From a virus (Duplodnaviria; Heunggongvirae; Uroviricota; Caudoviricetes): a stretch of DNA of 48,685 bases. A program made the position numbers and the translations under genes. Positions within the stretch are counted from its first letter, which is position 1, and each line of letters begins with the position of its first letter. The notes under the pieces are model-generated. The model was not told where the DNA came from and did not search any database. It worked only from the letters and a program-made list of their open reading frames with translations. Location: IMG/VR virus record IMGVR_UViG_2541047926_000004, positions 1-48,685 of that record; one strand, given 5' to 3'. Positions 1 through 48,685 of this stretch are shown one piece after another.

Positions 1-9801: not shown

Positions 9802-10347
9802 ATGACTATGCAACCACTTACATACCAACAGACTAGCGGATTTAGCCCGACTGCGGTGATAAATCGTTCTCAAACAAAACAGGCGCCAGGCCACGAAAAA
9901 ATCCGTGATGCCGTCCGCGCCTGGTCGGCTGCAGATAATCAGGATGTCGTTGCCGCACTCATTGTGAATGAGTATCGGGAGCAGGGCGACGGCACCATCG
10001 ATTTCCCTGATGATGTCAGCCGTGCACGCCAGAAGCTGTTCCGCTTCCTCGATAACAAATTCGATTCTGAAAAATACCGAAATAACGTGCGTGAACTGAC
10101 CCCGGCAATTCTGGCGGTACTACCGCTGGAATATCGCGGTTACCTGGTTGAGCAGGATAGCTTCATGACTAGGTTGGCTGAAATGGAAAAGGAACTCAGT
10201 GAGGCAAAACAGGCTGTCATTCTCAACGCACCACGCCACCAGAAACTGAAGGAAATTAGTGAAGGTATTGTGTCGATGTTTCGTGTGGACCCAGATCTGG
10301 CTGGTCCATTGATGGCGATGGTTACTACCATGCTGGGGGCGATATGA
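9802..10347 (+). CDS. CII-like phage regulatory protein
   Basis: 181 aa at the cII position between cro and O; family assignment from memory, unverified. Confidence 0.45.
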   Translation: MTMQPLTYQQTSGFSPTAVINRSQTKQAPGHEKIRDAVRAWSAADNQDVVAALIVNEYREQGDGTIDFPDDVSRARQKLFRFLDNKFDSEKYRNNVRELTPAILAVLPLEYRGYLVEQDSFMTRLAEMEKELSEAKQAVILNAPRHQKLKEISEGIVSMFRVDPDLAGPLMAMVTTMLGAI

Positions 10348-10433
10348 CAGGTTCAGAAATGGCGAAAGCCGGTCTGCTGGAACAGAACCGACTTTCAGGT
10401 GCAAATCGTAACACACTCATTGCGGGAGGAATT

Positions 10434-11363
10434 ATGGCAAACACTGCTGAGATATTCAATTTTCCAGTGCCGGATGCGGCACAAAAGGAGCCGCGCGTGG
10501 CAGATCTCGATGATGGTTATACGCGCATTGCAAATGAGTTGCTGGAAGCTGTGATGCTGGCCGGATTAACACAGCACCAGCTTCTGGTCTTTCTGGCTGT
10601 CATGCGCAAAACATATGGCTTTAATAAAAAACTGGATTGGGTTAGCAACGAGCAACTTTCCGAATTAACCGGGATATTGCCGCACAAGTGTTCTGCTGCA
10701 AAAAGTGCTCTGGTAAAGCGTGGGATTTTTATTCAGAGCGGGCGGAATATAGGCATTAATAATGTGGTCAGTGAATGGTCAACATTACCCGAATCAGGTA
10801 AGAAAAATAAAGTTTACCTGAAAGAGGTAAATTTACCTGAATCAGGTAAGAAAAGTTTACCCAAATCAGGTAAAGGCACTTACCCGAATCAGGTAAACAC
10901 AAAAGACAAACTAACAAAAGACAATATAAAACCTTATTCGTCCGAGAATTCTGGCGAATCCTCTGACCAACCAGAAAACGACCTTCCTGTGGTGAAACCA
11001 GATGCTGCAATTCAGAGCGGCAGCAAGTGGGGGACAGCAGAAGACCTGACCGCCGCAGAGTGGATGTTTGACATGGTGAAGACCATCGCGCCATCAGCCA
11101 GAAAACCGAATTTTGCAGGGTGGGCTAACGATATCCGTCTGATGCGTGAACGTGACGGCCGTAACCACCGCGACATGTGCGTGCTGTTCCGCTGGGCATG
11201 CCAGGACAACTTCTGGTCCGGTAACGTGCTAAGTCCGGCCAAACTCCGCGACAAGTGGACCCAACTCGAAATCAACCGTAACAAGCAACAGGCTGGCGTG
11301 ACAGCCGGAAAATCAAAACTCGACCTGACAAACACTGACTGGATTTACGGGGTGGATTTATGA
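10434..11363 (+). CDS. O: replication initiator O
   Basis: MANTAEIFNF...VADLDDGYTRIANELLEA parallels lambda O N-terminus; GGAGGA RBS before ATG 10434; iterons inside the gene; track ORF starts at 10344. Confidence 0.85.
   Translation: MANTAEIFNFPVPDAAQKEPRVADLDDGYTRIANELLEAVMLAGLTQHQLLVFLAVMRKTYGFNKKLDWVSNEQLSELTGILPHKCSAAKSALVKRGIFIQSGRNIGINNVVSEWSTLPESGKKNKVYLKEVNLPESGKKSLPKSGKGTYPNQVNTKDKLTKDNIKPYSSENSGESSDQPENDLPVVKPDAAIQSGSKWGTAEDLTAAEWMFDMVKTIAPSARKPNFAGWANDIRLMRERDGRNHRDMCVLFRWACQDNFWSGNVLSPAKLRDKWTQLEINRNKQQAGVTAGKSKLDLTNTDWIYGVDL
10786..10896 (+). repeat. origin iterons (five ~17-bp repeats TACC[CT][GA]AATCAGGTAA)
   Basis: Five tandem copies with internal dyad symmetry inside the O gene, as at ori-lambda. 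Confidence 0.75.
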
Positions 11364-12061
11364 AAAACATCGCCGCACAGATGGTTAACTTTGACCGTGA
11401 GCAGATGCGCCGGATCGCCAACAACATGCCGGAACAGTACGACGAAAAGCCGCAGGTACAACAGGTAGCGCAGATCATCAATGGTGTGTTCAGCCAGTTA
11501 CTGGCAACTTTCCCGGCGAGCCTGGCTAACCGGGACCAGAACGAACTGAACGAAATCCGCCGCCAGTGGGTTCTGGCTTTCCGGGAAAACGGGATCACCA
11601 CGATGGAACAGGTTAACGCAGGAATGCGCGTAGCCCGTCGGCAGAATCGACCATTCCTGCCATCACCCGGGCAGTTTGTTGCCTGGTGCCGGGAAGAAGC
11701 ATCCGTTACCGCCGGGCTGCCAAACGCCAGCGAGCTGGTTGATATGGTTTACGAGTATTGCCGGAAACGTGGCCTGTATCCGGATTCAGAGTCTTATCCG
11801 TGGAAATCAAACGCGCACTACTGGCTGGTTACCAACCTGTATCAGAACATGCGGGCCAATGCGCTGACTGATGCGGAATTACGGCGCAAGGCTGCCGATG
11901 AACTGGCCTGTATGACAGCGCGAATTAACCGTGGTGAGGCGATACCTGAACCAGTAAAACAACTTCCTGTTATGGGCGGGAGACCGCTTAATCGTGTTCA
12001 GGCTCTGGCGAAGATCGCAGAAATCAAAGCGAAGTTTGGGCTGAAAGGAGCAAGTGTATGA
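11360..12061 (+). CDS. P: replication protein P (helicase loader)
   Basis: 233 aa near-identical to lambda P as recalled. Confidence 0.95.
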   Translation: MKNIAAQMVNFDREQMRRIANNMPEQYDEKPQVQQVAQIINGVFSQLLATFPASLANRDQNELNEIRRQWVLAFRENGITTMEQVNAGMRVARRQNRPFLPSPGQFVAWCREEASVTAGLPNASELVDMVYEYCRKRGLYPDSESYPWKSNAHYWLVTNLYQNMRANALTDAELRRKAADELACMTARINRGEAIPEPVKQLPVMGGRPLNRVQALAKIAEIKAKFGLKGASV

Positions 12062-12231
12062 CGGGCAAAGAGGCAATTATTCATTATCTGGAGACGCACA
12101 AGAGCTTCTGTGCGCCGGACGTTGCTGTGACAACAGGTGTGACATTAACCAGCATAAATCAGGCTGCGGCAAAAATGGCGCGGGCAGGAATCCTGGTCAT
12201 TGATGGTAAGGTCTGGCGAACGTTTGTTTAA
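12058..12231 (+). CDS. ren: Ren-like protein (short)
   Basis: 57 aa MTGKEAIIHYLETHKSFCAPDVAVTTG... matches lambda Ren N-terminus; ATGA overlap with P; below the ORF-track size cut-off. Confidence 0.7.
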   Translation: MTGKEAIIHYLETHKSFCAPDVAVTTGVTLTSINQAAAKMARAGILVIDGKVWRTFV

Positions 12232-12377
12232 CGGTTAGCTACTCAGGATGATAGGGCGGGGCAAGTGAGTATGAAGCGGATTTTAAGGAATGCCATCAGA
12301 GTTTGGAAATAAAGTGGGTTTTCTAGTGGCAAGAGACTTGATAATATTTAGTTCTTTGAATCCAAGGAGATAGGGTT

Positions 12378-12872
12378 ATGAGAAAATTTATTTTAGCCTT
12401 TGTTATAAGTGCCTCGTTTACAGCAAATGCTGGTGTAGAGAAGTTAGGGCCGTGGATAACAAAGTCTGAGATAAATAAAATGACTGACCAGACTGACTTT
12501 GTGGCTCTTAATTTATCACCAGATTCATATAACAAAGCAGGTACTGATCGTGCAACTTCACTGGTGTTGCGTTGTAGTGATAACAAAACAGATGCCTATT
12601 TATCATTCAATGATTATATGGGTTCGGACAACCCAAGAATTACAGTGCGGTTAGATGGCGGAAAGCCGGTCAAGAGTGTTTGGGGAGGTGGGGAAGGCGG
12701 TGATTCTGCATTTGCTCCACAACCAATACAATTTATAAAGACCTTGGCTAAGCATAAAAAAGCTATTTTTGGGTTTGAACCTTATGGATCAACTATGCAA
12801 GTAGTTGAGTTTGACTTGTCTGAGATTGATAAGGTTGTGGAAAAAATTTCACAGTCTTGCAATTGGAAATGA
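12378..12872 (+). CDS. hypothetical exported protein (signal peptide)
   Basis: 164 aa; N-terminal MRKFILAFVISASFTANA signal-like; AAGGAGA RBS; followed by its own terminator. Confidence 0.55.
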   Translation: MRKFILAFVISASFTANAGVEKLGPWITKSEINKMTDQTDFVALNLSPDSYNKAGTDRATSLVLRCSDNKTDAYLSFNDYMGSDNPRITVRLDGGKPVKSVWGGGEGGDSAFAPQPIQFIKTLAKHKKAIFGFEPYGSTMQVVEFDLSEIDKVVEKISQSCNWK

Positions 12873-12889
12873 CAAAAAAATTTCATATG

Positions 12890-12916
12890 AACCCAGTTGG
12901 CGCTGGGTTTTTTATT
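12890..12916 (+). terminator. rho-independent terminator
   Basis: Hairpin AACCCAGTTGGCGCTGGGTT followed by TTTTTATTT. Confidence 0.5.
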
Positions 12917-13509
12917 TCAGTAGCCAATAATGCATTCAAAATCTCTTACTTGAGAAACGGCCTATTTGAGATTTCAGTCGTGGCAGGATGATCAGTTGAT
13001 TCGAGTATTGACGCATTTGCGTTCGGAGCGATTACAGTAGATTGTAAATAATAATGAGAAACACATAGCCACATAGCCACCCCGTGGTATTGAAACCATA
13101 TAATGTTGGATTTGAAAACAGATCTTTTCCCATGTATTAATAACTACATCCCCGCGAGTAATTCAAAAAGGAGGGCCCAATTTTGTCCGAGTTTTTGTAT
13201 TCCCCCGCATGCCGCTGCGGAGCACTACATCTGAGTGTCTGACTAGGGGATAAAATTAGACTGGATAGTGAGAAGAAAGTGGCGCGCTAGGCTGTGCCGA
13301 GTGCTACCAGTACACCTTGGGGGTGTGCAGCTTTCGCCGAGACTGTAGTGGGTATCGGTTAATGCACGAAAAACCGAGAGGTCAGACAACCAATTTGCCG
13401 TAGGATTGTTTCCGGTGCGATACCGGTCTACTAACTGAAAGCAATGCGAAAAAGCATAAACTCGGTCCTTCAGTCGCCCTACACACTATTTACTAAGAAG
13501 GGCTGAAGC

Positions 13510-13710
13510 ATGGATACAATTATTACATGGATGGGAGATCGTCTGTTGGGGGGGACACAAAAATCCGATCTGCGGCAGATGGCGATCACTGGATTAACTT
13601 CCGCGATTTGTTCAACAATTTTGTACACTGAAAAATTAAAACATGGTGAGCCTATTAACCCAAACGAAGAAGAAAAACTTTATAGGCTTTGGTATGAAGG
13701 AAACGCTTGA
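13510..13710 (+). CDS. hypothetical small protein
   Basis: 66-aa ORF with GAAGGG upstream; no motif. Confidence 0.3.
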   Translation: MDTIITWMGDRLLGGTQKSDLRQMAITGLTSAICSTILYTEKLKHGEPINPNEEEKLYRLWYEGNA

Positions 13711-13916
13711 AAGAATAAAGCACAATTAAAACCTTTGATTTGCGATAATCAACTTGCCATAATTAAGTAATCGGAGCCTGAACAACTCCGGTGACTTCTG
13801 CGCTAAACGGGGACGTTTATGCGCACATACAATCCAACCTCTCTTCTCCATTCACAGATGCAGAAATGCACCTGCGATATTTTGCATCCAGCGTTTGATC
13901 TCTGCGGAGGTGAAGC

Positions 13917-14372
13917 GTGAACCTCCCACAAGATGGTATCAAATTGCATCGCGGTAACTTCACCGCTATCGGTCGGCAGATCCAGCCTTATCTGGAGGAC
14001 GGCAAATGCTTTCGTATGGTGCTTAAACCGTGGCGCGAGAGACGCAGTCTTTCCCAGAATGCACTCAGCCACATGTGGTACAGCGAAATCAGTGAATACC
14101 TCATCAGCAGGGGTAAAACGTTCGCCACTCCAGCTTGGGTAAAAGATGCTCTCAAACACACTTATCTCGGTTATGAAACCAAAGAACTGGTTGATGTCGT
14201 AACCGGTGAAATCACCACCATTCAGTCATTACGTCATACCTCCAATCTTGATACCGGAGAGATGTATGTCTTCCTGTGTAAGGTTGAAGCCTGGGCGATG
14301 AATATTGGCTGCCACCTGACTATTCCGCAGAGCTGCGAGTTCCAGCTGCTCCGCGACAAGCAGGAGGCGTAA
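13917..14372 (+). CDS. ninB: NinB-like recombination protein
   Basis: GTG start with GGAGG upstream; [16 protein letters not shown] resembles lambda NinB core. Confidence 0.6.
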
Positions 14373-14542
14373 TGGCTACACCGCTTATTCGTGTCATGAA
14401 CGGACACATCTACAGAGTATCAAATCGTCGTAAGCGTAAACCTGAGCTGAAGCCATCCGAAATACCAACACTGCTAGGATATACCGCCAGCCTGGTTGAT
14501 AAAAAATGGTTGCGACTGGCAGCAAGGAGGAATCATGGCTGA
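14372..14542 (+). CDS. NinE-like small protein
   Basis: 56 aa; YTASLVDKKWLRLAARR resembles lambda NinE C-terminus; not in ORF track (short). Confidence 0.45.
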   Translation: MATPLIRVMNGHIYRVSNRRKRKPELKPSEIPTLLGYTASLVDKKWLRLAARRNHG

Positions 14543-14825
14543 TTTGAGAAAAGCAGCGCGTGGTCGGGAATGCCAGGTAAGAATCCCTGGCGTATGTAAT
14601 GGCAACCCTGAAACGTCTGTACTGGCACATATCCGGCTGGCTGGATTGTGCGGTACCGGTATCAAACCGCCAGACCTGATTGCCACCATCGCATGTTCTG
14701 CCTGTCACGACGAAATCGACCGCCGCACACATTTTGTCGATGCTGAGTATGCAAAAGAATGCGCGCTGGAAGGTATGGCGAGAACACAGGTTATCTGGCT
14801 GAAAGAGGGGGTTATTAAGGCGTGA
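14535..14825 (+). CDS. ybcO: YbcO-like protein (DLP12-type)
   Basis: [28 protein letters not shown]... Cys-rich; AGGAGG RBS before ATG 14535; track ORF starts at TTG 14496. Confidence 0.7.
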
Positions 14826-15184
14826 ATACCTACAGCATCACATTACCCTGGCCTCCGAGCAATAATCGCTATTACCGCCATAATCGCGGGCGCACGCACG
14901 TCAGCGCAGAGGGGCAGGCATACCGCGATAACGTCGCCCGAATCATTAAAAACGCAATGCTGGATATCGGCCTGGCTATGCCTGTGAAAATCCGTATTGA
15001 GTGCCACATGCCGGATCGCCGTCGCCGTGACCTGGATAATCTGCAAAAAGCCGCTTTTGACGCACTCACCAAAGCAGGTTTCTGGCTGGATGATGTTCAG
15101 GTCGTTGATTACCGTGTTGTGAAGATGCCCGTTACCAAAGGTGGGAAGCTGGAGCTGACCATCACTGAACTGGGGAATGAATGA
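14822..15184 (+). CDS. rusA: Holliday junction resolvase RusA
   Basis: 120 aa near-identical to E. coli RusA as recalled ([18 protein letters not shown]...). Confidence 0.9.
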
Positions 15185-15321
15185 TGTTTGAGTCTTATAT
15201 GGCAGAACGTCTTCGCCACCGCTGGATGCGCCTGCGCTTATATCGTTTCCCCGGTTCTGTTTTGACCGATTACCGGATACTGAAGAATTACGCCAAAACA
15301 CTGAAAGGAGCTGCCGCATGA
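15181..15321 (+). CDS. ylcG: YlcG-like small protein
   Basis: 46 aa [26 protein letters not shown]... overlapping rusA stop and Q start. Confidence 0.5.
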
Positions 15322-16007
15322 ATACCCAATATTTACAGTATGTCCGCGAGCAACTCATTGTGGCTACTGCTGATTTGAGCGGAGCAACGAAAGGCCAGCT
15401 TGAAGCCTGGCTGGAGCATGCACAATTTGATACTGGTACATATAAACGAAAGAAGCCGCGCATTCTGGATGAGGTAACGGGCAAGATGATTACGCTGGAT
15501 AATCCGCCGATTTCCGGTAAGCAGTCGTACGCAAAAGGTTCATCCATTGCACTGGTCAGCCAGGTTGAGTTCTCAACATCTTCATGGCGCCGCGCGGTTC
15601 TGTCTCTCGAAGAACATCAGAAAGCGTGGTTGCTATGGAACTATAGCGAGAACGTGCGCTGGTGCTATCAGGTGGAAATCACTCAATGGGCGTGGGCAGA
15701 GTTCCGGGAGCAGCTCGGCGCGAAGAAGGTGGCCGGCAAAACGATGGAGCGCCTGAAGAAGCTTGTCTGGCTCGCGGCTCAGGACGTGAAAGCAGAGCTG
15801 GCAGGGCGTGAGACGTATGAATACCAAAAGCTTGCCGCCATGGTCGGAGTGACCCCGAAGAACTGGTCAGAAACGTTTACAGAACGGTGGGAGGAGATGA
15901 AAACCACCTTGCGGCGCCTTGATAGCGATTCTCTTTTGCAGGTAACGCGATCACGTTCACAACAAAAGGCGACAAATTTAGACTCAAGTCTTGCAAAACT
16001 GGATTAA
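15318..16007 (+). CDS. late-gene antiterminator Q
   Basis: 229 aa at the Q position just upstream of the lysis genes; AGGAG RBS. Confidence 0.8.
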   Translation: MNTQYLQYVREQLIVATADLSGATKGQLEAWLEHAQFDTGTYKRKKPRILDEVTGKMITLDNPPISGKQSYAKGSSIALVSQVEFSTSSWRRAVLSLEEHQKAWLLWNYSENVRWCYQVEITQWAWAEFREQLGAKKVAGKTMERLKKLVWLAAQDVKAELAGRETYEYQKLAAMVGVTPKNWSETFTERWEEMKTTLRRLDSDSLLQVTRSRSQQKATNLDSSLAKLD

Positions 16008-16167
16008 ATGCGTCATATTTGAGTCTACTTTGATATGCTGCCTTAACTTTAAGTGGCGGCATGAAGTTTGAAAAAAGTTGGTCGGCAAGCCATCAGTAAA
16101 AAGCAGTTAGACAGCGGCAGTCTTTAAAAGCAACGTAACGGCTCGAAAGTGAGCAAAAATACAAGCC

Positions 16168-16205
16168 CGAGGTTAACGCCTTGGGCTTTGTCGTTTCTGC
16201 AATCT
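16168..16205 (+). terminator. putative tR'-like terminator
   Basis: Hairpin AAGCCCGAGG-TTAACG-CCTTGGGCTT followed by a T-rich tract about 160 nt after Q. Confidence 0.35.
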
Positions 16206-16480
16206 CAGCGCTGTTTAAAGGTTTCGTACCCACAGCTGGAGCATTTGTAATAGTCTCTCTGAACTCCCAGCCCAATGAAATCGGGGTCATCTACGGTTCG
16301 GTCAAGGCTATAGCTCATCTGTGAGCATCTGGGGCATTTCTCCCCACCGCTGGATTTGATGTATGCCTCAAGCTCGGCGACCTGCTGTTTGAGACGATCC
16401 ACTTCGTCGGGTACTGTTTTTAACCTTTTCCACAGTGGGATTTTTTCCAGTAAAGAATCCAGTTCGGAGAGTATCCCCAT
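16205..16480 (-). CDS. hypothetical zinc-ribbon protein
   Basis: 91 aa; N-terminal predicted coiled coil then CPRC...(24 residues)...CSSC; ATG with GAGGTG 4 nt upstream. Confidence 0.45.
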   Translation of the reverse strand: MGILSELDSLLEKIPLWKRLKTVPDEVDRLKQQVAELEAYIKSSGGEKCPRCSQMSYSLDRTVDDPDFIGLGVQRDYYKCSSCGYETFKQR

Positions 16481-16676
16481 GAGTCACCTCGTTAATAAGA
16501 CGCTAGTTACGACAGGCGGCATTACGCTATGCAAGCCTGATATTTATGCCCTTGATATCACTACTGATGATAAAGGGAGTAAAGAACTCTACATTCTCAA
16601 GAATGGCGAAGAATTGATCCACTTCGAACTTACAGAAGAGAGTACGGAAAAGTTGTTATCCTTGCTCCGAGAGTAG
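16479..16676 (+). CDS. hypothetical small protein (doubtful)
   Basis: 65 aa from ATG 16479 whose start codon overlaps the start of the opposite-strand gene within a shared CATG. Confidence 0.25.
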   Translation: MSHLVNKTLVTTGGITLCKPDIYALDITTDDKGSKELYILKNGEELIHFELTEESTEKLLSLLRE

Positions 16677-17330
16677 GTCTATTTGCATTGCATCAATACC
16701 CCTGTCACATCGTCGTAGAGCATTGAAACGAGTTTCATCAGATGTTAAATTTTTAGTGTGGTGAATCCCCCTATGCGGAGGGGCGACCAGTCAAACTTTT
16801 TTGTCCAGGTTTGTTTGCGCGGAACTAGTCGGCTGGGGCTGTTCCACCGGGAGGCACCCGGCGCCACCTCCTTGACGGTATTGTTATTTTTCATGCCTGT
16901 TCGTCCGAGCAGGCTTTTTTTGCCCGCATTATCTTCATTGAAAACTGGCAACTCAGAGAATCATCCAAATTAAAAAAGCAGCAACGAGAGCGATTACTAA
17001 TACATTCTTCGCTTTTTCTCTTCTGCTGGCCTTCACAAAAGGATTCACTATCCGGCAGTGGCTACACACAAGTGATTCTGGGTTAATTAACTTTCCGCAG
17101 TAGGGACAGGGCTTGATAATCATTGGTACTAATTAAGTTGTGAGAACGTAGTCTCATTTAACCACATTTATCGAGTTGTTTTACTAATGGTCTAGTTATT
17201 TCAGACATATTCATCAATTTCAGGCTCACGGGAATCATCCGCTACGTGCTTTGTTGATAAATCCAGCCCGTGAAGCCTGACCCTTTTCAAACACACACAC
17301 AGCGCCATCCGAAAAATCGGAGGTGAGGCT

Positions 17331-17609
17331 ATGACCAGAATGAGCACCATTTACAGCAGACTTTCATATGGAACAGGAACCACGCTGACCGGCTGCGGTG
17401 TATCAGCGAAGGCATATGCCGAAACAGCTAAAACAGCAAAAGAGGTGTCCTGGATGTTGGCCGACAGAATTGCAGGGTTAAGCCTGAGCGACTGGGCAAT
17501 TATTGTCGGTATCGCATGCACTGTTATTACCTGTGCAGTGAACTGGTATTTCCGCTGGAAAGAACGGGAGGATCGGCGCAATGGCTATGCCACCAAAGCT
17601 GAAGAATAG
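17331..17609 (+). CDS. holin
   Basis: 92 aa; dual-start MTRM; transmembrane stretches; C-terminal basic tail similar to Qin/21-type holins; GGAGGTGAGG RBS. Confidence 0.8.
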
Positions 17610-18153
17610 CGTTATTGCAGCGATACCCGCTGGCGCTATTGCTATCGCTGCGGCGTTGATTACTGGCCCAACGGGTAATGATGGCCTTGAAGGTGTACGC
17701 TATCAGCCTTATCGGGATGTTGTTGGAGTGTGGACTGTATGCTGGGGCCATACTGGTAAAGATATTATCCTCGGCAAGACCTACACCAAAGCAGAGTGCC
17801 AGGCGCTGCTGGATAAAGACCTGAATATTGTCGCCCGACAGATTAACCCATATATCAATGCTCCGATCCCCGAAACGATGAGAGGGGCGCTGTACTCATT
17901 TGCGTATAACGTAGGCGCGGGAAACTTCAAAACCTCCACACTGTTACGAAAAATCAACCAGGGTGATTCGAAAGGCGCATGCGAACAACTGCGGCGCTGG
18001 ATCTATGCTGGTGACAAACAGTGGAAGGGTTTAATCACGAGGCGTGAGATTGAGCGTGAAGTTTGCCTGTGGGCAGAGAAACCTCAGGTTCTGGGGGATG
18101 GACTCGGGCCGCTTAACCCTGGCATTCCGGTATCAGTTCCGGGGGTATTCTGA
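17581..18153 (+). CDS. SAR endolysin (lysozyme)
   Basis: 190 aa; N-terminal signal-anchor-release region ([16 protein letters not shown]) then lysozyme-like domain. Confidence 0.85.
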
Positions 18154-18689
18154 TGAAACCCAGAAAAATTACGATTGTTGCGGTTCTGCTGGTGGCTGTC
18201 GTAATCATTATTGCAGTGCTTAGCGTATTACTGGTTCGTAGCCGCTCAGCTCTTGAAACAGAACAGAGTGAGAATCGGGTATTACGTAATGATAACGCGC
18301 TGCAGGCGACGGTGATAACTACACAGGCTTTCAACTTCAATCGGTTTAACCAGATAGCAGAGAACGCCAACCGCCTTAACTCGCTGATCGATGCCGGTAC
18401 TGAGAAAACTGTCATCGAATACCGGGAGATTCTCCGACGTGAAAAGACCTGTGATCTGCCTGTTCCTGCTGATGTCGCTGGTGGGCTGCTCAAATACGCG
18501 TACCGTTTACGTGCCAGCGCAATGCACCCCGATACCGGGAACACTAACGCAACCGATGATAGTACCGCTGCCGCCAGCTCAATGACGTATTGCCAGGCCG
18601 TCCTCTGGATTGAACCTTTGCTGGCTGTTATTGAGAAGGGCAACAATAACCTGGCGGGTATACGAGAGATTGAGAAGTTACGAAAATGA
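18153..18689 (+). CDS. i-spanin Rz
   Basis: 178 aa; N-terminal TM, coiled-coil body; directly after endolysin. Confidence 0.8.
   Translation: MKPRKITIVAVLLVAVVIIIAVLSVLLVRSRSALETEQSENRVLRNDNALQATVITTQAFNFNRFNQIAENANRLNSLIDAGTEKTVIEYREILRREKTCDLPVPADVAGGLLKYAYRLRASAMHPDTGNTNATDDSTAAASSMTYCQAVLWIEPLLAVIEKGNNNLAGIREIEKLRK
18391..18585 (+). CDS. o-spanin Rz1 (embedded in Rz, +1 frame)
   Basis: Lipobox LVGC after a hydrophobic segment; proline-rich C-terminus; true start may be internal. Confidence 0.5.
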   Translation: MPVLRKLSSNTGRFSDVKRPVICLFLLMSLVGCSNTRTVYVPAQCTPIPGTLTQPMIVPLPPAQ

Positions 18690-19059
18690 ATAATGTCCGT
18701 TGACATTGTTAGGGTGATTCTCATTTAACAACCTCAACTGCTACATTACAGTGCTTCATCATGCAATTAGCTTTTTCACCAATGGCTTAGATCCAGTGAA
18801 AGTTACTGACGTTATCTAATGACAAGATGAACGTAGCTTTTGTGTAGTTTTTCAGCGAATAGGATTATCTGAATTTAGCATTTTTGGCTTGTATAAACTG
18901 TGGGTAAGTAGCTATAGTCACGTCATAGATAGTATTTTTGCATCTTTTTCAAGCCTCTTTTGAGGCTTTTTGCACATTTAAATATGACAACAATGGCACA
19001 TATAGTATGTCCCCCTTGGCACAGGCACTATATGTAGCGCTATAAAAGGAGCTATCATT

Positions 19060-19260
19060 ATGACCCCAGCTGAGTTCTACGATGTTTACAATATCAAACC
19101 GGCAGAAATGTTGACTGGTGAAACTGTTAACAACTTCGCTTCTCGTGTAATGGCACAGCAAACTAGTACGAGTGGAAACACAGGTGTTTGGTACTCACAA
19201 GGTACCGCTACACAATCGAAGCAAAACCAAACTACAAGTCATCAACTTTACACGTACTGA
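19060..19260 (+). CDS. hypothetical small protein with Q/S/T-rich C-terminal tail
   Basis: 66 aa; AGGAG RBS; stop 3 nt before the next gene. Confidence 0.4.
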   Translation: MTPAEFYDVYNIKPAEMLTGETVNNFASRVMAQQTSTSGNTGVWYSQGTATQSKQNQTTSHQLYTY

Positions 19261-19263
19261 TTT

Positions 19264-20166
19264 ATGCCTAATTGGAGCGACGTACTGGGCGAGATAACGG
19301 CTCTCGCCCATAAAAGTCCTATGGATGAGGTTCGCCGTAAATACTTATCTCAACTTTCGAATCATACTGGAAGAAATGTAATCACATATTACTCAGGGTG
19401 GTTACAGCATGGTGGTGCAGAAGTACGCCATCTTACTCAGATGACTGATGATGATAAGAACGGGTTGATGACAGCCATCAATGGTTTAGATGTATCAAAA
19501 GGGTTGGATTTGATACTTCATACTCCAGGTGGTGATATTGCCGCTTTGGAATCAATCGGGCATTACTTAAGGTCGAAGTTTGGAACTAACATCAGAGCAA
19601 TTGTTCCTATGATTTCAATGTCCTGCGGAACTATGCTTGCATGTTGTGCCAATGAAATCATCATGGGTAAACAGTCCAACATTGGCCCAATTGATCCTCA
19701 GTTCAACGGTTTCTCCACCCATGCCATCATTGAAGAATGGAATCGTGCGCAGACGGAAATTTTTCAAAATCCCGCAGCTGTTCAGATGTGGCAGTTCATT
19801 CTTCAAAAGCTAAACCCGACGATCATCGGCGAGTGTGAGAAAGCAATCAAATGGGCAAATGAGATTGTTAAGCATTGGCTTATGACAGGCATGTTTGATA
19901 ATGATCCTGAGGCAGAATCAAAAGCAACACATGTTTGTTCAGAGTTAAACAACCATCACACAACCTATACCCACTCGCGTCATATTCATTTTGATAAGGC
20001 GCAGAAAATTGGGTTGAATGTTACCGAACTTGAAAGTGATCAAGTACTTCAAGATTTGGTTTTGACTATACATCACAGCTACATGCATTCTTTTGGTGGA
20101 GCACCACTGGCAAAAATCATTGAAAATCATAACGGTAACGCAATGATTTGGAATATCCAGTCTTAA
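19264..20166 (+). CDS. ClpP/S49-like serine peptidase family protein (accessory)
   Basis: 300 aa; LILHTPGGDIAALESIGHYL resembles the ClpP/S49 motif also present in the prohead protease of this prophage (INSPGGDV); candidate Ser in MSCGTM. Confidence 0.55.
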   Translation: MPNWSDVLGEITALAHKSPMDEVRRKYLSQLSNHTGRNVITYYSGWLQHGGAEVRHLTQMTDDDKNGLMTAINGLDVSKGLDLILHTPGGDIAALESIGHYLRSKFGTNIRAIVPMISMSCGTMLACCANEIIMGKQSNIGPIDPQFNGFSTHAIIEEWNRAQTEIFQNPAAVQMWQFILQKLNPTIIGECEKAIKWANEIVKHWLMTGMFDNDPEAESKATHVCSELNNHHTTYTHSRHIHFDKAQKIGLNVTELESDQVLQDLVLTIHHSYMHSFGGAPLAKIIENHNGNAMIWNIQS

Positions 20167-20182
20167 TCCCCCCTGTCTGATT

Positions 20183-20210
20183 CCAGCCTCGCCTATGCGG
20201 GGCTTTTTTA
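20183..20210 (+). terminator. rho-independent terminator
   Basis: Hairpin AGCCTCGC-CTAT-GCGGGGCT followed by TTTTTT. Confidence 0.5.
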
Positions 20211-20317
20211 CGCGTATTGCATACTCAAATCAAACTAGAGTCATTTAGAAGAGAATTCAAAACGGCGGTCGGACCTGTGTTTTCTTATGGGTCCTCCCGG
20301 CGGGGTTGCCTACCACG

Positions 20318-20329
20318 GGGCGGCGCGTG
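20318..20329. other. putative cosN cohesive-end site
   Basis: GGGCGGCGCGTG resembles lambda cosN GGGCGGCGACCT (recalled); about 120 bp upstream of the small terminase gene. Confidence 0.3.
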
Positions 20330-20446
20330 CGCGGAAAACGGCTAGTTTTTGCGATCTAGGGTCATCATCATCATTTATGCAGGTCTTTGATTTGTTTAAA
20401 GTCCGTTTTCGCAAGATGTCGAATCGTTTAAAAAGTGTTCACCATC

Positions 20447-20935
20447 ATGGACCAGGAAATCGCCGCATTAAAACTGAATATCAACCAGCTTGCCGGGATA
20501 ACCGGCGTACACCGTCAGACGGTTGCCGCGAGGTTGAAAAATGTCGAACCTGCGCCAGGCAGCAACAGCAAATTAAAGCTCTATCTGGTTACAGACATTC
20601 TGACCGAACTGATGATCCCCACCGTGTCGACGAATATCGACGATATGGATCCATCCGACAGGCTCGCTCACTGGAAAGCAGAGAACGAGAGGCTGAAGTT
20701 TGAACAAGATACGGGGCAGTTAATACCCGCTGATGAAGTGGCGCGTGAATTCTCATTGATGGCGAAAGCCGTCGTCATGGTACTTGAAACTCTCCCTGAC
20801 ATACTCGAACGCGACTGCGCATTAACGCCGACTGCGGTTTCCCGCGTACAAAACGTTATCGATGACCTGCGCGACCAGATGGCGGAGAGGGCGAAGGACG
20901 CTGAAACAGAGGAGGAAGAGCCAGAGGAGGACTGA
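20447..20935 (+). CDS. terminase small subunit (Nu1-like)
   Basis: HTH LAGITGVHRQTVAARL near N-terminus; acidic C-terminus; immediately upstream of the large terminase. Confidence 0.7.
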   Translation: MDQEIAALKLNINQLAGITGVHRQTVAARLKNVEPAPGSNSKLKLYLVTDILTELMIPTVSTNIDDMDPSDRLAHWKAENERLKFEQDTGQLIPADEVAREFSLMAKAVVMVLETLPDILERDCALTPTAVSRVQNVIDDLRDQMAERAKDAETEEEEPEED

Positions 20936-23037
20936 TGGCAAAGCGGGCATCCGCCAGGGGCATCCGCCGCGATGTTTCCGGTATTTTACGTGCCCCGCGT
21001 CGTATGCCGGTGGCCGATGCGGTCGGTACATATATGCGCGTGCCAATGGGGGCAGGAAACTCAGTTCCATGGGACCCGGATCTTGCACCTTATGTGATTG
21101 AGCCGATGAATTGCCTGTCCTCGCGTGAATACGATGCGGTTGTGTTTGTTGGCCCGGCGCGAACGGGTAAAACCATCGGGCTGATTGACGGATGGATTGT
21201 CTATAACATCGTCTGCGATCCGGCAGATATGCTCGTCATTCAGGTATCAGAGGAAAAGGCGCGCGAGCATTCAAAAAAACGTCTGGACCGTACTTTTCGC
21301 TGCAGCCCTGAAGTTAAAAACCGGTTAAGCCCGAGGCGTAACGATAACAACGTCTACGATCGTACATTCCGCGCCGGTAACTATCTGAAGCTCGGCTGGC
21401 CATCCGTCAATATTATGTCGTCCTCTGACTATAAAAGTGTGGCGCTGACGGATTACGACCGCTTTCCTGAAGATATCGACGGGGAGGGCGACGCTTTTTC
21501 ACTGGCGTCGAAACGTACCACGACATTTATGTCCTCCGGGATGACGCTGGTTGAGAGTTCACCCGGCAGGGATATCAGAGACACAAAATGGCGGCGAACC
21601 ACGCCTCATGAAGCCCCTCCAACTACCGGAATTTTATCACTCTATAACCGTGGCGACCGCCGCCGCCTTTACTGGCCATGCCCGCATTGTGGGGAGTATT
21701 TCCAGCCGGAAATGGACAATATGACCGGGTACCGCGACAGCAGCGATCCCGTACTGGCCAGTGAAGCCGCGTTTCTACAGTGCCCGGCCTGTAAAGGCAG
21801 GATCACACCGGACATGAAGCGTGCGCTGAACATGAAATGTGTCTGGCTGAGGGATGGGCAGAGTATCGACCGTAAAGGTCAGGTAAGTGGTGATGGCCGT
21901 CGTTCCCGTATTGCCTCCTTCTGGATGGAAGGTCCGGCAGCTGCATACCAGACCTGGGCGCAGCTTATTTATAAGTACCTGACCGCCGAGCAGGAATACG
22001 AATCCACGCGCAGCGAAGAAACCCTGAAAACGGTGATCAACACCGATTTCGGCAGACCCTATCTGCCTCGGGCAAGCCTGGAGCAGCGTAAAAGTGAATT
22101 GCTCGAGCAGCGTGCCGAGGATGTTCCAAAACGTTCGGTACCGGACGGCGTGCAGTTTCTCACCGCGACCGTGGACGTGCAGGCCGGGCGCGACCGGCGA
22201 TTTGTAGTGCAGGTTACGGGTTACGGAAGTATGGGTGAGCGCTGGATAATTGACCGTTACAACATACGGTATTCGCTGCGCTGTGACGGCAACGGGGAAA
22301 GCATACAGGTTGATCCGGCAAGCTATCCGGAGGACTGGGATCTTTTGCTCACTGACGTCTTTGAGAAAACGTGGCCTCTGGCATCTGACCCGTCAAAGGG
22401 CATGCGGCTTATGTCGATGGCCGTGGACTCCGGGGGCGAGGACGGTGTAACGGATAATGCCTACAAGTTCTGGCGCAGATGCCGCCGGGAGGGGCTGGGT
22501 AAGCGTATCTATCTCTTCAAAGGTGACAGTGTTCGTCGCAGCAAACTTATCCAGCGAACGTTTCCCGACAACACCGGCAGATCAACACGCCGCGCACAGG
22601 CGACCGGGGATGTGCCTCTTTATCTTCTCCAGACCGATGCCCTTAAAGACCGGGTGAACAATGCGCTGTGGCGTGATTCACCCGGCCCTGGCTATGTGCA
22701 TTTCCCCGCCTGGCTGGGCAGCTGGTTCTATGACGAATTGACATATGAGGAACGCTCGAATGAAGGGAAGTGGAGTAAGCCCGGCCGGGGCGCAAACGAA
22801 GCATTCGACCTGCTCGTTTATGCAGATGCGCTCGCCATCCTTAGTGGATACGAAAAAATTAAATGGCCGTCAGCTCCTGAGTGGGCACGGAGGGAAACGT
22901 GGATCGAGGACACGCAGACGGAAACTGGCGAAGTGCCATCCCCGTCGCCTGCGCCGAAATCTAAATCAAAACCAAAACGTGAGAAGCCCGTAACCGAGCA
23001 GGCTAATCCGTGGTCTTCGTCAGGAGGTTGGGTGTGA
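20935..23037 (+). CDS. A: terminase large subunit (lambda A family)
   Basis: 700 aa; Walker A VGPARTGKT; lambda gpA-like. Confidence 0.95.
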   Translation: MAKRASARGIRRDVSGILRAPRRMPVADAVGTYMRVPMGAGNSVPWDPDLAPYVIEPMNCLSSREYDAVVFVGPARTGKTIGLIDGWIVYNIVCDPADMLVIQVSEEKAREHSKKRLDRTFRCSPEVKNRLSPRRNDNNVYDRTFRAGNYLKLGWPSVNIMSSSDYKSVALTDYDRFPEDIDGEGDAFSLASKRTTTFMSSGMTLVESSPGRDIRDTKWRRTTPHEAPPTTGILSLYNRGDRRRLYWPCPHCGEYFQPEMDNMTGYRDSSDPVLASEAAFLQCPACKGRITPDMKRALNMKCVWLRDGQSIDRKGQVSGDGRRSRIASFWMEGPAAAYQTWAQLIYKYLTAEQEYESTRSEETLKTVINTDFGRPYLPRASLEQRKSELLEQRAEDVPKRSVPDGVQFLTATVDVQAGRDRRFVVQVTGYGSMGERWIIDRYNIRYSLRCDGNGESIQVDPASYPEDWDLLLTDVFEKTWPLASDPSKGMRLMSMAVDSGGEDGVTDNAYKFWRRCRREGLGKRIYLFKGDSVRRSKLIQRTFPDNTGRSTRRAQATGDVPLYLLQTDALKDRVNNALWRDSPGPGYVHFPAWLGSWFYDELTYEERSNEGKWSKPGRGANEAFDLLVYADALAILSGYEKIKWPSAPEWARRETWIEDTQTETGEVPSPSPAPKSKSKPKREKPVTEQANPWSSSGGWV

Positions 23038-23249
23038 ATCCAGCAGATATTCAAAACATGATCGACCGCTACGCTGCAGCCGAGCTGTCTGTTCTGGAGG
23101 GGAAATCAATCACTTTCAACGGGCAGCAGATGACGCTCGAAAACCTGTCGGAAATCAGAAAAGGCCGTCAGGAATGGGAGCGACGACTGGCTACGCTCAA
23201 TAACAAACGCCGCGGGCGACCCGGCTACAGGCTGGCGAGGTTTGGATGA
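23034..23249 (+). CDS. W: head-tail joining protein W
   Basis: GTG preceded by AGGAGG; C-terminus RRGRPGYRLA resembles lambda gpW; track ORF starts at 23010. Confidence 0.7.
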   Translation: MNPADIQNMIDRYAAAELSVLEGKSITFNGQQMTLENLSEIRKGRQEWERRLATLNNKRRGRPGYRLARFG

Positions 23250-24745
23250 GTTTTTTAGATGATGCGATAGGCCTGTTTTCACCAGGCTGGAAAGCCTCAC
23301 GCCTGCGTGCCCGCGCAGTTATTAAGGCGTATGAGGCGGTAAAGCAAACGCGTACCCACAAAGCCCAGAAGGAAAATCGTTCAGCCGATCAGCTCAGCCA
23401 GATGGGGGCGGTTTCACTGAGGCAGCAGGCGCGCTGGCTGGACAACAACCACGATCTGGTGATTGGCGTTTTCGACAAGCTGGAAGAAAGGGTGGTGGGT
23501 GCGAAGGGCATCATAGTTGAACCGCATCCGATGCTGACTAACGGGAAGATAGCTAAAAAGCTGGCCACTGATATCCGCAGAAAGTGGGGCGAATGGTCCG
23601 TAAGACCCGATGTTACAACCCAGTTTACCCGCCCCATGCTGGAGCGGCTGATGCTGCGAACGTGGCTCCGGGACGGTGAGGTATTTGCTCAGCTGGTTCG
23701 CGGTACCGGAAATGGCCTTCAGCCGGTTGCTGGCGTGCCGTTCTGGCTGGAAGCGCTGGAGCCGGACTTCGTGCCGATGAACAGCGATGCCGCCACCCAG
23801 CTCAATCAGGGCGTTTTTGTCGATAACTGGGGGCGCCCGAAAAAATATCAGGTCTATAAAAGCCTGCCAGTATCCGGGCGTCAGTTCGATACCAAAGAGA
23901 TAGATGCAGAAAACATGCTTCATCTCAAATTCACACGACGCCTGCACCAGACCCGCGGAACGTCTCTATTGTCAGGTGTTCTGATGCGTCTGAGCGCGCT
24001 GAAAGAGTACGAGGACTCGGAGCTTACCGCTGCCAGAATTGCTGCCGCACTCGGCATGTATATCAAAAAAGGCGACGGACAGAGCTTCGAGTCTGATTCC
24101 AGCAGCGATGACCGCGAGCTGATGATTCAGCCCGGTATGCTCTATGACGAGCTGCAGGCCGGGGAAGAAATCGGGATGATTAAATCCGATCGCCCGAACC
24201 CTAACCTCGAGTCGTTTCGTAACGGACAGCTGCGTGCCGTGTCCGCCGGCAGTCGCCTCAGCTTTTCCAGCACATCCAGAAACTACAACGGAACGTACAG
24301 TGCCCAGCGGCAGGAGCTTGTCGAGTCAACCGACGGATATCTGATTCTTCAGGACTGGTTCATCGGTTCAGTGACCCGGCCCATGTACCGGGCCTGGCTG
24401 AAGATGGCTATTGCTGCCGGAGAAATCAAGCTGCCGAGAGGCATCGATATGGACTCGCTTTATAACGCGGTTTATTCGGGGCCCGTTATGCCGTGGATTG
24501 ATCCCGTTAAAGAAGCGAATGCCTGGAAAACGCAGATCCGCGGCGGTGCTGCTACCGAATCCGACTGGATACGTGCCAGCGGTCGCAACCCGGATGATGT
24601 TAAGTCACGCCGTAAAGCGGAGGTTGACGAGAACCGTGAACAGGGCCTGGTGTTTGACACCGACCCCGCCAATGATAAAGGAGGCACCAGTGCCGAAGCC
24701 AAAGAACCGGGCGCGCCACCGTCCGAAAGCCAGCGCAAAAAGTAA
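23246..24745 (+). CDS. B: portal protein (lambda B family)
   Basis: 499 aa between W and the head protease. Confidence 0.9.
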   Translation: MSFLDDAIGLFSPGWKASRLRARAVIKAYEAVKQTRTHKAQKENRSADQLSQMGAVSLRQQARWLDNNHDLVIGVFDKLEERVVGAKGIIVEPHPMLTNGKIAKKLATDIRRKWGEWSVRPDVTTQFTRPMLERLMLRTWLRDGEVFAQLVRGTGNGLQPVAGVPFWLEALEPDFVPMNSDAATQLNQGVFVDNWGRPKKYQVYKSLPVSGRQFDTKEIDAENMLHLKFTRRLHQTRGTSLLSGVLMRLSALKEYEDSELTAARIAAALGMYIKKGDGQSFESDSSSDDRELMIQPGMLYDELQAGEEIGMIKSDRPNPNLESFRNGQLRAVSAGSRLSFSSTSRNYNGTYSAQRQELVESTDGYLILQDWFIGSVTRPMYRAWLKMAIAAGEIKLPRGIDMDSLYNAVYSGPVMPWIDPVKEANAWKTQIRGGAATESDWIRASGRNPDDVKSRRKAEVDENREQGLVFDTDPANDKGGTSAEAKEPGAPPSESQRKK

Positions 24746-24758
24746 TTCGTGGTTCCGC

Positions 24759-26705
24759 ATGCAGGCCAGCAATAACAGCGAGGCCGACATTTTTATCTAT
24801 GACGAAATCGGGTACTGGGGCGTAACGGCGAAACAGTTCGTCAATGATCTCCGGGCACTTGGGGACGTCACCCACATCAACCTTTATATCAACTCGCCCG
24901 GTGGTGATGTCTTCGACGGTATTGCTATTTATAACGCGCTGAAGCACCACGGCGCGGCGATTACCGTGCATATCGACGGTCTCGCGGCCTCCATGGCCTC
25001 GGTGATTGCGATGGTAGGCAATCCGGTCATCATGCCTGAAAACACGATGATGATGATCCATAAGCCCTGGGGGTTTGCTGGTGGTGACGCGAGCGATATG
25101 CGCGACTATGCGGATCTTCTCGACAAGGTTGAATCCGTTCTTATCCCGGCTTACGCGCAAAAAACCGGAAAATCCACCGAAGAAATTGCGGCAATGCTGG
25201 AAGACGAAACATGGATGAGCGGCAGCGAGTGCCTTGAACTGGGTTTTGCCGACCAGGTGACTCCATCCCTGCAGGCTATGGCCTGTATCCATTCAAAACG
25301 TATTGAGGAATTTGAAAAAATGCCAAAAAGCATTCGCAACATGCTCACCCCGCCGCGCAATACTACCCAGCGTGACCCGGTTATTACCCAGTCTCAGGCA
25401 CCGCAGGCAAAAACTGACCCGGCGCCGGATGAAAATGCGATCCGCGCGAAGGTGATGGCTGAGCAGAAAGCCCGTGTTAACGCCATCGGTGATCTCTTTG
25501 CCATGTTCGGTAATAAACACATGGAACTGCAAAATCAGTGCGTGGCCGACCCTGATTGTTCCGTTGATAAGGCGAAAGATTTGCTGCTGGCAGAGCTCGG
25601 TAAAACGGCCACGCCATCCAACAAAACCACACAACAGCATATTTATGCGGGCAACGGTAATTTCGTTGCGGATGGTATTCGCCAGGCGCTGATGGCGCGT
25701 GCCGGTTTTGAAGGCCAGGAGCGGGATAACGTTTATAACGGTATGACGCTGCGCGAGTATGCGCGCATGGCCCTGACAGAAAAAGGTATCGGTGTATCCA
25801 GCTACAATCCGATGCAGATGGTTGGCCTAGCGCTGACGCACAGCACCTCTGACTTTGGCAATATTCTGCTGGATGTGGCGAACAAAGCGCTGCTTCAGGG
25901 CTGGGAAGAATCCCAGGAAACCTTCGAACTGTGGACCAAAAAAGGCCAGCTGTCAGACTTCAAAACGGCGCATCGTGTCGGTATGGGTGGTTTCCCTTCT
26001 CTGAGACAGGTTCGCGAGGGGGCGGAGTACAAGTACGTCACTACCAGTGATAAAGGCGAAACCATCGCGCTTGCCACTTATGGTGAAATTTTCTCTGTTA
26101 CCCGCCAGGCGATCATTAACGACGATCTGAACCAGCTCACCGACGTGCCGATGAAGATGGGGCGCGCGGCGAAAGCAACGATTGGCGATCTGGTTTACGC
26201 CATCCTGACCAAAAACCCGAAGCTCTCCGACGGCAAACCGCTGTTCCATGCCGATCACAAGAACCTGAGCGCGGGCGCAATTTCTGTGGCCAGCCTGGAC
26301 GAAGCGCGCAAGCTGATGCGCCTGCAAAAGGAAGGTGAGCGTACCCTGAATATCCGCCCAGCCTACATGCTGGTGCCTGTAGCTCTGGAAACCCTGGCGA
26401 ATCAGACTATCAAGTCGGCCAGTGTTAAAGGTGCTGATATTAATGCCGGCATCGTTAACCCGATCCAAAACTTTGCAGAGGTCATCGCTGAACCGCGTCT
26501 GGATGAAGCGGATGCGAAAGCCTGGTATCTGGCCGCCGCGAAGGGCACCGACACCATCGAGGTCGCTTATCTCAACGGTGTCGATACGCCTTACATCGAT
26601 CAGCAGGAAGGCTTCACCACTGATGGTATCGCCACGAAAGTGCGTATTGATGCCGGTGTGGCGCCGCTGGACCATCGCGGCATGACCAAATCCACTGGTC
26701 AATAA
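24759..26705 (+). CDS. prohead protease (ClpP-like) fused to major capsid protein
   Basis: 648 aa from ATG 24759; N-terminal INSPGGDV protease motif, C-terminal capsid domain; track ORF 24411.. is an upstream extension overlapping the portal. Confidence 0.85.
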   Translation: MQASNNSEADIFIYDEIGYWGVTAKQFVNDLRALGDVTHINLYINSPGGDVFDGIAIYNALKHHGAAITVHIDGLAASMASVIAMVGNPVIMPENTMMMIHKPWGFAGGDASDMRDYADLLDKVESVLIPAYAQKTGKSTEEIAAMLEDETWMSGSECLELGFADQVTPSLQAMACIHSKRIEEFEKMPKSIRNMLTPPRNTTQRDPVITQSQAPQAKTDPAPDENAIRAKVMAEQKARVNAIGDLFAMFGNKHMELQNQCVADPDCSVDKAKDLLLAELGKTATPSNKTTQQHIYAGNGNFVADGIRQALMARAGFEGQERDNVYNGMTLREYARMALTEKGIGVSSYNPMQMVGLALTHSTSDFGNILLDVANKALLQGWEESQETFELWTKKGQLSDFKTAHRVGMGGFPSLRQVREGAEYKYVTTSDKGETIALATYGEIFSVTRQAIINDDLNQLTDVPMKMGRAAKATIGDLVYAILTKNPKLSDGKPLFHADHKNLSAGAISVASLDEARKLMRLQKEGERTLNIRPAYMLVPVALETLANQTIKSASVKGADINAGIVNPIQNFAEVIAEPRLDEADAKAWYLAAAKGTDTIEVAYLNGVDTPYIDQQEGFTTDGIATKVRIDAGVAPLDHRGMTKSTGQ

Positions 26706-26725
26706 AAAACAGTCCTGACAAACAG

Positions 26726-26748
26726 ATGCCCGTAAGGGCTTTTTTTAT
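26726..26748 (+). terminator. rho-independent terminator or attenuator after the capsid gene
   Basis: GCCCGTAAGGGC hairpin followed by TTTTTTT; second hairpin CAGCCCCGCATGGGGCTG follows. Confidence 0.5.
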
Positions 26749-26766
26749 ACCTGAAACCAGCCCCGC

Positions 26767-27114
26767 ATGGGGCTGAATGGAGAAGTTATGGCTAAGAACT
26801 ATGCGCAGGACGGGAAAACGATCCCGCTGGTAAACAGTGGTGCAACCGATATTCAGAGCGGCGACCCGGTTGTTGTTGGAAAACTTATCGCGGTGGCAAT
26901 TACCGATATCCCGGCTGGCGATACCGGGGACGGTTTTACTGAGGGTGTTTTCCTCTTGCCAAAAGTATCCGCAGATGCGGTTACTGCCGGGGCGCAGGTG
27001 TATCTGAAGGACGGCAAAATCCAGACCGATGGAACGGATGCCGTTGCCGCAGGCATCGCCTGGGAAGATGCACCGGCAAACACCACCGTTGTTGAAGTGA
27101 AGATTAATGTCTAA
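26767..27114 (+). CDS. putative head decoration/cement protein
   Basis: 115 aa directly after the capsid gene; assignment by position and size only. Confidence 0.4.
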   Translation: MGLNGEVMAKNYAQDGKTIPLVNSGATDIQSGDPVVVGKLIAVAITDIPAGDTGDGFTEGVFLLPKVSADAVTAGAQVYLKDGKIQTDGTDAVAAGIAWEDAPANTTVVEVKINV

Positions 27115-27382
27115 TCCCTTTGATCGGATGGCGGCTCGCATGGACGCGGCCACCATAAAAAAGATGGGGAAAACGGCTCTGATTAACGGAATCACATACG
27201 ACGTTATCTCTGCTGAGTTGCTTGAAGAGATGGGGCCGTTATCAGGGAATTTACGGTCTCTGGTGGTATTCAGTGGAGATTATACCCCGCGACGAAACGA
27301 TGAAGTGGTTTGGGAAGGCAAAAACTGGACCGTCACACGTCACGAACTGTTTAACGGGAAACCTCGTATCTTCATTGAGTAG
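27107..27382 (+). CDS. FII-like head-tail joining protein
   Basis: 91 aa; position and loose resemblance to lambda FII. Confidence 0.45.
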   Translation: MSNPFDRMAARMDAATIKKMGKTALINGITYDVISAELLEEMGPLSGNLRSLVVFSGDYTPRRNDEVVWEGKNWTVTRHELFNGKPRIFIE

Positions 27383-27631
27383 GAGGGGCTATGTCGATCA
27401 AAGGCCTCGAGCAGGCTATCGCAAACCTCAACAGCATCAGCAAAACGGCCGTTCCACGTGCCTCTGCCCAGTCGGTTAACCGTATTGCCGGGCAGGCCAT
27501 CAACCGAAGCGTTTCTGTCGTTTCGAAATCGACTCGAGTACCTCGAAAACTGGTTAAGCAACGTGCCCGGTTACGGCGGGCTACCGTCAGTAAACCACGC
27601 GCACTTATTCGGGTGAACCGGGGAAATCTCC

Positions 27632-28970
27632 CATAAGCGCTAACTTAAGGGTTGTGGTATTACGCCTGATATGATTTAACGTGCCGATGAATTACTCTCA
27701 CGATAACTGGTCAGCAATTCTGGCCCATATTGGTAAGCCCGAAGAACTGGATACTTCGGCACGTAATGCCGGGGCTCTAACCCGCCGCCGCGAAATTCGT
27801 GATGCTGCAACTCTGCTACGTCTGGGGCTGGCTTACGGCCCCGGGGGGATGTCATTACGTGAAGTCACTGCATGGGCTCAGCTCCATGACGTTGCAACAT
27901 TATCTGACGTGGCTCTCCTGAAGCGGCTGCGGAATGCCGCCGACTGGTTTGGCATACTTGCCGCACAAACACTTGCTGTACGCGCCGCAGTTACGGGTTG
28001 TACAAGCGGAAAGAGATTGCGTCTTGTCGATGGAACAGCAATCAGTGCGCCCGGGGGCGGCAGCGCTGAATGGCGACTACATATGGGATATGATCCTCAT
28101 ACCTGTCAGTTCACTGATTTTGAGCTAACCGACAGCAGAGACGCTGAACGGCTGGACCGATTTGCGCAAACGGCAGACGAGATACGCATTGCTGACCGGG
28201 GATTCGGTTCGCGTCCCGAATGTATCCGCTCACTTGCTTTTGGAGAAGCTGATTATATCGTCCGGGTTCACTGGCGAGGATTGCGCTGGTTAACTGCAGA
28301 AGGAATGCGCTTTGACATGATGGGTTTTCTGCGCGGGCTGGATTGCGGTAAGAACGGTGAAACCACTGTAATGATAGGCAATTCAGGTAATAAAAAAGCC
28401 GGAGCTCCCTTTCCGGCACGTCTCATTGCCGTATCACTTCCTCCCGAAAAAGCATTAATCAGTAAAACCCGACTGCTCAGCGAGAATCGTCGAAAAGGAC
28501 GAGTAGTTCAGGCGGAAACGCTGGAAGCAGCGGGCCATGTGCTATTGCTAACATCATTACCGGAAGATGAATATTCAGCAGAGCAAGTGGCTGATTGTTA
28601 CCGTCTGCGATGGCAAATTGAACTGGCTTTTAAGCGGCTCAAAAGTTTGCTGCACCTGGATGCTTTGCGTGCAAAGGAACCTGAACTCGCGAAAGCGTGG
28701 ATATTTGCTAATCTACTCGCCGCATTTTTAATTGACGACATAATCCAGCCATCGCTGGATTTCCCCCCCAGAAGTGCCGGATCCGAAAAGAAGAACTAAC
28801 TCGTTGTGGAGAATAACAAAAATGGTCATCTGGAGCTTACAGGTGGCCATTCGTGGGACAGTATCCCTGACAGCCTACAAAACGCAATTGAAGAACGCGA
28901 GGCATCGTCTTAACGAGGCACCGAGGCGTCGCATTCTTCAGATGGTTCAACCCTTAAGTTAGCGCTTATG
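27632..28970 (+). mobile_element. IS186 (IS4 family)
   Basis: 1339 bp; terminal inverted repeats CATAAGCGCTAACTTAAGGGTTG; flanked by 10-bp direct duplication GGAAATCTCC (27622..27631 and 28971..28980). Confidence 0.85.
27681..28799 (+). CDS. IS186 transposase
   Basis: 372 aa matching IS186 transposase as recalled. Confidence 0.9.
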   Translation: MPMNYSHDNWSAILAHIGKPEELDTSARNAGALTRRREIRDAATLLRLGLAYGPGGMSLREVTAWAQLHDVATLSDVALLKRLRNAADWFGILAAQTLAVRAAVTGCTSGKRLRLVDGTAISAPGGGSAEWRLHMGYDPHTCQFTDFELTDSRDAERLDRFAQTADEIRIADRGFGSRPECIRSLAFGEADYIVRVHWRGLRWLTAEGMRFDMMGFLRGLDCGKNGETTVMIGNSGNKKAGAPFPARLIAVSLPPEKALISKTRLLSENRRKGRVVQAETLEAAGHVLLLTSLPEDEYSAEQVADCYRLRWQIELAFKRLKSLLHLDALRAKEPELAKAWIFANLLAAFLIDDIIQPSLDFPPRSAGSEKKN

Positions 28971-29290
28971 GGAAATCTCCCCGCCATAAAACTCGGTCCC
29001 GCCAGTGTTCGTCTGTCCCGCAGGAAACGGGATAAGTCGGGTGCAAACAGTGTGCTCAGAATAGGCCCGTTTCGTTTTCCAGGCGCTTTTATCCAGCAAC
29101 TGGCAAATGGTCGATGGCATGTGCTGCGACGCACCACAAAGAACAGGTATCCCATTGAAGTGGTCAGCATTCCCCTGGCTGTTCCCCTTACAGAGGCCTT
29201 CCGTGCTGAGCTACCACGGCTTATGGACGAAAACATGCCAGCAGTTATGCGCCAGAACCTGCAAAACCAACTGAGGTTGATACTCAAACG

Positions 29291-29689
29291 ATGAAACACC
29301 CGCAGATACGCGCCGCCGTTCTGACGGCCCTGAAACGCAGTATTACAGAGCAAATAACCTGGTTCGACGGCAGTCCGGGATTTCTGGAAGAAGAAGATCT
29401 GCCTGCTGTAGCCGTCTATCTGACAGACGCGAGAGCTTCAGAAGATAGCGTGGATGAAGATATGTGGACCGCACTGCTGCATATCGAGGTCTTTTTGAAG
29501 GCAAAAGAGACCGATTCCGCTCTGGATGCCTGGATGGAAGAAAAAGTGTACCCCGCTCTGGCTGATATCCCAGAATTGCTGCCCCTAATCGAACTGATGA
29601 ATGCAAATGGCTATGACTATCAGCGAGATGAGGAAGTGATGATGTGGGGATCAGCCGATCTCAGTTATTCAATCAGCTATGTAATGTGA
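29291..29689 (+). CDS. U: tail terminator protein U
   Basis: 132 aa resembling lambda U (MKH..RAAVL..., C-terminal GYDYQRD). Confidence 0.75.
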
Positions 29690-29696
29690 GGATCCT

Positions 29697-30434
29697 ATGG
29701 CCACACCAAACCCGCTGGCGCCAACAAAAGGTGCCGGTACCACTCTCTGGGTTTACACCGGAACCGGTGACCCCTATGCCAATCCGCTTTCAGACGTTGA
29801 CTGGTTGCGCCTCGCAAAGATTAAAGACCTGCAGCCCGGTGAACTGACGGCTGAATCTGAAGATGACACCTACATCGATGATGAGAATGCCGACTGGACA
29901 TCAACGATGCAGGGGCAGAAATCAGCCGGTGAAACCAACCTGACGCTCGCGTGGATGCCGGGAGATTCCGGACAGCAGGACCTGGTGAACTGGTTCGATG
30001 AGGGCACCGTGAGGGGATATAAAATCAAATACCCAAATGGTGTTGTCGATGTGTTTAAGGGCTGGGTGAGCAGCCTCGGTAAAACCATAGCGTCCAAAGA
30101 GGTCATGACCCGCACGGCCAAAATCACAAACAACGGCAAACCATCGCTGGCAGAGGACAGCGGTACCGCGCCGATTGCTGTCACGGGGATCAGTCTGGAT
30201 AAATCCACTGCAACTGTAGCGGTCGCAGCCACAACGCAACTGGTGGTTTCAGTCCTTCCGGCCAGTGCGTCAGATAAATCCTTCCGCGTAGCCAGCTCTG
30301 ATCCTTCAAAAGCAACGGTCACTGTTAACGGCAATACCCTGACTGTCACCGGCGTGGCGGCGGGCACCGTCGAAATCATCGTTATGAGCAATGACGGTAA
30401 CTTTGTGGCGATCTGCAAAGTCACTGTTTCCTGA
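29697..30434 (+). CDS. V: major tail protein V with C-terminal Ig-like domain
   Basis: 245 aa; GAGGA RBS; C-terminal Big_2-like repeat. Confidence 0.85.
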
Positions 30435-30472
30435 TAACCGGGGCGTGAGCCCCGTTCCGACCCGGAGTAAAT

Positions 30473-30895
30473 ATGTTTCTAAAAAGCGAACTGCTGGAAA
30501 GTAACGGCAGCAGCGTCACATTGTTCCAGCTTTCGGCGCTTCAGCGTATTGAATACCTCGAATACCTGAAGCAGCTGGAAGCAGTTGAAGCTGGCGATTT
30601 CCAGGCGGCCATCACCCTCACCGTAAAAAGTGGGGCGTTCCTCGTGGCGATGTCGCTCTGGCACGGCCACGAACTGAAAGGCTCCCAGGGAGAAAATGCG
30701 GCGGCGGAAGTGGCAAAGATTCAGGATGAGGTCATGCAGTCATGGCCGACCGAACTGGTTGCCGAAGCGGAATATAAGGTGAAGCTCCTGTCCGGGATGA
30801 TTGCGCCGGTAACTGATGACCAGGCAGCATCCGCCGAAGAAGGTTATAAACCCGCTGAACCCGTTACTGCGGAAAAGCCCTCGCCAGTGAGCTGA
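30473..30895 (+). CDS. G: tail assembly chaperone G
   Basis: 140 aa resembling lambda G (MFLK..., C-terminal PAEPV). Confidence 0.85.
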   Translation: MFLKSELLESNGSSVTLFQLSALQRIEYLEYLKQLEAVEAGDFQAAITLTVKSGAFLVAMSLWHGHELKGSQGENAAAEVAKIQDEVMQSWPTELVAEAEYKVKLLSGMIAPVTDDQAASAEEGYKPAEPVTAEKPSPVS

Positions 30896-30903
30896 AATTT
30901 GCC

Positions 30904-31224
30904 ATGAAACTGGCGCGTGAGTTCGGTCGCCCGGACTGGCGTGCCATGCTTGCTGGCATGTCCTCAACGGAGTACGGCGACTGGAAAATCTTCTATCAGG
31001 ACAATTACTTTCATGATGCGCAGCTGGACGCACACTTCTCCGGCTTGCTCTACACCATCTCAACCCTGTTTTTTGCCGATCCGGAGTTAACCCCGGACAG
31101 TTTCAGCATTCTTAATACTACACCGGAACCCATCGACATTGATGAACCGGATGACAATACGCTGATGGCGAAGGCTGCAGGTATTTCAGGAGGCGTGCGC
31201 TATGGCCCAGACGGCAGTCGGTGA
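30904..31224 (+). CDS. T: T portion of G-T frameshift product
   Basis: ORF in the -1 frame relative to G, open from 30859; candidate slip site GGAAAAG at 30871..30877. Confidence 0.65.
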   Translation: MKLAREFGRPDWRAMLAGMSSTEYGDWKIFYQDNYFHDAQLDAHFSGLLYTISTLFFADPELTPDSFSILNTTPEPIDIDEPDDNTLMAKAAGISGGVRYGPDGSR

Positions 31225-33718
31225 TCTGGTCGTTAACCTTGACGTTAACTCGTCGAAATTCAGCGAGCAGCTTAACTACGTCAAAAAAGAATTAAAACAG
31301 ACCGGCAGTGCGGCAAACGACGAAGCGTTACGTATCCAGCAGTCCTTCAGCCGCCAGGAGAACGCCGCGCGCAAAGCGGGTATTTCTGTGGGTCAGTATA
31401 ACGCAGCAATGCGTATGCTCCCGGCACAGTTTACCGATGTGGCCACGCAGCTGGCGGGTGGGCAGAACCCCTGGCTGATTCTGCTTCAGCAGGGCGGTCA
31501 GGTTAAGGACTCCTTTGGCGGGATCATTCCGACATTCCGGGCGTTGCTGGGGACGATTTCCCCGTTGATGGTCGGCATTGGTGCATTGTCCGTTGCAACG
31601 GGCGCGTTGTTCTATGCCTGGTACCAGGGCTCTTCCACTCTGTCTGATTTCAACAAAACGCTGGTACTGTCGGGGAACACAGCCGGACTGACCGCTGACC
31701 GCATGCTGGCACTGGCGCGTAACGGACAGGCAGCGGGGCTGACCTTCAACCAGACCAGTGAAGCGCTGACCGAACTTATCAACGCGGGGGTGGGCGCGGG
31801 TTCGCGCTTTGATGAAATGAGCCAGGCGGTGGCGCGATTTACTGATGCCTCCGGCGTGCCGGTGGAGAAAGTCGCAGCCGCATACGGCAAGCTCACTACT
31901 GACCCTACATCGGGCCTGATCGCGATGGCTCAGCAGTTCCATAACGTTACGGCCGAACAGATTGCCCATGTGGCGCAGCTGCAGCGTGCCGGTGATGAGG
32001 CTGGCGCACTGCAGGCGGCTAATCAGGCTGCTACTGCCGGATTCAACGATCAGACCAAGGCCATCCGCGACAATATGGGGACGATTGAGTCTTCAGCGGA
32101 TTCCCTGAAGCGTGCCTTTAAGTCGATGTGGGATGCAGCACTTGATATTGGCAGACCTGACACCGCCCAGGAGATGGTGGCAAAAGCCCAGGCCGCGTTT
32201 AAAAAGGCTGATGAAATCTGGAATCTGCGTAAAGGTGATCGTTATGTGAATGACGAGGCCCGCGCCCGGTTCTGGAATGACCGTGAAACGGCCAGACTGG
32301 CGCTGGATATGGCGCAGCAGCAGGCGGGCATTGCCAGAGCGAATGAAGAGAATGCCTCCCGTGAAGCGGTCGCAGAGTCCGAACGTCAGAAATATGCCGC
32401 GCAGGCTCAGGCCAACTATGCCAAAACCCAGACCGCCCTTGAGAAATACACGGCCAGGCAGAGCGAGCTCAATAAGGCTCTGAAAGAGGGGCGGATCCTC
32501 CAGGCTGACTACAACATCAACCTGGCCGCCGCGAAAAAAGAGTACGAAGACACCCTTAAAAAGCCGAAGAAGACCCCGGCAATCAGAACCCCCGCAGGTG
32601 CCCGTGCAACCGATACGGCCAGCGCCCAGACGCTGGAGCTGCAGGCACAGTTGCGCACCCTGCAGGAGCATAAGGGGATAAATGACACCATTAGTCAGCA
32701 GCGTCAGGAGCTGTGGCGTCAACAGTCCCGGTTTACAGTTCTGGAAGAAGCCGCGAAGACCCGGACGCTTTCTGCTGAGGAAAAATCCCTGCTGGCCAGT
32801 AAAAGCGAGGTGCTTTCCCGTGCAGAGCTGAACGCGAAGCTTGGCGATCAGATAGTGGCGCAGGAGCGGCTTAACCGCCTGCAGGATACGTCCCAAAAAT
32901 ACGTCACGCAGATCGGCGAGAAAACCCGAGCCCTGGCGGAAAGTGCTGGTATGAGCAGTCGTGCAGCACAACGCCGCAACGAGGAGGCCCAGCTTCTTCA
33001 GGGGTGGAAAAATGGTGGCGGTTCGGAGAACGACGCTGGTTATCAGAATGAGTTGCAGGCGCTGCAGGCGTATTACGCCGAGCAGGATAAGCTGCGGGAC
33101 GACTGGCAATCCGGGGCCAAATCCGCATGGGCAGATTATGTTGATTCTGCTTCAGATGCTTATGGCCAGATGAAGTCGGCTGCTACCAGTACGTTTGATG
33201 GAATCGGGCAAAATATGGCTGACATGCTGACGCGCGGTAAGGCTGACTGGGCTGACTTCACCCGCTCCACGCTCTCCATGCTGACACAGATCCTGCTGAA
33301 ACAGGCGATGGTAGGCCTGGTGGATTCAGCATCAACCGCGCTGGGATTTGCAGGTGGCGGTTATACCGGTTCAGGCGGGAAATATGAGCCAGCAGGTGTC
33401 GTTCACCGTGGTGAGTTTGTTTTCACCAAAGAGGCTACCAGCCGGATCGGCGTCGGCAATCTTTACCGGATGATGAAAGGCTATGCAACGGGAGGGTATG
33501 TCGGGGGCGGTGGTACAGGCCCGGCTGCAGCACCTTTCGGTGTCAGTGTATATGCCCCGGTGACGGTCGAGAATGCTTCCGGTAACGCACAGCAGCAAAA
33601 CGACGGAGACAGGCTGGGTAAGGCGTATCAGCAGGTGATTAACAAATCTGTCAACGATGGTATCGCCAGGGCAATCCAGCCCGGTGGGCTTATCTGGAAT
33701 GCGACCAATCGCAGGTAA
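31202..33718 (+). CDS. H: tape measure protein H
   Basis: 838 aa, coiled-coil rich, lambda H-like. Confidence 0.9.
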   Translation: MAQTAVGDLVVNLDVNSSKFSEQLNYVKKELKQTGSAANDEALRIQQSFSRQENAARKAGISVGQYNAAMRMLPAQFTDVATQLAGGQNPWLILLQQGGQVKDSFGGIIPTFRALLGTISPLMVGIGALSVATGALFYAWYQGSSTLSDFNKTLVLSGNTAGLTADRMLALARNGQAAGLTFNQTSEALTELINAGVGAGSRFDEMSQAVARFTDASGVPVEKVAAAYGKLTTDPTSGLIAMAQQFHNVTAEQIAHVAQLQRAGDEAGALQAANQAATAGFNDQTKAIRDNMGTIESSADSLKRAFKSMWDAALDIGRPDTAQEMVAKAQAAFKKADEIWNLRKGDRYVNDEARARFWNDRETARLALDMAQQQAGIARANEENASREAVAESERQKYAAQAQANYAKTQTALEKYTARQSELNKALKEGRILQADYNINLAAAKKEYEDTLKKPKKTPAIRTPAGARATDTASAQTLELQAQLRTLQEHKGINDTISQQRQELWRQQSRFTVLEEAAKTRTLSAEEKSLLASKSEVLSRAELNAKLGDQIVAQERLNRLQDTSQKYVTQIGEKTRALAESAGMSSRAAQRRNEEAQLLQGWKNGGGSENDAGYQNELQALQAYYAEQDKLRDDWQSGAKSAWADYVDSASDAYGQMKSAATSTFDGIGQNMADMLTRGKADWADFTRSTLSMLTQILLKQAMVGLVDSASTALGFAGGGYTGSGGKYEPAGVVHRGEFVFTKEATSRIGVGNLYRMMKGYATGGYVGGGGTGPAAAPFGVSVYAPVTVENASGNAQQQNDGDRLGKAYQQVINKSVNDGIARAIQPGGLIWNATNRR

Positions 33719-33723
33719 CAGTT

Positions 33724-34071
33724 ATGACGATAGAAACATTCCCCTGGGGCATTAAGGTCTCCAGCCAGCCCACAGAGGGAAGCAAAGACACAGTCAGGAA
33801 GGTCCAGTTCGGCGACGGGTACGCACAGGTGAGCGGCTCCGGCCTGAATGATGAGATTCGTACCTATGAGTTTTCCTTTTCCGGTGATCCGACTACAGCG
33901 AATGAAATTCATGCCTTCCTTCGGCGGCATAAAGTGAAGTCGTTTATTTTCACTCCGCCTTTCGGCGATACCGCTCTGTGGCGTGTCGAGGCTGACACGC
34001 TCAAAAAGGTGGTTAAAAACGTAAAAGTGATAACCGTAACCGCAACGTTTGAACAGGCATTTGCACCATGA
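33724..34071 (+). CDS. M: minor tail protein M
   Basis: 115 aa matching lambda M. Confidence 0.9.
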   Translation: MTIETFPWGIKVSSQPTEGSKDTVRKVQFGDGYAQVSGSGLNDEIRTYEFSFSGDPTTANEIHAFLRRHKVKSFIFTPPFGDTALWRVEADTLKKVVKNVKVITVTATFEQAFAP

Positions 34072-34823
34072 GTCTTAATGCTGATTATCAAAAACTCGAG
34101 CCGGGCAATGAAGTCCGGCTTTTTTCTGTCGATGGCACAGCGTTCGGTATGTCAGATGTACTCCGCTTTCACGCACATAACATCGCGCATACCCCGGAAG
34201 AGATTGAGGCTGCAGGCGGGGATGAGAATAAACTTCCGGCGAAGTCCATCTGGTGGCAGGGGGAGGAGTATAAAGCCTGGCCGTGTCAGGTTGAGGGTAT
34301 TGAAGCGACCACGGACGGTACCAGCCCACAGCCAAAACTGAGTGTGGCGAACCTGGACAGCTCGATCTCAGCGCTCTGTCTGGCGTATGACGATCTGCTG
34401 CAGGCGAAAGTGAGTATCCACGACACGCTGGCACAGTATCTGGACGCCAGAAATTTTCCGCAGGGCAATCCCACCGCAGACCCGTCACAGGAAAAGCTGA
34501 AGGTCTTTTATATCGATGCCAGAAGCACCGAGACGGATGAAGTTGTCGAATTTACGCTTTCCAGTCCGATGGATTTACAGGGCCAGATGATTCCGACGCG
34601 GCAGCTGCATTCGTTATGCAGCTGGTGCATCCGGAACAAGTACCGGACCGGCGACGGCTGCGACTATGCCGGAACGCGCTATTTCGACAAAAACAATAAT
34701 CCGGTTGACGATCCCTCGCTGGATGTCTGCAACGGCACGCTGACGGCCTGCAAGCTCCGGCACGGAGACAACAACGAGCTGCCGTTCGGCGGTTTCCCGG
34801 GTACATCTCTTATCAGGAGCTGA
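34068..34823 (+). CDS. L: minor tail protein L
   Basis: 251 aa matching lambda L, including C-terminal Cys cluster. Confidence 0.9.
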   Translation: MSLNADYQKLEPGNEVRLFSVDGTAFGMSDVLRFHAHNIAHTPEEIEAAGGDENKLPAKSIWWQGEEYKAWPCQVEGIEATTDGTSPQPKLSVANLDSSISALCLAYDDLLQAKVSIHDTLAQYLDARNFPQGNPTADPSQEKLKVFYIDARSTETDEVVEFTLSSPMDLQGQMIPTRQLHSLCSWCIRNKYRTGDGCDYAGTRYFDKNNNPVDDPSLDVCNGTLTACKLRHGDNNELPFGGFPGTSLIRS

Positions 34824-34824
34824 T

Positions 34825-35556
34825 ATGCGCCAGAAAACCATTGATGCCATCATGGCACACGCTGCAGCGGAATATCCGCGCGAGTGCTGCGGCGTGGTGG
34901 CACAGAAAAGCCGGGTTGAGCGCTATTTTCCCTGTCGTAATCTCGCAGCAGAGCCGACTGAACATTTTCACCTGTCCCCCGAAGATTACGCAGCGGCAGA
35001 AGACTGGGGTACGGTGATCGCCATCGTTCACAGCCACCCTGACGCCACTACGCAGCCGAGCGAACTGGATAAAGCGCAATGCGACGCAACGCTTTTACCC
35101 TGGCATATCGTGAGCTGGCCCGAGGGGGATTTACGTACCATTCAGCCGCGTGGTGAGTTGCCACTGCTGGAGCGTCCGTTTGTGCTTGGACACTTCGACT
35201 GCTGGGGGCTGGTAATGAGCTATTTCCGGCAGACCCACGGTATCGAGCTCCACGATTACCGGGTTGATTATCCCTGGTGGGAAAACGACTACCCGGACAA
35301 TTTCTATCAGGATTGCTGGTATGAATGCGGATTCAGGGAGTTTGACGGCCCGCCTCAGGAAGGGGACCTCGTCATCATGCAGGTGCAGGCGGATAAGTGG
35401 AATCATGCCGGGATTTTACTGGAGGGTAACATGCTGCTGCACCATCTTTACGGGCATCTGAGCCAGCGAGTTCCTTATGGCGGATACTGGCAGGAGCGCA
35501 CGATGAAGATCGTTCGCTATAAAGATGTAATGGCAGGTGAAACATGCAGGAAGTAA
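34825..35556 (+). CDS. K: tail assembly protein K
   Basis: 243 aa with JAB/MPN HSHP motif and NlpC/P60-like Cys/His region, as in lambda K. Confidence 0.9.
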   Translation: MRQKTIDAIMAHAAAEYPRECCGVVAQKSRVERYFPCRNLAAEPTEHFHLSPEDYAAAEDWGTVIAIVHSHPDATTQPSELDKAQCDATLLPWHIVSWPEGDLRTIQPRGELPLLERPFVLGHFDCWGLVMSYFRQTHGIELHDYRVDYPWWENDYPDNFYQDCWYECGFREFDGPPQEGDLVIMQVQADKWNHAGILLEGNMLLHHLYGHLSQRVPYGGYWQERTMKIVRYKDVMAGETCRK

Positions 35557-36131
35557 TGACCCGCATTGAGCTTGGCGGCGTGCTCGGGAAATCATTCGGT
35601 AAAATTCACCACCGCCTGATTTCCCGTGTAAGCGAGGCGGGAGTGGCGCTCGCAAAGACTATTCCGGGCTTTGAGCAGTTTATGATTTCCAGCCAGCGCC
35701 GTGGGATCACATACTCCGTATTTAAGGGTAAAAAAAACATCGGTGTGGATGACCTCGGTTTCCCGGTTACCGGCGATGTTATCCGCATTGTCCCGGTAAT
35801 CATCGGGAGTAAAAAAGCCGGTTTGATTCAAACTATCCTGGGCGCAGTATTAGTGATTGCATCGATCTGGATGCCAGGTCTGAGTATAGCTGCCAGCAAT
35901 ATGATGTTTGCTGCTGGTGCGTCCATAACGCTTGGGGGTGTAGTTCAGATGTTATCCCCCCAGGCTACAGGGCTGGCCAGCAAACAGAGCTCAGATAACC
36001 GCGCCTCATACGCGTTCGGCGGAGTCACAAACACCGCAGCGCAGGGCTATCCGGTACCGCTTCTTTATGGTCGCCGACGCATAGGCGGCGCAATTATTTC
36101 AGCCGGGATTTACGTTGGGGATCAACAATGA
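35544..36131 (+). CDS. I: tail assembly protein I
   Basis: 195 aa matching lambda I. Confidence 0.85.
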   Translation: MQEVMTRIELGGVLGKSFGKIHHRLISRVSEAGVALAKTIPGFEQFMISSQRRGITYSVFKGKKNIGVDDLGFPVTGDVIRIVPVIIGSKKAGLIQTILGAVLVIASIWMPGLSIAASNMMFAAGASITLGGVVQMLSPQATGLASKQSSDNRASYAFGGVTNTAAQGYPVPLLYGRRRIGGAIISAGIYVGDQQ

Positions 36132-36394
36132 AGAAATACTTAAGATTGACCATTTCAGGCCTGCATCGCGTTGATGACGGAATCCTGATCGGCGGAAATG
36201 CGACAGTAATAGTAAACCGTGGCGGAGAGGTTATTTGTCGCGAGAAGTTTTCTGGCAAAGTTTCTGATAAATATTCAAAGCTATATGAAGTTGAAGACAC
36301 CGGTATTCCAGTATCAGTAACGTCTTCCAGTGATTGTCAGTTTTTCAAGGCAGAAGCTGATTTTGTAAACCCATTTAGCGAAACAAATATCTGA
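36128..36394 (+). CDS. hypothetical protein between I and J
   Basis: 88 aa; ATGA overlap with I stop; AT-rich; followed by a strong terminator; no lambda counterpart. Confidence 0.4.
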   Translation: MKKYLRLTISGLHRVDDGILIGGNATVIVNRGGEVICREKFSGKVSDKYSKLYEVEDTGIPVSVTSSSDCQFFKAEADFVNPFSETNI

Positions 36395-36412
36395 TTAATT
36401 TTCTCTTGCAAT

Positions 36413-36437
36413 AAGCCACCTCAGGGTGGCTTTTTTT
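36413..36437 (+). terminator. rho-independent terminator
   Basis: Perfect 8-bp stem AAGCCACC/GGTGGCTT, loop TCAG, then TTTTTTT. Confidence 0.5.
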
Positions 36438-36448
36438 ATGGGCGCAAT

Positions 36449-39400
36449 ATGGCTATATCTACTCCGATTAGAGGCCGCAAGGGCGGCAGCTCAAGTTCCC
36501 GCACCCCGACTGAACAACCAGACGATCTCCAGTCCGTAGCGAAGGCCAAAATTCTTGTTGCGCTGGGAGAGGGGGAATTTGCAGGACAGTTGACGGCGAA
36601 GGATATCTATCTCGATGGAACTCCACTGGAGAATGCGGACGGATCGCAAAACTTCAGCGGCGTGGCGTGGGAATTTCGCCCAGGGACTCAGGCACAAAAA
36701 TACATTCAGGGTATCCCCGGTACCGAAAATGAAATCAGCGTGGGCACCGAAGTGTCAAGCACCACCGGCTGGACACATACCTTTACCAACACGCAACTGT
36801 CAGCCGTTCGCCTGCGCCTCAAGTGGCCATCGCTTTTTAAACAGGAGGATGATGGCGATCTGGTTGGCTATTCAATTAACTACGCTATTGATCTGCAGAC
36901 CGATGGCGGCACCTGGCAGACGGTACTTAATACCAGCGTAACCGGCAAGACAACTTCCGGCTACGAACGCAGCCATCGTATCGATTTACCACAGGCAGGC
37001 AGTACATGGACGGTGCGCCTGCGTAAGCTCACGGCGGATGCCAACAGCGCGAAAATTGGCGACACGATGACGCTGCAGAGCTACACAGAGGTCATTGACG
37101 CCAAACTGCGTTATCCAAACACCGCGCTGCTGTACATCGAATTCGACTCAAGCCAGTTTAACGGCTCTATCCCGCAAATATCCTGCGAACCGCGAGGGCG
37201 TGTAATCCGCGTTCCGGATACGTATGACCCGGAGACCCGCACCTACATCGGCACATGGACAGGGGCGTTTAAGTGGGCGTGGACGGATAATCCAGCCTGG
37301 ATTTTTTACGATCTGGTGGTGAGCGACCGCTTTGGGCTGGGCAATCGCCTGACGGCGGCCAATATTGATAAATGGACGCTTTATCAGGTCGCGCAATATT
37401 GCGATCAGCCGGTTCCTGATGGTAAAGGCGGTAGCGGCACTGAGCCTCGCTATACCTGTAACGTGTACGTGCAGGAGAGGAATGACGCCTATACCGTGTT
37501 ACGTGATTTTGCGGCGATATTCCGGGGCATGACGTACTGGGGTGGCGATCAAATCGTTGCGCTGGCGGATATGCCCCGCGATGTGGATTACAGCTACACG
37601 CGTGCAAACGTGGTTAATGGGCGCTTTACCTATTCGGGCAGCACCACGAAAACCCGCTATACCACGGCACTGGTTTCCTGGTCCGATCCGGGTAATGCCT
37701 ACGCGGATGCGATGGAGCCGGTTTTTGAACAGGAGCTCGTTGCTCGCTTCGGCACAAACCAGCTCGAAATGACAGCCATTGGTTGTACCCGGCAGTCAGA
37801 GGCAAACCGTAAGGGGCGCTGGGGTATCCTGACCAATAACAAGGATCGCATCGTGTCGTTCGATGTTGGTCTTGACGGCAAGATCCCACAGCCTGGTTAT
37901 ATCATCGCGGTTGCCGATGAGCTGCTTTCCGGAAAGGTTATGGGCGGCCGCATCAGCGCCGTTAACGGTCGCGTTATCAAACTTGACCGCGTAGCTGATG
38001 CAGCACCAGGTGATCGCCTTATTCTCAACCTGCCTTCCGGAGCGTCGCAGAGCAGGACCATTCAGGCCGTGAACGGGGAATCAGTCACAGTCACCACGGC
38101 ATACAGTGAGACGCCACAGGCCGAAGCTGTTTGGGTGGTTGAATCTGACGAGCTTTACGCGCAGCAGTATCGTGTTGTCAGCGTCTCCGACAACGGTGAT
38201 GGCACTTTCTCAATCACCGGCGCATGGCACGACCCGGATAAATATGCCCGCATCGATACCGGAGCCATCATTGACCAGCGGCCGGTGAGCGTGATCCCGC
38301 CTGGTAACCAGTCGCCGCCTGCGAACATCGTGATCAGCTCGTTTTCCGTGGTGCAGCAAAATATCAGCGTCGAAACGATGCGCGTGAGCTGGGACCAGGC
38401 GCAGAACGCTATCGCCTATGAAGCGCAATGGCGCCGCAACGACGGGAACTGGGTTAACGTGCCGCGCACCTCCACCACGTCATTCGACGTCCCGGGGATT
38501 TATGCCGGGCGCTACCTGGTGCGGGTGCGCGCAATCAATGCCGCAGAAATTTCATCCGGATGGGGCTATTCAGAAGAGAAAACGCTGACGGGTAAAGTGG
38601 GCAATCCACCGAAGCCGGTTGGCTTCATCGCTTCTGAAAATGTGGTTTTCGGCATCGAGCTGAACTGGGGATTCCCGGCGAATACCGACGACACGCTGAA
38701 GACGGAAATTCAGTACAGCCTGACCGGTACTGATGGTGATGCGATATTGCTGGCCGATGTGCCATACCCACAGCGTAAATATCAGCAGATGGGATTAAAG
38801 GCGGGGCAGATATTCTGGTACCGCGCGCAGCTGGTTGACCGAACCGGTAACGAGTCCGGTTATACCGGCTGGGTTCGTGGTCAGGCCAGTATCGATGTTT
38901 CTGATATCACCGATGTGATCCTGGAGGACATCAAAGGGTCTGAGACGTTCAAGGACCTGATCGAGAATGCCGTTGATACCAACGAAAAAATTGCTGGTAT
39001 GGCTGATGATATCAAACAGGCTAACGATGAACTTGAGCTCCAGGCGCAGGAAATCGCAAAAAACGCGCAGGATATTGGGCAGGTTCAGACCAGTGTTAAT
39101 GAGCTTTCGAGCACGGTCGGTGATGTGTCGTCTTCTCTCTCAGAGCTTGAGCAGACTGTTGCGACTGCTGATACCGCACTGGGCCAGCGAATAGACAGCA
39201 TCAGCGTGTCTATGGACGGCATGACGGGCGGGGTGAAGAACTCTGCTATCGCAATTATTCAGGGCAACCTGGCGCAGGTAGCCGCGCGTAAAACGTTGTC
39301 TGCATCTGTAGCAGGGAACAGCGCTCAGCTGGACCGTCTCGACGAGGTGATCGTCAGTGAGAAGGAAGCCACAGCACGTTCATTGCTGAGCCTGCAGACG

Positions 39401-48685: not shown

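What the first reader, a model, noticed from the sequence alone, without database searches (positions are those of the whole stretch)
12378..12916. Exported-protein moron in the nin region with its own terminator
A 164-aa protein with a clear N-terminal signal peptide and a strong RBS is inserted between ren and ninB and ends with a hairpin plus T-run. Secreted or periplasmic proteins in this slot are typically lysogenic-conversion factors. I do not recognise the family.
Basis: partly seen in the sequence, partly recalled or inferred. Interest (0 to 1): 0.4.

Follow-up and report, generated by a model that had tools for sequence, protein, structure and literature searches.

The report
Prophage cargo gene: exported VasI-like protein
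A lambda-like prophage carries a self-contained add-on gene for a small protein exported to the periplasm; it is a short, phage-borne relative of a poorly understood type VI secretion accessory protein (VasI/TagO) and most likely helps the lysogen keep out other phages, though this has not been tested.

Summary
Positions 12378-12872 (+) encode a 164-aa protein under strong purifying selection. It has a consistent Sec signal peptide (predicted cleavage ANA|GVEK), a strong ribosome-binding site, low GC, and an intrinsic terminator (12889-12917) that covaries across homologues.

It is not a type VI secretion gene:
- It lacks the canonical N-terminal module.
- It fails the VasI equivalog model (14 bits against a cutoff of 124).
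- None of 83 loci showed type VI markers.

Thirty-nine loci place it in this ren-ninB slot, all at least 98% identical. Forty-three place it between the tail chaperone and tape-measure genes of Klebsiella-, Serratia-, Pantoea- and Salmonella-type siphophages. That is the slot held by HK97 gp15, a superinfection-exclusion moron. The shared DNA is exactly the ribosome-binding site, ORF and terminator.

Best guess (about 0.4): a periplasmic superinfection-exclusion or anti-phage factor. It is supported by the anti-phage activity of the VasI-like-fold protein SDIC4B. Interest is moderate: a new phage-borne variant of a known family, with function untested.

The parts
12058..12302 (+). Disrupted ren gene (left neighbour). 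The truncated 57-aa ORF is 12058-12231; ren-homologous DNA continues to about 12302.
   Evidence: ORF list. RefSeq marks 'protein ren, frameshifted; internal stop' in an identical prophage. About 85% DNA identity to annotated Ren genes over query positions 1-245.
12339..12347 (+). Candidate own promoter: extended -10-like motif TGATAATAT (-10 hexamer TAATAT at 12342-12347), 39 nt before the ATG. No good -35 element.
   Evidence: TGnTAnn[AC]T occurs at -39 to -46 in 9 of 11 distinct upstream regions of homologues with different upstream neighbours. The other two have TGnnTAGGAT. It is often preceded by the terminator of the previous unit. The generic sigma-70 scan did not call it. Function is inferred, not shown.
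12364..12369 (+). Shine-Dalgarno sequence AAGGAG, 8 nt before the start codon. DNA homology with the tail-slot alleles begins here.
   Evidence: Sequence. blastn homology starts at 12364/12370.
12378..12872 (+). CDS of the 164-aa VasI-like (IalB-fold) protein, stop codon included.
   Evidence: PF11319 26.7 bits. PHROG 1848, E 2.7e-70. 2073 family representatives at E<=1e-3. dN/dS 0.04-0.17. AlphaFold pLDDT 91.8.
12378..12431 (+). Predicted Sec signal peptide (aa 1-18), with signal peptidase I cleavage after ANA.
   Evidence: Layout conserved in all 17 subfamily members, no lipobox. Residues 1-19 have low pLDDT.
12432..12869 (+). Mature 146-aa periplasmic domain: beta-sandwich plus two helices. 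Invariant Cys66 (12573-12575) and Cys161 (12858-12860), and a C-terminal C-N-W-K motif.
12889..12917 (+). Intrinsic terminator: 9-bp stem, 4-nt loop and T-run. It is the right end of the mobile cassette and sits where lambda has tR2.
   Evidence: Compensatory stem changes across alleles. DNA homology to tail-slot alleles ends at 12911-12916. The tR2 analogy comes from my knowledge of lambda.

Best explanation
This is an autonomous prophage cargo cassette (a moron) made of a weak extended -10 promoter, a strong ribosome-binding site, one ORF and an intrinsic terminator. It sits between a decayed ren gene and ninB.

The product is a Sec-exported, soluble periplasmic protein of about 146 aa. It has the VasI/IalB beta-sandwich fold, probably locked by a Cys66-Cys161 disulfide. 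It is a short, phage-specific offshoot of the VasI/TagO family that has lost the N-terminal module and any link to type VI secretion genes.

The most likely role is superinfection exclusion or anti-phage defence. Made from the prophage, and also during lytic growth because it lies in the rightward operon, it would sit in the periplasm and interfere with the envelope-crossing or DNA-delivery step of incoming phages.

Shown: gene, cassette, mobility, family, fold, selection.
Predicted: export.
Inferred: promoter activity, disulfide, expression in the lysogen, and the anti-phage function itself.
For: Cassette and mobility:
- GC dip.
- Terminator with covariation.
- Conserved -10-like motif.
- DNA homology to other alleles limited to 12364-12916.
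- PhiR30_1 has other envelope cargo (an acyltransferase and an outer-membrane lipoprotein) in the same slot.
- Of 83 loci, 39 are in the ren-ninB slot (>=98% identical) and 43 lie between the tail chaperone-like DUF6246 gene and the tape-measure gene (55-81% identical). None showed type VI markers.
- 106 IMG/VR loci against only 3 in 185,579 species-representative genomes.

Export.

Family and fold.

For the anti-phage role:
(i) The chaperone/tape-measure slot is exactly where the HK97 gp15 moron lies, and gp15 is a proven superinfection-exclusion protein (PMC3594210).
(iii) Other VasI-family genes occupy positions typical of lysogeny-expressed cargo. In Brucella phage BiPBO1 the gene lies directly behind the CI-like repressor. 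In P2-like and P88-like phages it lies between ogr and int/att. All of these carry signal peptides.
Against: - There is no experimental data for this protein, and no paper mentions it.
- PADLOC has no match.
- The only family member tested genetically, V. cholerae VCA0118, has a type VI-related phenotype (PMC3166118).
- The promoter is only a motif. The generic scan did not call it, and expression in lysogens is unknown.
- Slot analogy with gp15 is circumstantial, because that slot holds many kinds of cargo (Arc/Ant, KilA-N, YafO).
Confidence: 0.4

Rival explanations
1. Type VI-related conversion factor. The prophage supplies a VasI/TagO-like periplasmic accessory protein that either boosts the host's own type VI secretion system or shields the lysogen's envelope from incoming type VI attack.
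For: - It is a genuine, if distant, sequence relative of VasI: PF11319, E about 1e-17 to 1e-20 against ~200-aa proteins, of which those checked score 47-76 bits on PF11319.
- Both cysteines align with the E. coli T6SS-2 TagO ECs_0222.
- VCA0118 contributes to type VI-dependent killing without affecting Hcp or VgrG secretion.
- RefSeq names the protein TagO.
Against: - None of 83 loci showed type VI markers.
- The N-terminal C..RLxC[YF]D module of canonical VasI is missing.
- The TIGR03360 equivalog scores 14.4 against a cutoff of 124.2.
- It is only 18% identical to the E. coli TagO.
- The subfamily is essentially confined to phages.
- No similarity to known type VI immunity families was seen.
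Confidence: 0.2
2. Host-interaction or virulence factor of the IalB type. The exported protein changes the cell envelope or surface to aid adhesion, invasion or survival in an animal host, as lambda Lom and Bor do.
For: - A P2-like phage paralogue weakly hits Pfam IalB (20.6 bits).
- The C. rodentium prophage study lists a VasI-family gene as virulence cargo.
- The same prophage type carries iss/bor.
Against: - IalB's own mechanism is unknown, and it is reported at the inner membrane.
- Identity to it is only 9%.
- Carriers come from cattle, humans, wastewater, frogs, salad and wild birds, with no pathotype signal.
- There is no lipobox or outer-membrane anchoring signal, so surface exposure is unlikely.
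Confidence: 0.1
3. Lytic-cycle helper. The protein is made mainly during lytic growth from read-through phage transcripts, and acts in the periplasm of the producing cell. It could protect progeny from being inactivated on debris, or tune envelope breakdown.
For: - The gene has the same orientation as the surrounding early operon here and the late tail operon in the siphophages.
- The own-promoter evidence is only a motif.
- Lytic T4-like phages (RB16, KP15, VH7D) encode uncharacterised proteins with the same fold.
Against: - A terminator directly upstream of many units and a conserved -10 motif argue for independent transcription.
- Related phages do without the gene, so it is not part of the core lytic programme.
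- The BiPBO1 homologue is linked to the repressor gene.
Confidence: 0.1
4. Not a functional gene: a decaying hitch-hiker or chance ORF.
For: The neighbouring ren is a pseudogene. Several database copies are truncated (P0004, P0018, P0030).
Against: - dN/dS is 0.04-0.17 with saturated synonymous sites.
- Residues are invariant across 96 family members.
- The fold is predicted with confidence.
- It is intact and at least 99% identical in 81 of the 84 E. coli genomes that carry it.
Confidence: 0.03

Closest known systems
VasI / TagO (Pfam PF11319, formerly DUF3121; NCBIfam TIGR03360; V. cholerae VCA0118, E. coli T6SS-2 ECs_0222)
   Same: - Homologous C-terminal domain: PF11319 positions 78-184.
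- Predicted exported protein.
- The same two invariant cysteines and the C-terminal C-x-W motif.
- Same fold class.
- Function still mechanistically unknown.
   Different: - 164 aa rather than about 200-250 aa.
- Lacks the N-terminal C..RLxC[YF]D module.
- 18% identity to the E. coli TagO.
- Far below the equivalog cutoff.
- Not near type VI genes in any locus examined; carried as phage cargo.
SDIC4B (Serratia defence-island candidate 4, Pfam PF27224; bioRxiv 10.1101/2024.01.28.577318)
   Same: - Small (157 aa) single-domain protein with a signal peptide.
- One Cys in a central strand and one at the end of the C-terminal helix.
- Similar order of secondary-structure elements.
- Its authors describe a VasI-like fold.
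- Found on mobile or defence loci, not in type VI clusters.
- Shown to protect against phages on its own.
   Different: - No detectable sequence or profile similarity.
- It sits in chromosomal defence islands, often near BrxR and with a second secreted protein (SDIC4A), not in phage genomes.
IalB, invasion-associated locus B protein (Pfam PF06776; PDB 3DTD)
   Different: - 9% identity and no sequence-level hit for our protein.
- Alphaproteobacterial chromosomal gene.
- Linked to erythrocyte invasion.
HK97 gp15 moron (superinfection exclusion; Cumby et al. 2012, summarised in PMC3594210)
   Same: - A single-gene moron with its own signals.
- It occupies the tail-chaperone/tape-measure slot where 43 homologues of our gene lie.
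- Envelope-located product.
- Derived from a bacterial family (YebO) and diverged in phages.
   Different: - Unrelated sequence.
- gp15 is a small inner-membrane protein, not a soluble periplasmic beta-sandwich.
- In this window the gene sits in the nin region, not the tail operon.
T4 Spackle (Sp): a periplasmic protein that blocks the tail-spike lysozyme of superinfecting phage (from my own knowledge, not tested here)
   Same: A small Sec-exported periplasmic phage protein that acts on the incoming tail tip. It is a mechanistic precedent for what is proposed here.
   Different: Unrelated sequence and fold. It comes from a lytic phage. No evidence links our protein to a lysozyme or spike.

Membership tests
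VasI/TagO (type VI secretion-associated protein) | Match to Pfam PF11319 at or above the gathering score | tested here: met
   26.7 bits against a cutoff of 26.5, covering only profile positions 78-184 of 184. Membership is better supported transitively: phmmer E 1e-17 to 1e-20 against ~200-aa proteins, and those checked score 47-76 bits on PF11319.
VasI/TagO (type VI secretion-associated protein) | Equivalog-level match to NCBIfam TIGR03360 (VasI) | tested here: not met
   14.4 bits against a cutoff of 124.2.
VasI/TagO (type VI secretion-associated protein) | Encoded within or next to a type VI secretion gene cluster (the meaning of 'Tag') | tested here: not met
   tblastn with TssM, ClpV, TssK, TssC, TssF, Hcp and VgrG found none in 83 loci with up to 8-10 kb of flank where the contig allowed. 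All interpretable contexts are phage. The canonical ECs_0222 lies beside ClpV.
VasI/TagO (type VI secretion-associated protein) | Full-length architecture: signal peptide, N-terminal C..RLxC[YF]D module, then C-terminal domain (about 200-250 aa) | tested here: not met
   The signal peptide is followed directly by the C-terminal domain. The N-terminal module seen in most representatives is absent.
VasI/TagO (type VI secretion-associated protein) | Invariant Cys pair and C-terminal C-x-W motif | tested here: met
   C66 and C161 are invariant and W163 nearly invariant in 96 sequences. They align with the ECs_0222 cysteines.
Moron (Juhala/Hendrix sense: independent transcription unit added between genes that are adjacent elsewhere) | Own intrinsic terminator | tested here: met
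   Homology with other alleles runs through the hairpin and T-run.
Moron (Juhala/Hendrix sense: independent transcription unit added between genes that are adjacent elsewhere) | Own promoter active in the repressed prophage | tested here: inconclusive
   A conserved extended -10-like motif lies at -39 to -46, with no good -35 element. The generic scan did not call it. No expression data.
Moron (Juhala/Hendrix sense: independent transcription unit added between genes that are adjacent elsewhere) | Composition differs from flanks; present or absent among related phages; found in different slots | tested here: met
   GC 36-43% against 50-58%. PhiR30_1 has other cargo in the slot. The nin slot and the tail slot are both used.
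Sec-exported soluble periplasmic protein | Cleavable type I signal peptide, no lipobox, no further membrane segment | tested here: met
   Heuristic analysis of 17 homologues and the AlphaFold domain boundary. SignalP and experiments were not available, so this is a prediction.
IalB-like fold superfamily | Structural superposition on IalB (PDB 3DTD) | tested here: met
SDIC4B-type anti-phage proteins (PF27224) | Sequence or profile homology to SDIC4B | tested here: not met
   BLASTP E 0.07. hhalign probability 0.4%. Pfam precomputed labels differ: PF11319 against PF27224.
SDIC4B-type anti-phage proteins (PF27224) | Confers phage resistance when expressed alone | not testable with these tools
   Needs plating-efficiency assays.

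The most novel reading that the evidence does not exclude
VasI-fold proteins may be periplasmic binders of phage-tail-like tips (VgrG/gp5-type spikes or tape-measure/tip complexes). In type VI clusters they would help the outgoing spike cross the envelope. Temperate phages would have captured a trimmed version repeatedly (lambdoid, Klebsiella/Serratia siphophages, P2-like, P88-like, Brucella and Pasteurella phages) and turned it against incoming tails as a superinfection-exclusion factor. This would give the VasI/TagO family, functionally obscure since its 2011 genetic characterisation, a concrete and testable molecular activity. It would also link a type VI accessory protein to phage exclusion.
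Probability: 0.12. Interest if true: 0.7.

Novelty: new variant of a known kind. Interest (0 to 1): 0.4.

Why it matters
VasI/TagO is a widespread type VI-associated family (more than 2,000 clusters at 50% identity) whose mechanism is still unknown. This window carries a minimal, signal-peptide-plus-domain version that has left type VI clusters entirely. It travels as a single-gene cassette between unrelated temperate phages, including the classic HK97 gp15 exclusion slot.

That makes the family's core domain easy to test in E. coli K-12 with standard phage and competition assays. [quoted passage not shown] If the anti-phage role holds, it adds a periplasmic, non-abortive defence to the prophage repertoire.

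Tried and rejected
- PDB sequence search with the protein and with a 96-sequence profile: only chance-level hits.
- PADLOC: no match.
- NCBIfam: only a sub-threshold VasI hit.
- Direct link to SDIC4B by BLASTP and hhalign: none. Only a weak shared structural neighbour list.
- AFDB Foldseek: library not installed.
- The generic sigma-70 scan found no promoter upstream on the + strand. The promoter proposal rests on a motif I found by comparing homologues.
- Lipoprotein: rejected, no lipobox.
- Tail assembly or structural role (suggested by the position next to tape-measure genes): rejected because of the signal peptide and because the same gene works from the nin region.
- Opposite-strand ORF 12323-12586 (87 aa): rejected. 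Selection and homology follow the + frame.
- Literature: no paper mentions WP_001224618. 'VasI-like' and 'DUF3121' each return one paper.
- Side element 13148-13483 as a structured RNA: no Rfam hit, unremarkable folding z-scores, and similar compensatory counts on both strands. Left unexplained.

Full report
**1. What is in the sequence**

The ORF list gives an ATG ORF at 12378..12872 on the + strand, 164 aa.
- AAGGAG lies at 12364-12369, 8 nt upstream of the start.
- Downstream, a 9-bp stem with a 4-nt loop (12889-12910) runs into a T-run ending at 12917. Its folding energy is -12.2 kcal/mol, z = -2.45 against shuffles.
- GC falls to 36-43% across 12250-13150, against 50-58% in the O, P and nin genes on either side.
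- Upstream are lambda-type O (10344-11363) and P (11360-12061), then a 57-aa ORF that is the N-terminal half of Ren.
- RefSeq annotates the identical prophage region as 'protein ren, frameshifted; internal stop'. ren-like DNA continues to about 12302.
- ninB starts at 13917.

**2. It is a real, constrained gene for an exported protein**

Between alleles from E. coli, Salmonella, Klebsiella, Serratia, Pantoea and an Enterobacter-like host, synonymous sites are saturated. Where dS can be estimated, dN/dS is 0.04-0.17.

All 17 close homologues begin the same way: two positive charges, a hydrophobic core (mean Kyte-Doolittle 2.5-3.7 over 8 residues), and an A-x-A-type site 17-20 residues in (ANA, ASA, TMA, AAA, SIA). 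The sequence of this segment is poorly conserved, and none has a lipobox.

AlphaFold, given a 96-sequence alignment, yields mean pLDDT 91.8 and pTM 0.84. Only residues 1-19 are of low confidence, and the first strand starts at residue 20. I could not run SignalP, so export is a strong prediction, not a result.

The mature protein has exactly two cysteines, C66 and C161. Both are invariant in 96 diverse family members, together with F145. W26, D37, R65, T71, R91, W102, F112 and W163 are nearly invariant. In a periplasmic protein this points to a structural disulfide.

**3. The family**

- Pfam gives PF11319 (VasI; type VI secretion VasI/EvfG/VC_A0118) at 26.7 bits, just above the 26.5 cutoff, over residues 56-163 and profile positions 78-184.
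- PHROGs gives phrog_1848, unknown function, E 2.7e-70.
- The NCBIfam VasI equivalog scores 14.4 against a cutoff of 124.2. PADLOC finds nothing.
- An exhaustive phmmer search of 1.84 billion cluster representatives finds 2,073 relatives at E <= 1e-3. Most are about 200 aa, with E of 1e-17 to 1e-20. Sampled ones hit PF11319 over its full length at 47-76 bits. Homology to the VasI family is therefore solid despite the marginal direct score.
- The canonical members carry an extra N-terminal module with a C..RLxC[YF]D motif, which is absent here.
- The bona fide E. coli T6SS-2 TagO (Sakai ECs_0222, next to ClpV) scores 179 bits on PF11319. It is 18% identical to our protein over 112 residues, with both cysteines aligned.
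[quoted passage not shown] It occurs in 84 of 5,426 complete E. coli genomes, with 81 copies at least 99% identical, and the listed annotations place it beside the broken ren.

**4. Fold**

- A P2-like phage paralogue hits both Pfam VasI (89.6 bits) and, weakly, IalB (20.6 bits). This agrees with VasI and IalB being related.
- Foldseek against viral models finds the fold in uncharacterised proteins of T4-like lytic phages (RB16, KP15, VH7D).

**5. Where the gene lives**

This is the most informative result.
- Close homologues (55-81% identical) looked up by exact sequence all lie in siphophage-type prophages of Klebsiella, Pantoea, Salmonella, Serratia and an Enterobacter-like host. They sit between a DUF6246 tail-chaperone-like gene and the tape-measure gene. 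They often lie about 60 bp from the tape-measure gene, sometimes with other cargo (Arc/Ant, KilA-N, YafO) beside them.
- A pattern scan found 106 relatives in IMG/VR, of which 80 were kept. It found only 3 in 185,579 species-representative genomes.
- I classified the 83 loci by tblastn with marker proteins. Thirty-nine are in the lambdoid P-ren-[gene]-ninB arrangement, all at least 98% identical to the window. Forty-three are in the chaperone/tape-measure slot, at 55-81% identity. One was too short to classify. None contains TssM, ClpV, TssK, TssC, TssF, Hcp or VgrG.

The diverse, older population is therefore in the tail slot, and the E. coli nin-region copy looks like one recent transfer.

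- DNA homology between the window and tail-slot alleles runs from 12364/12370 to 12911-12916. That span is the ribosome-binding site, ORF and terminator, and nothing else.
- The terminator stem covaries among alleles.
- Upstream sequences differ between contexts. Even so, 9 of 11 distinct ones keep TGnTAnn[AC]T at -39 to -46 (TGATAATAT at 12339-12347 here). The other two have TGnnTAGGAT. The motif is frequently just after the terminator of the preceding unit.
- A closely related phage, PhiR30_1, about 96% identical across the matching segments of the early region that includes O and P, has an intact ren. It has an acyltransferase and an outer-membrane lipoprotein in the ren-ninB slot instead.

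This is a textbook moron. Only the activity of the promoter remains unproven.

**6. More distant phage-borne VasI-family genes**

- In Brucella phage BiPBO1 the gene follows the CI-like repressor gene after an 8-bp gap, in the same direction.
- In P2-like (500465-2, 3LV2017) and P88-like phages a 297-aa form, preceded by a zinc-ribbon protein gene, lies between ogr and the integrase/att end.
- In Pasteurella phage Pmp1 it overlaps an upstream gene for another signal-peptide protein.
- The three I translated (Pmp1, BiPBO1, 500465-2) have signal peptides and end in ACNW or ACNWK.

Temperate phages of several unrelated types have thus captured this domain, at positions typical of genes expressed from the prophage.

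**7. What it most likely does**

Genetic data on the family are thin. V. cholerae VCA0118 is predicted to be exported. It is not needed for Hcp or VgrG-1 secretion, yet it is required for killing amoebae and contributes to killing E. coli. Its role was left open (PMC3166118).

Two lines point towards phage exclusion for the phage-borne form.

First, the chaperone/tape-measure slot is where the first-named moron lies. That is HK97 gene 15, whose envelope-located product blocks genome entry of superinfecting phages in a tail-dependent way (PMC3594210).

Second, a Serratia defence-island study found that SDIC4B alone gives 10-200-fold protection against several coliphages. The authors report a VasI-like fold by HHpred and structure prediction, and the gene is not associated with type VI clusters (bioRxiv 10.1101/2024.01.28.577318).
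- I recovered its coding sequence from the plasmid table. It encodes a 157-aa protein with a signal peptide, one Cys in a central strand and one at the end of the C-terminal helix. That is the same layout as ours.
- Sequence and profile comparisons find nothing.
- The fold link is therefore plausible but weak in my hands.

I commit to periplasmic superinfection exclusion or anti-phage defence as the most likely function, at about 0.4. The rivals are a type VI-related role (0.2), an IalB-like host-interaction role (0.1), a lytic-cycle helper (0.1) and no function (0.03, contradicted by selection).

**8. Novelty and interest**

The gene is already in databases under a family name, and morons for exported proteins are familiar. 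What is new is the recognition of a distinct short subfamily of VasI:
- it is confined to phages;
- it is uncoupled from type VI secretion;
- it moves as a defined cassette between unrelated phage slots;
- it has an experimentally testable exclusion hypothesis.

The RefSeq name is misleading for this subfamily. I rate it a new variant of a known kind, interest 0.4.

**9. Limits**

There are no expression data, no localisation data and no phenotype. Signal-peptide and promoter calls are heuristic. Structural comparisons rest on predicted models, and I could not superpose models on each other or search AFDB.

Noticed in passing
window 13148-13483 (between the cassette terminator and ninB): A roughly 335-nt element is 78-79% identical to Klebsiella phage Kp4856-1 (OK490410.1, 12700-13034). 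Blocks of perfect identity are separated by variable blocks with indels that are not multiples of three, and there is no shared long ORF. It has no Rfam hit at E<=1. Forty-eight IMG/VR contigs carry its core 29-mer, but nearly all are at least 98.6% identical. Folding z-scores (-0.75 and -0.26) and compensatory-pair counts (6 on + against 5 on -) are inconclusive. A conserved Shine-Dalgarno sequence plus a TTG-start 19-codon mini-ORF (about 13172-13240) is another possibility..
   Followed up: partly
window 12058-12302: ren is a pseudogene in this phage: a 57-aa truncated ORF, with ren-like DNA continuing out of frame. RefSeq flags the identical copy as frameshifted with an internal stop.
   Followed up: yes
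L157 (PhiR30_1, PV340558.1) 1373-3807, equivalent to window 12058-14372: The ren-ninB interval is an exchangeable cargo slot. This closely related phage has an intact ren, then an acyltransferase and an outer-membrane lipoprotein, instead of the VasI-like gene. The distance from the VasI-like gene to ninB also varies among otherwise identical prophages: about 1040, 1486 or 1580 bp.
   Followed up: partly
L003 4235-5465 (phage 500465-2) and L007 3202-4432 (P88-like): P2-like and P88-like phages carry a two-gene unit between ogr and int/att. It is a 110-aa zinc-ribbon protein plus a 297-aa VasI-family protein. The 297-aa protein, translated for 500465-2, has a signal peptide and three tandem C..RLxCYD modules before the domain. 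A 717-aa metagenomic protein (P0063) fuses zinc-ribbon, membrane and VasI parts.
   Followed up: partly
L006 3012-4429 (Brucella phage BiPBO1 gp68-gp67): A full-length VasI-family gene lies 8 bp downstream of the CI-like repressor gene and in the same direction. This is a position typical of prophage-expressed exclusion genes.
   Followed up: no
L008 3480-4495 (Pasteurella phage Pmp1): The 164-aa VasI-like gene overlaps by 4 nt an upstream gene for a 174-aa protein that also has a signal peptide and no Pfam match. This recalls the SDIC4A/SDIC4B pair of secreted proteins.
   Followed up: no
window 13735-13763: A promoter-like site (TTGATT, 17-nt spacer, TG-CATAAT) lies just upstream of ninB. 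It falls in a stretch 93% identical to the phage 82 record X92588.1, where -35 and -10 signals and a 'possible regulator-binding site' are annotated.
   Followed up: no
BFVD matches to the model (no window coordinates): Uncharacterised proteins of lytic T4-like phages (RB16 D9IC73, KP15 D5JF58, Vibrio phage VH7D V9LYR6) share the fold at Foldseek E 1e-6 to 1e-4. The fold is therefore not restricted to temperate phages.
   Followed up: no
L009-L023 and L067-L107 (tail modules of Klebsiella, Serratia, Pantoea and Salmonella prophages): The interval between the DUF6246 chaperone-like gene and the tape-measure gene is a busy cargo site. In the loci with gene calls it holds Arc/Ant-type, KilA-N, YafO-toxin and HNH genes in different combinations. 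Upstream terminators were seen in several of the units read.
   Followed up: partly

Follow-up and report, generated by a model that had tools for sequence, protein, structure and literature searches.

A candidate new structured non-coding RNA family in prophages of the Escherichia coli group

The put RNAs of phage HK022 act in cis in processive antitermination. They are about 65–70 nt long, consist of two stem-loops and are located directly after pL and pR. In type III toxin-antitoxin systems (ToxIN, CptIN, TenpIN) the antitoxin is made of tandem direct repeats and the cognate endoribonuclease toxin is encoded downstream. RNAs of the DicF, IsrK, StxS and AgvB/AsxR type are base-pairing regulators of 50–100 nt that bind Hfq. 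They are small RNAs of enterobacterial prophages and some of them are expressed in lysogens (PMC7547250). GOLLD and ROOL (and OLE) are large 'ornate' RNAs of bacteria and phages whose function is unknown (PMC12286853).

The locus described here lies in the window, i.e. the whole analysed stretch of 48,685 nt (IMG/VR record IMGVR_UViG_2541047926_000004), which corresponds to a defective lambdoid E. coli prophage integrated at tRNA-Thr. Our comparison of this locus with its relatives makes it likely, with a probability of roughly 60%, that positions 13148–13478 (+ strand) are the gene for a highly structured non-coding RNA of about 331 nt, an autonomous 'RNA moron'. NZ_CP080085 and eight other complete genomes are 100% identical to the window across the finding. 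The local gene order is O, P, a frameshifted ren, the gene for a VasI/TagO-like exported protein (12378–12872), a gap and ylcH (13820–13921), and 3' of ylcH follow ninB/ybcN, ninE, ybcO, rusA, ylcG and Q. Positions 12873–13819 are feature-less in RefSeq in every record listed, a blank larger than the interval 12873–13509 from which the analysis started. The features of this region are as follows.

12889..12918, + strand: intrinsic terminator of the VasI/TagO-like exported-protein gene, outside the RNA element (terminator scan; 9-bp stem at 12889–12910, then a T tract)
12952..13040, + strand: 3' remnant of a roi-like antirepressor gene (Bro-N + P22_AR_C), DNA from 12952 on 94% identical to the 3' end of the intact gene
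13062..13080, no strand: lineage-specific tandem duplication of 8 bp, CACATAGC x2.4 (TRF and repeat search; one copy in IdasGreatGrand)
13093..13141, + strand: conserved promoter-like block (fixed hexamer spacing and unconserved spacer in all sequence types)
13093–13109, + strand: A-tract and CCATAT..-type palindrome, part of the promoter-like block
13112–13117, + strand: −35-like TTGAAA, with a 17-nt spacer of variable sequence to the −10-like hexamer
13135–13141, + strand: −10-like TATTAAT, part of the promoter-like block
13148..13478, + strand: structured RNA element, conserved core of 331 nt (sharp conservation boundaries, pairing, compensatory changes)
13510..13710, + strand: truncated cargo gene of 66 aa, a pseudogene that follows the RNA without an intervening terminator; unannotated in RefSeq

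The left 40% of 12873–13509 thus consists of the terminator, the gene remnant and the duplication. More specifically, the 24-aa ORF at 12966–13040 is the C-terminus of a 202-aa roi-like ORF of which the last 24 codons alone survive; the 202-aa gene, with Bro-N and P22_AR_C as Pfam domains, is intact in phages IdasGreatGrand and Turner. The unit that is conserved far outside E. coli begins at about 13090. ARAGORN found no tRNA or tmRNA in the gap, its sole call being the host tRNA-Thr at 1369–1444. A preliminary description of the interval had stated that neither strand of 12873–13509 holds an ORF of at least 60 aa, and this is correct, the longest ORFs being of 48 and 44 aa. The tandem repeat that it placed at 13066–13083 exists, but as an 8-nt unit, CACATAGC, at 13062–13080 and not as a 9-mer. 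Its TATAAT is present at 13099–13104 instead of 13102–13107; as a −10 element this motif was rejected, being unconserved in other types and located upstream of the conserved −35-like hexamer. What it took for the next ORF (13510–13710) is indeed an ORF, but a truncated pseudogene.

The first clue to the extent of the element came from Klebsiella phage Kp4856-1, where 78% identity to the window is limited to 13148–13476. In this phage other genes flank the element on both sides and an intrinsic terminator is located directly 3' of the conserved part. With the invariant 18-mer at 13376–13393 as retrieval anchor, 64 IMG/VR loci and 25 family members on metagenome contigs were found, and tracing of the downstream proteins added copies from Obesumbacterium proteus, Enterobacter bugandensis and Kosakonia. 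The total is 85 full copies with 31 unique cores (IMG/VR, metagenomes and phage genomes), 329–331 nt long and with core identity of 72–100%. They form about 8–10 sequence types that are 72–85% identical to each other. The element is hosted by lambdoid phages and prophages of Escherichia, Klebsiella, Enterobacter, Kosakonia and Obesumbacterium. It is carried by 159 of 5426 complete E. coli genomes, in a single copy each and never annotated; the window has one copy as well. Only four sequenced phages have the element, the viable ones including IdasGreatGrand, Turner and Kp4856-1. About five further anchors and gapped patterns gave no additional true member in IMG/VR. The 18-mer anchor found no member among GTDB representative genomes, where it gave chance matches in unrelated phyla only, and the plasmid collection contained no match to the element. 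Loci L052, L112 and L138–L153 were rejected as members, their matches being due to chance.

Mean pairwise identity between the types has the following values along the alignment (negative positions are 5' of the element).

Beyond −60: 0.25–0.30
−60 to −1: 0.54–0.65
Inside the element: 0.7–0.98
Immediately past the last conserved base: 0.32

In the window-type lineage of E. coli the number of segregating sites per nt is 0.036 in the RNA and 0.10 in the adjacent ORF, i.e. polymorphism of the element is about 3 times lower. Taken together, these comparisons show a discrete, sharp-ended and mobile element of 331 nt, which is under purifying selection and moves independently of its neighbours.

The window sequence alone shows no unusual fold (z = −0.47 against shuffles), and folding either strand by itself does no better than shuffles; chance is exceeded only in comparison with relatives. 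For 20 sequences RNAalifold predicted 86 pairs, and compensatory changes were present in 13 of these. The model was then refined by reworking the variable arm and by including two long-range pairings from an all-against-all column scan. The final model for 23 sequences has 103 pairs in 18 helices with 97.2% of cells paired; when the partners are slid by 1–3 columns, pairing falls to 33–45%. Both sides of the pair are changed at 23 pairs and in 155 cells, as compared to 2–6 pairs and 10–18 cells in the slid controls, although the cells overcount independent events because the sequences are related, mosaic and of only about 8–10 types. None of the 500 shuffles matched the observed values of pairing and compensation. 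The elements of the model that carry most of the argument are listed below (all on the + strand).

13275–13280 / 13330–13335: helix with 3 covarying pairs
13281–13286 / 13302–13308: helix with 3 covarying pairs
13336–13344 / 13351–13359: helix with 6 covarying pairs, one position having up to six pair types
13373–13378 / 13461–13466: helix with compensatory changes
13403..13436: variable peripheral arm with compensatory changes at four pairs, e.g. CG/GC and AU/CG/UA
13223..13228: loop L5 (CACUAC), 5' partner of the kissing loop, pairs with 13345–13350 in 100% of cells
13345..13350: loop L11 (GUAGUG), 3' partner of the kissing loop, pairs with 13223–13228
13238..13244: 5' strand (UCUGACU) of the long-range pairing PK2, complementary to 13380–13386 in 23 of 23 sequences, with C or U opposite G
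13380..13386: 3' strand of PK2 (GGUCAGA), within the invariant block GAGAGGUCAGACAACCAA

The L5–L11 kissing loop of 6 bp has two covarying positions (AU/GC and AU/UA/CG) and is found in three versions, CACUAC/GUAGUG, CGCAAC/GUUGCG and CACCAC/GUGGUG. This contact could be formed within one molecule or between two, as both fit the pairing. PK2 (7–8 bp) is nearly invariant and is for this reason backed by complementarity and not by covariation; the sole inverted repeat of at least 8 nt in the interval is found at 13236–13243/13381–13388. Comparison of the relatives shows a predicted fold of three domains with long-range closing helices, locked by the 6-bp kissing loop. G:U occupies 230 cells and A:C only 8, an asymmetry which indicates that the structure belongs to the + strand and makes RNA the natural reading. 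Comparative support for the structure is strong, and the element is very probably a structured RNA. A CsrB-like sponge was rejected on inspection, since there are only 5–6 GGA motifs and these are mostly in stems.

Rfam 15 (4227 covariance models, cmscan, E ≤ 10) gave nothing in the element when positions 12000–14500 and 13100–13520 were searched. With the Klebsiella copy the matches were terminator look-alikes only, at 11–25 bits compared to thresholds of 39–70. Searching the literature for sequence strings as well as for the topic gave nothing on this element. The best reading is an RNA family outside Rfam 15 that, as far as searchable, appears restricted to lambdoid phages and prophages of Enterobacterales.

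In the light of these results, the proposal of the preliminary description that the interval encodes a small RNA or a regulatory leader is supported as to the category, by conservation, compensatory changes, strand asymmetry and flanking signals; the RNA is not small (about 331 nt) and takes up 13148–13478 only. The covariance-model search that it had proposed gives no match to a known ncRNA family in Rfam 15. Conservation across related prophages, the other comparison it had proposed, is found for the 331-nt element. Its hairpin near 13413 is real (CCGGT-GCGAT-ACCGG, 13412–13426) and located within the variable arm with compensatory changes. The other hairpin, CCGCA/TGCGG, exists at 13205–13209/13216–13220 but is not conserved: 16 of 20 relatives have a disrupted middle pair. 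Of the four features that had been cited, the repeat, the TATAAT box and this hairpin are thus outside the conserved element or unconserved. The annotation hole is genuine and the category was right, mostly for the wrong reasons.

All types have in common TTGAA(A/T), a spacer of fixed length (17 nt) and free sequence, and TGT(T/A)TAAT, with an A-tract and a CCATAT..TATGG-like palindrome 5' of these. The strict sigma-70 scan demands at least 9 of 12 consensus matches, A at −11 and T at −7; it leaves the promoter-like block uncalled because the −10-like hexamer has no A at −11, and the promoter is putative. Transcription would start about 7 nt past TTGAAA-N17-TATTAAT, and this start would fall on the first conserved base, 13148. 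At the 3' side a canonical terminator starts 4–8 nt past the core in 16 of the 22 loci examined (GC stem of 7–11 bp, 4-nt loop, 5–8 U, −13 to −22 kcal/mol), and in most relatives the RNA would end at this intrinsic terminator. The terminators vary in sequence and do not overlap with the conserved closing helices. This terminator is missing from the window type and from four further RNA types, and the 118-aa gene (in the window its 66-aa remnant) begins after 30–33 nt, so that in these types the element would be a 5' leader and not a free RNA. It is rather probable that the element forms a transcription unit of its own; we infer its start site, its 3' end and its expression in lysogens from the signals described.

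Across the loci, the RNA is followed by at least six different genes, and the genes that precede it are also of several kinds. In addition to the 118-aa gene, the following are found downstream.

Gene for a 178–191-aa protein, both ends of which have a hydrophobic stretch that probably spans the membrane (judged from the sequence)
Gene for a 183-aa protein with an RHNLLH motif
Genes for proteins of 177 aa and of 95 aa
In locus L009, directly the nin gene DUF1367 (an ordinary nin gene, no cargo)

The 118-aa protein is a four-helix bundle without a significant PDB neighbour. Alignment to the intact IdasGreatGrand ORF shows that the 66-aa ORF of the window is a derivative of this gene by a frameshifting deletion between TTGGTATGAAG repeats. 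The window combines an intact RNA with a broken downstream gene and has no terminator between them. When RNA-seq-derived contigs were searched for with the 66-aa ORF, only long genomic contigs were returned. For the window type we also considered an alternative hairpin that would mask the Shine-Dalgarno of the 66/118-aa ORF; it was dropped because other types lack it and the commonest subtype has it in weakened form only. In Pfam and PADLOC the cargo proteins match no family, and their PHROGs are of unknown function only. Both common cargo families also occur at other prophage positions without the RNA, which makes the RNA an independent module. In nearly all loci a same-strand ORF lies within 30–52 nt of the core or its terminator. 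This leaves no space for an own promoter, and the downstream genes would consequently be expressed by read-through; they appear to use the promoter of the RNA unit.

This close spacing also speaks for the main rival reading, according to which the RNA forms the 5' portion of the moron transcript and regulates the downstream gene in cis, either by riboswitch-like sensing of a ligand or protein or by put-like terminator resistance. The order of promoter, complex RNA, terminator and gene is a classic attenuator layout, and in five RNA types the 118-aa gene is joined to the element with no terminator between them. Against this reading, the same RNA stands ahead of at least six unrelated genes, no cargo follows it in locus L009, and in the window the gene that follows is dead. 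Furthermore, the cargo genes function elsewhere without the RNA. The terminators are variable and keep clear of the closing helices, and inspection by eye and MFE folds, on which this point is based, revealed no conserved anti-terminator pairing. The size of 331 nt with 18 helices far exceeds put or the known enterobacterial riboswitches. We regard a cis-acting leader as unlikely on this evidence.

The other explanations are disfavoured. If the element encoded one or more small proteins, its conservation would reflect coding, and two ORFs can be put forward for this. The ORF of 19 codons (TTG at 13183) has a perfect AAGGAGG Shine-Dalgarno, which together with start, frame and stop is kept in most types, and these signals survive a 2-nt deletion between Shine-Dalgarno and start; in the L005 lineage (at least 8 loci) a stop codon lies within this ORF. 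Of the 20 aligned sequences, 8 keep an ORF of 61 aa open, which is seen in types from outside E. coli, but a TAG interrupts it in the window type as well as in the L027, L055 and L111 types. There is no frame on either strand that is open in all types, and for this reason the short 'hypothetical protein' CDSs placed on the element in IdasGreatGrand are best read as spurious. Variable columns are distributed over the codon phases as 42/50/47 (p = 0.70), i.e. substitutions have no 3-nt periodicity, and neither ORF explains compensatory changes and a kissing loop over 331 nt. Coding is a very improbable reason for the conservation. Still less credit can be given to a signal at the level of DNA, such as a single-strand origin or a site for primosome assembly, recombination or protein binding. 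The position just 3' of the replication genes O and P would suit it and single-stranded DNA signals also use hairpins, but sites in duplex DNA would not have the strand bias seen in G:U over A:C, which fits RNA best and leaves only narrow room for single-stranded DNA of the + strand. The element always has the same orientation, that of the early-right operon, with a promoter-like block located 5' and an intrinsic terminator 3', and no need for such a DNA site at this position is known in lambdoid phages. It is equally hard to believe that the element is without function, i.e. debris of a decayed gene or chance hairpins carried along with the neighbours. The left part of the interval truly is debris, the single-sequence fold is unremarkable and the host prophage is defective; the element itself, however, has sharp ends that are independent of both neighbours, keeps its pairing via compensatory changes, is less polymorphic than the adjacent ORF and is present in viable phages.

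We therefore return to the autonomous RNA as the preferred reading. The RNA unit would sit in the ren–ninB insertion hot spot as an autonomous transcription unit. The RNA may act via its folded shape, by binding a protein or a small ligand of host or phage, and would not be a short antisense regulator. Its action may be in trans, which we infer at somewhat short of even odds. More tentatively still, it could be the first representative of a new class of large RNAs with tertiary structure, a stand-alone 'RNA moron' that is made in lysogens and acts purely by its fold. Possible roles include a decoy or sensor for a protein of the host or of an invading phage at a defence hot spot, or a self-assembling RNA particle similar to ROOL and GOLLD.

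E. coli and its prophages are the genomes most heavily mined for non-coding RNA, and yet this element is unannotated and unmatched in Rfam; it is a candidate for a new structured non-coding RNA family in prophages of the E. coli group. In practice, gene callers leave the element blank or put spurious short CDSs there. If expressed, it would be a genetically tractable addition to the large orphan structured RNAs of phages, of which very few are known, and the E. coli host makes knock-outs, pull-downs and cryo-EM routine. The position between ren and ninB ahead of swappable cargo makes the RNA a candidate regulator or partner of accessory or defence functions of the prophage.

Among the described systems, put of HK022 resembles the element in being an RNA of the lambdoid early operon with a promoter 5', a terminator 3' and no dedicated phage protein. 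In contrast to put, the element has 331 nt, about 18 helices and a promoter-like block of its own, and it lies 3' of P/ren, at a distance of about 3.6 kb from the promoter region on the cro side. With type III toxin-antitoxin systems it shares the order of promoter, non-coding RNA, intrinsic terminator and promoterless protein gene, as well as the setting on a mobile element or at a defence hot spot. Differently from these systems, TRF finds no tandem repeats inside 13148–13478, and the downstream proteins are mutually unrelated (six or more kinds), have no toxin match in Pfam or PADLOC and also occur without the RNA. DicF, IsrK, StxS and AgvB/AsxR are likewise non-coding RNAs encoded by lambdoid prophages, but the element with its 331 nt and compact tertiary fold resembles none of them. 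GOLLD, ROOL and OLE are, like the element, large intricate non-coding RNAs with kissing-loop or pseudoknot contacts, often borne by phages or prophages, without an associated protein gene or known function. The Rfam models of the three are not matched by the element at E ≤ 10, its 331 nt compare to roughly 580–800 nt, and unlike them it is located at the ren–ninB hot spot of Enterobacterales lambdoid phages and not beside tRNA clusters. Although sequence, size and context all differ, the systems closest in kind are GOLLD and ROOL, which are orphan large structured phage RNAs (PMC12286853).

The 66-aa ORF at window 13510-13710, downstream of the RNA element, is a pseudogene. The 118-aa protein (phrog_12412), one family of the swappable cargo encoded at this place, has lost its C-terminal half in the window via a frameshifting deletion of ~156 bp between TTGGTATGAAG direct repeats, and the truncated form of its gene is common across E. 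coli assemblies. The structure predicted for the 118-aa protein is a four-helix bundle, and no significant neighbour of this fold was found in the PDB. The RNA element itself also has damaged versions. Specifically, in L060 (~3067-3400), a window-type copy from IMG/VR, unrelated sequence takes the place of the last ~25 nt, which shows that there are decayed or recombinant copies of the element. The prophage at tRNA-Thr (window 1369-22300) is defective: it has no head or tail genes, its ren carries a frameshift and an IS1 is located after the lysis genes. Its Ser/Thr kinase gene adjoins the repressor.

Features flanking the RNA element, or lying on it, in the window and in related loci are as follows.

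Window 12952-13040: surviving 3' end of an antirepressor gene resembling roi (Bro-N + P22_AR_C); phages IdasGreatGrand and Turner carry the gene intact.
Window 13093-13109: A-tract and CCATAT..TATGG-like imperfect palindrome, just 5' of the -35-like hexamer (TTGAAA).
L006, L009, L036, L037, L048, L049 and L085, minus strand: antisense open frame.
L009 ~2240; L114 ~3403; L100 5047 and 6287; L111 1867 and 3100: hairpin with the same loop as the one before ylcH/ninB.

The A-tract and palindrome are kept across the sequence types of the RNA and could be a UP element, or an operator for some regulator. Regarding coding potential, gene callers have annotated short CDSs, labelled 'hypothetical protein', over the RNA element (L002 3144-3275 and 3325-3444). 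On the opposite strand, a frame of 110-112 codons is open through the entire element in seven aligned sequences and closed in the remaining ones.

Immediately 5' of ylcH/ninB lies a separate hairpin, CGGAG-CCUGAACAA-CUCCG (window 13783-13801). Its 9-nt loop is found again in relatives, where the stems differ yet stay complementary (e.g. GUCAG...CUGAC), and some loci (L100, L111) have two such hairpins. This hairpin may act as a signal of the boxB/nut kind, or it may mark a module boundary.

Other hosts have different neighbours. The Klebsiella cargo protein (L003 3385-3936; 183 aa, phrog_27260) contains a HEPN-type (Rx4-6H) motif, RHNLLH; it gave no match to any Pfam or PADLOC model. In the Kosakonia locus (L122 1-1319), AAA_21 and RloB genes lie immediately 5' of the RNA element. 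Genes of this kind are present in anti-phage defence systems, and the Klebsiella protein together with the Kosakonia pair agrees with a defence or moron hot spot.

Follow-up and report, generated by a model that had tools for sequence, protein, structure and literature searches.

What occupies the stretch between the antitermination gene Q and the holin gene of the prophage in E. coli NCTC9040, where RefSeq has no annotation at all? The end of Q (16007) and the start of the holin gene (17331) are 1323 bp apart, in line with the spacing of about 1.3 kb given in an initial annotation made from the sequence alone. All coordinates refer to the window, that is the whole stretch of viral DNA that was analysed (48,685 nucleotides; IMG/VR record IMGVR_UViG_2541047926_000004). 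The interval is made up, in mosaic fashion, of accessory modules ("morons") put into the leader of the late operon (Table 1). The explanation that best covers the observations, and that we hold with somewhat better than even confidence, combines this mosaic with a lysogeny-lysis switch formed by two of the genes, here called ZnR (for its zinc ribbon) and partner. Standard pipelines overlook three small genes in this one 1.3-kb "intergenic" region, and the ZnR/partner pair is the part worth following, as it constitutes a widespread and mostly unannotated cassette. The comparison among prophages proposed in the initial annotation revealed a variable moron slot and not a fixed leader: KMi029, a sister prophage identical in its set of Q, small RNA (sRNA) and holin, lacks the cassette, and among 5426 complete E. 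coli genomes just 1 had the whole arrangement.

Table 1. Features in and around the Q-to-holin interval (window coordinates)
Feature	Position	Strand	Details
Antitermination protein Q, 229 aa	15318-16007	+	PF06323 (E=1e-93), phrog_304, RefSeq WP_087934210.1
Candidate late promoter pR'	15991-16019	+	TTGCAA (15991-15996), 17-nt spacer, CATATT (16014-16019)
Q-linked initial transcribed region	16020-16066	+	TGAGTCTACTTTGATATGCTGCC...GGCGGC; identical in ES5 and KMi029
Terminator hairpin	16163-16198	both	11-bp stem (16163-16188) and T-rich tail; tR'-like on +
ZnR, 91 aa	16205-16480	-	coiled coil and C4 zinc ribbon; unannotated in RefSeq
Partner Shine-Dalgarno GGAGAG	16466-16471	+	inside ZnR codons 4-5 (Leu-Ser)
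Shared CATG	16478-16481	both	head-to-head 2-nt start overlap; read from the sequence
Partner, 65 aa	16479-16676	+	same direction as late operon; unannotated in RefSeq
ZnR Shine-Dalgarno GAGGTG	16485-16490	-	inside partner codons 3-4; 4 nt from ZnR ATG
sRNA promoter	16723-16751	+	TTGAAA, 17 nt, TGtTAAATT (extended -10)
STnc100-family sRNA gene	16729-16925	+	Rfam RF02076
sRNA intrinsic terminator	16895-16921	+	GCCTGTTCGTCCGAGCAGGC and T7; -13.5 kcal/mol, z = -4.5
DUF2116-type protein, 56 aa	16953-17123	-	zinc ribbon CPYC...CSHC; unannotated in record
Holin, first gene of lysis cassette	17331-17609	+	PF16080, PF04971, phrog_20

The late leader downstream of Q

The region resembles the lambdoid late leader (pR'-qut-tR', lambda 6S RNA) in that Q lies directly upstream, a conserved sigma-70 promoter sits at the Q stop codon, and terminator hairpins and then the lysis genes follow. 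More specifically, the candidate pR' has its -35 element within the last codons of Q and overlaps the Q stop codon (PWM score 7.6). The promoter and the transcribed block downstream of it are kept in ES5 and also in a Salmonella prophage that is divergent and whose Q is of the PF06323 type, and the pattern TTGC.-17-.A.ATT together with the core TGAGTC.A.TTTGATA is common to ES5, KMi029 and Salmonella L023; this conservation suggests that the element would function as pR'. Another sigma-70-like sequence inside Q, TTCACA-17-TAGACT (15956-15984), was ruled out as pR' for its lack of conservation in ES5 and Salmonella. In other prophages with the same Q the similarity ends at about position 16066, and the initial transcribed region up to that point is probably where Q is loaded and where the polymerase pauses. 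By likeness to the lambdoid leader a Q-binding element and a pause site can be proposed as candidates only, and the -10-like TTGATAT in the transcribed region is at most suggestive of the latter.

The tR'-like hairpin noticed in the initial annotation is present as a terminator-like hairpin. Its plus strand folds with -19.2 kcal/mol (z = -4.0, 16163-16188), and its minus strand with -14 kcal/mol, followed by a U5 run; that side may also be the terminator of ZnR. The hairpin moves together with the cassette block 16152-16784. Downstream of pR' two intrinsic terminators are found, this one with its T-rich tail and a second one at 16895-16914. In the lambdoid model, a tR'-type terminator halts late transcription unless Q has modified the RNA polymerase. 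Unlike the lambdoid leader, the leader studied here is associated with a Q of the PF06323 type, has two terminators, and contains three additional genes, of which two are antisense. With its cargo between tR' and the holin gene it is comparable to the Q-stx-S slot of the Stx phages, which harbours stx and tRNAs. The earlier reference to that slot was apt: STnc100, the family of the sRNA in the interval, lies 75 nt 3' of stx2B in Stx2 phages (PMC12370729), and a tRNA adjoins the Xenorhabdus copies of the cassette.

It had been argued that the two overlapping genes could not both have conventional promoters. The plus-strand ORF, however, lies within the Q-dependent late transcript from pR' and therefore needs no promoter of its own; the promoter problem is limited to ZnR.

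A two-gene cassette with overlapping starts

The minus-strand ORF with its CPRC...CSSC motif and GAGGTG ribosome-binding site, the overlapping divergent ORF of 65 codons, and the CATG common to both start codons had all been recognized initially. Their homologues and substitution patterns now show both to be real genes under purifying selection. In ZnR the cysteine pairs occupy residues 49-52 (CPRC) and 80-83 (CSSC), and the AlphaFold model (pLDDT 83) comprises a helix (3-11), a long helix (15-43) that agrees with the coiled-coil N-terminus suggested before, and a three-stranded zinc ribbon. ZnR homologues of equal length and 49-81% identity were found in at least ten genera, the family as a whole counts 491 representatives (E<=1e-3) in hundreds of 50%-identity clusters, and an identical protein is encoded on 460 contigs, for the most part of Klebsiella. 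The dN/dS of ZnR is 0.05-0.21 and that of the partner 0.11-0.40, both with an excess of third-position changes. The partner, predicted by AF2 (pLDDT 71) to form five beta strands followed by a C-terminal helix, has orthologues in the Enterobacterales with 38-77% identity, which are found at the same place wherever a cassette copy has its start intact. A single ORF of 65 codons could be due to chance; the pair and its start overlap recur in about ten genera with a dN/dS of 0.05-0.40.

It is highly improbable, in our view, that the ORFs are unexpressed, as RefSeq implies, and that the interval is just a long late leader plus an sRNA. PGAP calls neither gene in the RefSeq E. coli records, and indeed nothing in the interval. 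Moreover, no sigma-70-like promoter was found within 420 nt upstream of ZnR in E. coli, and consensus, relaxed (10 orthologous loci) and PWM scans produced nothing convincing or positionally conserved, so that ZnR can only be presumed to be expressed in the lysogen. There are also decayed copies: the cassette is frameshifted in DS26-1, has ATG changed to AGG in Raoultella and a truncated ZnR in Trabulsiella. Against this stand dN/dS values well below 1 with third-position excess in both ORFs, the conservation of length, start and Shine-Dalgarno motifs across genera, the size of the ZnR family, and the GenBank annotations of Klebsiella, in which both genes are called.

The cassette was found in prophages of Escherichia, Salmonella, Morganella, Xenorhabdus, Photorhabdus, Arsenophonus, Ewingella, Chromobacterium, Achromobacter and Paraburkholderia. 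A tblastn search with ZnR of 50,697 phage records and 72,556 plasmids yielded zero matches. Three kinds of position are occupied: between Q and holin, between lysis or replication genes and terminase, and between cro and cII. In MIN9, L37 and Raoultella another Q-like gene (DUF1133) precedes the cassette. The partner reads in the direction of the flanking lytic genes, and ZnR is antisense to them, in 11 of 11 phage contexts. This distribution shows ZnR and partner to be a mobile two-gene cassette, and since the pair recurs with unchanged orientation in the prophages of many bacteria, it is probably a real switch-like module.

The CATG is kept in all listed Enterobacterales copies with an intact start as well as in Achromobacter, Chromobacterium and Paraburkholderia, GAGGT is kept in all Enterobacterales copies, and the GGAGAG of the partner is conserved, Achromobacter included. 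Each Shine-Dalgarno motif coincides with codons of the opposite gene: Leu-Ser in ZnR spells the GGAG of the partner, and His/Asn-Leu in the partner spells the GAGGT of ZnR. In a more distant prophage the place of the CATG is taken by a head-to-head overlap of 20 nt.

Could two unrelated small morons have been caught in this arrangement, the start overlap being a frozen accident of genome compaction? The overlap would persist because, with the ribosome-binding site of either gene lying inside the opposite one, an indel kills one of the two, and the dual-coding constraint is indeed visible in the Shine-Dalgarno codons. Partnerless relatives of ZnR exist too: distant ones stand alone outside phage contexts, which implies that ZnR has no intrinsic need of a partner. 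Nevertheless, we consider such an accident quite unlikely, since the two genes are inherited together even where partner identity has dropped to about 20%, in Gammaproteobacteria and Betaproteobacteria alike, the distant prophage keeps an overlap although its geometry differs (20 nt), and compaction alone leaves the constant polarity unexplained.

The similarities of ZnR all remain below significance (E about 0.003-0.1). Its C4 CxxC...CxxC three-stranded ribbon is like that of the NrdR N-terminus, of TFIIS/Rpb9/RPA12 and of IS1595 transposases (PF12760): the top Foldseek matches were NrdR, RPA12, TFIIS-type and NrdR-N-like viral proteins, all sub-threshold, and PF12760 matched 12 of 13 family members, again sub-threshold. 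Unlike these proteins, ZnR has a 9-residue insertion in the ribbon, an invariant R-T-x-x-D-P-x-F motif, and an N-terminal LLEKIPLW helix with coiled coil that none of them possesses. The invariant R61-T62-x-x-D65-P66 is akin, not identical, to the acidic D-E hairpin of TFIIS (RSADEP). Neither sequence nor fold searches of the PDB gave a significant relative of ZnR or the partner, and the partner matched no family in Pfam, PHROGs or PADLOC. On the basis of the predicted structure ZnR is probably a dimeric nucleic-acid-binding factor, and its cellular role would most plausibly be to affect the host or incoming phages through transcription or in a DNA-directed way. Two more specific assignments were rejected. 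Membership of the TFIIS family (PF01096) is not supported, as the window protein has no match, just 2 of 13 relatives match with E of at least 0.025, and phmmer against Rpb9/TFS gives E=1.5. The label "HNH endonuclease" (phrog_8828) derives from positions 1-68 of a profile of 205, ZnR ends after the ribbon, and the longer relatives have neither an HNH domain nor a match to phrog_8828.

Proposed reciprocal expression in lysogeny and lysis

ZnR resembles lambda bor, the HicAB module found in the same slot in Salmonella and the coiled-coil protein gene found there in ES5, in that it is a small gene inverted in the late operon. Such an orientation insulates an antisense moron from the lytic promoters and sets late transcription against it. 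Unlike the bor-type morons, ZnR is paired in the phage copies with a sense gene that overlaps its start, and a promoter was not found for it. In the lysogeny-lysis switch that we favour, ZnR would be expressed in the lysogen like the other antisense morons. Upon induction the Q-modified polymerase would pass the terminators, and the resulting read-through transcript would be the mRNA of the partner and wholly antisense to that of ZnR. Because of this full complementarity, synthesis of ZnR is proposed to be shut off, through polymerase collision and through a duplex over the ribosome-binding site of ZnR. The partner would be made simultaneously and probably antagonises the ZnR protein. A candidate plus-strand promoter inside ZnR (TTGAGA-17-TACTGT, 16389-16417), for which conservation was not found, could drive the partner in the lysogen as well.

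Given the architecture of the cassette, its two mRNAs are necessarily complementary across both ribosome-binding sites. This follows from the geometry alone, and an excess of either RNA can block translation of the other. In this respect the pair is like IS10 RNA-IN/RNA-OUT, symE/symR and tisB/istR-1, where transcripts from opposite strands are complementary over a Shine-Dalgarno sequence and start codon. In contrast to those systems, both RNAs encode conserved proteins, and one RNA belongs to a long phage operon transcript. If the reciprocity between lysogeny and lysis is true, the cassette is a compact natural protein-coding antisense toggle and a candidate for a new prophage-encoded defence or host-control module. 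We tentatively raise the possibility that it represents an unrecognised class of two-protein prophage switches, with bifunctional antisense mRNAs and a nucleic-acid-binding lysogen effector silenced, in its RNA and probably also as a protein, by a lytic-only partner encoded head to head with it; the outcome would be defence or reprogramming of the host with built-in self-immunity.

One could go further and view the pair as a toxin-antitoxin or abortive-infection defence, in which ZnR, made in the lysogen, blocks the development of superinfecting phages and the lytic-only partner is the antidote for the resident phage; this would be a specific functional version of the switch explanation. We regard it as doubtful, though credible. 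The polarity fixed in all 11 phage contexts agrees with it, as do the Trabulsiella remnant, in which the partner and its Shine-Dalgarno motif are retained and the body of ZnR is lost, and the converse observation that none of the phage copies of ZnR lacks a partner-like ORF. Moreover, the cassette resides in hot spots of morons and defence genes, with HicAB modules and a Schlafen-like ATPase among its neighbours. Like the type II toxin-antitoxin systems, ZnR and partner are two small, adjacent and co-inherited genes. They differ from these in their divergent, overlapping starts, where type II systems have a co-directional and autoregulated bicistronic operon. In addition, neither protein matched a toxin or antitoxin family significantly in Pfam, NCBIfam, PHROGs or PADLOC, and the matches of ZnR in PADLOC-DB 2.0 were trivial, weak ones to the zinc ribbon of Cas12a (E=0.0055 and 0.0086). 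ZnR also lacks an enzymatic domain, and its stand-alone chromosomal relatives suggest that it is not toxic.

Alternatively, ZnR might be a small DNA-binding regulator of the lytic transcription of its own phage, with the partner as its target or anti-repressor, in a miniature switch of the cI/cro type. In variants of this idea ZnR is a secondary repressor, a roadblock, or an RNA polymerase factor acting at antitermination sites. The resemblance of its ribbon to NrdR, TFIIS-type proteins and IS1595 transposases, and the dimer suggested by the coiled coil, would fit such a role. The cassette is always located just 3' of antitermination and terminator sites, after Q/tR' or after cro; in lambda, nutR/tR1 lies after cro. 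Divergent regulator-target pairs are, in addition, the commonest arrangement in bacteria. Yet there is zero intergenic space for an operator, a repeated or palindromic operator was not noticed in the surroundings of the CATG, the TFIIS assignment failed as described above, and sister prophages do without the cassette. We therefore judge this role rather unlikely.

The STnc100-family sRNA and a third small gene

Several hairpins had been noticed at 16700-16930, and both CCCCC/GGGG (about 16767-16783) and GCCTG...CAGGC (16895-16914, followed by T7) are present. They do not form a structured non-coding tail of the leader, as had been supposed; they belong to an independent and already described sRNA gene. 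The match to RF02076 (STnc100) covers model positions 1-206 of 206 with 84.5 bits against a gathering cut-off of 47 (E=9.8e-17). The promoter of this gene is the top promoter match within 15900-17400 and predicts a start at about 16756-16759, and its elements are kept in KMi029 despite a different upstream sequence. The mature sRNA probably extends from about 16758 to 16922. A total of 9 of the 25 consensus pairs are changed on both sides among 6 copies from five genera, whereas the single-sequence MFE of the region is unexceptional (z = -0.95); the structure is thus supported by the covariance model and the covariation and not by the single-sequence MFE. The gene is thus predicted to give a discrete, Hfq-type sRNA with its own promoter and terminator.

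STnc100 corresponds to EcOnc27/sRNA103 of E. coli O157 and is related to PasD of EPEC, and members of the family are bound by Hfq and encoded between stx2B and the lysis genes (PMC12370729; PMC12711010; bioRxiv 10.64898/2026.05.13.724894). Like EcOnc27/sRNA103, the window sRNA has a long-range helix that closes the GGUGAAUCCCC...GGGG and CCGGGAGGCACCCGG hairpins, lies between Q/stx and the holin gene of a lambdoid prophage, and ends in a Rho-independent terminator. In contrast to EcOnc27/sRNA103, it is found in a prophage without stx, in a host that is not EHEC, and 3' of the ZnR/partner cassette; it departs from other STnc100 copies in its 3' tail and in the terminator. Although routine, this part corrects the annotation: a regulator of a family that has mainly been discussed for Stx and EPEC prophages occurs, under a promoter of its own, in a prophage without stx. 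STnc100 copies flank the cassette on either side in Salmonella, Trabulsiella and Raoultella, and such copies mark the borders at which the accessory cargo recombines.

The interval contains a third small gene, overlooked initially, which encodes a DUF2116-type protein. The match to PF09889 scores 24.6 bits against a cut-off of 26.8 (E=2.5e-5), and an identical protein, named DUF2116 family at NCBI, is encoded on 583 contigs; tblastn against the phage records gave zero matches. The gene is antisense to the late operon, has no obvious Shine-Dalgarno motif, and moves with the holin block 16758-17340. The protein has a hydrophobic C-terminal tail that, judged by eye, may span the membrane, and its gene lies just ahead of that for the holin, after which lysozyme and spanin follow.

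The Q-to-holin gap and its leader

The window is identical to part of the E. coli NCTC9040 chromosome (NZ_LR134247.1), where positions 16000-17340 correspond to 2095042-2096382 and the prophage carried is of the lambdoid type. The genes for the antitermination protein Q and the holin lie on the plus strand, as do those for lysozyme and spanin, and the 1323 bp between Q and holin hold zero RefSeq features. The locus tags run from EL149_RS10305 (Q) to RS10315 (holin) and skip EL149_RS10310, which suggests that a gene was formerly called in the gap and lost on re-annotation. All elements named in the initial annotation were found in place (see table), and its idea that the gap is a slot for morons, accessory genes inserted in a phage operon, was right. 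Two of these elements, the minus-strand gene of a coiled-coil and zinc-ribbon protein (ZnR) and a plus-strand ORF (the partner), are together referred to as the cassette.

Features in and around the Q-to-holin gap (window positions)
Feature	Position	Strand	Details
Q	15318-16007	+	PF06323
pR', late promoter candidate	15991-15996 (-35), 16014-16019 (-10)	+	TTGCAA, 17-nt spacer, CATATT; overlaps Q stop codon
Transcribed block after pR'			starts TGAGTCTACTTTGATATGCTGCC...
Hairpin (tR'-like)	16163-16188		terminator-like
ZnR	16205-16480	-	91 aa; CPRC and CSSC; GAGGTG ahead of start
CATG common to both starts	16478-16481
Partner	16479-16676	+	65 aa
sRNA promoter candidate	16723-16751	+	TTGAAA, 17 nt, TGtTAAATT; top promoter match of whole interval
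STnc100 match	16729-16925		RF02076
Further hairpins	between 16760 and 16921
sRNA terminator	16895-16921	+	GCCTG...CAGGC-T7
DUF2116-type ORF	16953-17123	-	56 aa; zinc ribbon CPYC...CSHC; hydrophobic C-terminal tail (membrane-spanning look by eye)
Conserved segment before holin	17217-17330
Holin	17331-17609	+

The anatomy of the leader is standard lambdoid. Both pR' and the block that follows it are kept in E. coli ES5 and KMi029, and their core is retained in Salmonella too, behind a divergent PF06323 Q. The mutual similarity of prophages having this Q stops near 16066, the pattern expected if Q and its utilisation site move together and all that lies downstream can be exchanged. In the established lambdoid model the first terminator halts pR' transcripts unless the polymerase is modified by Q; the modified polymerase passes terminators and reaches the lysis genes. 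The tR'-like hairpin has a stability of -19.2 kcal/mol on the plus strand versus -14 kcal/mol on the minus strand. Since it is part of the cassette block (16152-16784) and is followed on the minus strand by a U5 run, 17 nt beyond the ZnR stop codon, it may do double service, acting as a tR'-type terminator on one strand and ending ZnR transcripts on the other.

At the other end of the gap, the ~115 bp immediately 5' of the holin start keep 74-98% identity in more than 100 E. coli genomes, far beyond the remainder of the gap. This conservation suggests a holin-linked control or leader element.

A gene pair with overlapping starts

Part of what was found here is ordinary and already explained; the gene pair is well supported, unannotated and mechanistically suggestive. 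Homologues of ZnR of the same length and with 49-81% identity are present in Klebsiella, Photorhabdus, Xenorhabdus, Morganella, Arsenophonus, Salmonella, Ewingella, Achromobacter and Chromobacterium, and the identical protein is encoded on 460 contigs, chiefly of Klebsiella. An exhaustive profile search yielded a family of 491 cluster representatives (E <= 1e-3), nearly all of 90-100 aa, and pairwise dN/dS values are 0.05-0.21. On these sequence grounds the ZnR gene is real.

The same holds for the partner. With ZnR setting the orientation of each locus, we translated the other strand from the common CATG and obtained a protein of 65-66 aa in E. coli, Trabulsiella, Salmonella, Morganella, two species of Xenorhabdus, Photorhabdus and Arsenophonus, and longer proteins that share its N-terminal domain in Ewingella (105 aa), Achromobacter (74), Chromobacterium (78) and Paraburkholderia (142). 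Compared with the E. coli protein, identity goes from 77% down to about 20%, five residues are invariant (Gly14, Pro20, Phe49, Leu59 and Leu63), and dN/dS is 0.11-0.40. Judged by this conservation, the partner too is a real gene, and the overlap is a conserved feature. Moreover, the overlap extends to the ribosome-binding signals: the Shine-Dalgarno sequence of ZnR (GAGGTG) is the complement of the His3-Leu4 codons of the partner, that of the partner (GGAGAG) is the complement of the Leu4-Ser5 codons of ZnR, and both motifs are conserved. In a more distant prophage the head-to-head overlap is 20 nt, not 2. In Raoultella ornithinolytica (L013, 5998-6000) a single T-to-G change turns CATG into CAGG, removing the ATG of ZnR and making that of the partner CTG, so that one mutation has struck both starts.

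The AlphaFold model of ZnR (pLDDT 83) has a short helix, a long helix (15-43) and a three-stranded C4 ribbon. The closest folds are the NrdR N-terminal ribbon, RPA12/TFIIS-type ribbons and small viral "NrdR-N-like" or "TFIIS-type" proteins, all with weak E-values (0.0025-0.1), and PF12760, the IS1595 transposase ribbon, was seen below threshold in 12 of 13 family members. We therefore read ZnR as a coiled-coil and probably oligomeric small protein of nucleic-acid-binding type, to which no family is assigned. The label "HNH endonuclease" given by PHROG was rejected. The partner model (pLDDT 71) has five strands and a C-terminal helix, and no significant match to families, defence systems or structures was found. 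Membership tests of the cassette for type II toxin-antitoxin modules, known defence systems, HNH proteins and TFIIS all failed; it has no characterised relative. Antisense morons and 5'-overlapping antisense control (IS10 RNA-IN/OUT, type I toxin-antitoxin pairs) are similar in logic only.

Mobility, polarity and proposed expression of the cassette

The cassette is mobile and its polarity is fixed. It lies between Q and holin in E. coli, Salmonella, Xenorhabdus (where a tRNA adjoins it) and Morganella (with a different Q family), and follows another Q-like gene, DUF1133, in MIN9, L37 and Raoultella. Elsewhere it is found between lysis genes and terminase (Ewingella and E. coli DS26-1), upstream of terminase (Chromobacterium), between cro-like and cII-like genes (Achromobacter and Paraburkholderia) or immediately 3' of a cro-like gene (L031). 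KMi029 has Q, the pR' block, STnc100, the DUF2116 ORF and holin as here, without the cassette and with a different terminator. The partner is oriented like the surrounding lytic genes, and ZnR antisense to them, in all 11 contexts; distant relatives of ZnR in non-phage neighbourhoods come without a partner. Among 5426 complete E. coli genomes, just 3 carry the cassette intact. The DS26-1 copy, before the terminase small subunit, is decayed, and the PGAP "hypothetical protein" WP_063079835.1 antisense to its frameshifted ZnR remnant (L030, 2228-2557) appears to be a spurious ORF.

The initial annotation held that the two ORFs cannot both have conventional promoters. For the plus-strand ORF this objection falls, since Q-modified polymerase would pass both terminators and the read-through RNA would be the natural mRNA of the partner. 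The same RNA would be antisense to ZnR and the DUF2116 ORF. ZnR shares its orientation with other lysogenic-conversion morons in the slot, such as HicAB in Salmonella and the gene of a coiled-coil protein in ES5. Its expression in the lysogen is the most plausible reading. We found no sigma-70 promoter for it that is credible or conserved, and this is the weakest point of the mechanism. Since each translation-initiation region is complementary to the other, transcription in the lytic phase would be expected to silence ZnR, via collision and RNA duplex formation, while making the partner. Strict co-inheritance and a partner-only remnant suggest that the partner also antagonises the ZnR protein. 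We infer these three steps, from lysogenic expression through antisense silencing to antagonism; in the cell ZnR might serve defence as an effector, regulate phage transcription or modulate the host.

STnc100 and other cargo

The hairpins downstream had been described as a structured non-coding tail. The structure is present, but it belongs to an already known sRNA family, STnc100: the match to the RF02076 covariance model is end-to-end (84.5 bits, gathering 47; E = 1e-16). A consensus from six copies in the loci collected here has a long-range closing helix and three hairpins, with compensatory changes in 9 of 25 pairs; the folding energy of the single sequence is not exceptional (z = -0.95). 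The promoter elements persist in KMi029 despite unrelated sequence farther upstream. The sRNA probably extends from near 16758 to the terminator. In Stx2 phages STnc100 lies 75 nt downstream of stx2B (PMC12370729). It overlaps EcOnc27/sRNA103, an experimentally detected Hfq-binding sRNA (PMC12711010), and has a relative in PasD, which adjoins Q and holin-lysozyme genes in EPEC prophages (bioRxiv 10.64898/2026.05.13.724894). The sRNA, though unannotated in this genome, is known biology.

Relative to the cassette, STnc100 is downstream in E. coli and Raoultella and upstream in Salmonella. Trabulsiella has a copy on each side, one of which takes the place of the ZnR body and leaves the partner and its Shine-Dalgarno sequence intact. 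From these differing positions and the replacement of ZnR, the conserved sRNA sequence appears to work as a recombination linker in cargo exchange. In Trabulsiella guamensis (L021; 690-902, 1257-1455 and 3969-4166) the two copies bracket the partner gene, one replacing most of ZnR, and IsrK and C4 antisense RNA (P1/P7-type immunity) matches lie ~3 kb away.

The DUF2116 ORF, unannotated and unmentioned in the initial annotation, is antisense to the late operon just 5' of holin. It has no clear Shine-Dalgarno sequence, and 583 contigs, from E. coli, Salmonella and Citrobacter, encode an identical protein. E. coli ES5, with the same Q, has a different antisense gene in the gap (L003, 2146-2556, minus strand), for a 136-aa "coiled-coil domain-containing protein" (WP_016063448.1). 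In Salmonella (L023, 1177-1830 and 2806-3237; L024) a HicA/HicB module and an extra HicB-like gene flank the cassette, all antisense to the late operon, and the STnc100 copy is upstream, not downstream.

Elsewhere in the window, RefSeq shows frameshifts or fragmentation in most structural genes at 19100-36000 (terminase, portal, protease, capsid, sheath, tube, baseplate), reflecting either prophage decay or homopolymer errors of the NCTC long-read assembly. Finally, ARAGORN and Rfam (71.8 bits) both found a tRNA-Thr (CGT) at 1369-1444 (plus strand), which lacks a RefSeq tRNA feature and sits within an annotated minus-strand hypothetical CDS (1164-1592) of the exo-bet-gam region.

Follow-up and report, generated by a model that had tools for sequence, protein, structure and literature searches.

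A prophage-borne two-gene cassette combining an SDH-type ClpP-fold protease with a conserved small partner protein, a candidate anti-phage module

The DNA analysed here (the window, a whole stretch of 48,685 nucleotides from a Caudoviricetes virus record) carries a low-GC cassette of two genes, one for a small protein of 66 aa and one for a 300-aa ClpP-fold serine protease. The same pairing recurs in nearly all bacterial phyla, the two genes co-diverge, and the cassette is mobile among prophage cargo slots. On balance, we think that the cassette is probably an autonomous mobile 'moron' serving anti-phage defence or superinfection exclusion, of the kind named FS_HP_SDH_sah. The original prediction knew of no assigned function for such a pairing, and in this respect it needs correction, because DefenseFinder lists FS_HP_SDH_sah as a two-gene anti-phage system, to which the pair is likened by architecture. 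That system is what was already known, and the cassette, judged by its sequence, appears to have its architecture. What is new is a conserved leader, in which a candidate promoter is followed by a hairpin resembling a terminator and by an inverted repeat.

The cassette extends from about 18690 to 20221, after the Rz/Rz1-like genes and ahead of the terminase genes (Table 1), in agreement with the predicted position after the spanin genes. Its two genes share one reading frame and are parted by the TGA stop codon and TTT, i.e., a gap of 3 nt. Since inspection of the sequence upstream of the second ATG revealed no Shine-Dalgarno sequence, and given this short gap, we infer that the protease gene is translationally coupled to the small gene. 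The terminator scan predicted a closing hairpin (8 bp including 6 GC pairs, a 4-nt loop; stem at 20185-20204) followed by a T-run. The GC content of the cassette is 35-43% compared with 50-56% in the flanks, and homology with other E. coli prophages shows mosaic junctions at about 18677 and about 20210-20221; both agree with the view that this is a self-contained insert with its own ribosome-binding site, two genes 3 nt apart and its own terminator. PD-T4-3 and IetA are also present in the same window.

Table 1. Features of the cassette and of its surroundings in the window
Feature	Position	Strand	Basis or remark
Holin	17331-17609		upstream context
Lysozyme	17581-18153		upstream context
Rz-like gene	18153-18689		upstream context
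Lipoprotein ORF	18391-18585		embedded in Rz-like gene
Candidate sigma-70 promoter	18889..18918	+	sequence read; TTGTAT 18889-18894, 18-nt spacer, TATAGT 18913-18918
Terminator-like leader hairpin	18951..18972	+	AAGCCTC-TTTT-GAGGCTT then T-run; between promoter and genes
Inverted repeat	18998..19035	+	ACATATAGT-N20-ACTATATGT; ends 10 nt before ribosome-binding site
Ribosome-binding site AAGGAG	19046..19051	+	sequence; 8 nt before small-ORF ATG at 19060
66-aa partner gene	19060..19260	+	ORF call
300-aa gene, SDH-type ClpP-fold serine protease	19264..20166	+	ORF call, PF01972
HTPGG codons	19519-19533	+	within protease gene
Ser120 codon	19621-19623	+	within protease gene
Asp144 codon	19693-19695	+	within protease gene
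Predicted intrinsic terminator	20185..20210	+	terminator scan; closes cassette
DUF1441 protein	20435-20935		downstream context
gpA-type TerL	20935-23037		downstream context
ClpP-capsid fusion	24411-26705		prophage's own head protease, with INSPGGDV

The 300-aa protein is an SDH-type ClpP-fold serine protease, whose activity is predicted from sequence and modelled structure. Over residues 22-255 it matched the Pfam family PF01972 (SDH_protease; E = 8.4e-23, 81.2 bits where the cut-off is 31.3) and PHROG 11747 (E = 2e-138), and its product name in RefSeq is 'SDH family Clp fold serine proteinase'. The NCBIfam equivalog of the same name (NF047768) gave 95.9 bits, under its cut-off of 250 bits, which places the protease in a related but distinct SDH subfamily; this may or may not be the validated defence subfamily. 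The AlphaFold2 model (pLDDT 90.7, pTM 0.87) found its best Foldseek matches in the PDB in ClpP and SppA (probability 1.00, target-normalised TM up to 0.68), and a search of the structure database yielded no solved structure for any close relative. The protein displays the motifs HTPGGDI (H86-I92) and ISMSCGTM (containing S120), and the residues H86, T87, P88, G89, G90, S120, D144, H237, R239, H240 and H271 do not vary among 94 homologues. In alignments S120, the serine of MSCGTM that had been proposed as catalytic, falls on the catalytic Ser both in ClpP and in the NfeD protease 1510-N, and Ser, Asp and His are conserved in that chain order (S120, D144, then H237/H240/H271). The gene is under strong purifying selection (dN/dS 0.02). 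The original prediction of a free-standing 'ClpP/S49-type' peptidase is thus supported as regards the Clp fold but not as regards S49/SppA proper: in the HMM search of these families PF01972 passed and TIGR00706 (SppA) failed with 16 bits against a cut-off of 155, the likeness to SppA being one of fold only.

The protease also proved to be separate from head maturation, as had been suggested. HTPGGDI in this protein and INSPGGDV in the head protease of the prophage are both present, but the identity between the protease and the ClpP-capsid fusion is only 27% over 55 residues. The 300-aa protein had no significant match to PF00574 (ClpP) and scored 20.9 bits against a cut-off of 120 with NF045542, a test for ClpP-related head-maturation proteases, and its gene lies outside the head module and travels independently of the head genes. 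Among the longer homologues no natural fusion of protease and partner was found; what lengthens them is either a C-terminal tail rich in Q and P or a short stretch added at the N-terminus.

The 66-aa ORF, as judged from its substitution pattern, is a real gene under purifying selection (dN/dS 0.06 in comparison with an allele of about 82% DNA identity and 85% protein identity). It is unannotated in the identical allele in RefSeq, and the partner gene is often overlooked by annotation. The N-terminal part of the protein is helical (PAEFYDVYNIK, FASRVMAQ), and its tail includes GVWYSQGT and a C-terminal QLYTY; AlphaFold2 predicted helices at residues 3-9 and 23-36, while residues 38-66 were of low confidence and are predicted to be disordered. 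The only profile match was PHROG 25714, and no Pfam family was found in the Pfam profile search. Searches starting from the partner had a short reach: a word-indexed search with the partner alone returned 10 clusters, all of close relatives, tblastn against phages gave zero matches, a profile of 9 enterobacterial partners recovered about 12 small proteins from 1.84 billion representatives, and HMM iteration seeded from the partner family of the window never left that family. The wide partner family emerged only when ORFs taken from beside protease genes were compared with each other. Two features are common to its members, a helix at the N-terminus and, in the tail predicted to be disordered, the motif [VI]-x-Y-S-x-[ST]-[ST]; the partner is a single, very divergent, unnamed family that the helix and the Y-S-x-[ST]-[ST] core make recognisable.

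The pairing is conserved, and the suggestion that the small protein is a partner of the protease was borne out by several sets of loci. In 82 of 93 loci, an ORF no shorter than 35 aa (median length 67 aa) ended between -35 and +25 nt from the protease start, with intergenic gaps of -8, -17, -26 and 0-15 nt being common. By phmmer, 53 loci from different phyla, among them that of the window, were linked into one component, in which the small gene lies upstream of the protease in 46 loci and downstream in seven, the two genes travelling together whichever of them comes first. At 79 loci 391 neighbouring ORFs were compared, and no third gene recurred among them. An independent set from IMG/VR contained HMM-positive partners at 62/79 loci, and overall the partner family adjoins the protease in about 85% of the loci sampled from many phyla. 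The similarities of partners and proteases are correlated (Mantel r = 0.44; 0/999 permutations reach this value), showing that the two genes co-diverge.

Among Gammaproteobacteria the unit includes, in addition to the two genes, a conserved structured leader. An equivalent of the candidate promoter (TTGTCA/TTGATA-N18-TATAGT) occurs in most of 35 divergent gammaproteobacterial alleles and is shared by a Mu-like prophage of Aeromonas, where it was spotted by eye because the alignment was shifted, and this suggests that the cassette has its own sigma-70 promoter. The candidate is absent from the output of a consensus promoter scan because its -35 element matches 3/6 positions only. The terminator-like hairpin is included in the minimum-free-energy fold of the leader, and a GC-rich hairpin of 7-10 bp with a U-tract is predicted in 28/30 distinct alleles, with stems that differ between alleles (AAGCCUC, GAGCCUCC, ACCUCC, AACCCCGC) through compensatory change. 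This hairpin could be an attenuator or could mark the end of a leader RNA of about 50 nt.

The inverted repeat is either a hairpin of the 5' leader RNA or an operator with palindromic symmetry. Its pattern, ACATNTNGT-N(14-32)-ACNANATGT, is present a single time in the window (0 expected) and once per locus in 36 related loci, on the + strand every time and just upstream of the small ORF in those loci where its position was checked. In the alignment 88.6% of the cells are paired, 26 cells being G.U, the covariation score lies above all 500 shuffles, and the element was also found by RNAalifold. The many G.U-compatible changes favour RNA pairing over an operator. No Rfam family matched the leader. 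A scan of IMG/VR with a stricter palindrome pattern gave at least 120 matches, and 7 among the matches listed adjoin an SDH gene; the stem may either be common to many unrelated hairpins or represent an element more general than this module. A reading of the left arm of the palindrome as the -10 element of a second promoter was rejected, as the TATAGT found here is replaced by TCTTGT or TGTTGT in other alleles.

If the cassette is a defence module, the 300-aa protease would be its effector, acting through Ser120, Asp144 and a downstream His, and the 66-aa protein, produced in fixed proportion through translational coupling, would be its cognate regulator. The folded, helical N-terminal part of the partner may provide a docking or sensing surface, and its [VI]-x-Y-S-x-[ST]-[ST] tail might lie in the substrate groove as a substrate or pseudo-substrate that keeps the protease occupied; such binding in the groove is conjecture. 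An infecting phage that displaced or destroyed the partner would free the protease, which could then cut phage or essential host proteins. Expression would be set by the cassette's own promoter and by the structured leader with its terminator-like hairpin, and, once the prophage is induced, late transcripts antiterminated by Q may extend through the cassette as well. The part played in defence, its trigger, its targets and the action of the partner as inhibitor or pseudo-substrate are all inferred. As a defence system the cassette would be among the few with a ClpP-fold protease as effector, and the motif, the gene pairing and the leader offer handles that make the mechanism directly testable.

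Among the points against defence is the sequence identity of the protease, which stays at about 50% in almost all bacterial phyla, an unusually high value for a defence effector. A bolder and more tentative proposal, which we regard as possible rather than probable, is that of a pan-bacterial proteolytic switch, in which a self-compartmentalising SDH protease is held in check by the short linear motif in the tail of a co-translated micro-protein, the helical head senses a conserved phage feature and a conserved attenuator-type RNA leader gates the unit. Such a switch would account for a partner that diversifies next to a protease whose identity between phyla stays at about 50%. If true, it would amount to a new kind of regulation for a defence effector, with a micro-protein acting as the pseudo-substrate of a protease.

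Of 5,426 complete E. coli genomes, 80 contain homologues, that of the probiotic strain Nissle 1917 among them; homologues are also present on 220 IMG/VR contigs, and temperate phages spread the cassette widely. Its cargo slots are the interval from Rz to the putative cos site (in this window), that from Q to the holin (e.g., in E. coli Nissle 1917), the place after bor, the interval from Mor to the lysis genes in Mu-like prophages (in Aeromonas beside a TIR gene) and the edge of the prophage beside the integrase; chromosomal copies lie beside YafQ and Fic genes. As many copies stand at the start of phage late operons, a function in the lytic cycle would also fit: during late infection the protease might break down host proteins (defence proteins, regulators or envelope factors), with the small protein as an adaptor or specificity factor, in the service of counter-defence or host takeover. 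The pair is often the first cargo after the late activator (Q, pair, holin; Mor/C, pair, lysis genes in Mu-like phages), in the window it is located inside the late operon after Rz, a Q-modified polymerase would read through the terminator-like leader hairpin, and the number of IMG/VR contigs is in keeping with such a role. However, the pair is also found outside recognisable prophages, beside toxin-antitoxin and Fic genes, at prophage edges by the integrase and in varied chromosomal contexts in many phyla, the cassette has its own promoter-like element and terminator, and such slots are classic for cargo expressed in the lysogen (bor, stx, defence genes). We therefore consider a lytic accessory unlikely.

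Were the protease a toxin and the small protein, which evolves fast, its labile antitoxin, the pair would be a toxin-antitoxin or addiction module that mainly stabilises the element and has no specific anti-phage role. Consistent with this, the small gene usually comes first and overlaps or abuts the larger one, replacement changes (dN) in the partner are about three times those in the protease, no further conserved gene accompanies the pair, the neighbours include YafQ, HicAB and Fic genes, and the upstream palindrome could be an autoregulatory operator. The gene order is, however, reversed in the 7/53 phmmer-linked loci mentioned above, the profile search detected no DNA-binding family in the partner, and the G.U-compatible changes in the palindrome argue for RNA rather than for an operator, so that this explanation appears rather improbable. 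It overlaps with the defence reading, because many toxin-antitoxin modules act in defence.

The small protein might instead be a precursor, its leader-like helix and a cleavage motif standing ahead of a variable C-terminal peptide, and the protease a dedicated maturase that releases from it an intracellular or exported signal or toxin. A hypervariable tail follows the conserved helix and [VI]xYSx[ST][ST] motif, an arrangement that resembles the leader and core of ribosomal peptide precursors, and within Gammaproteobacteria the last residues keep the pattern (L/M)Y(S/T)Y. On the other hand, in some members the tail is missing or reduced to a few residues, and no modifying enzyme, exporter, receptor or signal peptide was found in the neighbourhood, which makes peptide maturation a distinctly improbable explanation. 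That the pair is a decayed duplicate of the head-maturation protease with a spurious ORF upstream is refuted by our results: although the xxPGGD oxyanion-hole motif and the Clp fold are common to both proteins, a protease fold was found, the identity is as low as given above, the Pfam families differ (PF01972 and PF00574), the active-site residues are invariant, both genes evolve under strong purifying selection and the small ORF is conserved across phyla, which rules out a duplicated, inactive prohead protease.

Comparison with known systems places the protease of the preferred reading, a prophage-borne defence module, among several Clp-fold enzymes. With ClpP (MEROPS S14) and the prohead proteases it shares the ClpP/crotonase fold, the xxPGG oxyanion-hole motif and a nucleophilic Ser in an MS/AS-x-G elbow. 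Unlike ClpP, it has an extra helical C-terminal half (approximately residues 150-300), and it has neither an AAA+ partner gene nor a head-module context. Asp144 (GPIDPQ) presumably stands at the place of the catalytic His of ClpP (MIHQP), resulting in the order Ser-Asp-His. The 1510-N protease of Pyrococcus horikoshii (NfeD/STOPP) and SppA (S49) are self-compartmentalising Clp-fold Ser proteases, as the window protease may be; 1510-N cleaves a protein encoded beside it, and in a crystal structure of SppA (PDB 4kwb, among the Foldseek matches) the protein's own C-termini occupy the active sites. By functional analogy, they illustrate how a protease may act on its operon partner or on a tail peptide. 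The sequence matches to these families are weak (PF25145, 25 bits with a cut-off of 40; TIGR00706, 16 with a cut-off of 155), the window protease lacks a membrane anchor, a Ser-Lys dyad is not evident, and the operon partner of 1510-N is a stomatin, whereas here it is a soluble protein of 66 aa. A conceptual model for proteolytic defence carried by a prophage may be seen in the Lit protease of prophage e14, which is latent until a phage peptide triggers its activity as an abortive-infection effector. Lit is a single-gene zinc metalloprotease with EF-Tu as target, the Gol peptide as trigger and no small partner, and we know of no sequence or fold relationship between it and the window protease.

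The closest known system is FS_HP_SDH_sah, to which the cassette is likened by name, two-gene architecture and PF01972 domain. Its prefix FS_ presumably refers to Fillol-Salom et al., Cell 2022, reportedly the source of this PICI-encoded system, which is said to have been validated experimentally. The DefenseFinder model name is quoted in PMC13532340, and the PICI-encoded immune systems (Fillol-Salom et al. 2022) are cited in PMC11364771. The literature searched contained no published mechanism for FS_HP_SDH_sah, nor did it report what PF01972 proteins do in phage defence or how they do it. The Tai system, which comes from the laboratory behind Fillol-Salom 2022, was set aside as unrelated, a protease being unmentioned there. 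PADLOC-DB 2.0 gave no match for either protein, and 15 diverse protease homologues matched it at chance level only. In both FS_HP_SDH_sah and the window pair, a small protein of unknown family, here encoded by the adjacent, co-oriented 66-aa ORF in the place of the 'hypothetical protein' gene, is combined with a protease of PF01972 (formerly 'SDH_sah'), here the 300-aa protein, and both occupy an accessory or cargo slot on a phage-related mobile element of Enterobacteria. They differ in the kind of element: unlike FS_HP_SDH_sah on its phage-inducible chromosomal island, the window copy resides on a lambdoid prophage, in the gap between Rz and the terminase genes. A PICI-borne copy was sought among the E. 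coli alleles, and all contexts examined were lambdoid prophages.

The cassette sits in a lambdoid late region and comprises two ORFs in one frame, with only a stop codon and TTT between them; both ORFs, the ribosome-binding sequence and the terminator are present as the original prediction had placed them. Inspection revealed no Shine-Dalgarno sequence before the protease gene, suggesting that its translation is probably coupled to that of the small ORF. The cassette is compositionally foreign (GC 35-43% vs 50-56% in the flanks), and homology to other E. coli prophages breaks at ~18677 on the left and ~20210-20221 on the right. It is also mosaic among E. coli prophages, in which identical lysis genes occur with other cargo and the identical cassette with another terminase. 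Further downstream, the ORF listed for the head protease shares sequence with the 3' end of the portal gene, and the true start of the protease is therefore probably further downstream. An ORF of the early region gave a borderline match to VasI, a type VI secretion protein.

Features of the cassette, its leader and other regions of the window
Feature	Position	Remark
Two overlapping genes	6993-8625 (- strand)	254-aa and 293-aa products
cI-like S24 repressor	8746-9474
164-aa ORF	12378-12872	VasI, PF11319, 26.7 bits (cut-off 26.5)
Q	15318-16007
Holin	17331-17609
Lysozyme	17581-18153
Rz-like gene	18153-18689	lipoprotein ORF embedded; cassette follows
Promoter-like TTGnnn-N18-TATAGT	18889-18918
GC-rich terminator-like hairpin, then U-tract	18951-18972
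Inverted repeat ACATnTnGT-N(~20)-ACnAnATGT	18998-19035	ends 10 nt 5' of ribosome-binding site
Ribosome-binding sequence AAGGAG	19046-19051	for small ORF
66-aa partner ORF	19060-19260	ORF call
300-aa protease ORF	19264-20166	ORF call
Terminator stem, then T-run	20185-20204	terminator scan
DUF1441 protein		first gene 3' of cassette
gpA-type TerL		second
Lambda-type portal		third
ClpP-capsid fusion	24411-26705	head protease fused to major capsid protein (PF00574 + Phage_capsid_4)
Tail-fibre-like gene	41110-42039
PD-T4-3 PADLOC profile match	44189-45013 (- strand)	274-aa GIY-YIG protein, E = 2.8e-140
IetA match, AAA ATPase	47530-48396 (+ strand)	E = 9e-70

The 300-aa protein matched PF01972 (SDH_protease) well above the cut-off as well as PHROG 11747, a group without assigned function, and scored 96 bits against the NCBIfam equivalog NF047768, below the 250 needed. 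The ClpP side of the proposed ClpP/S49-type assignment held, whereas the protein is not S49 proper, as the SppA profiles, like those of head-maturation proteases, scored at noise level only. An AlphaFold2 model based on a 94-sequence alignment (pLDDT 90.7) had ClpP and SppA as its best Foldseek matches in the PDB, so that no closer relative has been solved. In a profile search of PDB sequences, Ser120 (ISMSCGTM), the serine originally proposed as catalytic, aligned with the catalytic serines of ClpP and the NfeD protease 1510-N. Residues H86-T-P-G-G90, S120, D144, H237, R239, H240 and H271 are invariant in the 94 homologues; they fit the Ser-Asp-His order from which the family takes its name, and their conservation argues for an active enzyme. 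Identity to the head protease of the prophage is 27% over 55 residues, and the protein is therefore no duplicate of it. The free-standing Clp-fold peptidase is in this way borne out: a protein lacking a protease fold is ruled out by the predicted ClpP/SppA-like structure, and an inactive head-protease duplicate by the low identity and the invariant active site.

Three further observations concern the protease sequences. A near-invariant N-terminal strand, VITYYSGWL (19378-19404), resembles GVWYSQGT of the partner (19183-19206), onto which MAFFT placed it in a fusion construct; the likeness may be coincidental or may hint at strand mimicry or exchange. Five homologues (P0065 from a Dehalobacter MAG, P0068, P0092, P0096 and P0117) carry Q/P-rich C-terminal tails of 20-45 residues, which the E. 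coli protease lacks. Several protease genes are called by PGAP 40-60 nt 3' of the conserved MPNW start.

The pairing with a small partner proved to be conserved: 82 of 93 loci contain an ORF no shorter than 35 aa (median length 67 aa) whose end falls between -35 and +25 nt from the protease start, often with an overlap of 8, 17 or 26 nt. The partner has no Pfam family, and searches with its sequence alone returned only close enterobacterial relatives; all-against-all phmmer comparison (E < 1e-3) of small ORFs flanking the protease, however, joined those of 53 loci, including the window, into one component. The small gene lies directly 3' of the protease in seven of these 53, and smaller separate clusters, e.g., one of the 'HWTRLSxNSN' type in Bacteroidales, have the look of members that diverged further. 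An HMM-positive partner was present at 62 of 79 loci in an independent viral set. The family signature, derived from 85 distinct sequences, consists of an N-terminal I-x3-[YF]-x2-[LF]-G-[IL] helix (PAEFYDVYNIK in the window), an [FY]-[AG] pair (NFASRV) and G-[VI]-x-[YF]-[ST]-x-[SG]-[TS] (GVWYSQGT), and gammaproteobacterial partners share a C-terminal (L/M)Y(S/T)Y as well. AlphaFold2 predicted helices at residues 3-9 and 23-36 of the partner alone with moderate confidence; residues 38-66, which contain both motifs, were modelled with low confidence, consistent with disorder. The partner gene is under purifying selection (dN/dS 0.06; protease 0.02), with a dN roughly threefold the protease value, and the similarities of the two proteins co-vary across loci (Mantel r = 0.44, reached by 0 of 999 permutations). 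No third gene family recurred among 391 neighbouring ORFs at 79 loci, which indicates that the functional unit is exactly partner plus protease. RefSeq carries no partner annotation where the allele equals that of the window (e.g., NZ_CP025916, partner at 6361-6561) and labels it 'hypothetical protein' in other alleles. Six IMG/VR contigs or fetched ranges (L130, L131, L153, L156, L165 and L171) have the protease start codon as their very first nucleotides, which cuts off the partner gene.

Relatives of the protease number more than 8,000 database proteins, with 50-57% identity in Nitrospinota, Planctomycetota, Bacteroidota, Firmicutes, Chloroflexota, Actinomycetota, Patescibacteria and others, which means extensive horizontal transfer under strong constraint. 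They are encoded on 220 IMG/VR contigs, in a cultured Mu-like phage group of Shewanella and in cultured phages of Porphyromonas and Gordonia; the identical cassette occurs in 42 of 5,426 complete E. coli genomes (80 with more distant alleles). All E. coli alleles examined occupy lambdoid prophage cargo slots: between Rz and cos in the window, after bor, or between Q and the lysis genes (Nissle 1917 included), the last also in Enterobacter. In Mu-like prophages the cassette lies between Mor/C and the lysis genes (adjoined by a TIR-domain gene in Aeromonas), at the edge of a Pseudomonas prophage beside the integrase, and in one chromosome next to genes for a YafQ-type toxin and Fic; the prophage edge is a frequent site. 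The probiotic strain Nissle 1917, convenient for function tests, carries a divergent allele (NZ_CP022686 454923-456041, ~70% DNA identity) in a lambdoid prophage, between Q and a DNA methyltransferase.

The window also carries matches to the known defence gene PD-T4-3, 3' of the tail-fibre-like gene, and to IetA of the IetAS defence system, showing that the region accumulates defence cargo; IetS, the partner protease of IetA, would lie beyond the window end. Just 3' of the cI-like repressor and co-oriented with it, two overlapping genes occupy the slot that holds rexAB in lambda. One encodes a HipA_2-like kinase (254 aa) with a weak match to the PADLOC candidate PDC-M66A (E = 2e-6), the other a protein without family (293 aa), and they may be another defence pair.

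The leader has an architecture common to 35 distinct gammaproteobacterial alleles, one in an Aeromonas Mu-like prophage, whose partners share as little as 32% identity. Of 30 distinct alleles, 28 carry the GC-rich hairpin and U-tract, on stems that differ by compensating changes. The window holds a single copy of the inverted-repeat pattern (0 expected), as does each of 36 related loci, in every case on the coding strand; 88.6% of its cells are paired and its covariation exceeds all 500 shuffles, and 26 G.U cells speak, not decisively, for a helix in RNA rather than an operator in DNA. The fold with both hairpins reaches -33.7 kcal/mol (z = -2.3), and no Rfam family matched. Because the terminator-like hairpin stands between promoter and genes, the leader may act by attenuation or yield a short leader RNA, and Q-modified polymerase would read through the hairpin during induction. 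At least 113 viral contigs that carry no SDH gene also contain a stricter palindrome (CTACATNTNGT-N14-32-ACNANATGTAG, searched over IMG/VR; matching loci L183-L302), in several 5' of unrelated genes. The spacer lengths of this palindrome peak at 19-21 and at 29-30 nt, a separation of one helical turn, and complementarity at both N pairs was seen in 39 of 114 cases vs ~7 expected; it may represent a wider phage regulatory hairpin or operator, or coincidental hairpins.

The mechanism considered most likely is a latent protease effector that a co-translated micro-protein would hold in check: the tail of this micro-protein, disordered and bearing the motif, would fill the substrate groove until infection removes the partner. 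The proposal is based on how consistently the two genes are paired, on their co-divergence, on the disordered motif region and on analogy with the self- or partner-processing of SppA/NfeD-type proteases. Rival explanations are a lytic-cycle or counter-defence protease with its adaptor, a module that serves addiction alone, and maturation of a peptide.

The cassette has the anatomy of defence or toxin-antitoxin modules: two genes that form an autonomous and mobile unit. The family is not covered by PADLOC-DB 2.0. The original interpretation was essentially right, except that the pairing, for which it knew of no assigned function, corresponds in domain and architecture to the catalogued DefenseFinder system FS_HP_SDH_sah (hypothetical protein plus SDH_sah-domain protein), which reportedly stems from the work of Fillol-Salom et al. 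2022 on PICI-encoded immune systems. On these two grounds the cassette is regarded as a probable prophage-borne member of this kind. The gene model name is quoted in PMC13532340, and PMC11364771 cites Fillol-Salom et al. 2022 for immune systems encoded by PICIs. The existence and probable role of this widespread module are unsurprising; new relative to what the searches found are a partner family that spans phyla, together with its motif, a gene order that varies, the lack of a third component and the conserved structured leader.

Follow-up and report, generated by a model that had tools for sequence, protein, structure and literature searches.

An IS186 insertion in the lambda Z-type tail gene of an Escherichia coli prophage, at a probable recurrent target site

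The window, that is, the whole stretch of 48,685 nucleotides analysed here, contains a lambdoid prophage in its entirety, about 45.6 kb long (IS included) and integrated at thrW beside the E. coli gene proA. Two copies of an exact 47-bp repeat mark its ends: attL at 1399..1445, overlapping the 3' part of the tRNA-Thr gene (thrW, 1369-1444), and attR, found as the second match of the repeat, at 47020..47066. Full-length family matches to intact genes were obtained in the early region for integrase, Bet/Exo, Kil, a CI-type repressor, CII, O, P and NinB, in the late region for Q (15318-16007), holin, endolysin and the small and large terminase, in the head module for the portal (23246-24745), a ClpP-capsid fusion and a cement protein, and further downstream for U, V and an invertible tail-fibre cassette with a Pin-like invertase. 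A NinG-like gene is intact, as is RusA, which was read from the ORF list only. Rz and Rz1 were assigned by position and size to the ORFs at 18153-18689 and 18391-18585, and the ORF sizes of G, T, H, M, L, K, I and J agree with those called in a related metagenome contig (L001) and a public assembly (L007). No second lesion in the morphogenetic genes was seen among the window's ORFs, with the small genes covered in part, and the remainder of the prophage looks intact apart from Z.

The tail-fibre cassette (41110-44128) carries a fibre gene with Tfa on the + strand and an alternative fibre C-terminus with Tfa on the - strand, together with the Pin-like serine invertase (43538-44128). Just before attR lies a gene for the anti-phage defence protein PD-T4-3 (44189-45013, - strand; PADLOC E 2.7e-140; Pfam GIY-YIG LEM-3-like), followed by an AraC-family regulator (45778-46530, + strand). 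The PD-T4-3 match is full-length, in line with an earlier note on this DNA, which had described the accessory genes as intact. A gene pair on the - strand (6993-7874 and 7861-8625) occupies the slot of lambda rexAB, between the kil/recombination genes and the CI repressor; one of the two is weakly similar to HipA-like kinases (Pfam 4.7e-7; PADLOC PDC-M66A 1.9e-6), and no family match was obtained for the other. In related prophages this stretch of the early region holds different cargo, for example a Ser/Thr kinase, SIR2 and DUF6414 proteins. Just outside attR, an IetA-type AAA ATPase (47530-48396, + strand; PADLOC E 9e-70) matches only positions 2-283 of the 374 in its profile and is abutted by an IS1 (48407-48673, - strand) at the window end; this defence gene may be truncated by the IS1.

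The tail gene under study is split into two ORFs. The N-terminal fragment (27391..27636, + strand) encodes 81 aa and matches positions 1-79 of the 190 in the PF06763 (Minor_tail_Z) profile (E 7.5e-27); its native codons end at 27631, and the TAA stop codon (27634-27636) is supplied by the IS end. The C-terminal fragment (28968..29294, + strand) encodes 108 aa, matches profile positions 76-190 (E 2.1e-39) and consists of a methionine followed by native residues 78-184. Its ATG is formed by the last three bases of the IS and stands in frame with GNLPAIK; no Shine-Dalgarno sequence is visible in the sequence upstream of this ATG. Removal by script of the IS and one copy of the flanking repeat (1349 bp) yields a single Z ORF of 184 aa. 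The earlier note had proposed that the Z frame runs to 27631, resumes past the duplication and would be rejoined in frame on exact excision; ORF reading and the deletion in silico bear this out.

The rejoined product gives one continuous PF06763 match (236.9 bits, E 2e-70; residues 3-184, profile 1-190), against a curated Pfam cut-off of 23.9 bits. With lambda gpZ it shares 56% identity over the whole length (E 3e-66; residues 1-184 aligned to residues 1-192). Upstream of Z, a gene of the Pfam Gifsy-2 family (27107..27382, + strand; PF13856, E 7.6e-20) takes the slot of lambda FII; from its position, a FII-like role in head-tail joining may be proposed. Downstream lies the tail terminator gene U (29291..29689, + strand; PF06141, E 5.4e-50), whose ATG shares bases with the Z stop codon in the 4-bp overlap ATGA, as in lambda (Z at 7977-8555, U from 8552), and U is followed by the tube gene V (PF16461), so that the order is FII-position gene, Z, U, V. 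Family match, identity to gpZ and gene order all agree with the earlier naming of the gene as Z, and on sequence grounds the interrupted gene is a lambda Z-type tail completion gene. The rejoined 184-aa protein occurs verbatim and intact on 471 public contigs, including one of Enterobacter cloacae ATCC 13047, where it is called 'Gp11', and this exact allele is widespread in the Enterobacter cloacae complex; exact excision would thus restore the wild-type Z allele.

The interrupting element is IS186 of the IS4 family (IS421 in PGAP naming), which spans 27632..28970 on the + strand (1339 bp). It is 100% identical over its full length to annotated IS186B/IS421 copies in complete E. coli genomes, where 2725 records with at least 99% identity were found. 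Near-full-length copies, defined as one place covering at least 80% of the element, are present in 2147 of the 5426 complete E. coli genomes; those genomes that match anywhere do so at a median of three places. Given this identity and this frequency among E. coli genomes, chance is excluded for the IS186 call. Sequence reading and a script placed the terminal inverted repeats of 23 bp at 27632..27654 (left, CATAAGCGCTAACTTAAGGGTTG) and 28948..28970 (right), the right one being the exact reverse complement of the left and ending in the ATG that starts the 3' ORF. The length, ends and coordinates given for the element earlier are right. One uninterrupted DDE ORF encodes the InsL-type transposase (27681..28799, + strand; PF01609 DDE_Tnp_1, E 1.6e-26), which comprises 372 aa from GTG 27681 or 370 aa from ATG 27687, close to the roughly 370 aa expected for IS186/IS421; the public assemblies L007 and L008 call it as 370 aa. 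In this copy the ORF and both ends are intact. A 14-nt inverted repeat (27679-27692 and 27751-27764, 86% complementary) spans both potential start codons, and could hide the start codon in read-through transcripts of the phage late operon.

The target-site duplication GGAAATCTCC is present on either side of the element, at 27622..27631 (left) and 28971..28980 (right), as established by sequence reading, repeat search and script, and is intact at 10 bp, as the earlier note had it. In the repeat search the maximal direct repeat is 12 nt (GGGAAATCTCCC, 27621-27632 and 28970-28981), one base longer on each side, C being the first base of the IS and G its last. The duplication is thus 10 bp by the convention of 23-bp inverted repeats, and 10-12 bp generally, in keeping with the '+12 bp' given for lon::IS186 (PMC3861542). 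The empty site reconstructed by script, GGGGAAATCTCCCC, reads GGGG(AAATCT)CCCC, and exists uninterrupted in L005, in L020 and in eight IMG/VR contigs. IS186 inserts almost only at 5'-GGGG(N6/N7)CCCC-3', of which the K-12 genome holds just 19 N6 and 35 N7 sites, and single sites are struck repeatedly (16 insertions in fimA and 11 in menC, with 16 of the 68 detected insertions at one site; Lee et al. 2016, PMC5009759). Since the target flanks are palindromic, both orientations occur. The occupied Z site conforms to this rule as GGGG(N6)CCCC, with the core and flanking G/C duplicated. While the earlier interpretation holds in all its structural claims, it had overlooked both this canonical target and the recurrence of the junctions in public data. 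Four further canonical motifs in the window, one N6 and three N7, are unoccupied (30440, 16331, 31549 and 45177); the IS-free window holds five, against about 1.4 expected from base composition. In the uninterrupted relatives among L001-L004 and L019, aligned to 27619-27634, GGGGGAATCTCCCC replaces GGGGAAATCTCCCC and is still a canonical N6 motif; in E. coli MS 115-1 (L006), whose tail genes are 83-93% identical to those of the window, the aligned position reads GGGGAAATTTACCG, a non-canonical motif.

The same insertion was found in other genomes. The exact 81-aa N-terminal Z fragment occurs on 48 contigs, including EQY69284.1 (E. coli UMEA 3240-1) and STI29430.1 (an NCTC strain), and contigs of additional E. 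coli drafts break exactly at RG, RGN or RGNL or begin at LPAIK. All recovered occupied loci share the same junction and the same duplication, with the IS in varying orientation: it is + in the window, L007, L008, L011, L012, L013, L015 and L023, and - in L009 (a 4.8-Mb contig with both flanks), L010, L016 and probably L014. Over 6 kb, neither L007 nor L008 differs from the window (100% identity). Over the 2.6-kb left flank, four haplotypes lie 32 to 146 substitutions apart; haplotypes B and C each contain both orientations, only 1-2 substitutions apart within the haplotype, and the empty-site haplotype (L001/L003) is intermediate in distance among the occupied ones. In pattern scans independent of occupancy, the Z site was occupied in 3 of 13 copies.

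Relatives with 95-98% identical tail modules have an uninterrupted Z, and their alignments to the window stop at 27632 and restart at 28970. Among the 5426 complete E. coli genomes of RefSeq, neither the Z/IS junctions nor a close relative of the flank was found, the best full-length flank match being 73%. As these complete genomes lack close relatives of the head and Z module, yet the exact Z allele occurs widely in the Enterobacter cloacae complex, the sequence comparison suggests that the late module is recent or rare in E. coli. Species-representative genomes gave 0 matches to the site pattern, and the phage collection gave, at the DNA level, partial matches only, for instance to the cement gene of mEp043 and mEp213. 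In the metagenome relative L001, the region 4016-9316 holds two ClpP-capsid fusion genes (638 aa and 551 aa), and between them lie a reverse-strand gene and a DUF1441 gene, DUF1441 being, as we take it, the family expected for the small terminase; this arrangement suggests tandem or mosaic prophages on the contig. A literature search on IS186, prophage and minor tail protein returned no paper describing this site.

As to the consequences of the lesion, lambda particles lacking Z look normal and are mostly non-infectious, with a roughly 500-fold lower infectivity (about 1/500 of normal) that is attributed to a misplaced DNA end at the head-tail interface (PMC11099176; PMC11784142; PMC11661146), and gpZ is detected in virions by mass spectrometry while being unlocated in the structure (PMC10721106; PMC12617516). 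The expectation of the earlier note, that the prophage is defective for infectious particles, is reasonable in the light of lambda genetics. By this analogy, the prophage would be expected to go on lysing its host and releasing particles whose infectivity is strongly reduced and above zero. The loss is probably quantitative rather than absolute, because Z-minus lambda virions assemble and keep this residual infectivity. Since IS186 at lon is an unstable insertion for which precise excision has been observed (PMC3861542), revertants by precise excision are plausible here as well, and we infer that 'poorly infectious and possibly revertible' would be apter wording than the 'defective' of the earlier note. 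The amount of U may be lowered through loss of Z-U translational coupling. Going by what is known of lambda, Q-modified polymerase should read through the IS, and a terminator scan of the element gave no convincing terminator facing the late transcript in the window's orientation; in the opposite orientation, a good terminator-like hairpin (28417-28398) faces it.

Taken as a whole, the observations are with high probability best explained by recurrent insertion of IS186 at a hot-spot motif in Z, with lowered infectivity as the expected outcome. The recurrent reading follows from the same junction being shared by at least four flank haplotypes, with the IS in either orientation, and from the site being empty in other relatives. 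Judged from these sequences, several independent insertions at one hot spot, and not a one-off event, would be the simplest reading, and in-situ inversion or recombination between prophages could account for part of the diversity. The earlier description of the insertion as fairly recent is consistent with the data, as the duplication has stayed intact, the IS matches other copies exactly, and the rejoined Z shows no amino acid change relative to the allele on 471 contigs. An assembly artefact as the source of the IS can practically be dismissed: IS copies are well known for producing misjoins, and the junction is where many draft contigs stop, but both junctions and duplications are present in the independent assemblies L007 (a 3.58-Mb scaffold) and L008 (a 4.86-Mb contig), and given their identity to the window and their megabase length this possibility was rejected. 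It is also unlikely that a single old insertion spread by vertical inheritance or by homologous recombination between prophages, acquiring its opposite orientation by inversion in situ at a site that is no hot spot. Such a history would explain why all occupied alleles have exactly one junction and duplication, and the two orientations at 1-2 substitutions within haplotypes B and C are an outcome also expected from inversion in place, for which the inverted arms reach 36 nt at 94% complementarity when the near-palindromic duplication is counted with the 23-bp repeats. The occupied haplotypes are, however, up to 124-146 substitutions apart in 2.6 kb with the empty L001/L003 haplotype between them, and the rejoined Z is free of decay. 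Furthermore, 23 bp is generally near the minimum length for efficient RecA recombination, and inversion should be far rarer, whereas IS186 is documented to hit single GGGG(N6)CCCC sites repeatedly and in either orientation (PMC5009759).

Selection might instead have kept the insertion, with loss of Z domesticating the prophage: few or no infectious progeny would be made, spread by superinfection would be limited, and cargo such as PD-T4-3 would be retained. The occupied allele is indeed common (the 48 contigs with the N-terminal fragment, the further drafts that break at the junction and the three of 13 unbiased samples), and the prophage cargo is intact; we nevertheless hold this account to be improbable, for a Z knockout leaves induction and lysis in place and therefore gives no obvious protection to the host cell, motif preference by itself predicts recurrent hits, no excess of inactivating events was seen beyond the motif, and the four empty canonical motifs fit the reported site-to-site variation. 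A bolder form, in which the motif would make this Z allele a recurrent and reversible IS186 switch on infectivity, with the occupied state selected for keeping the defence cargo and limiting phage spread, is to be seen as a long shot; if true, lysogens would toggle between the release of infectious and of largely non-infectious particles. That both Z fragments (1-81 and Met plus 78-184) are made and reassemble to give fully infectious phage seems very unlikely. Both are complete ORFs that overlap by GNLP, and the IS end provides an in-frame ATG in either orientation. The cut, however, appears to fall inside the beta core of a predicted single-domain model, ATG 28968 is without a Shine-Dalgarno sequence, and 1.3 kb of the late operon separates the two ORFs, which are therefore not translatable as one chain.

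Recurrent insertion at a hot spot has precedents for IS186 at the lon promoter of E. coli B (SaiSree et al. 2001, as cited in later work) and, in mutation-accumulation lines, at fimA and menC (PMC5009759). The Z site resembles these in the element itself, in the GGGG(N6/N7)CCCC target with a 10-12 bp duplication, and in being one site struck repeatedly in either orientation, precise excision having been observed in those systems. It differs in that a prophage structural gene is hit here rather than a chromosomal promoter or gene, and in that the repeated hits come from natural isolates and metagenomes rather than laboratory lines. With the lambda Z amber mutants the case shares a homologous gene (56% identity, PF06763), the synteny of FII-position gene, Z, U and V with the ATGA overlap, and, by analogy, an expected phenotype of complete virions with low infectivity; unlike an amber mutation, the IS lesion may add polarity and can revert by excision, and the head module of the prophage is of the ClpP-capsid-fusion type instead of the C/Nu3/D/E type of lambda. 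The closest Z proteins of cultured phages are those of N15 (where the gene is called 'gp11'), HK225 and mEp237, with 81-81.5% aa identity over the full length. Z is uninterrupted in all three, and the early region of the window is of the lambda type (int/bet/exo/cI/O/P/Q at thrW). Lambdoid prophages interrupted by IS elements are known, among them the cryptic prophages of K-12 and the IS629-hit prophages of O157. As in these, a resident IS disables a single morphogenetic gene of an otherwise complete prophage; unlike in these, there is one lesion here, at a hot spot specified by sequence, and it is apparently reversible.

Annotation should treat the two ORFs together with the IS as a single, interrupted tail completion gene; the prophage around it is otherwise complete and probably inducible. 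The lesion is an ordinary IS knockout that reveals no new mechanism, and its modest addition is that the hot spot is a natural one and falls within a gene of a prophage. It offers a natural example of how the strict target preference of IS186 may produce the same knockout repeatedly in a mobile element: a prophage with an allele widespread in Enterobacter would, on entering E. coli, encounter a resident IS and be disabled by it at a base that can be predicted. This is useful for interpreting both the calling of prophages as 'defective' and the contig breaks in draft genomes.
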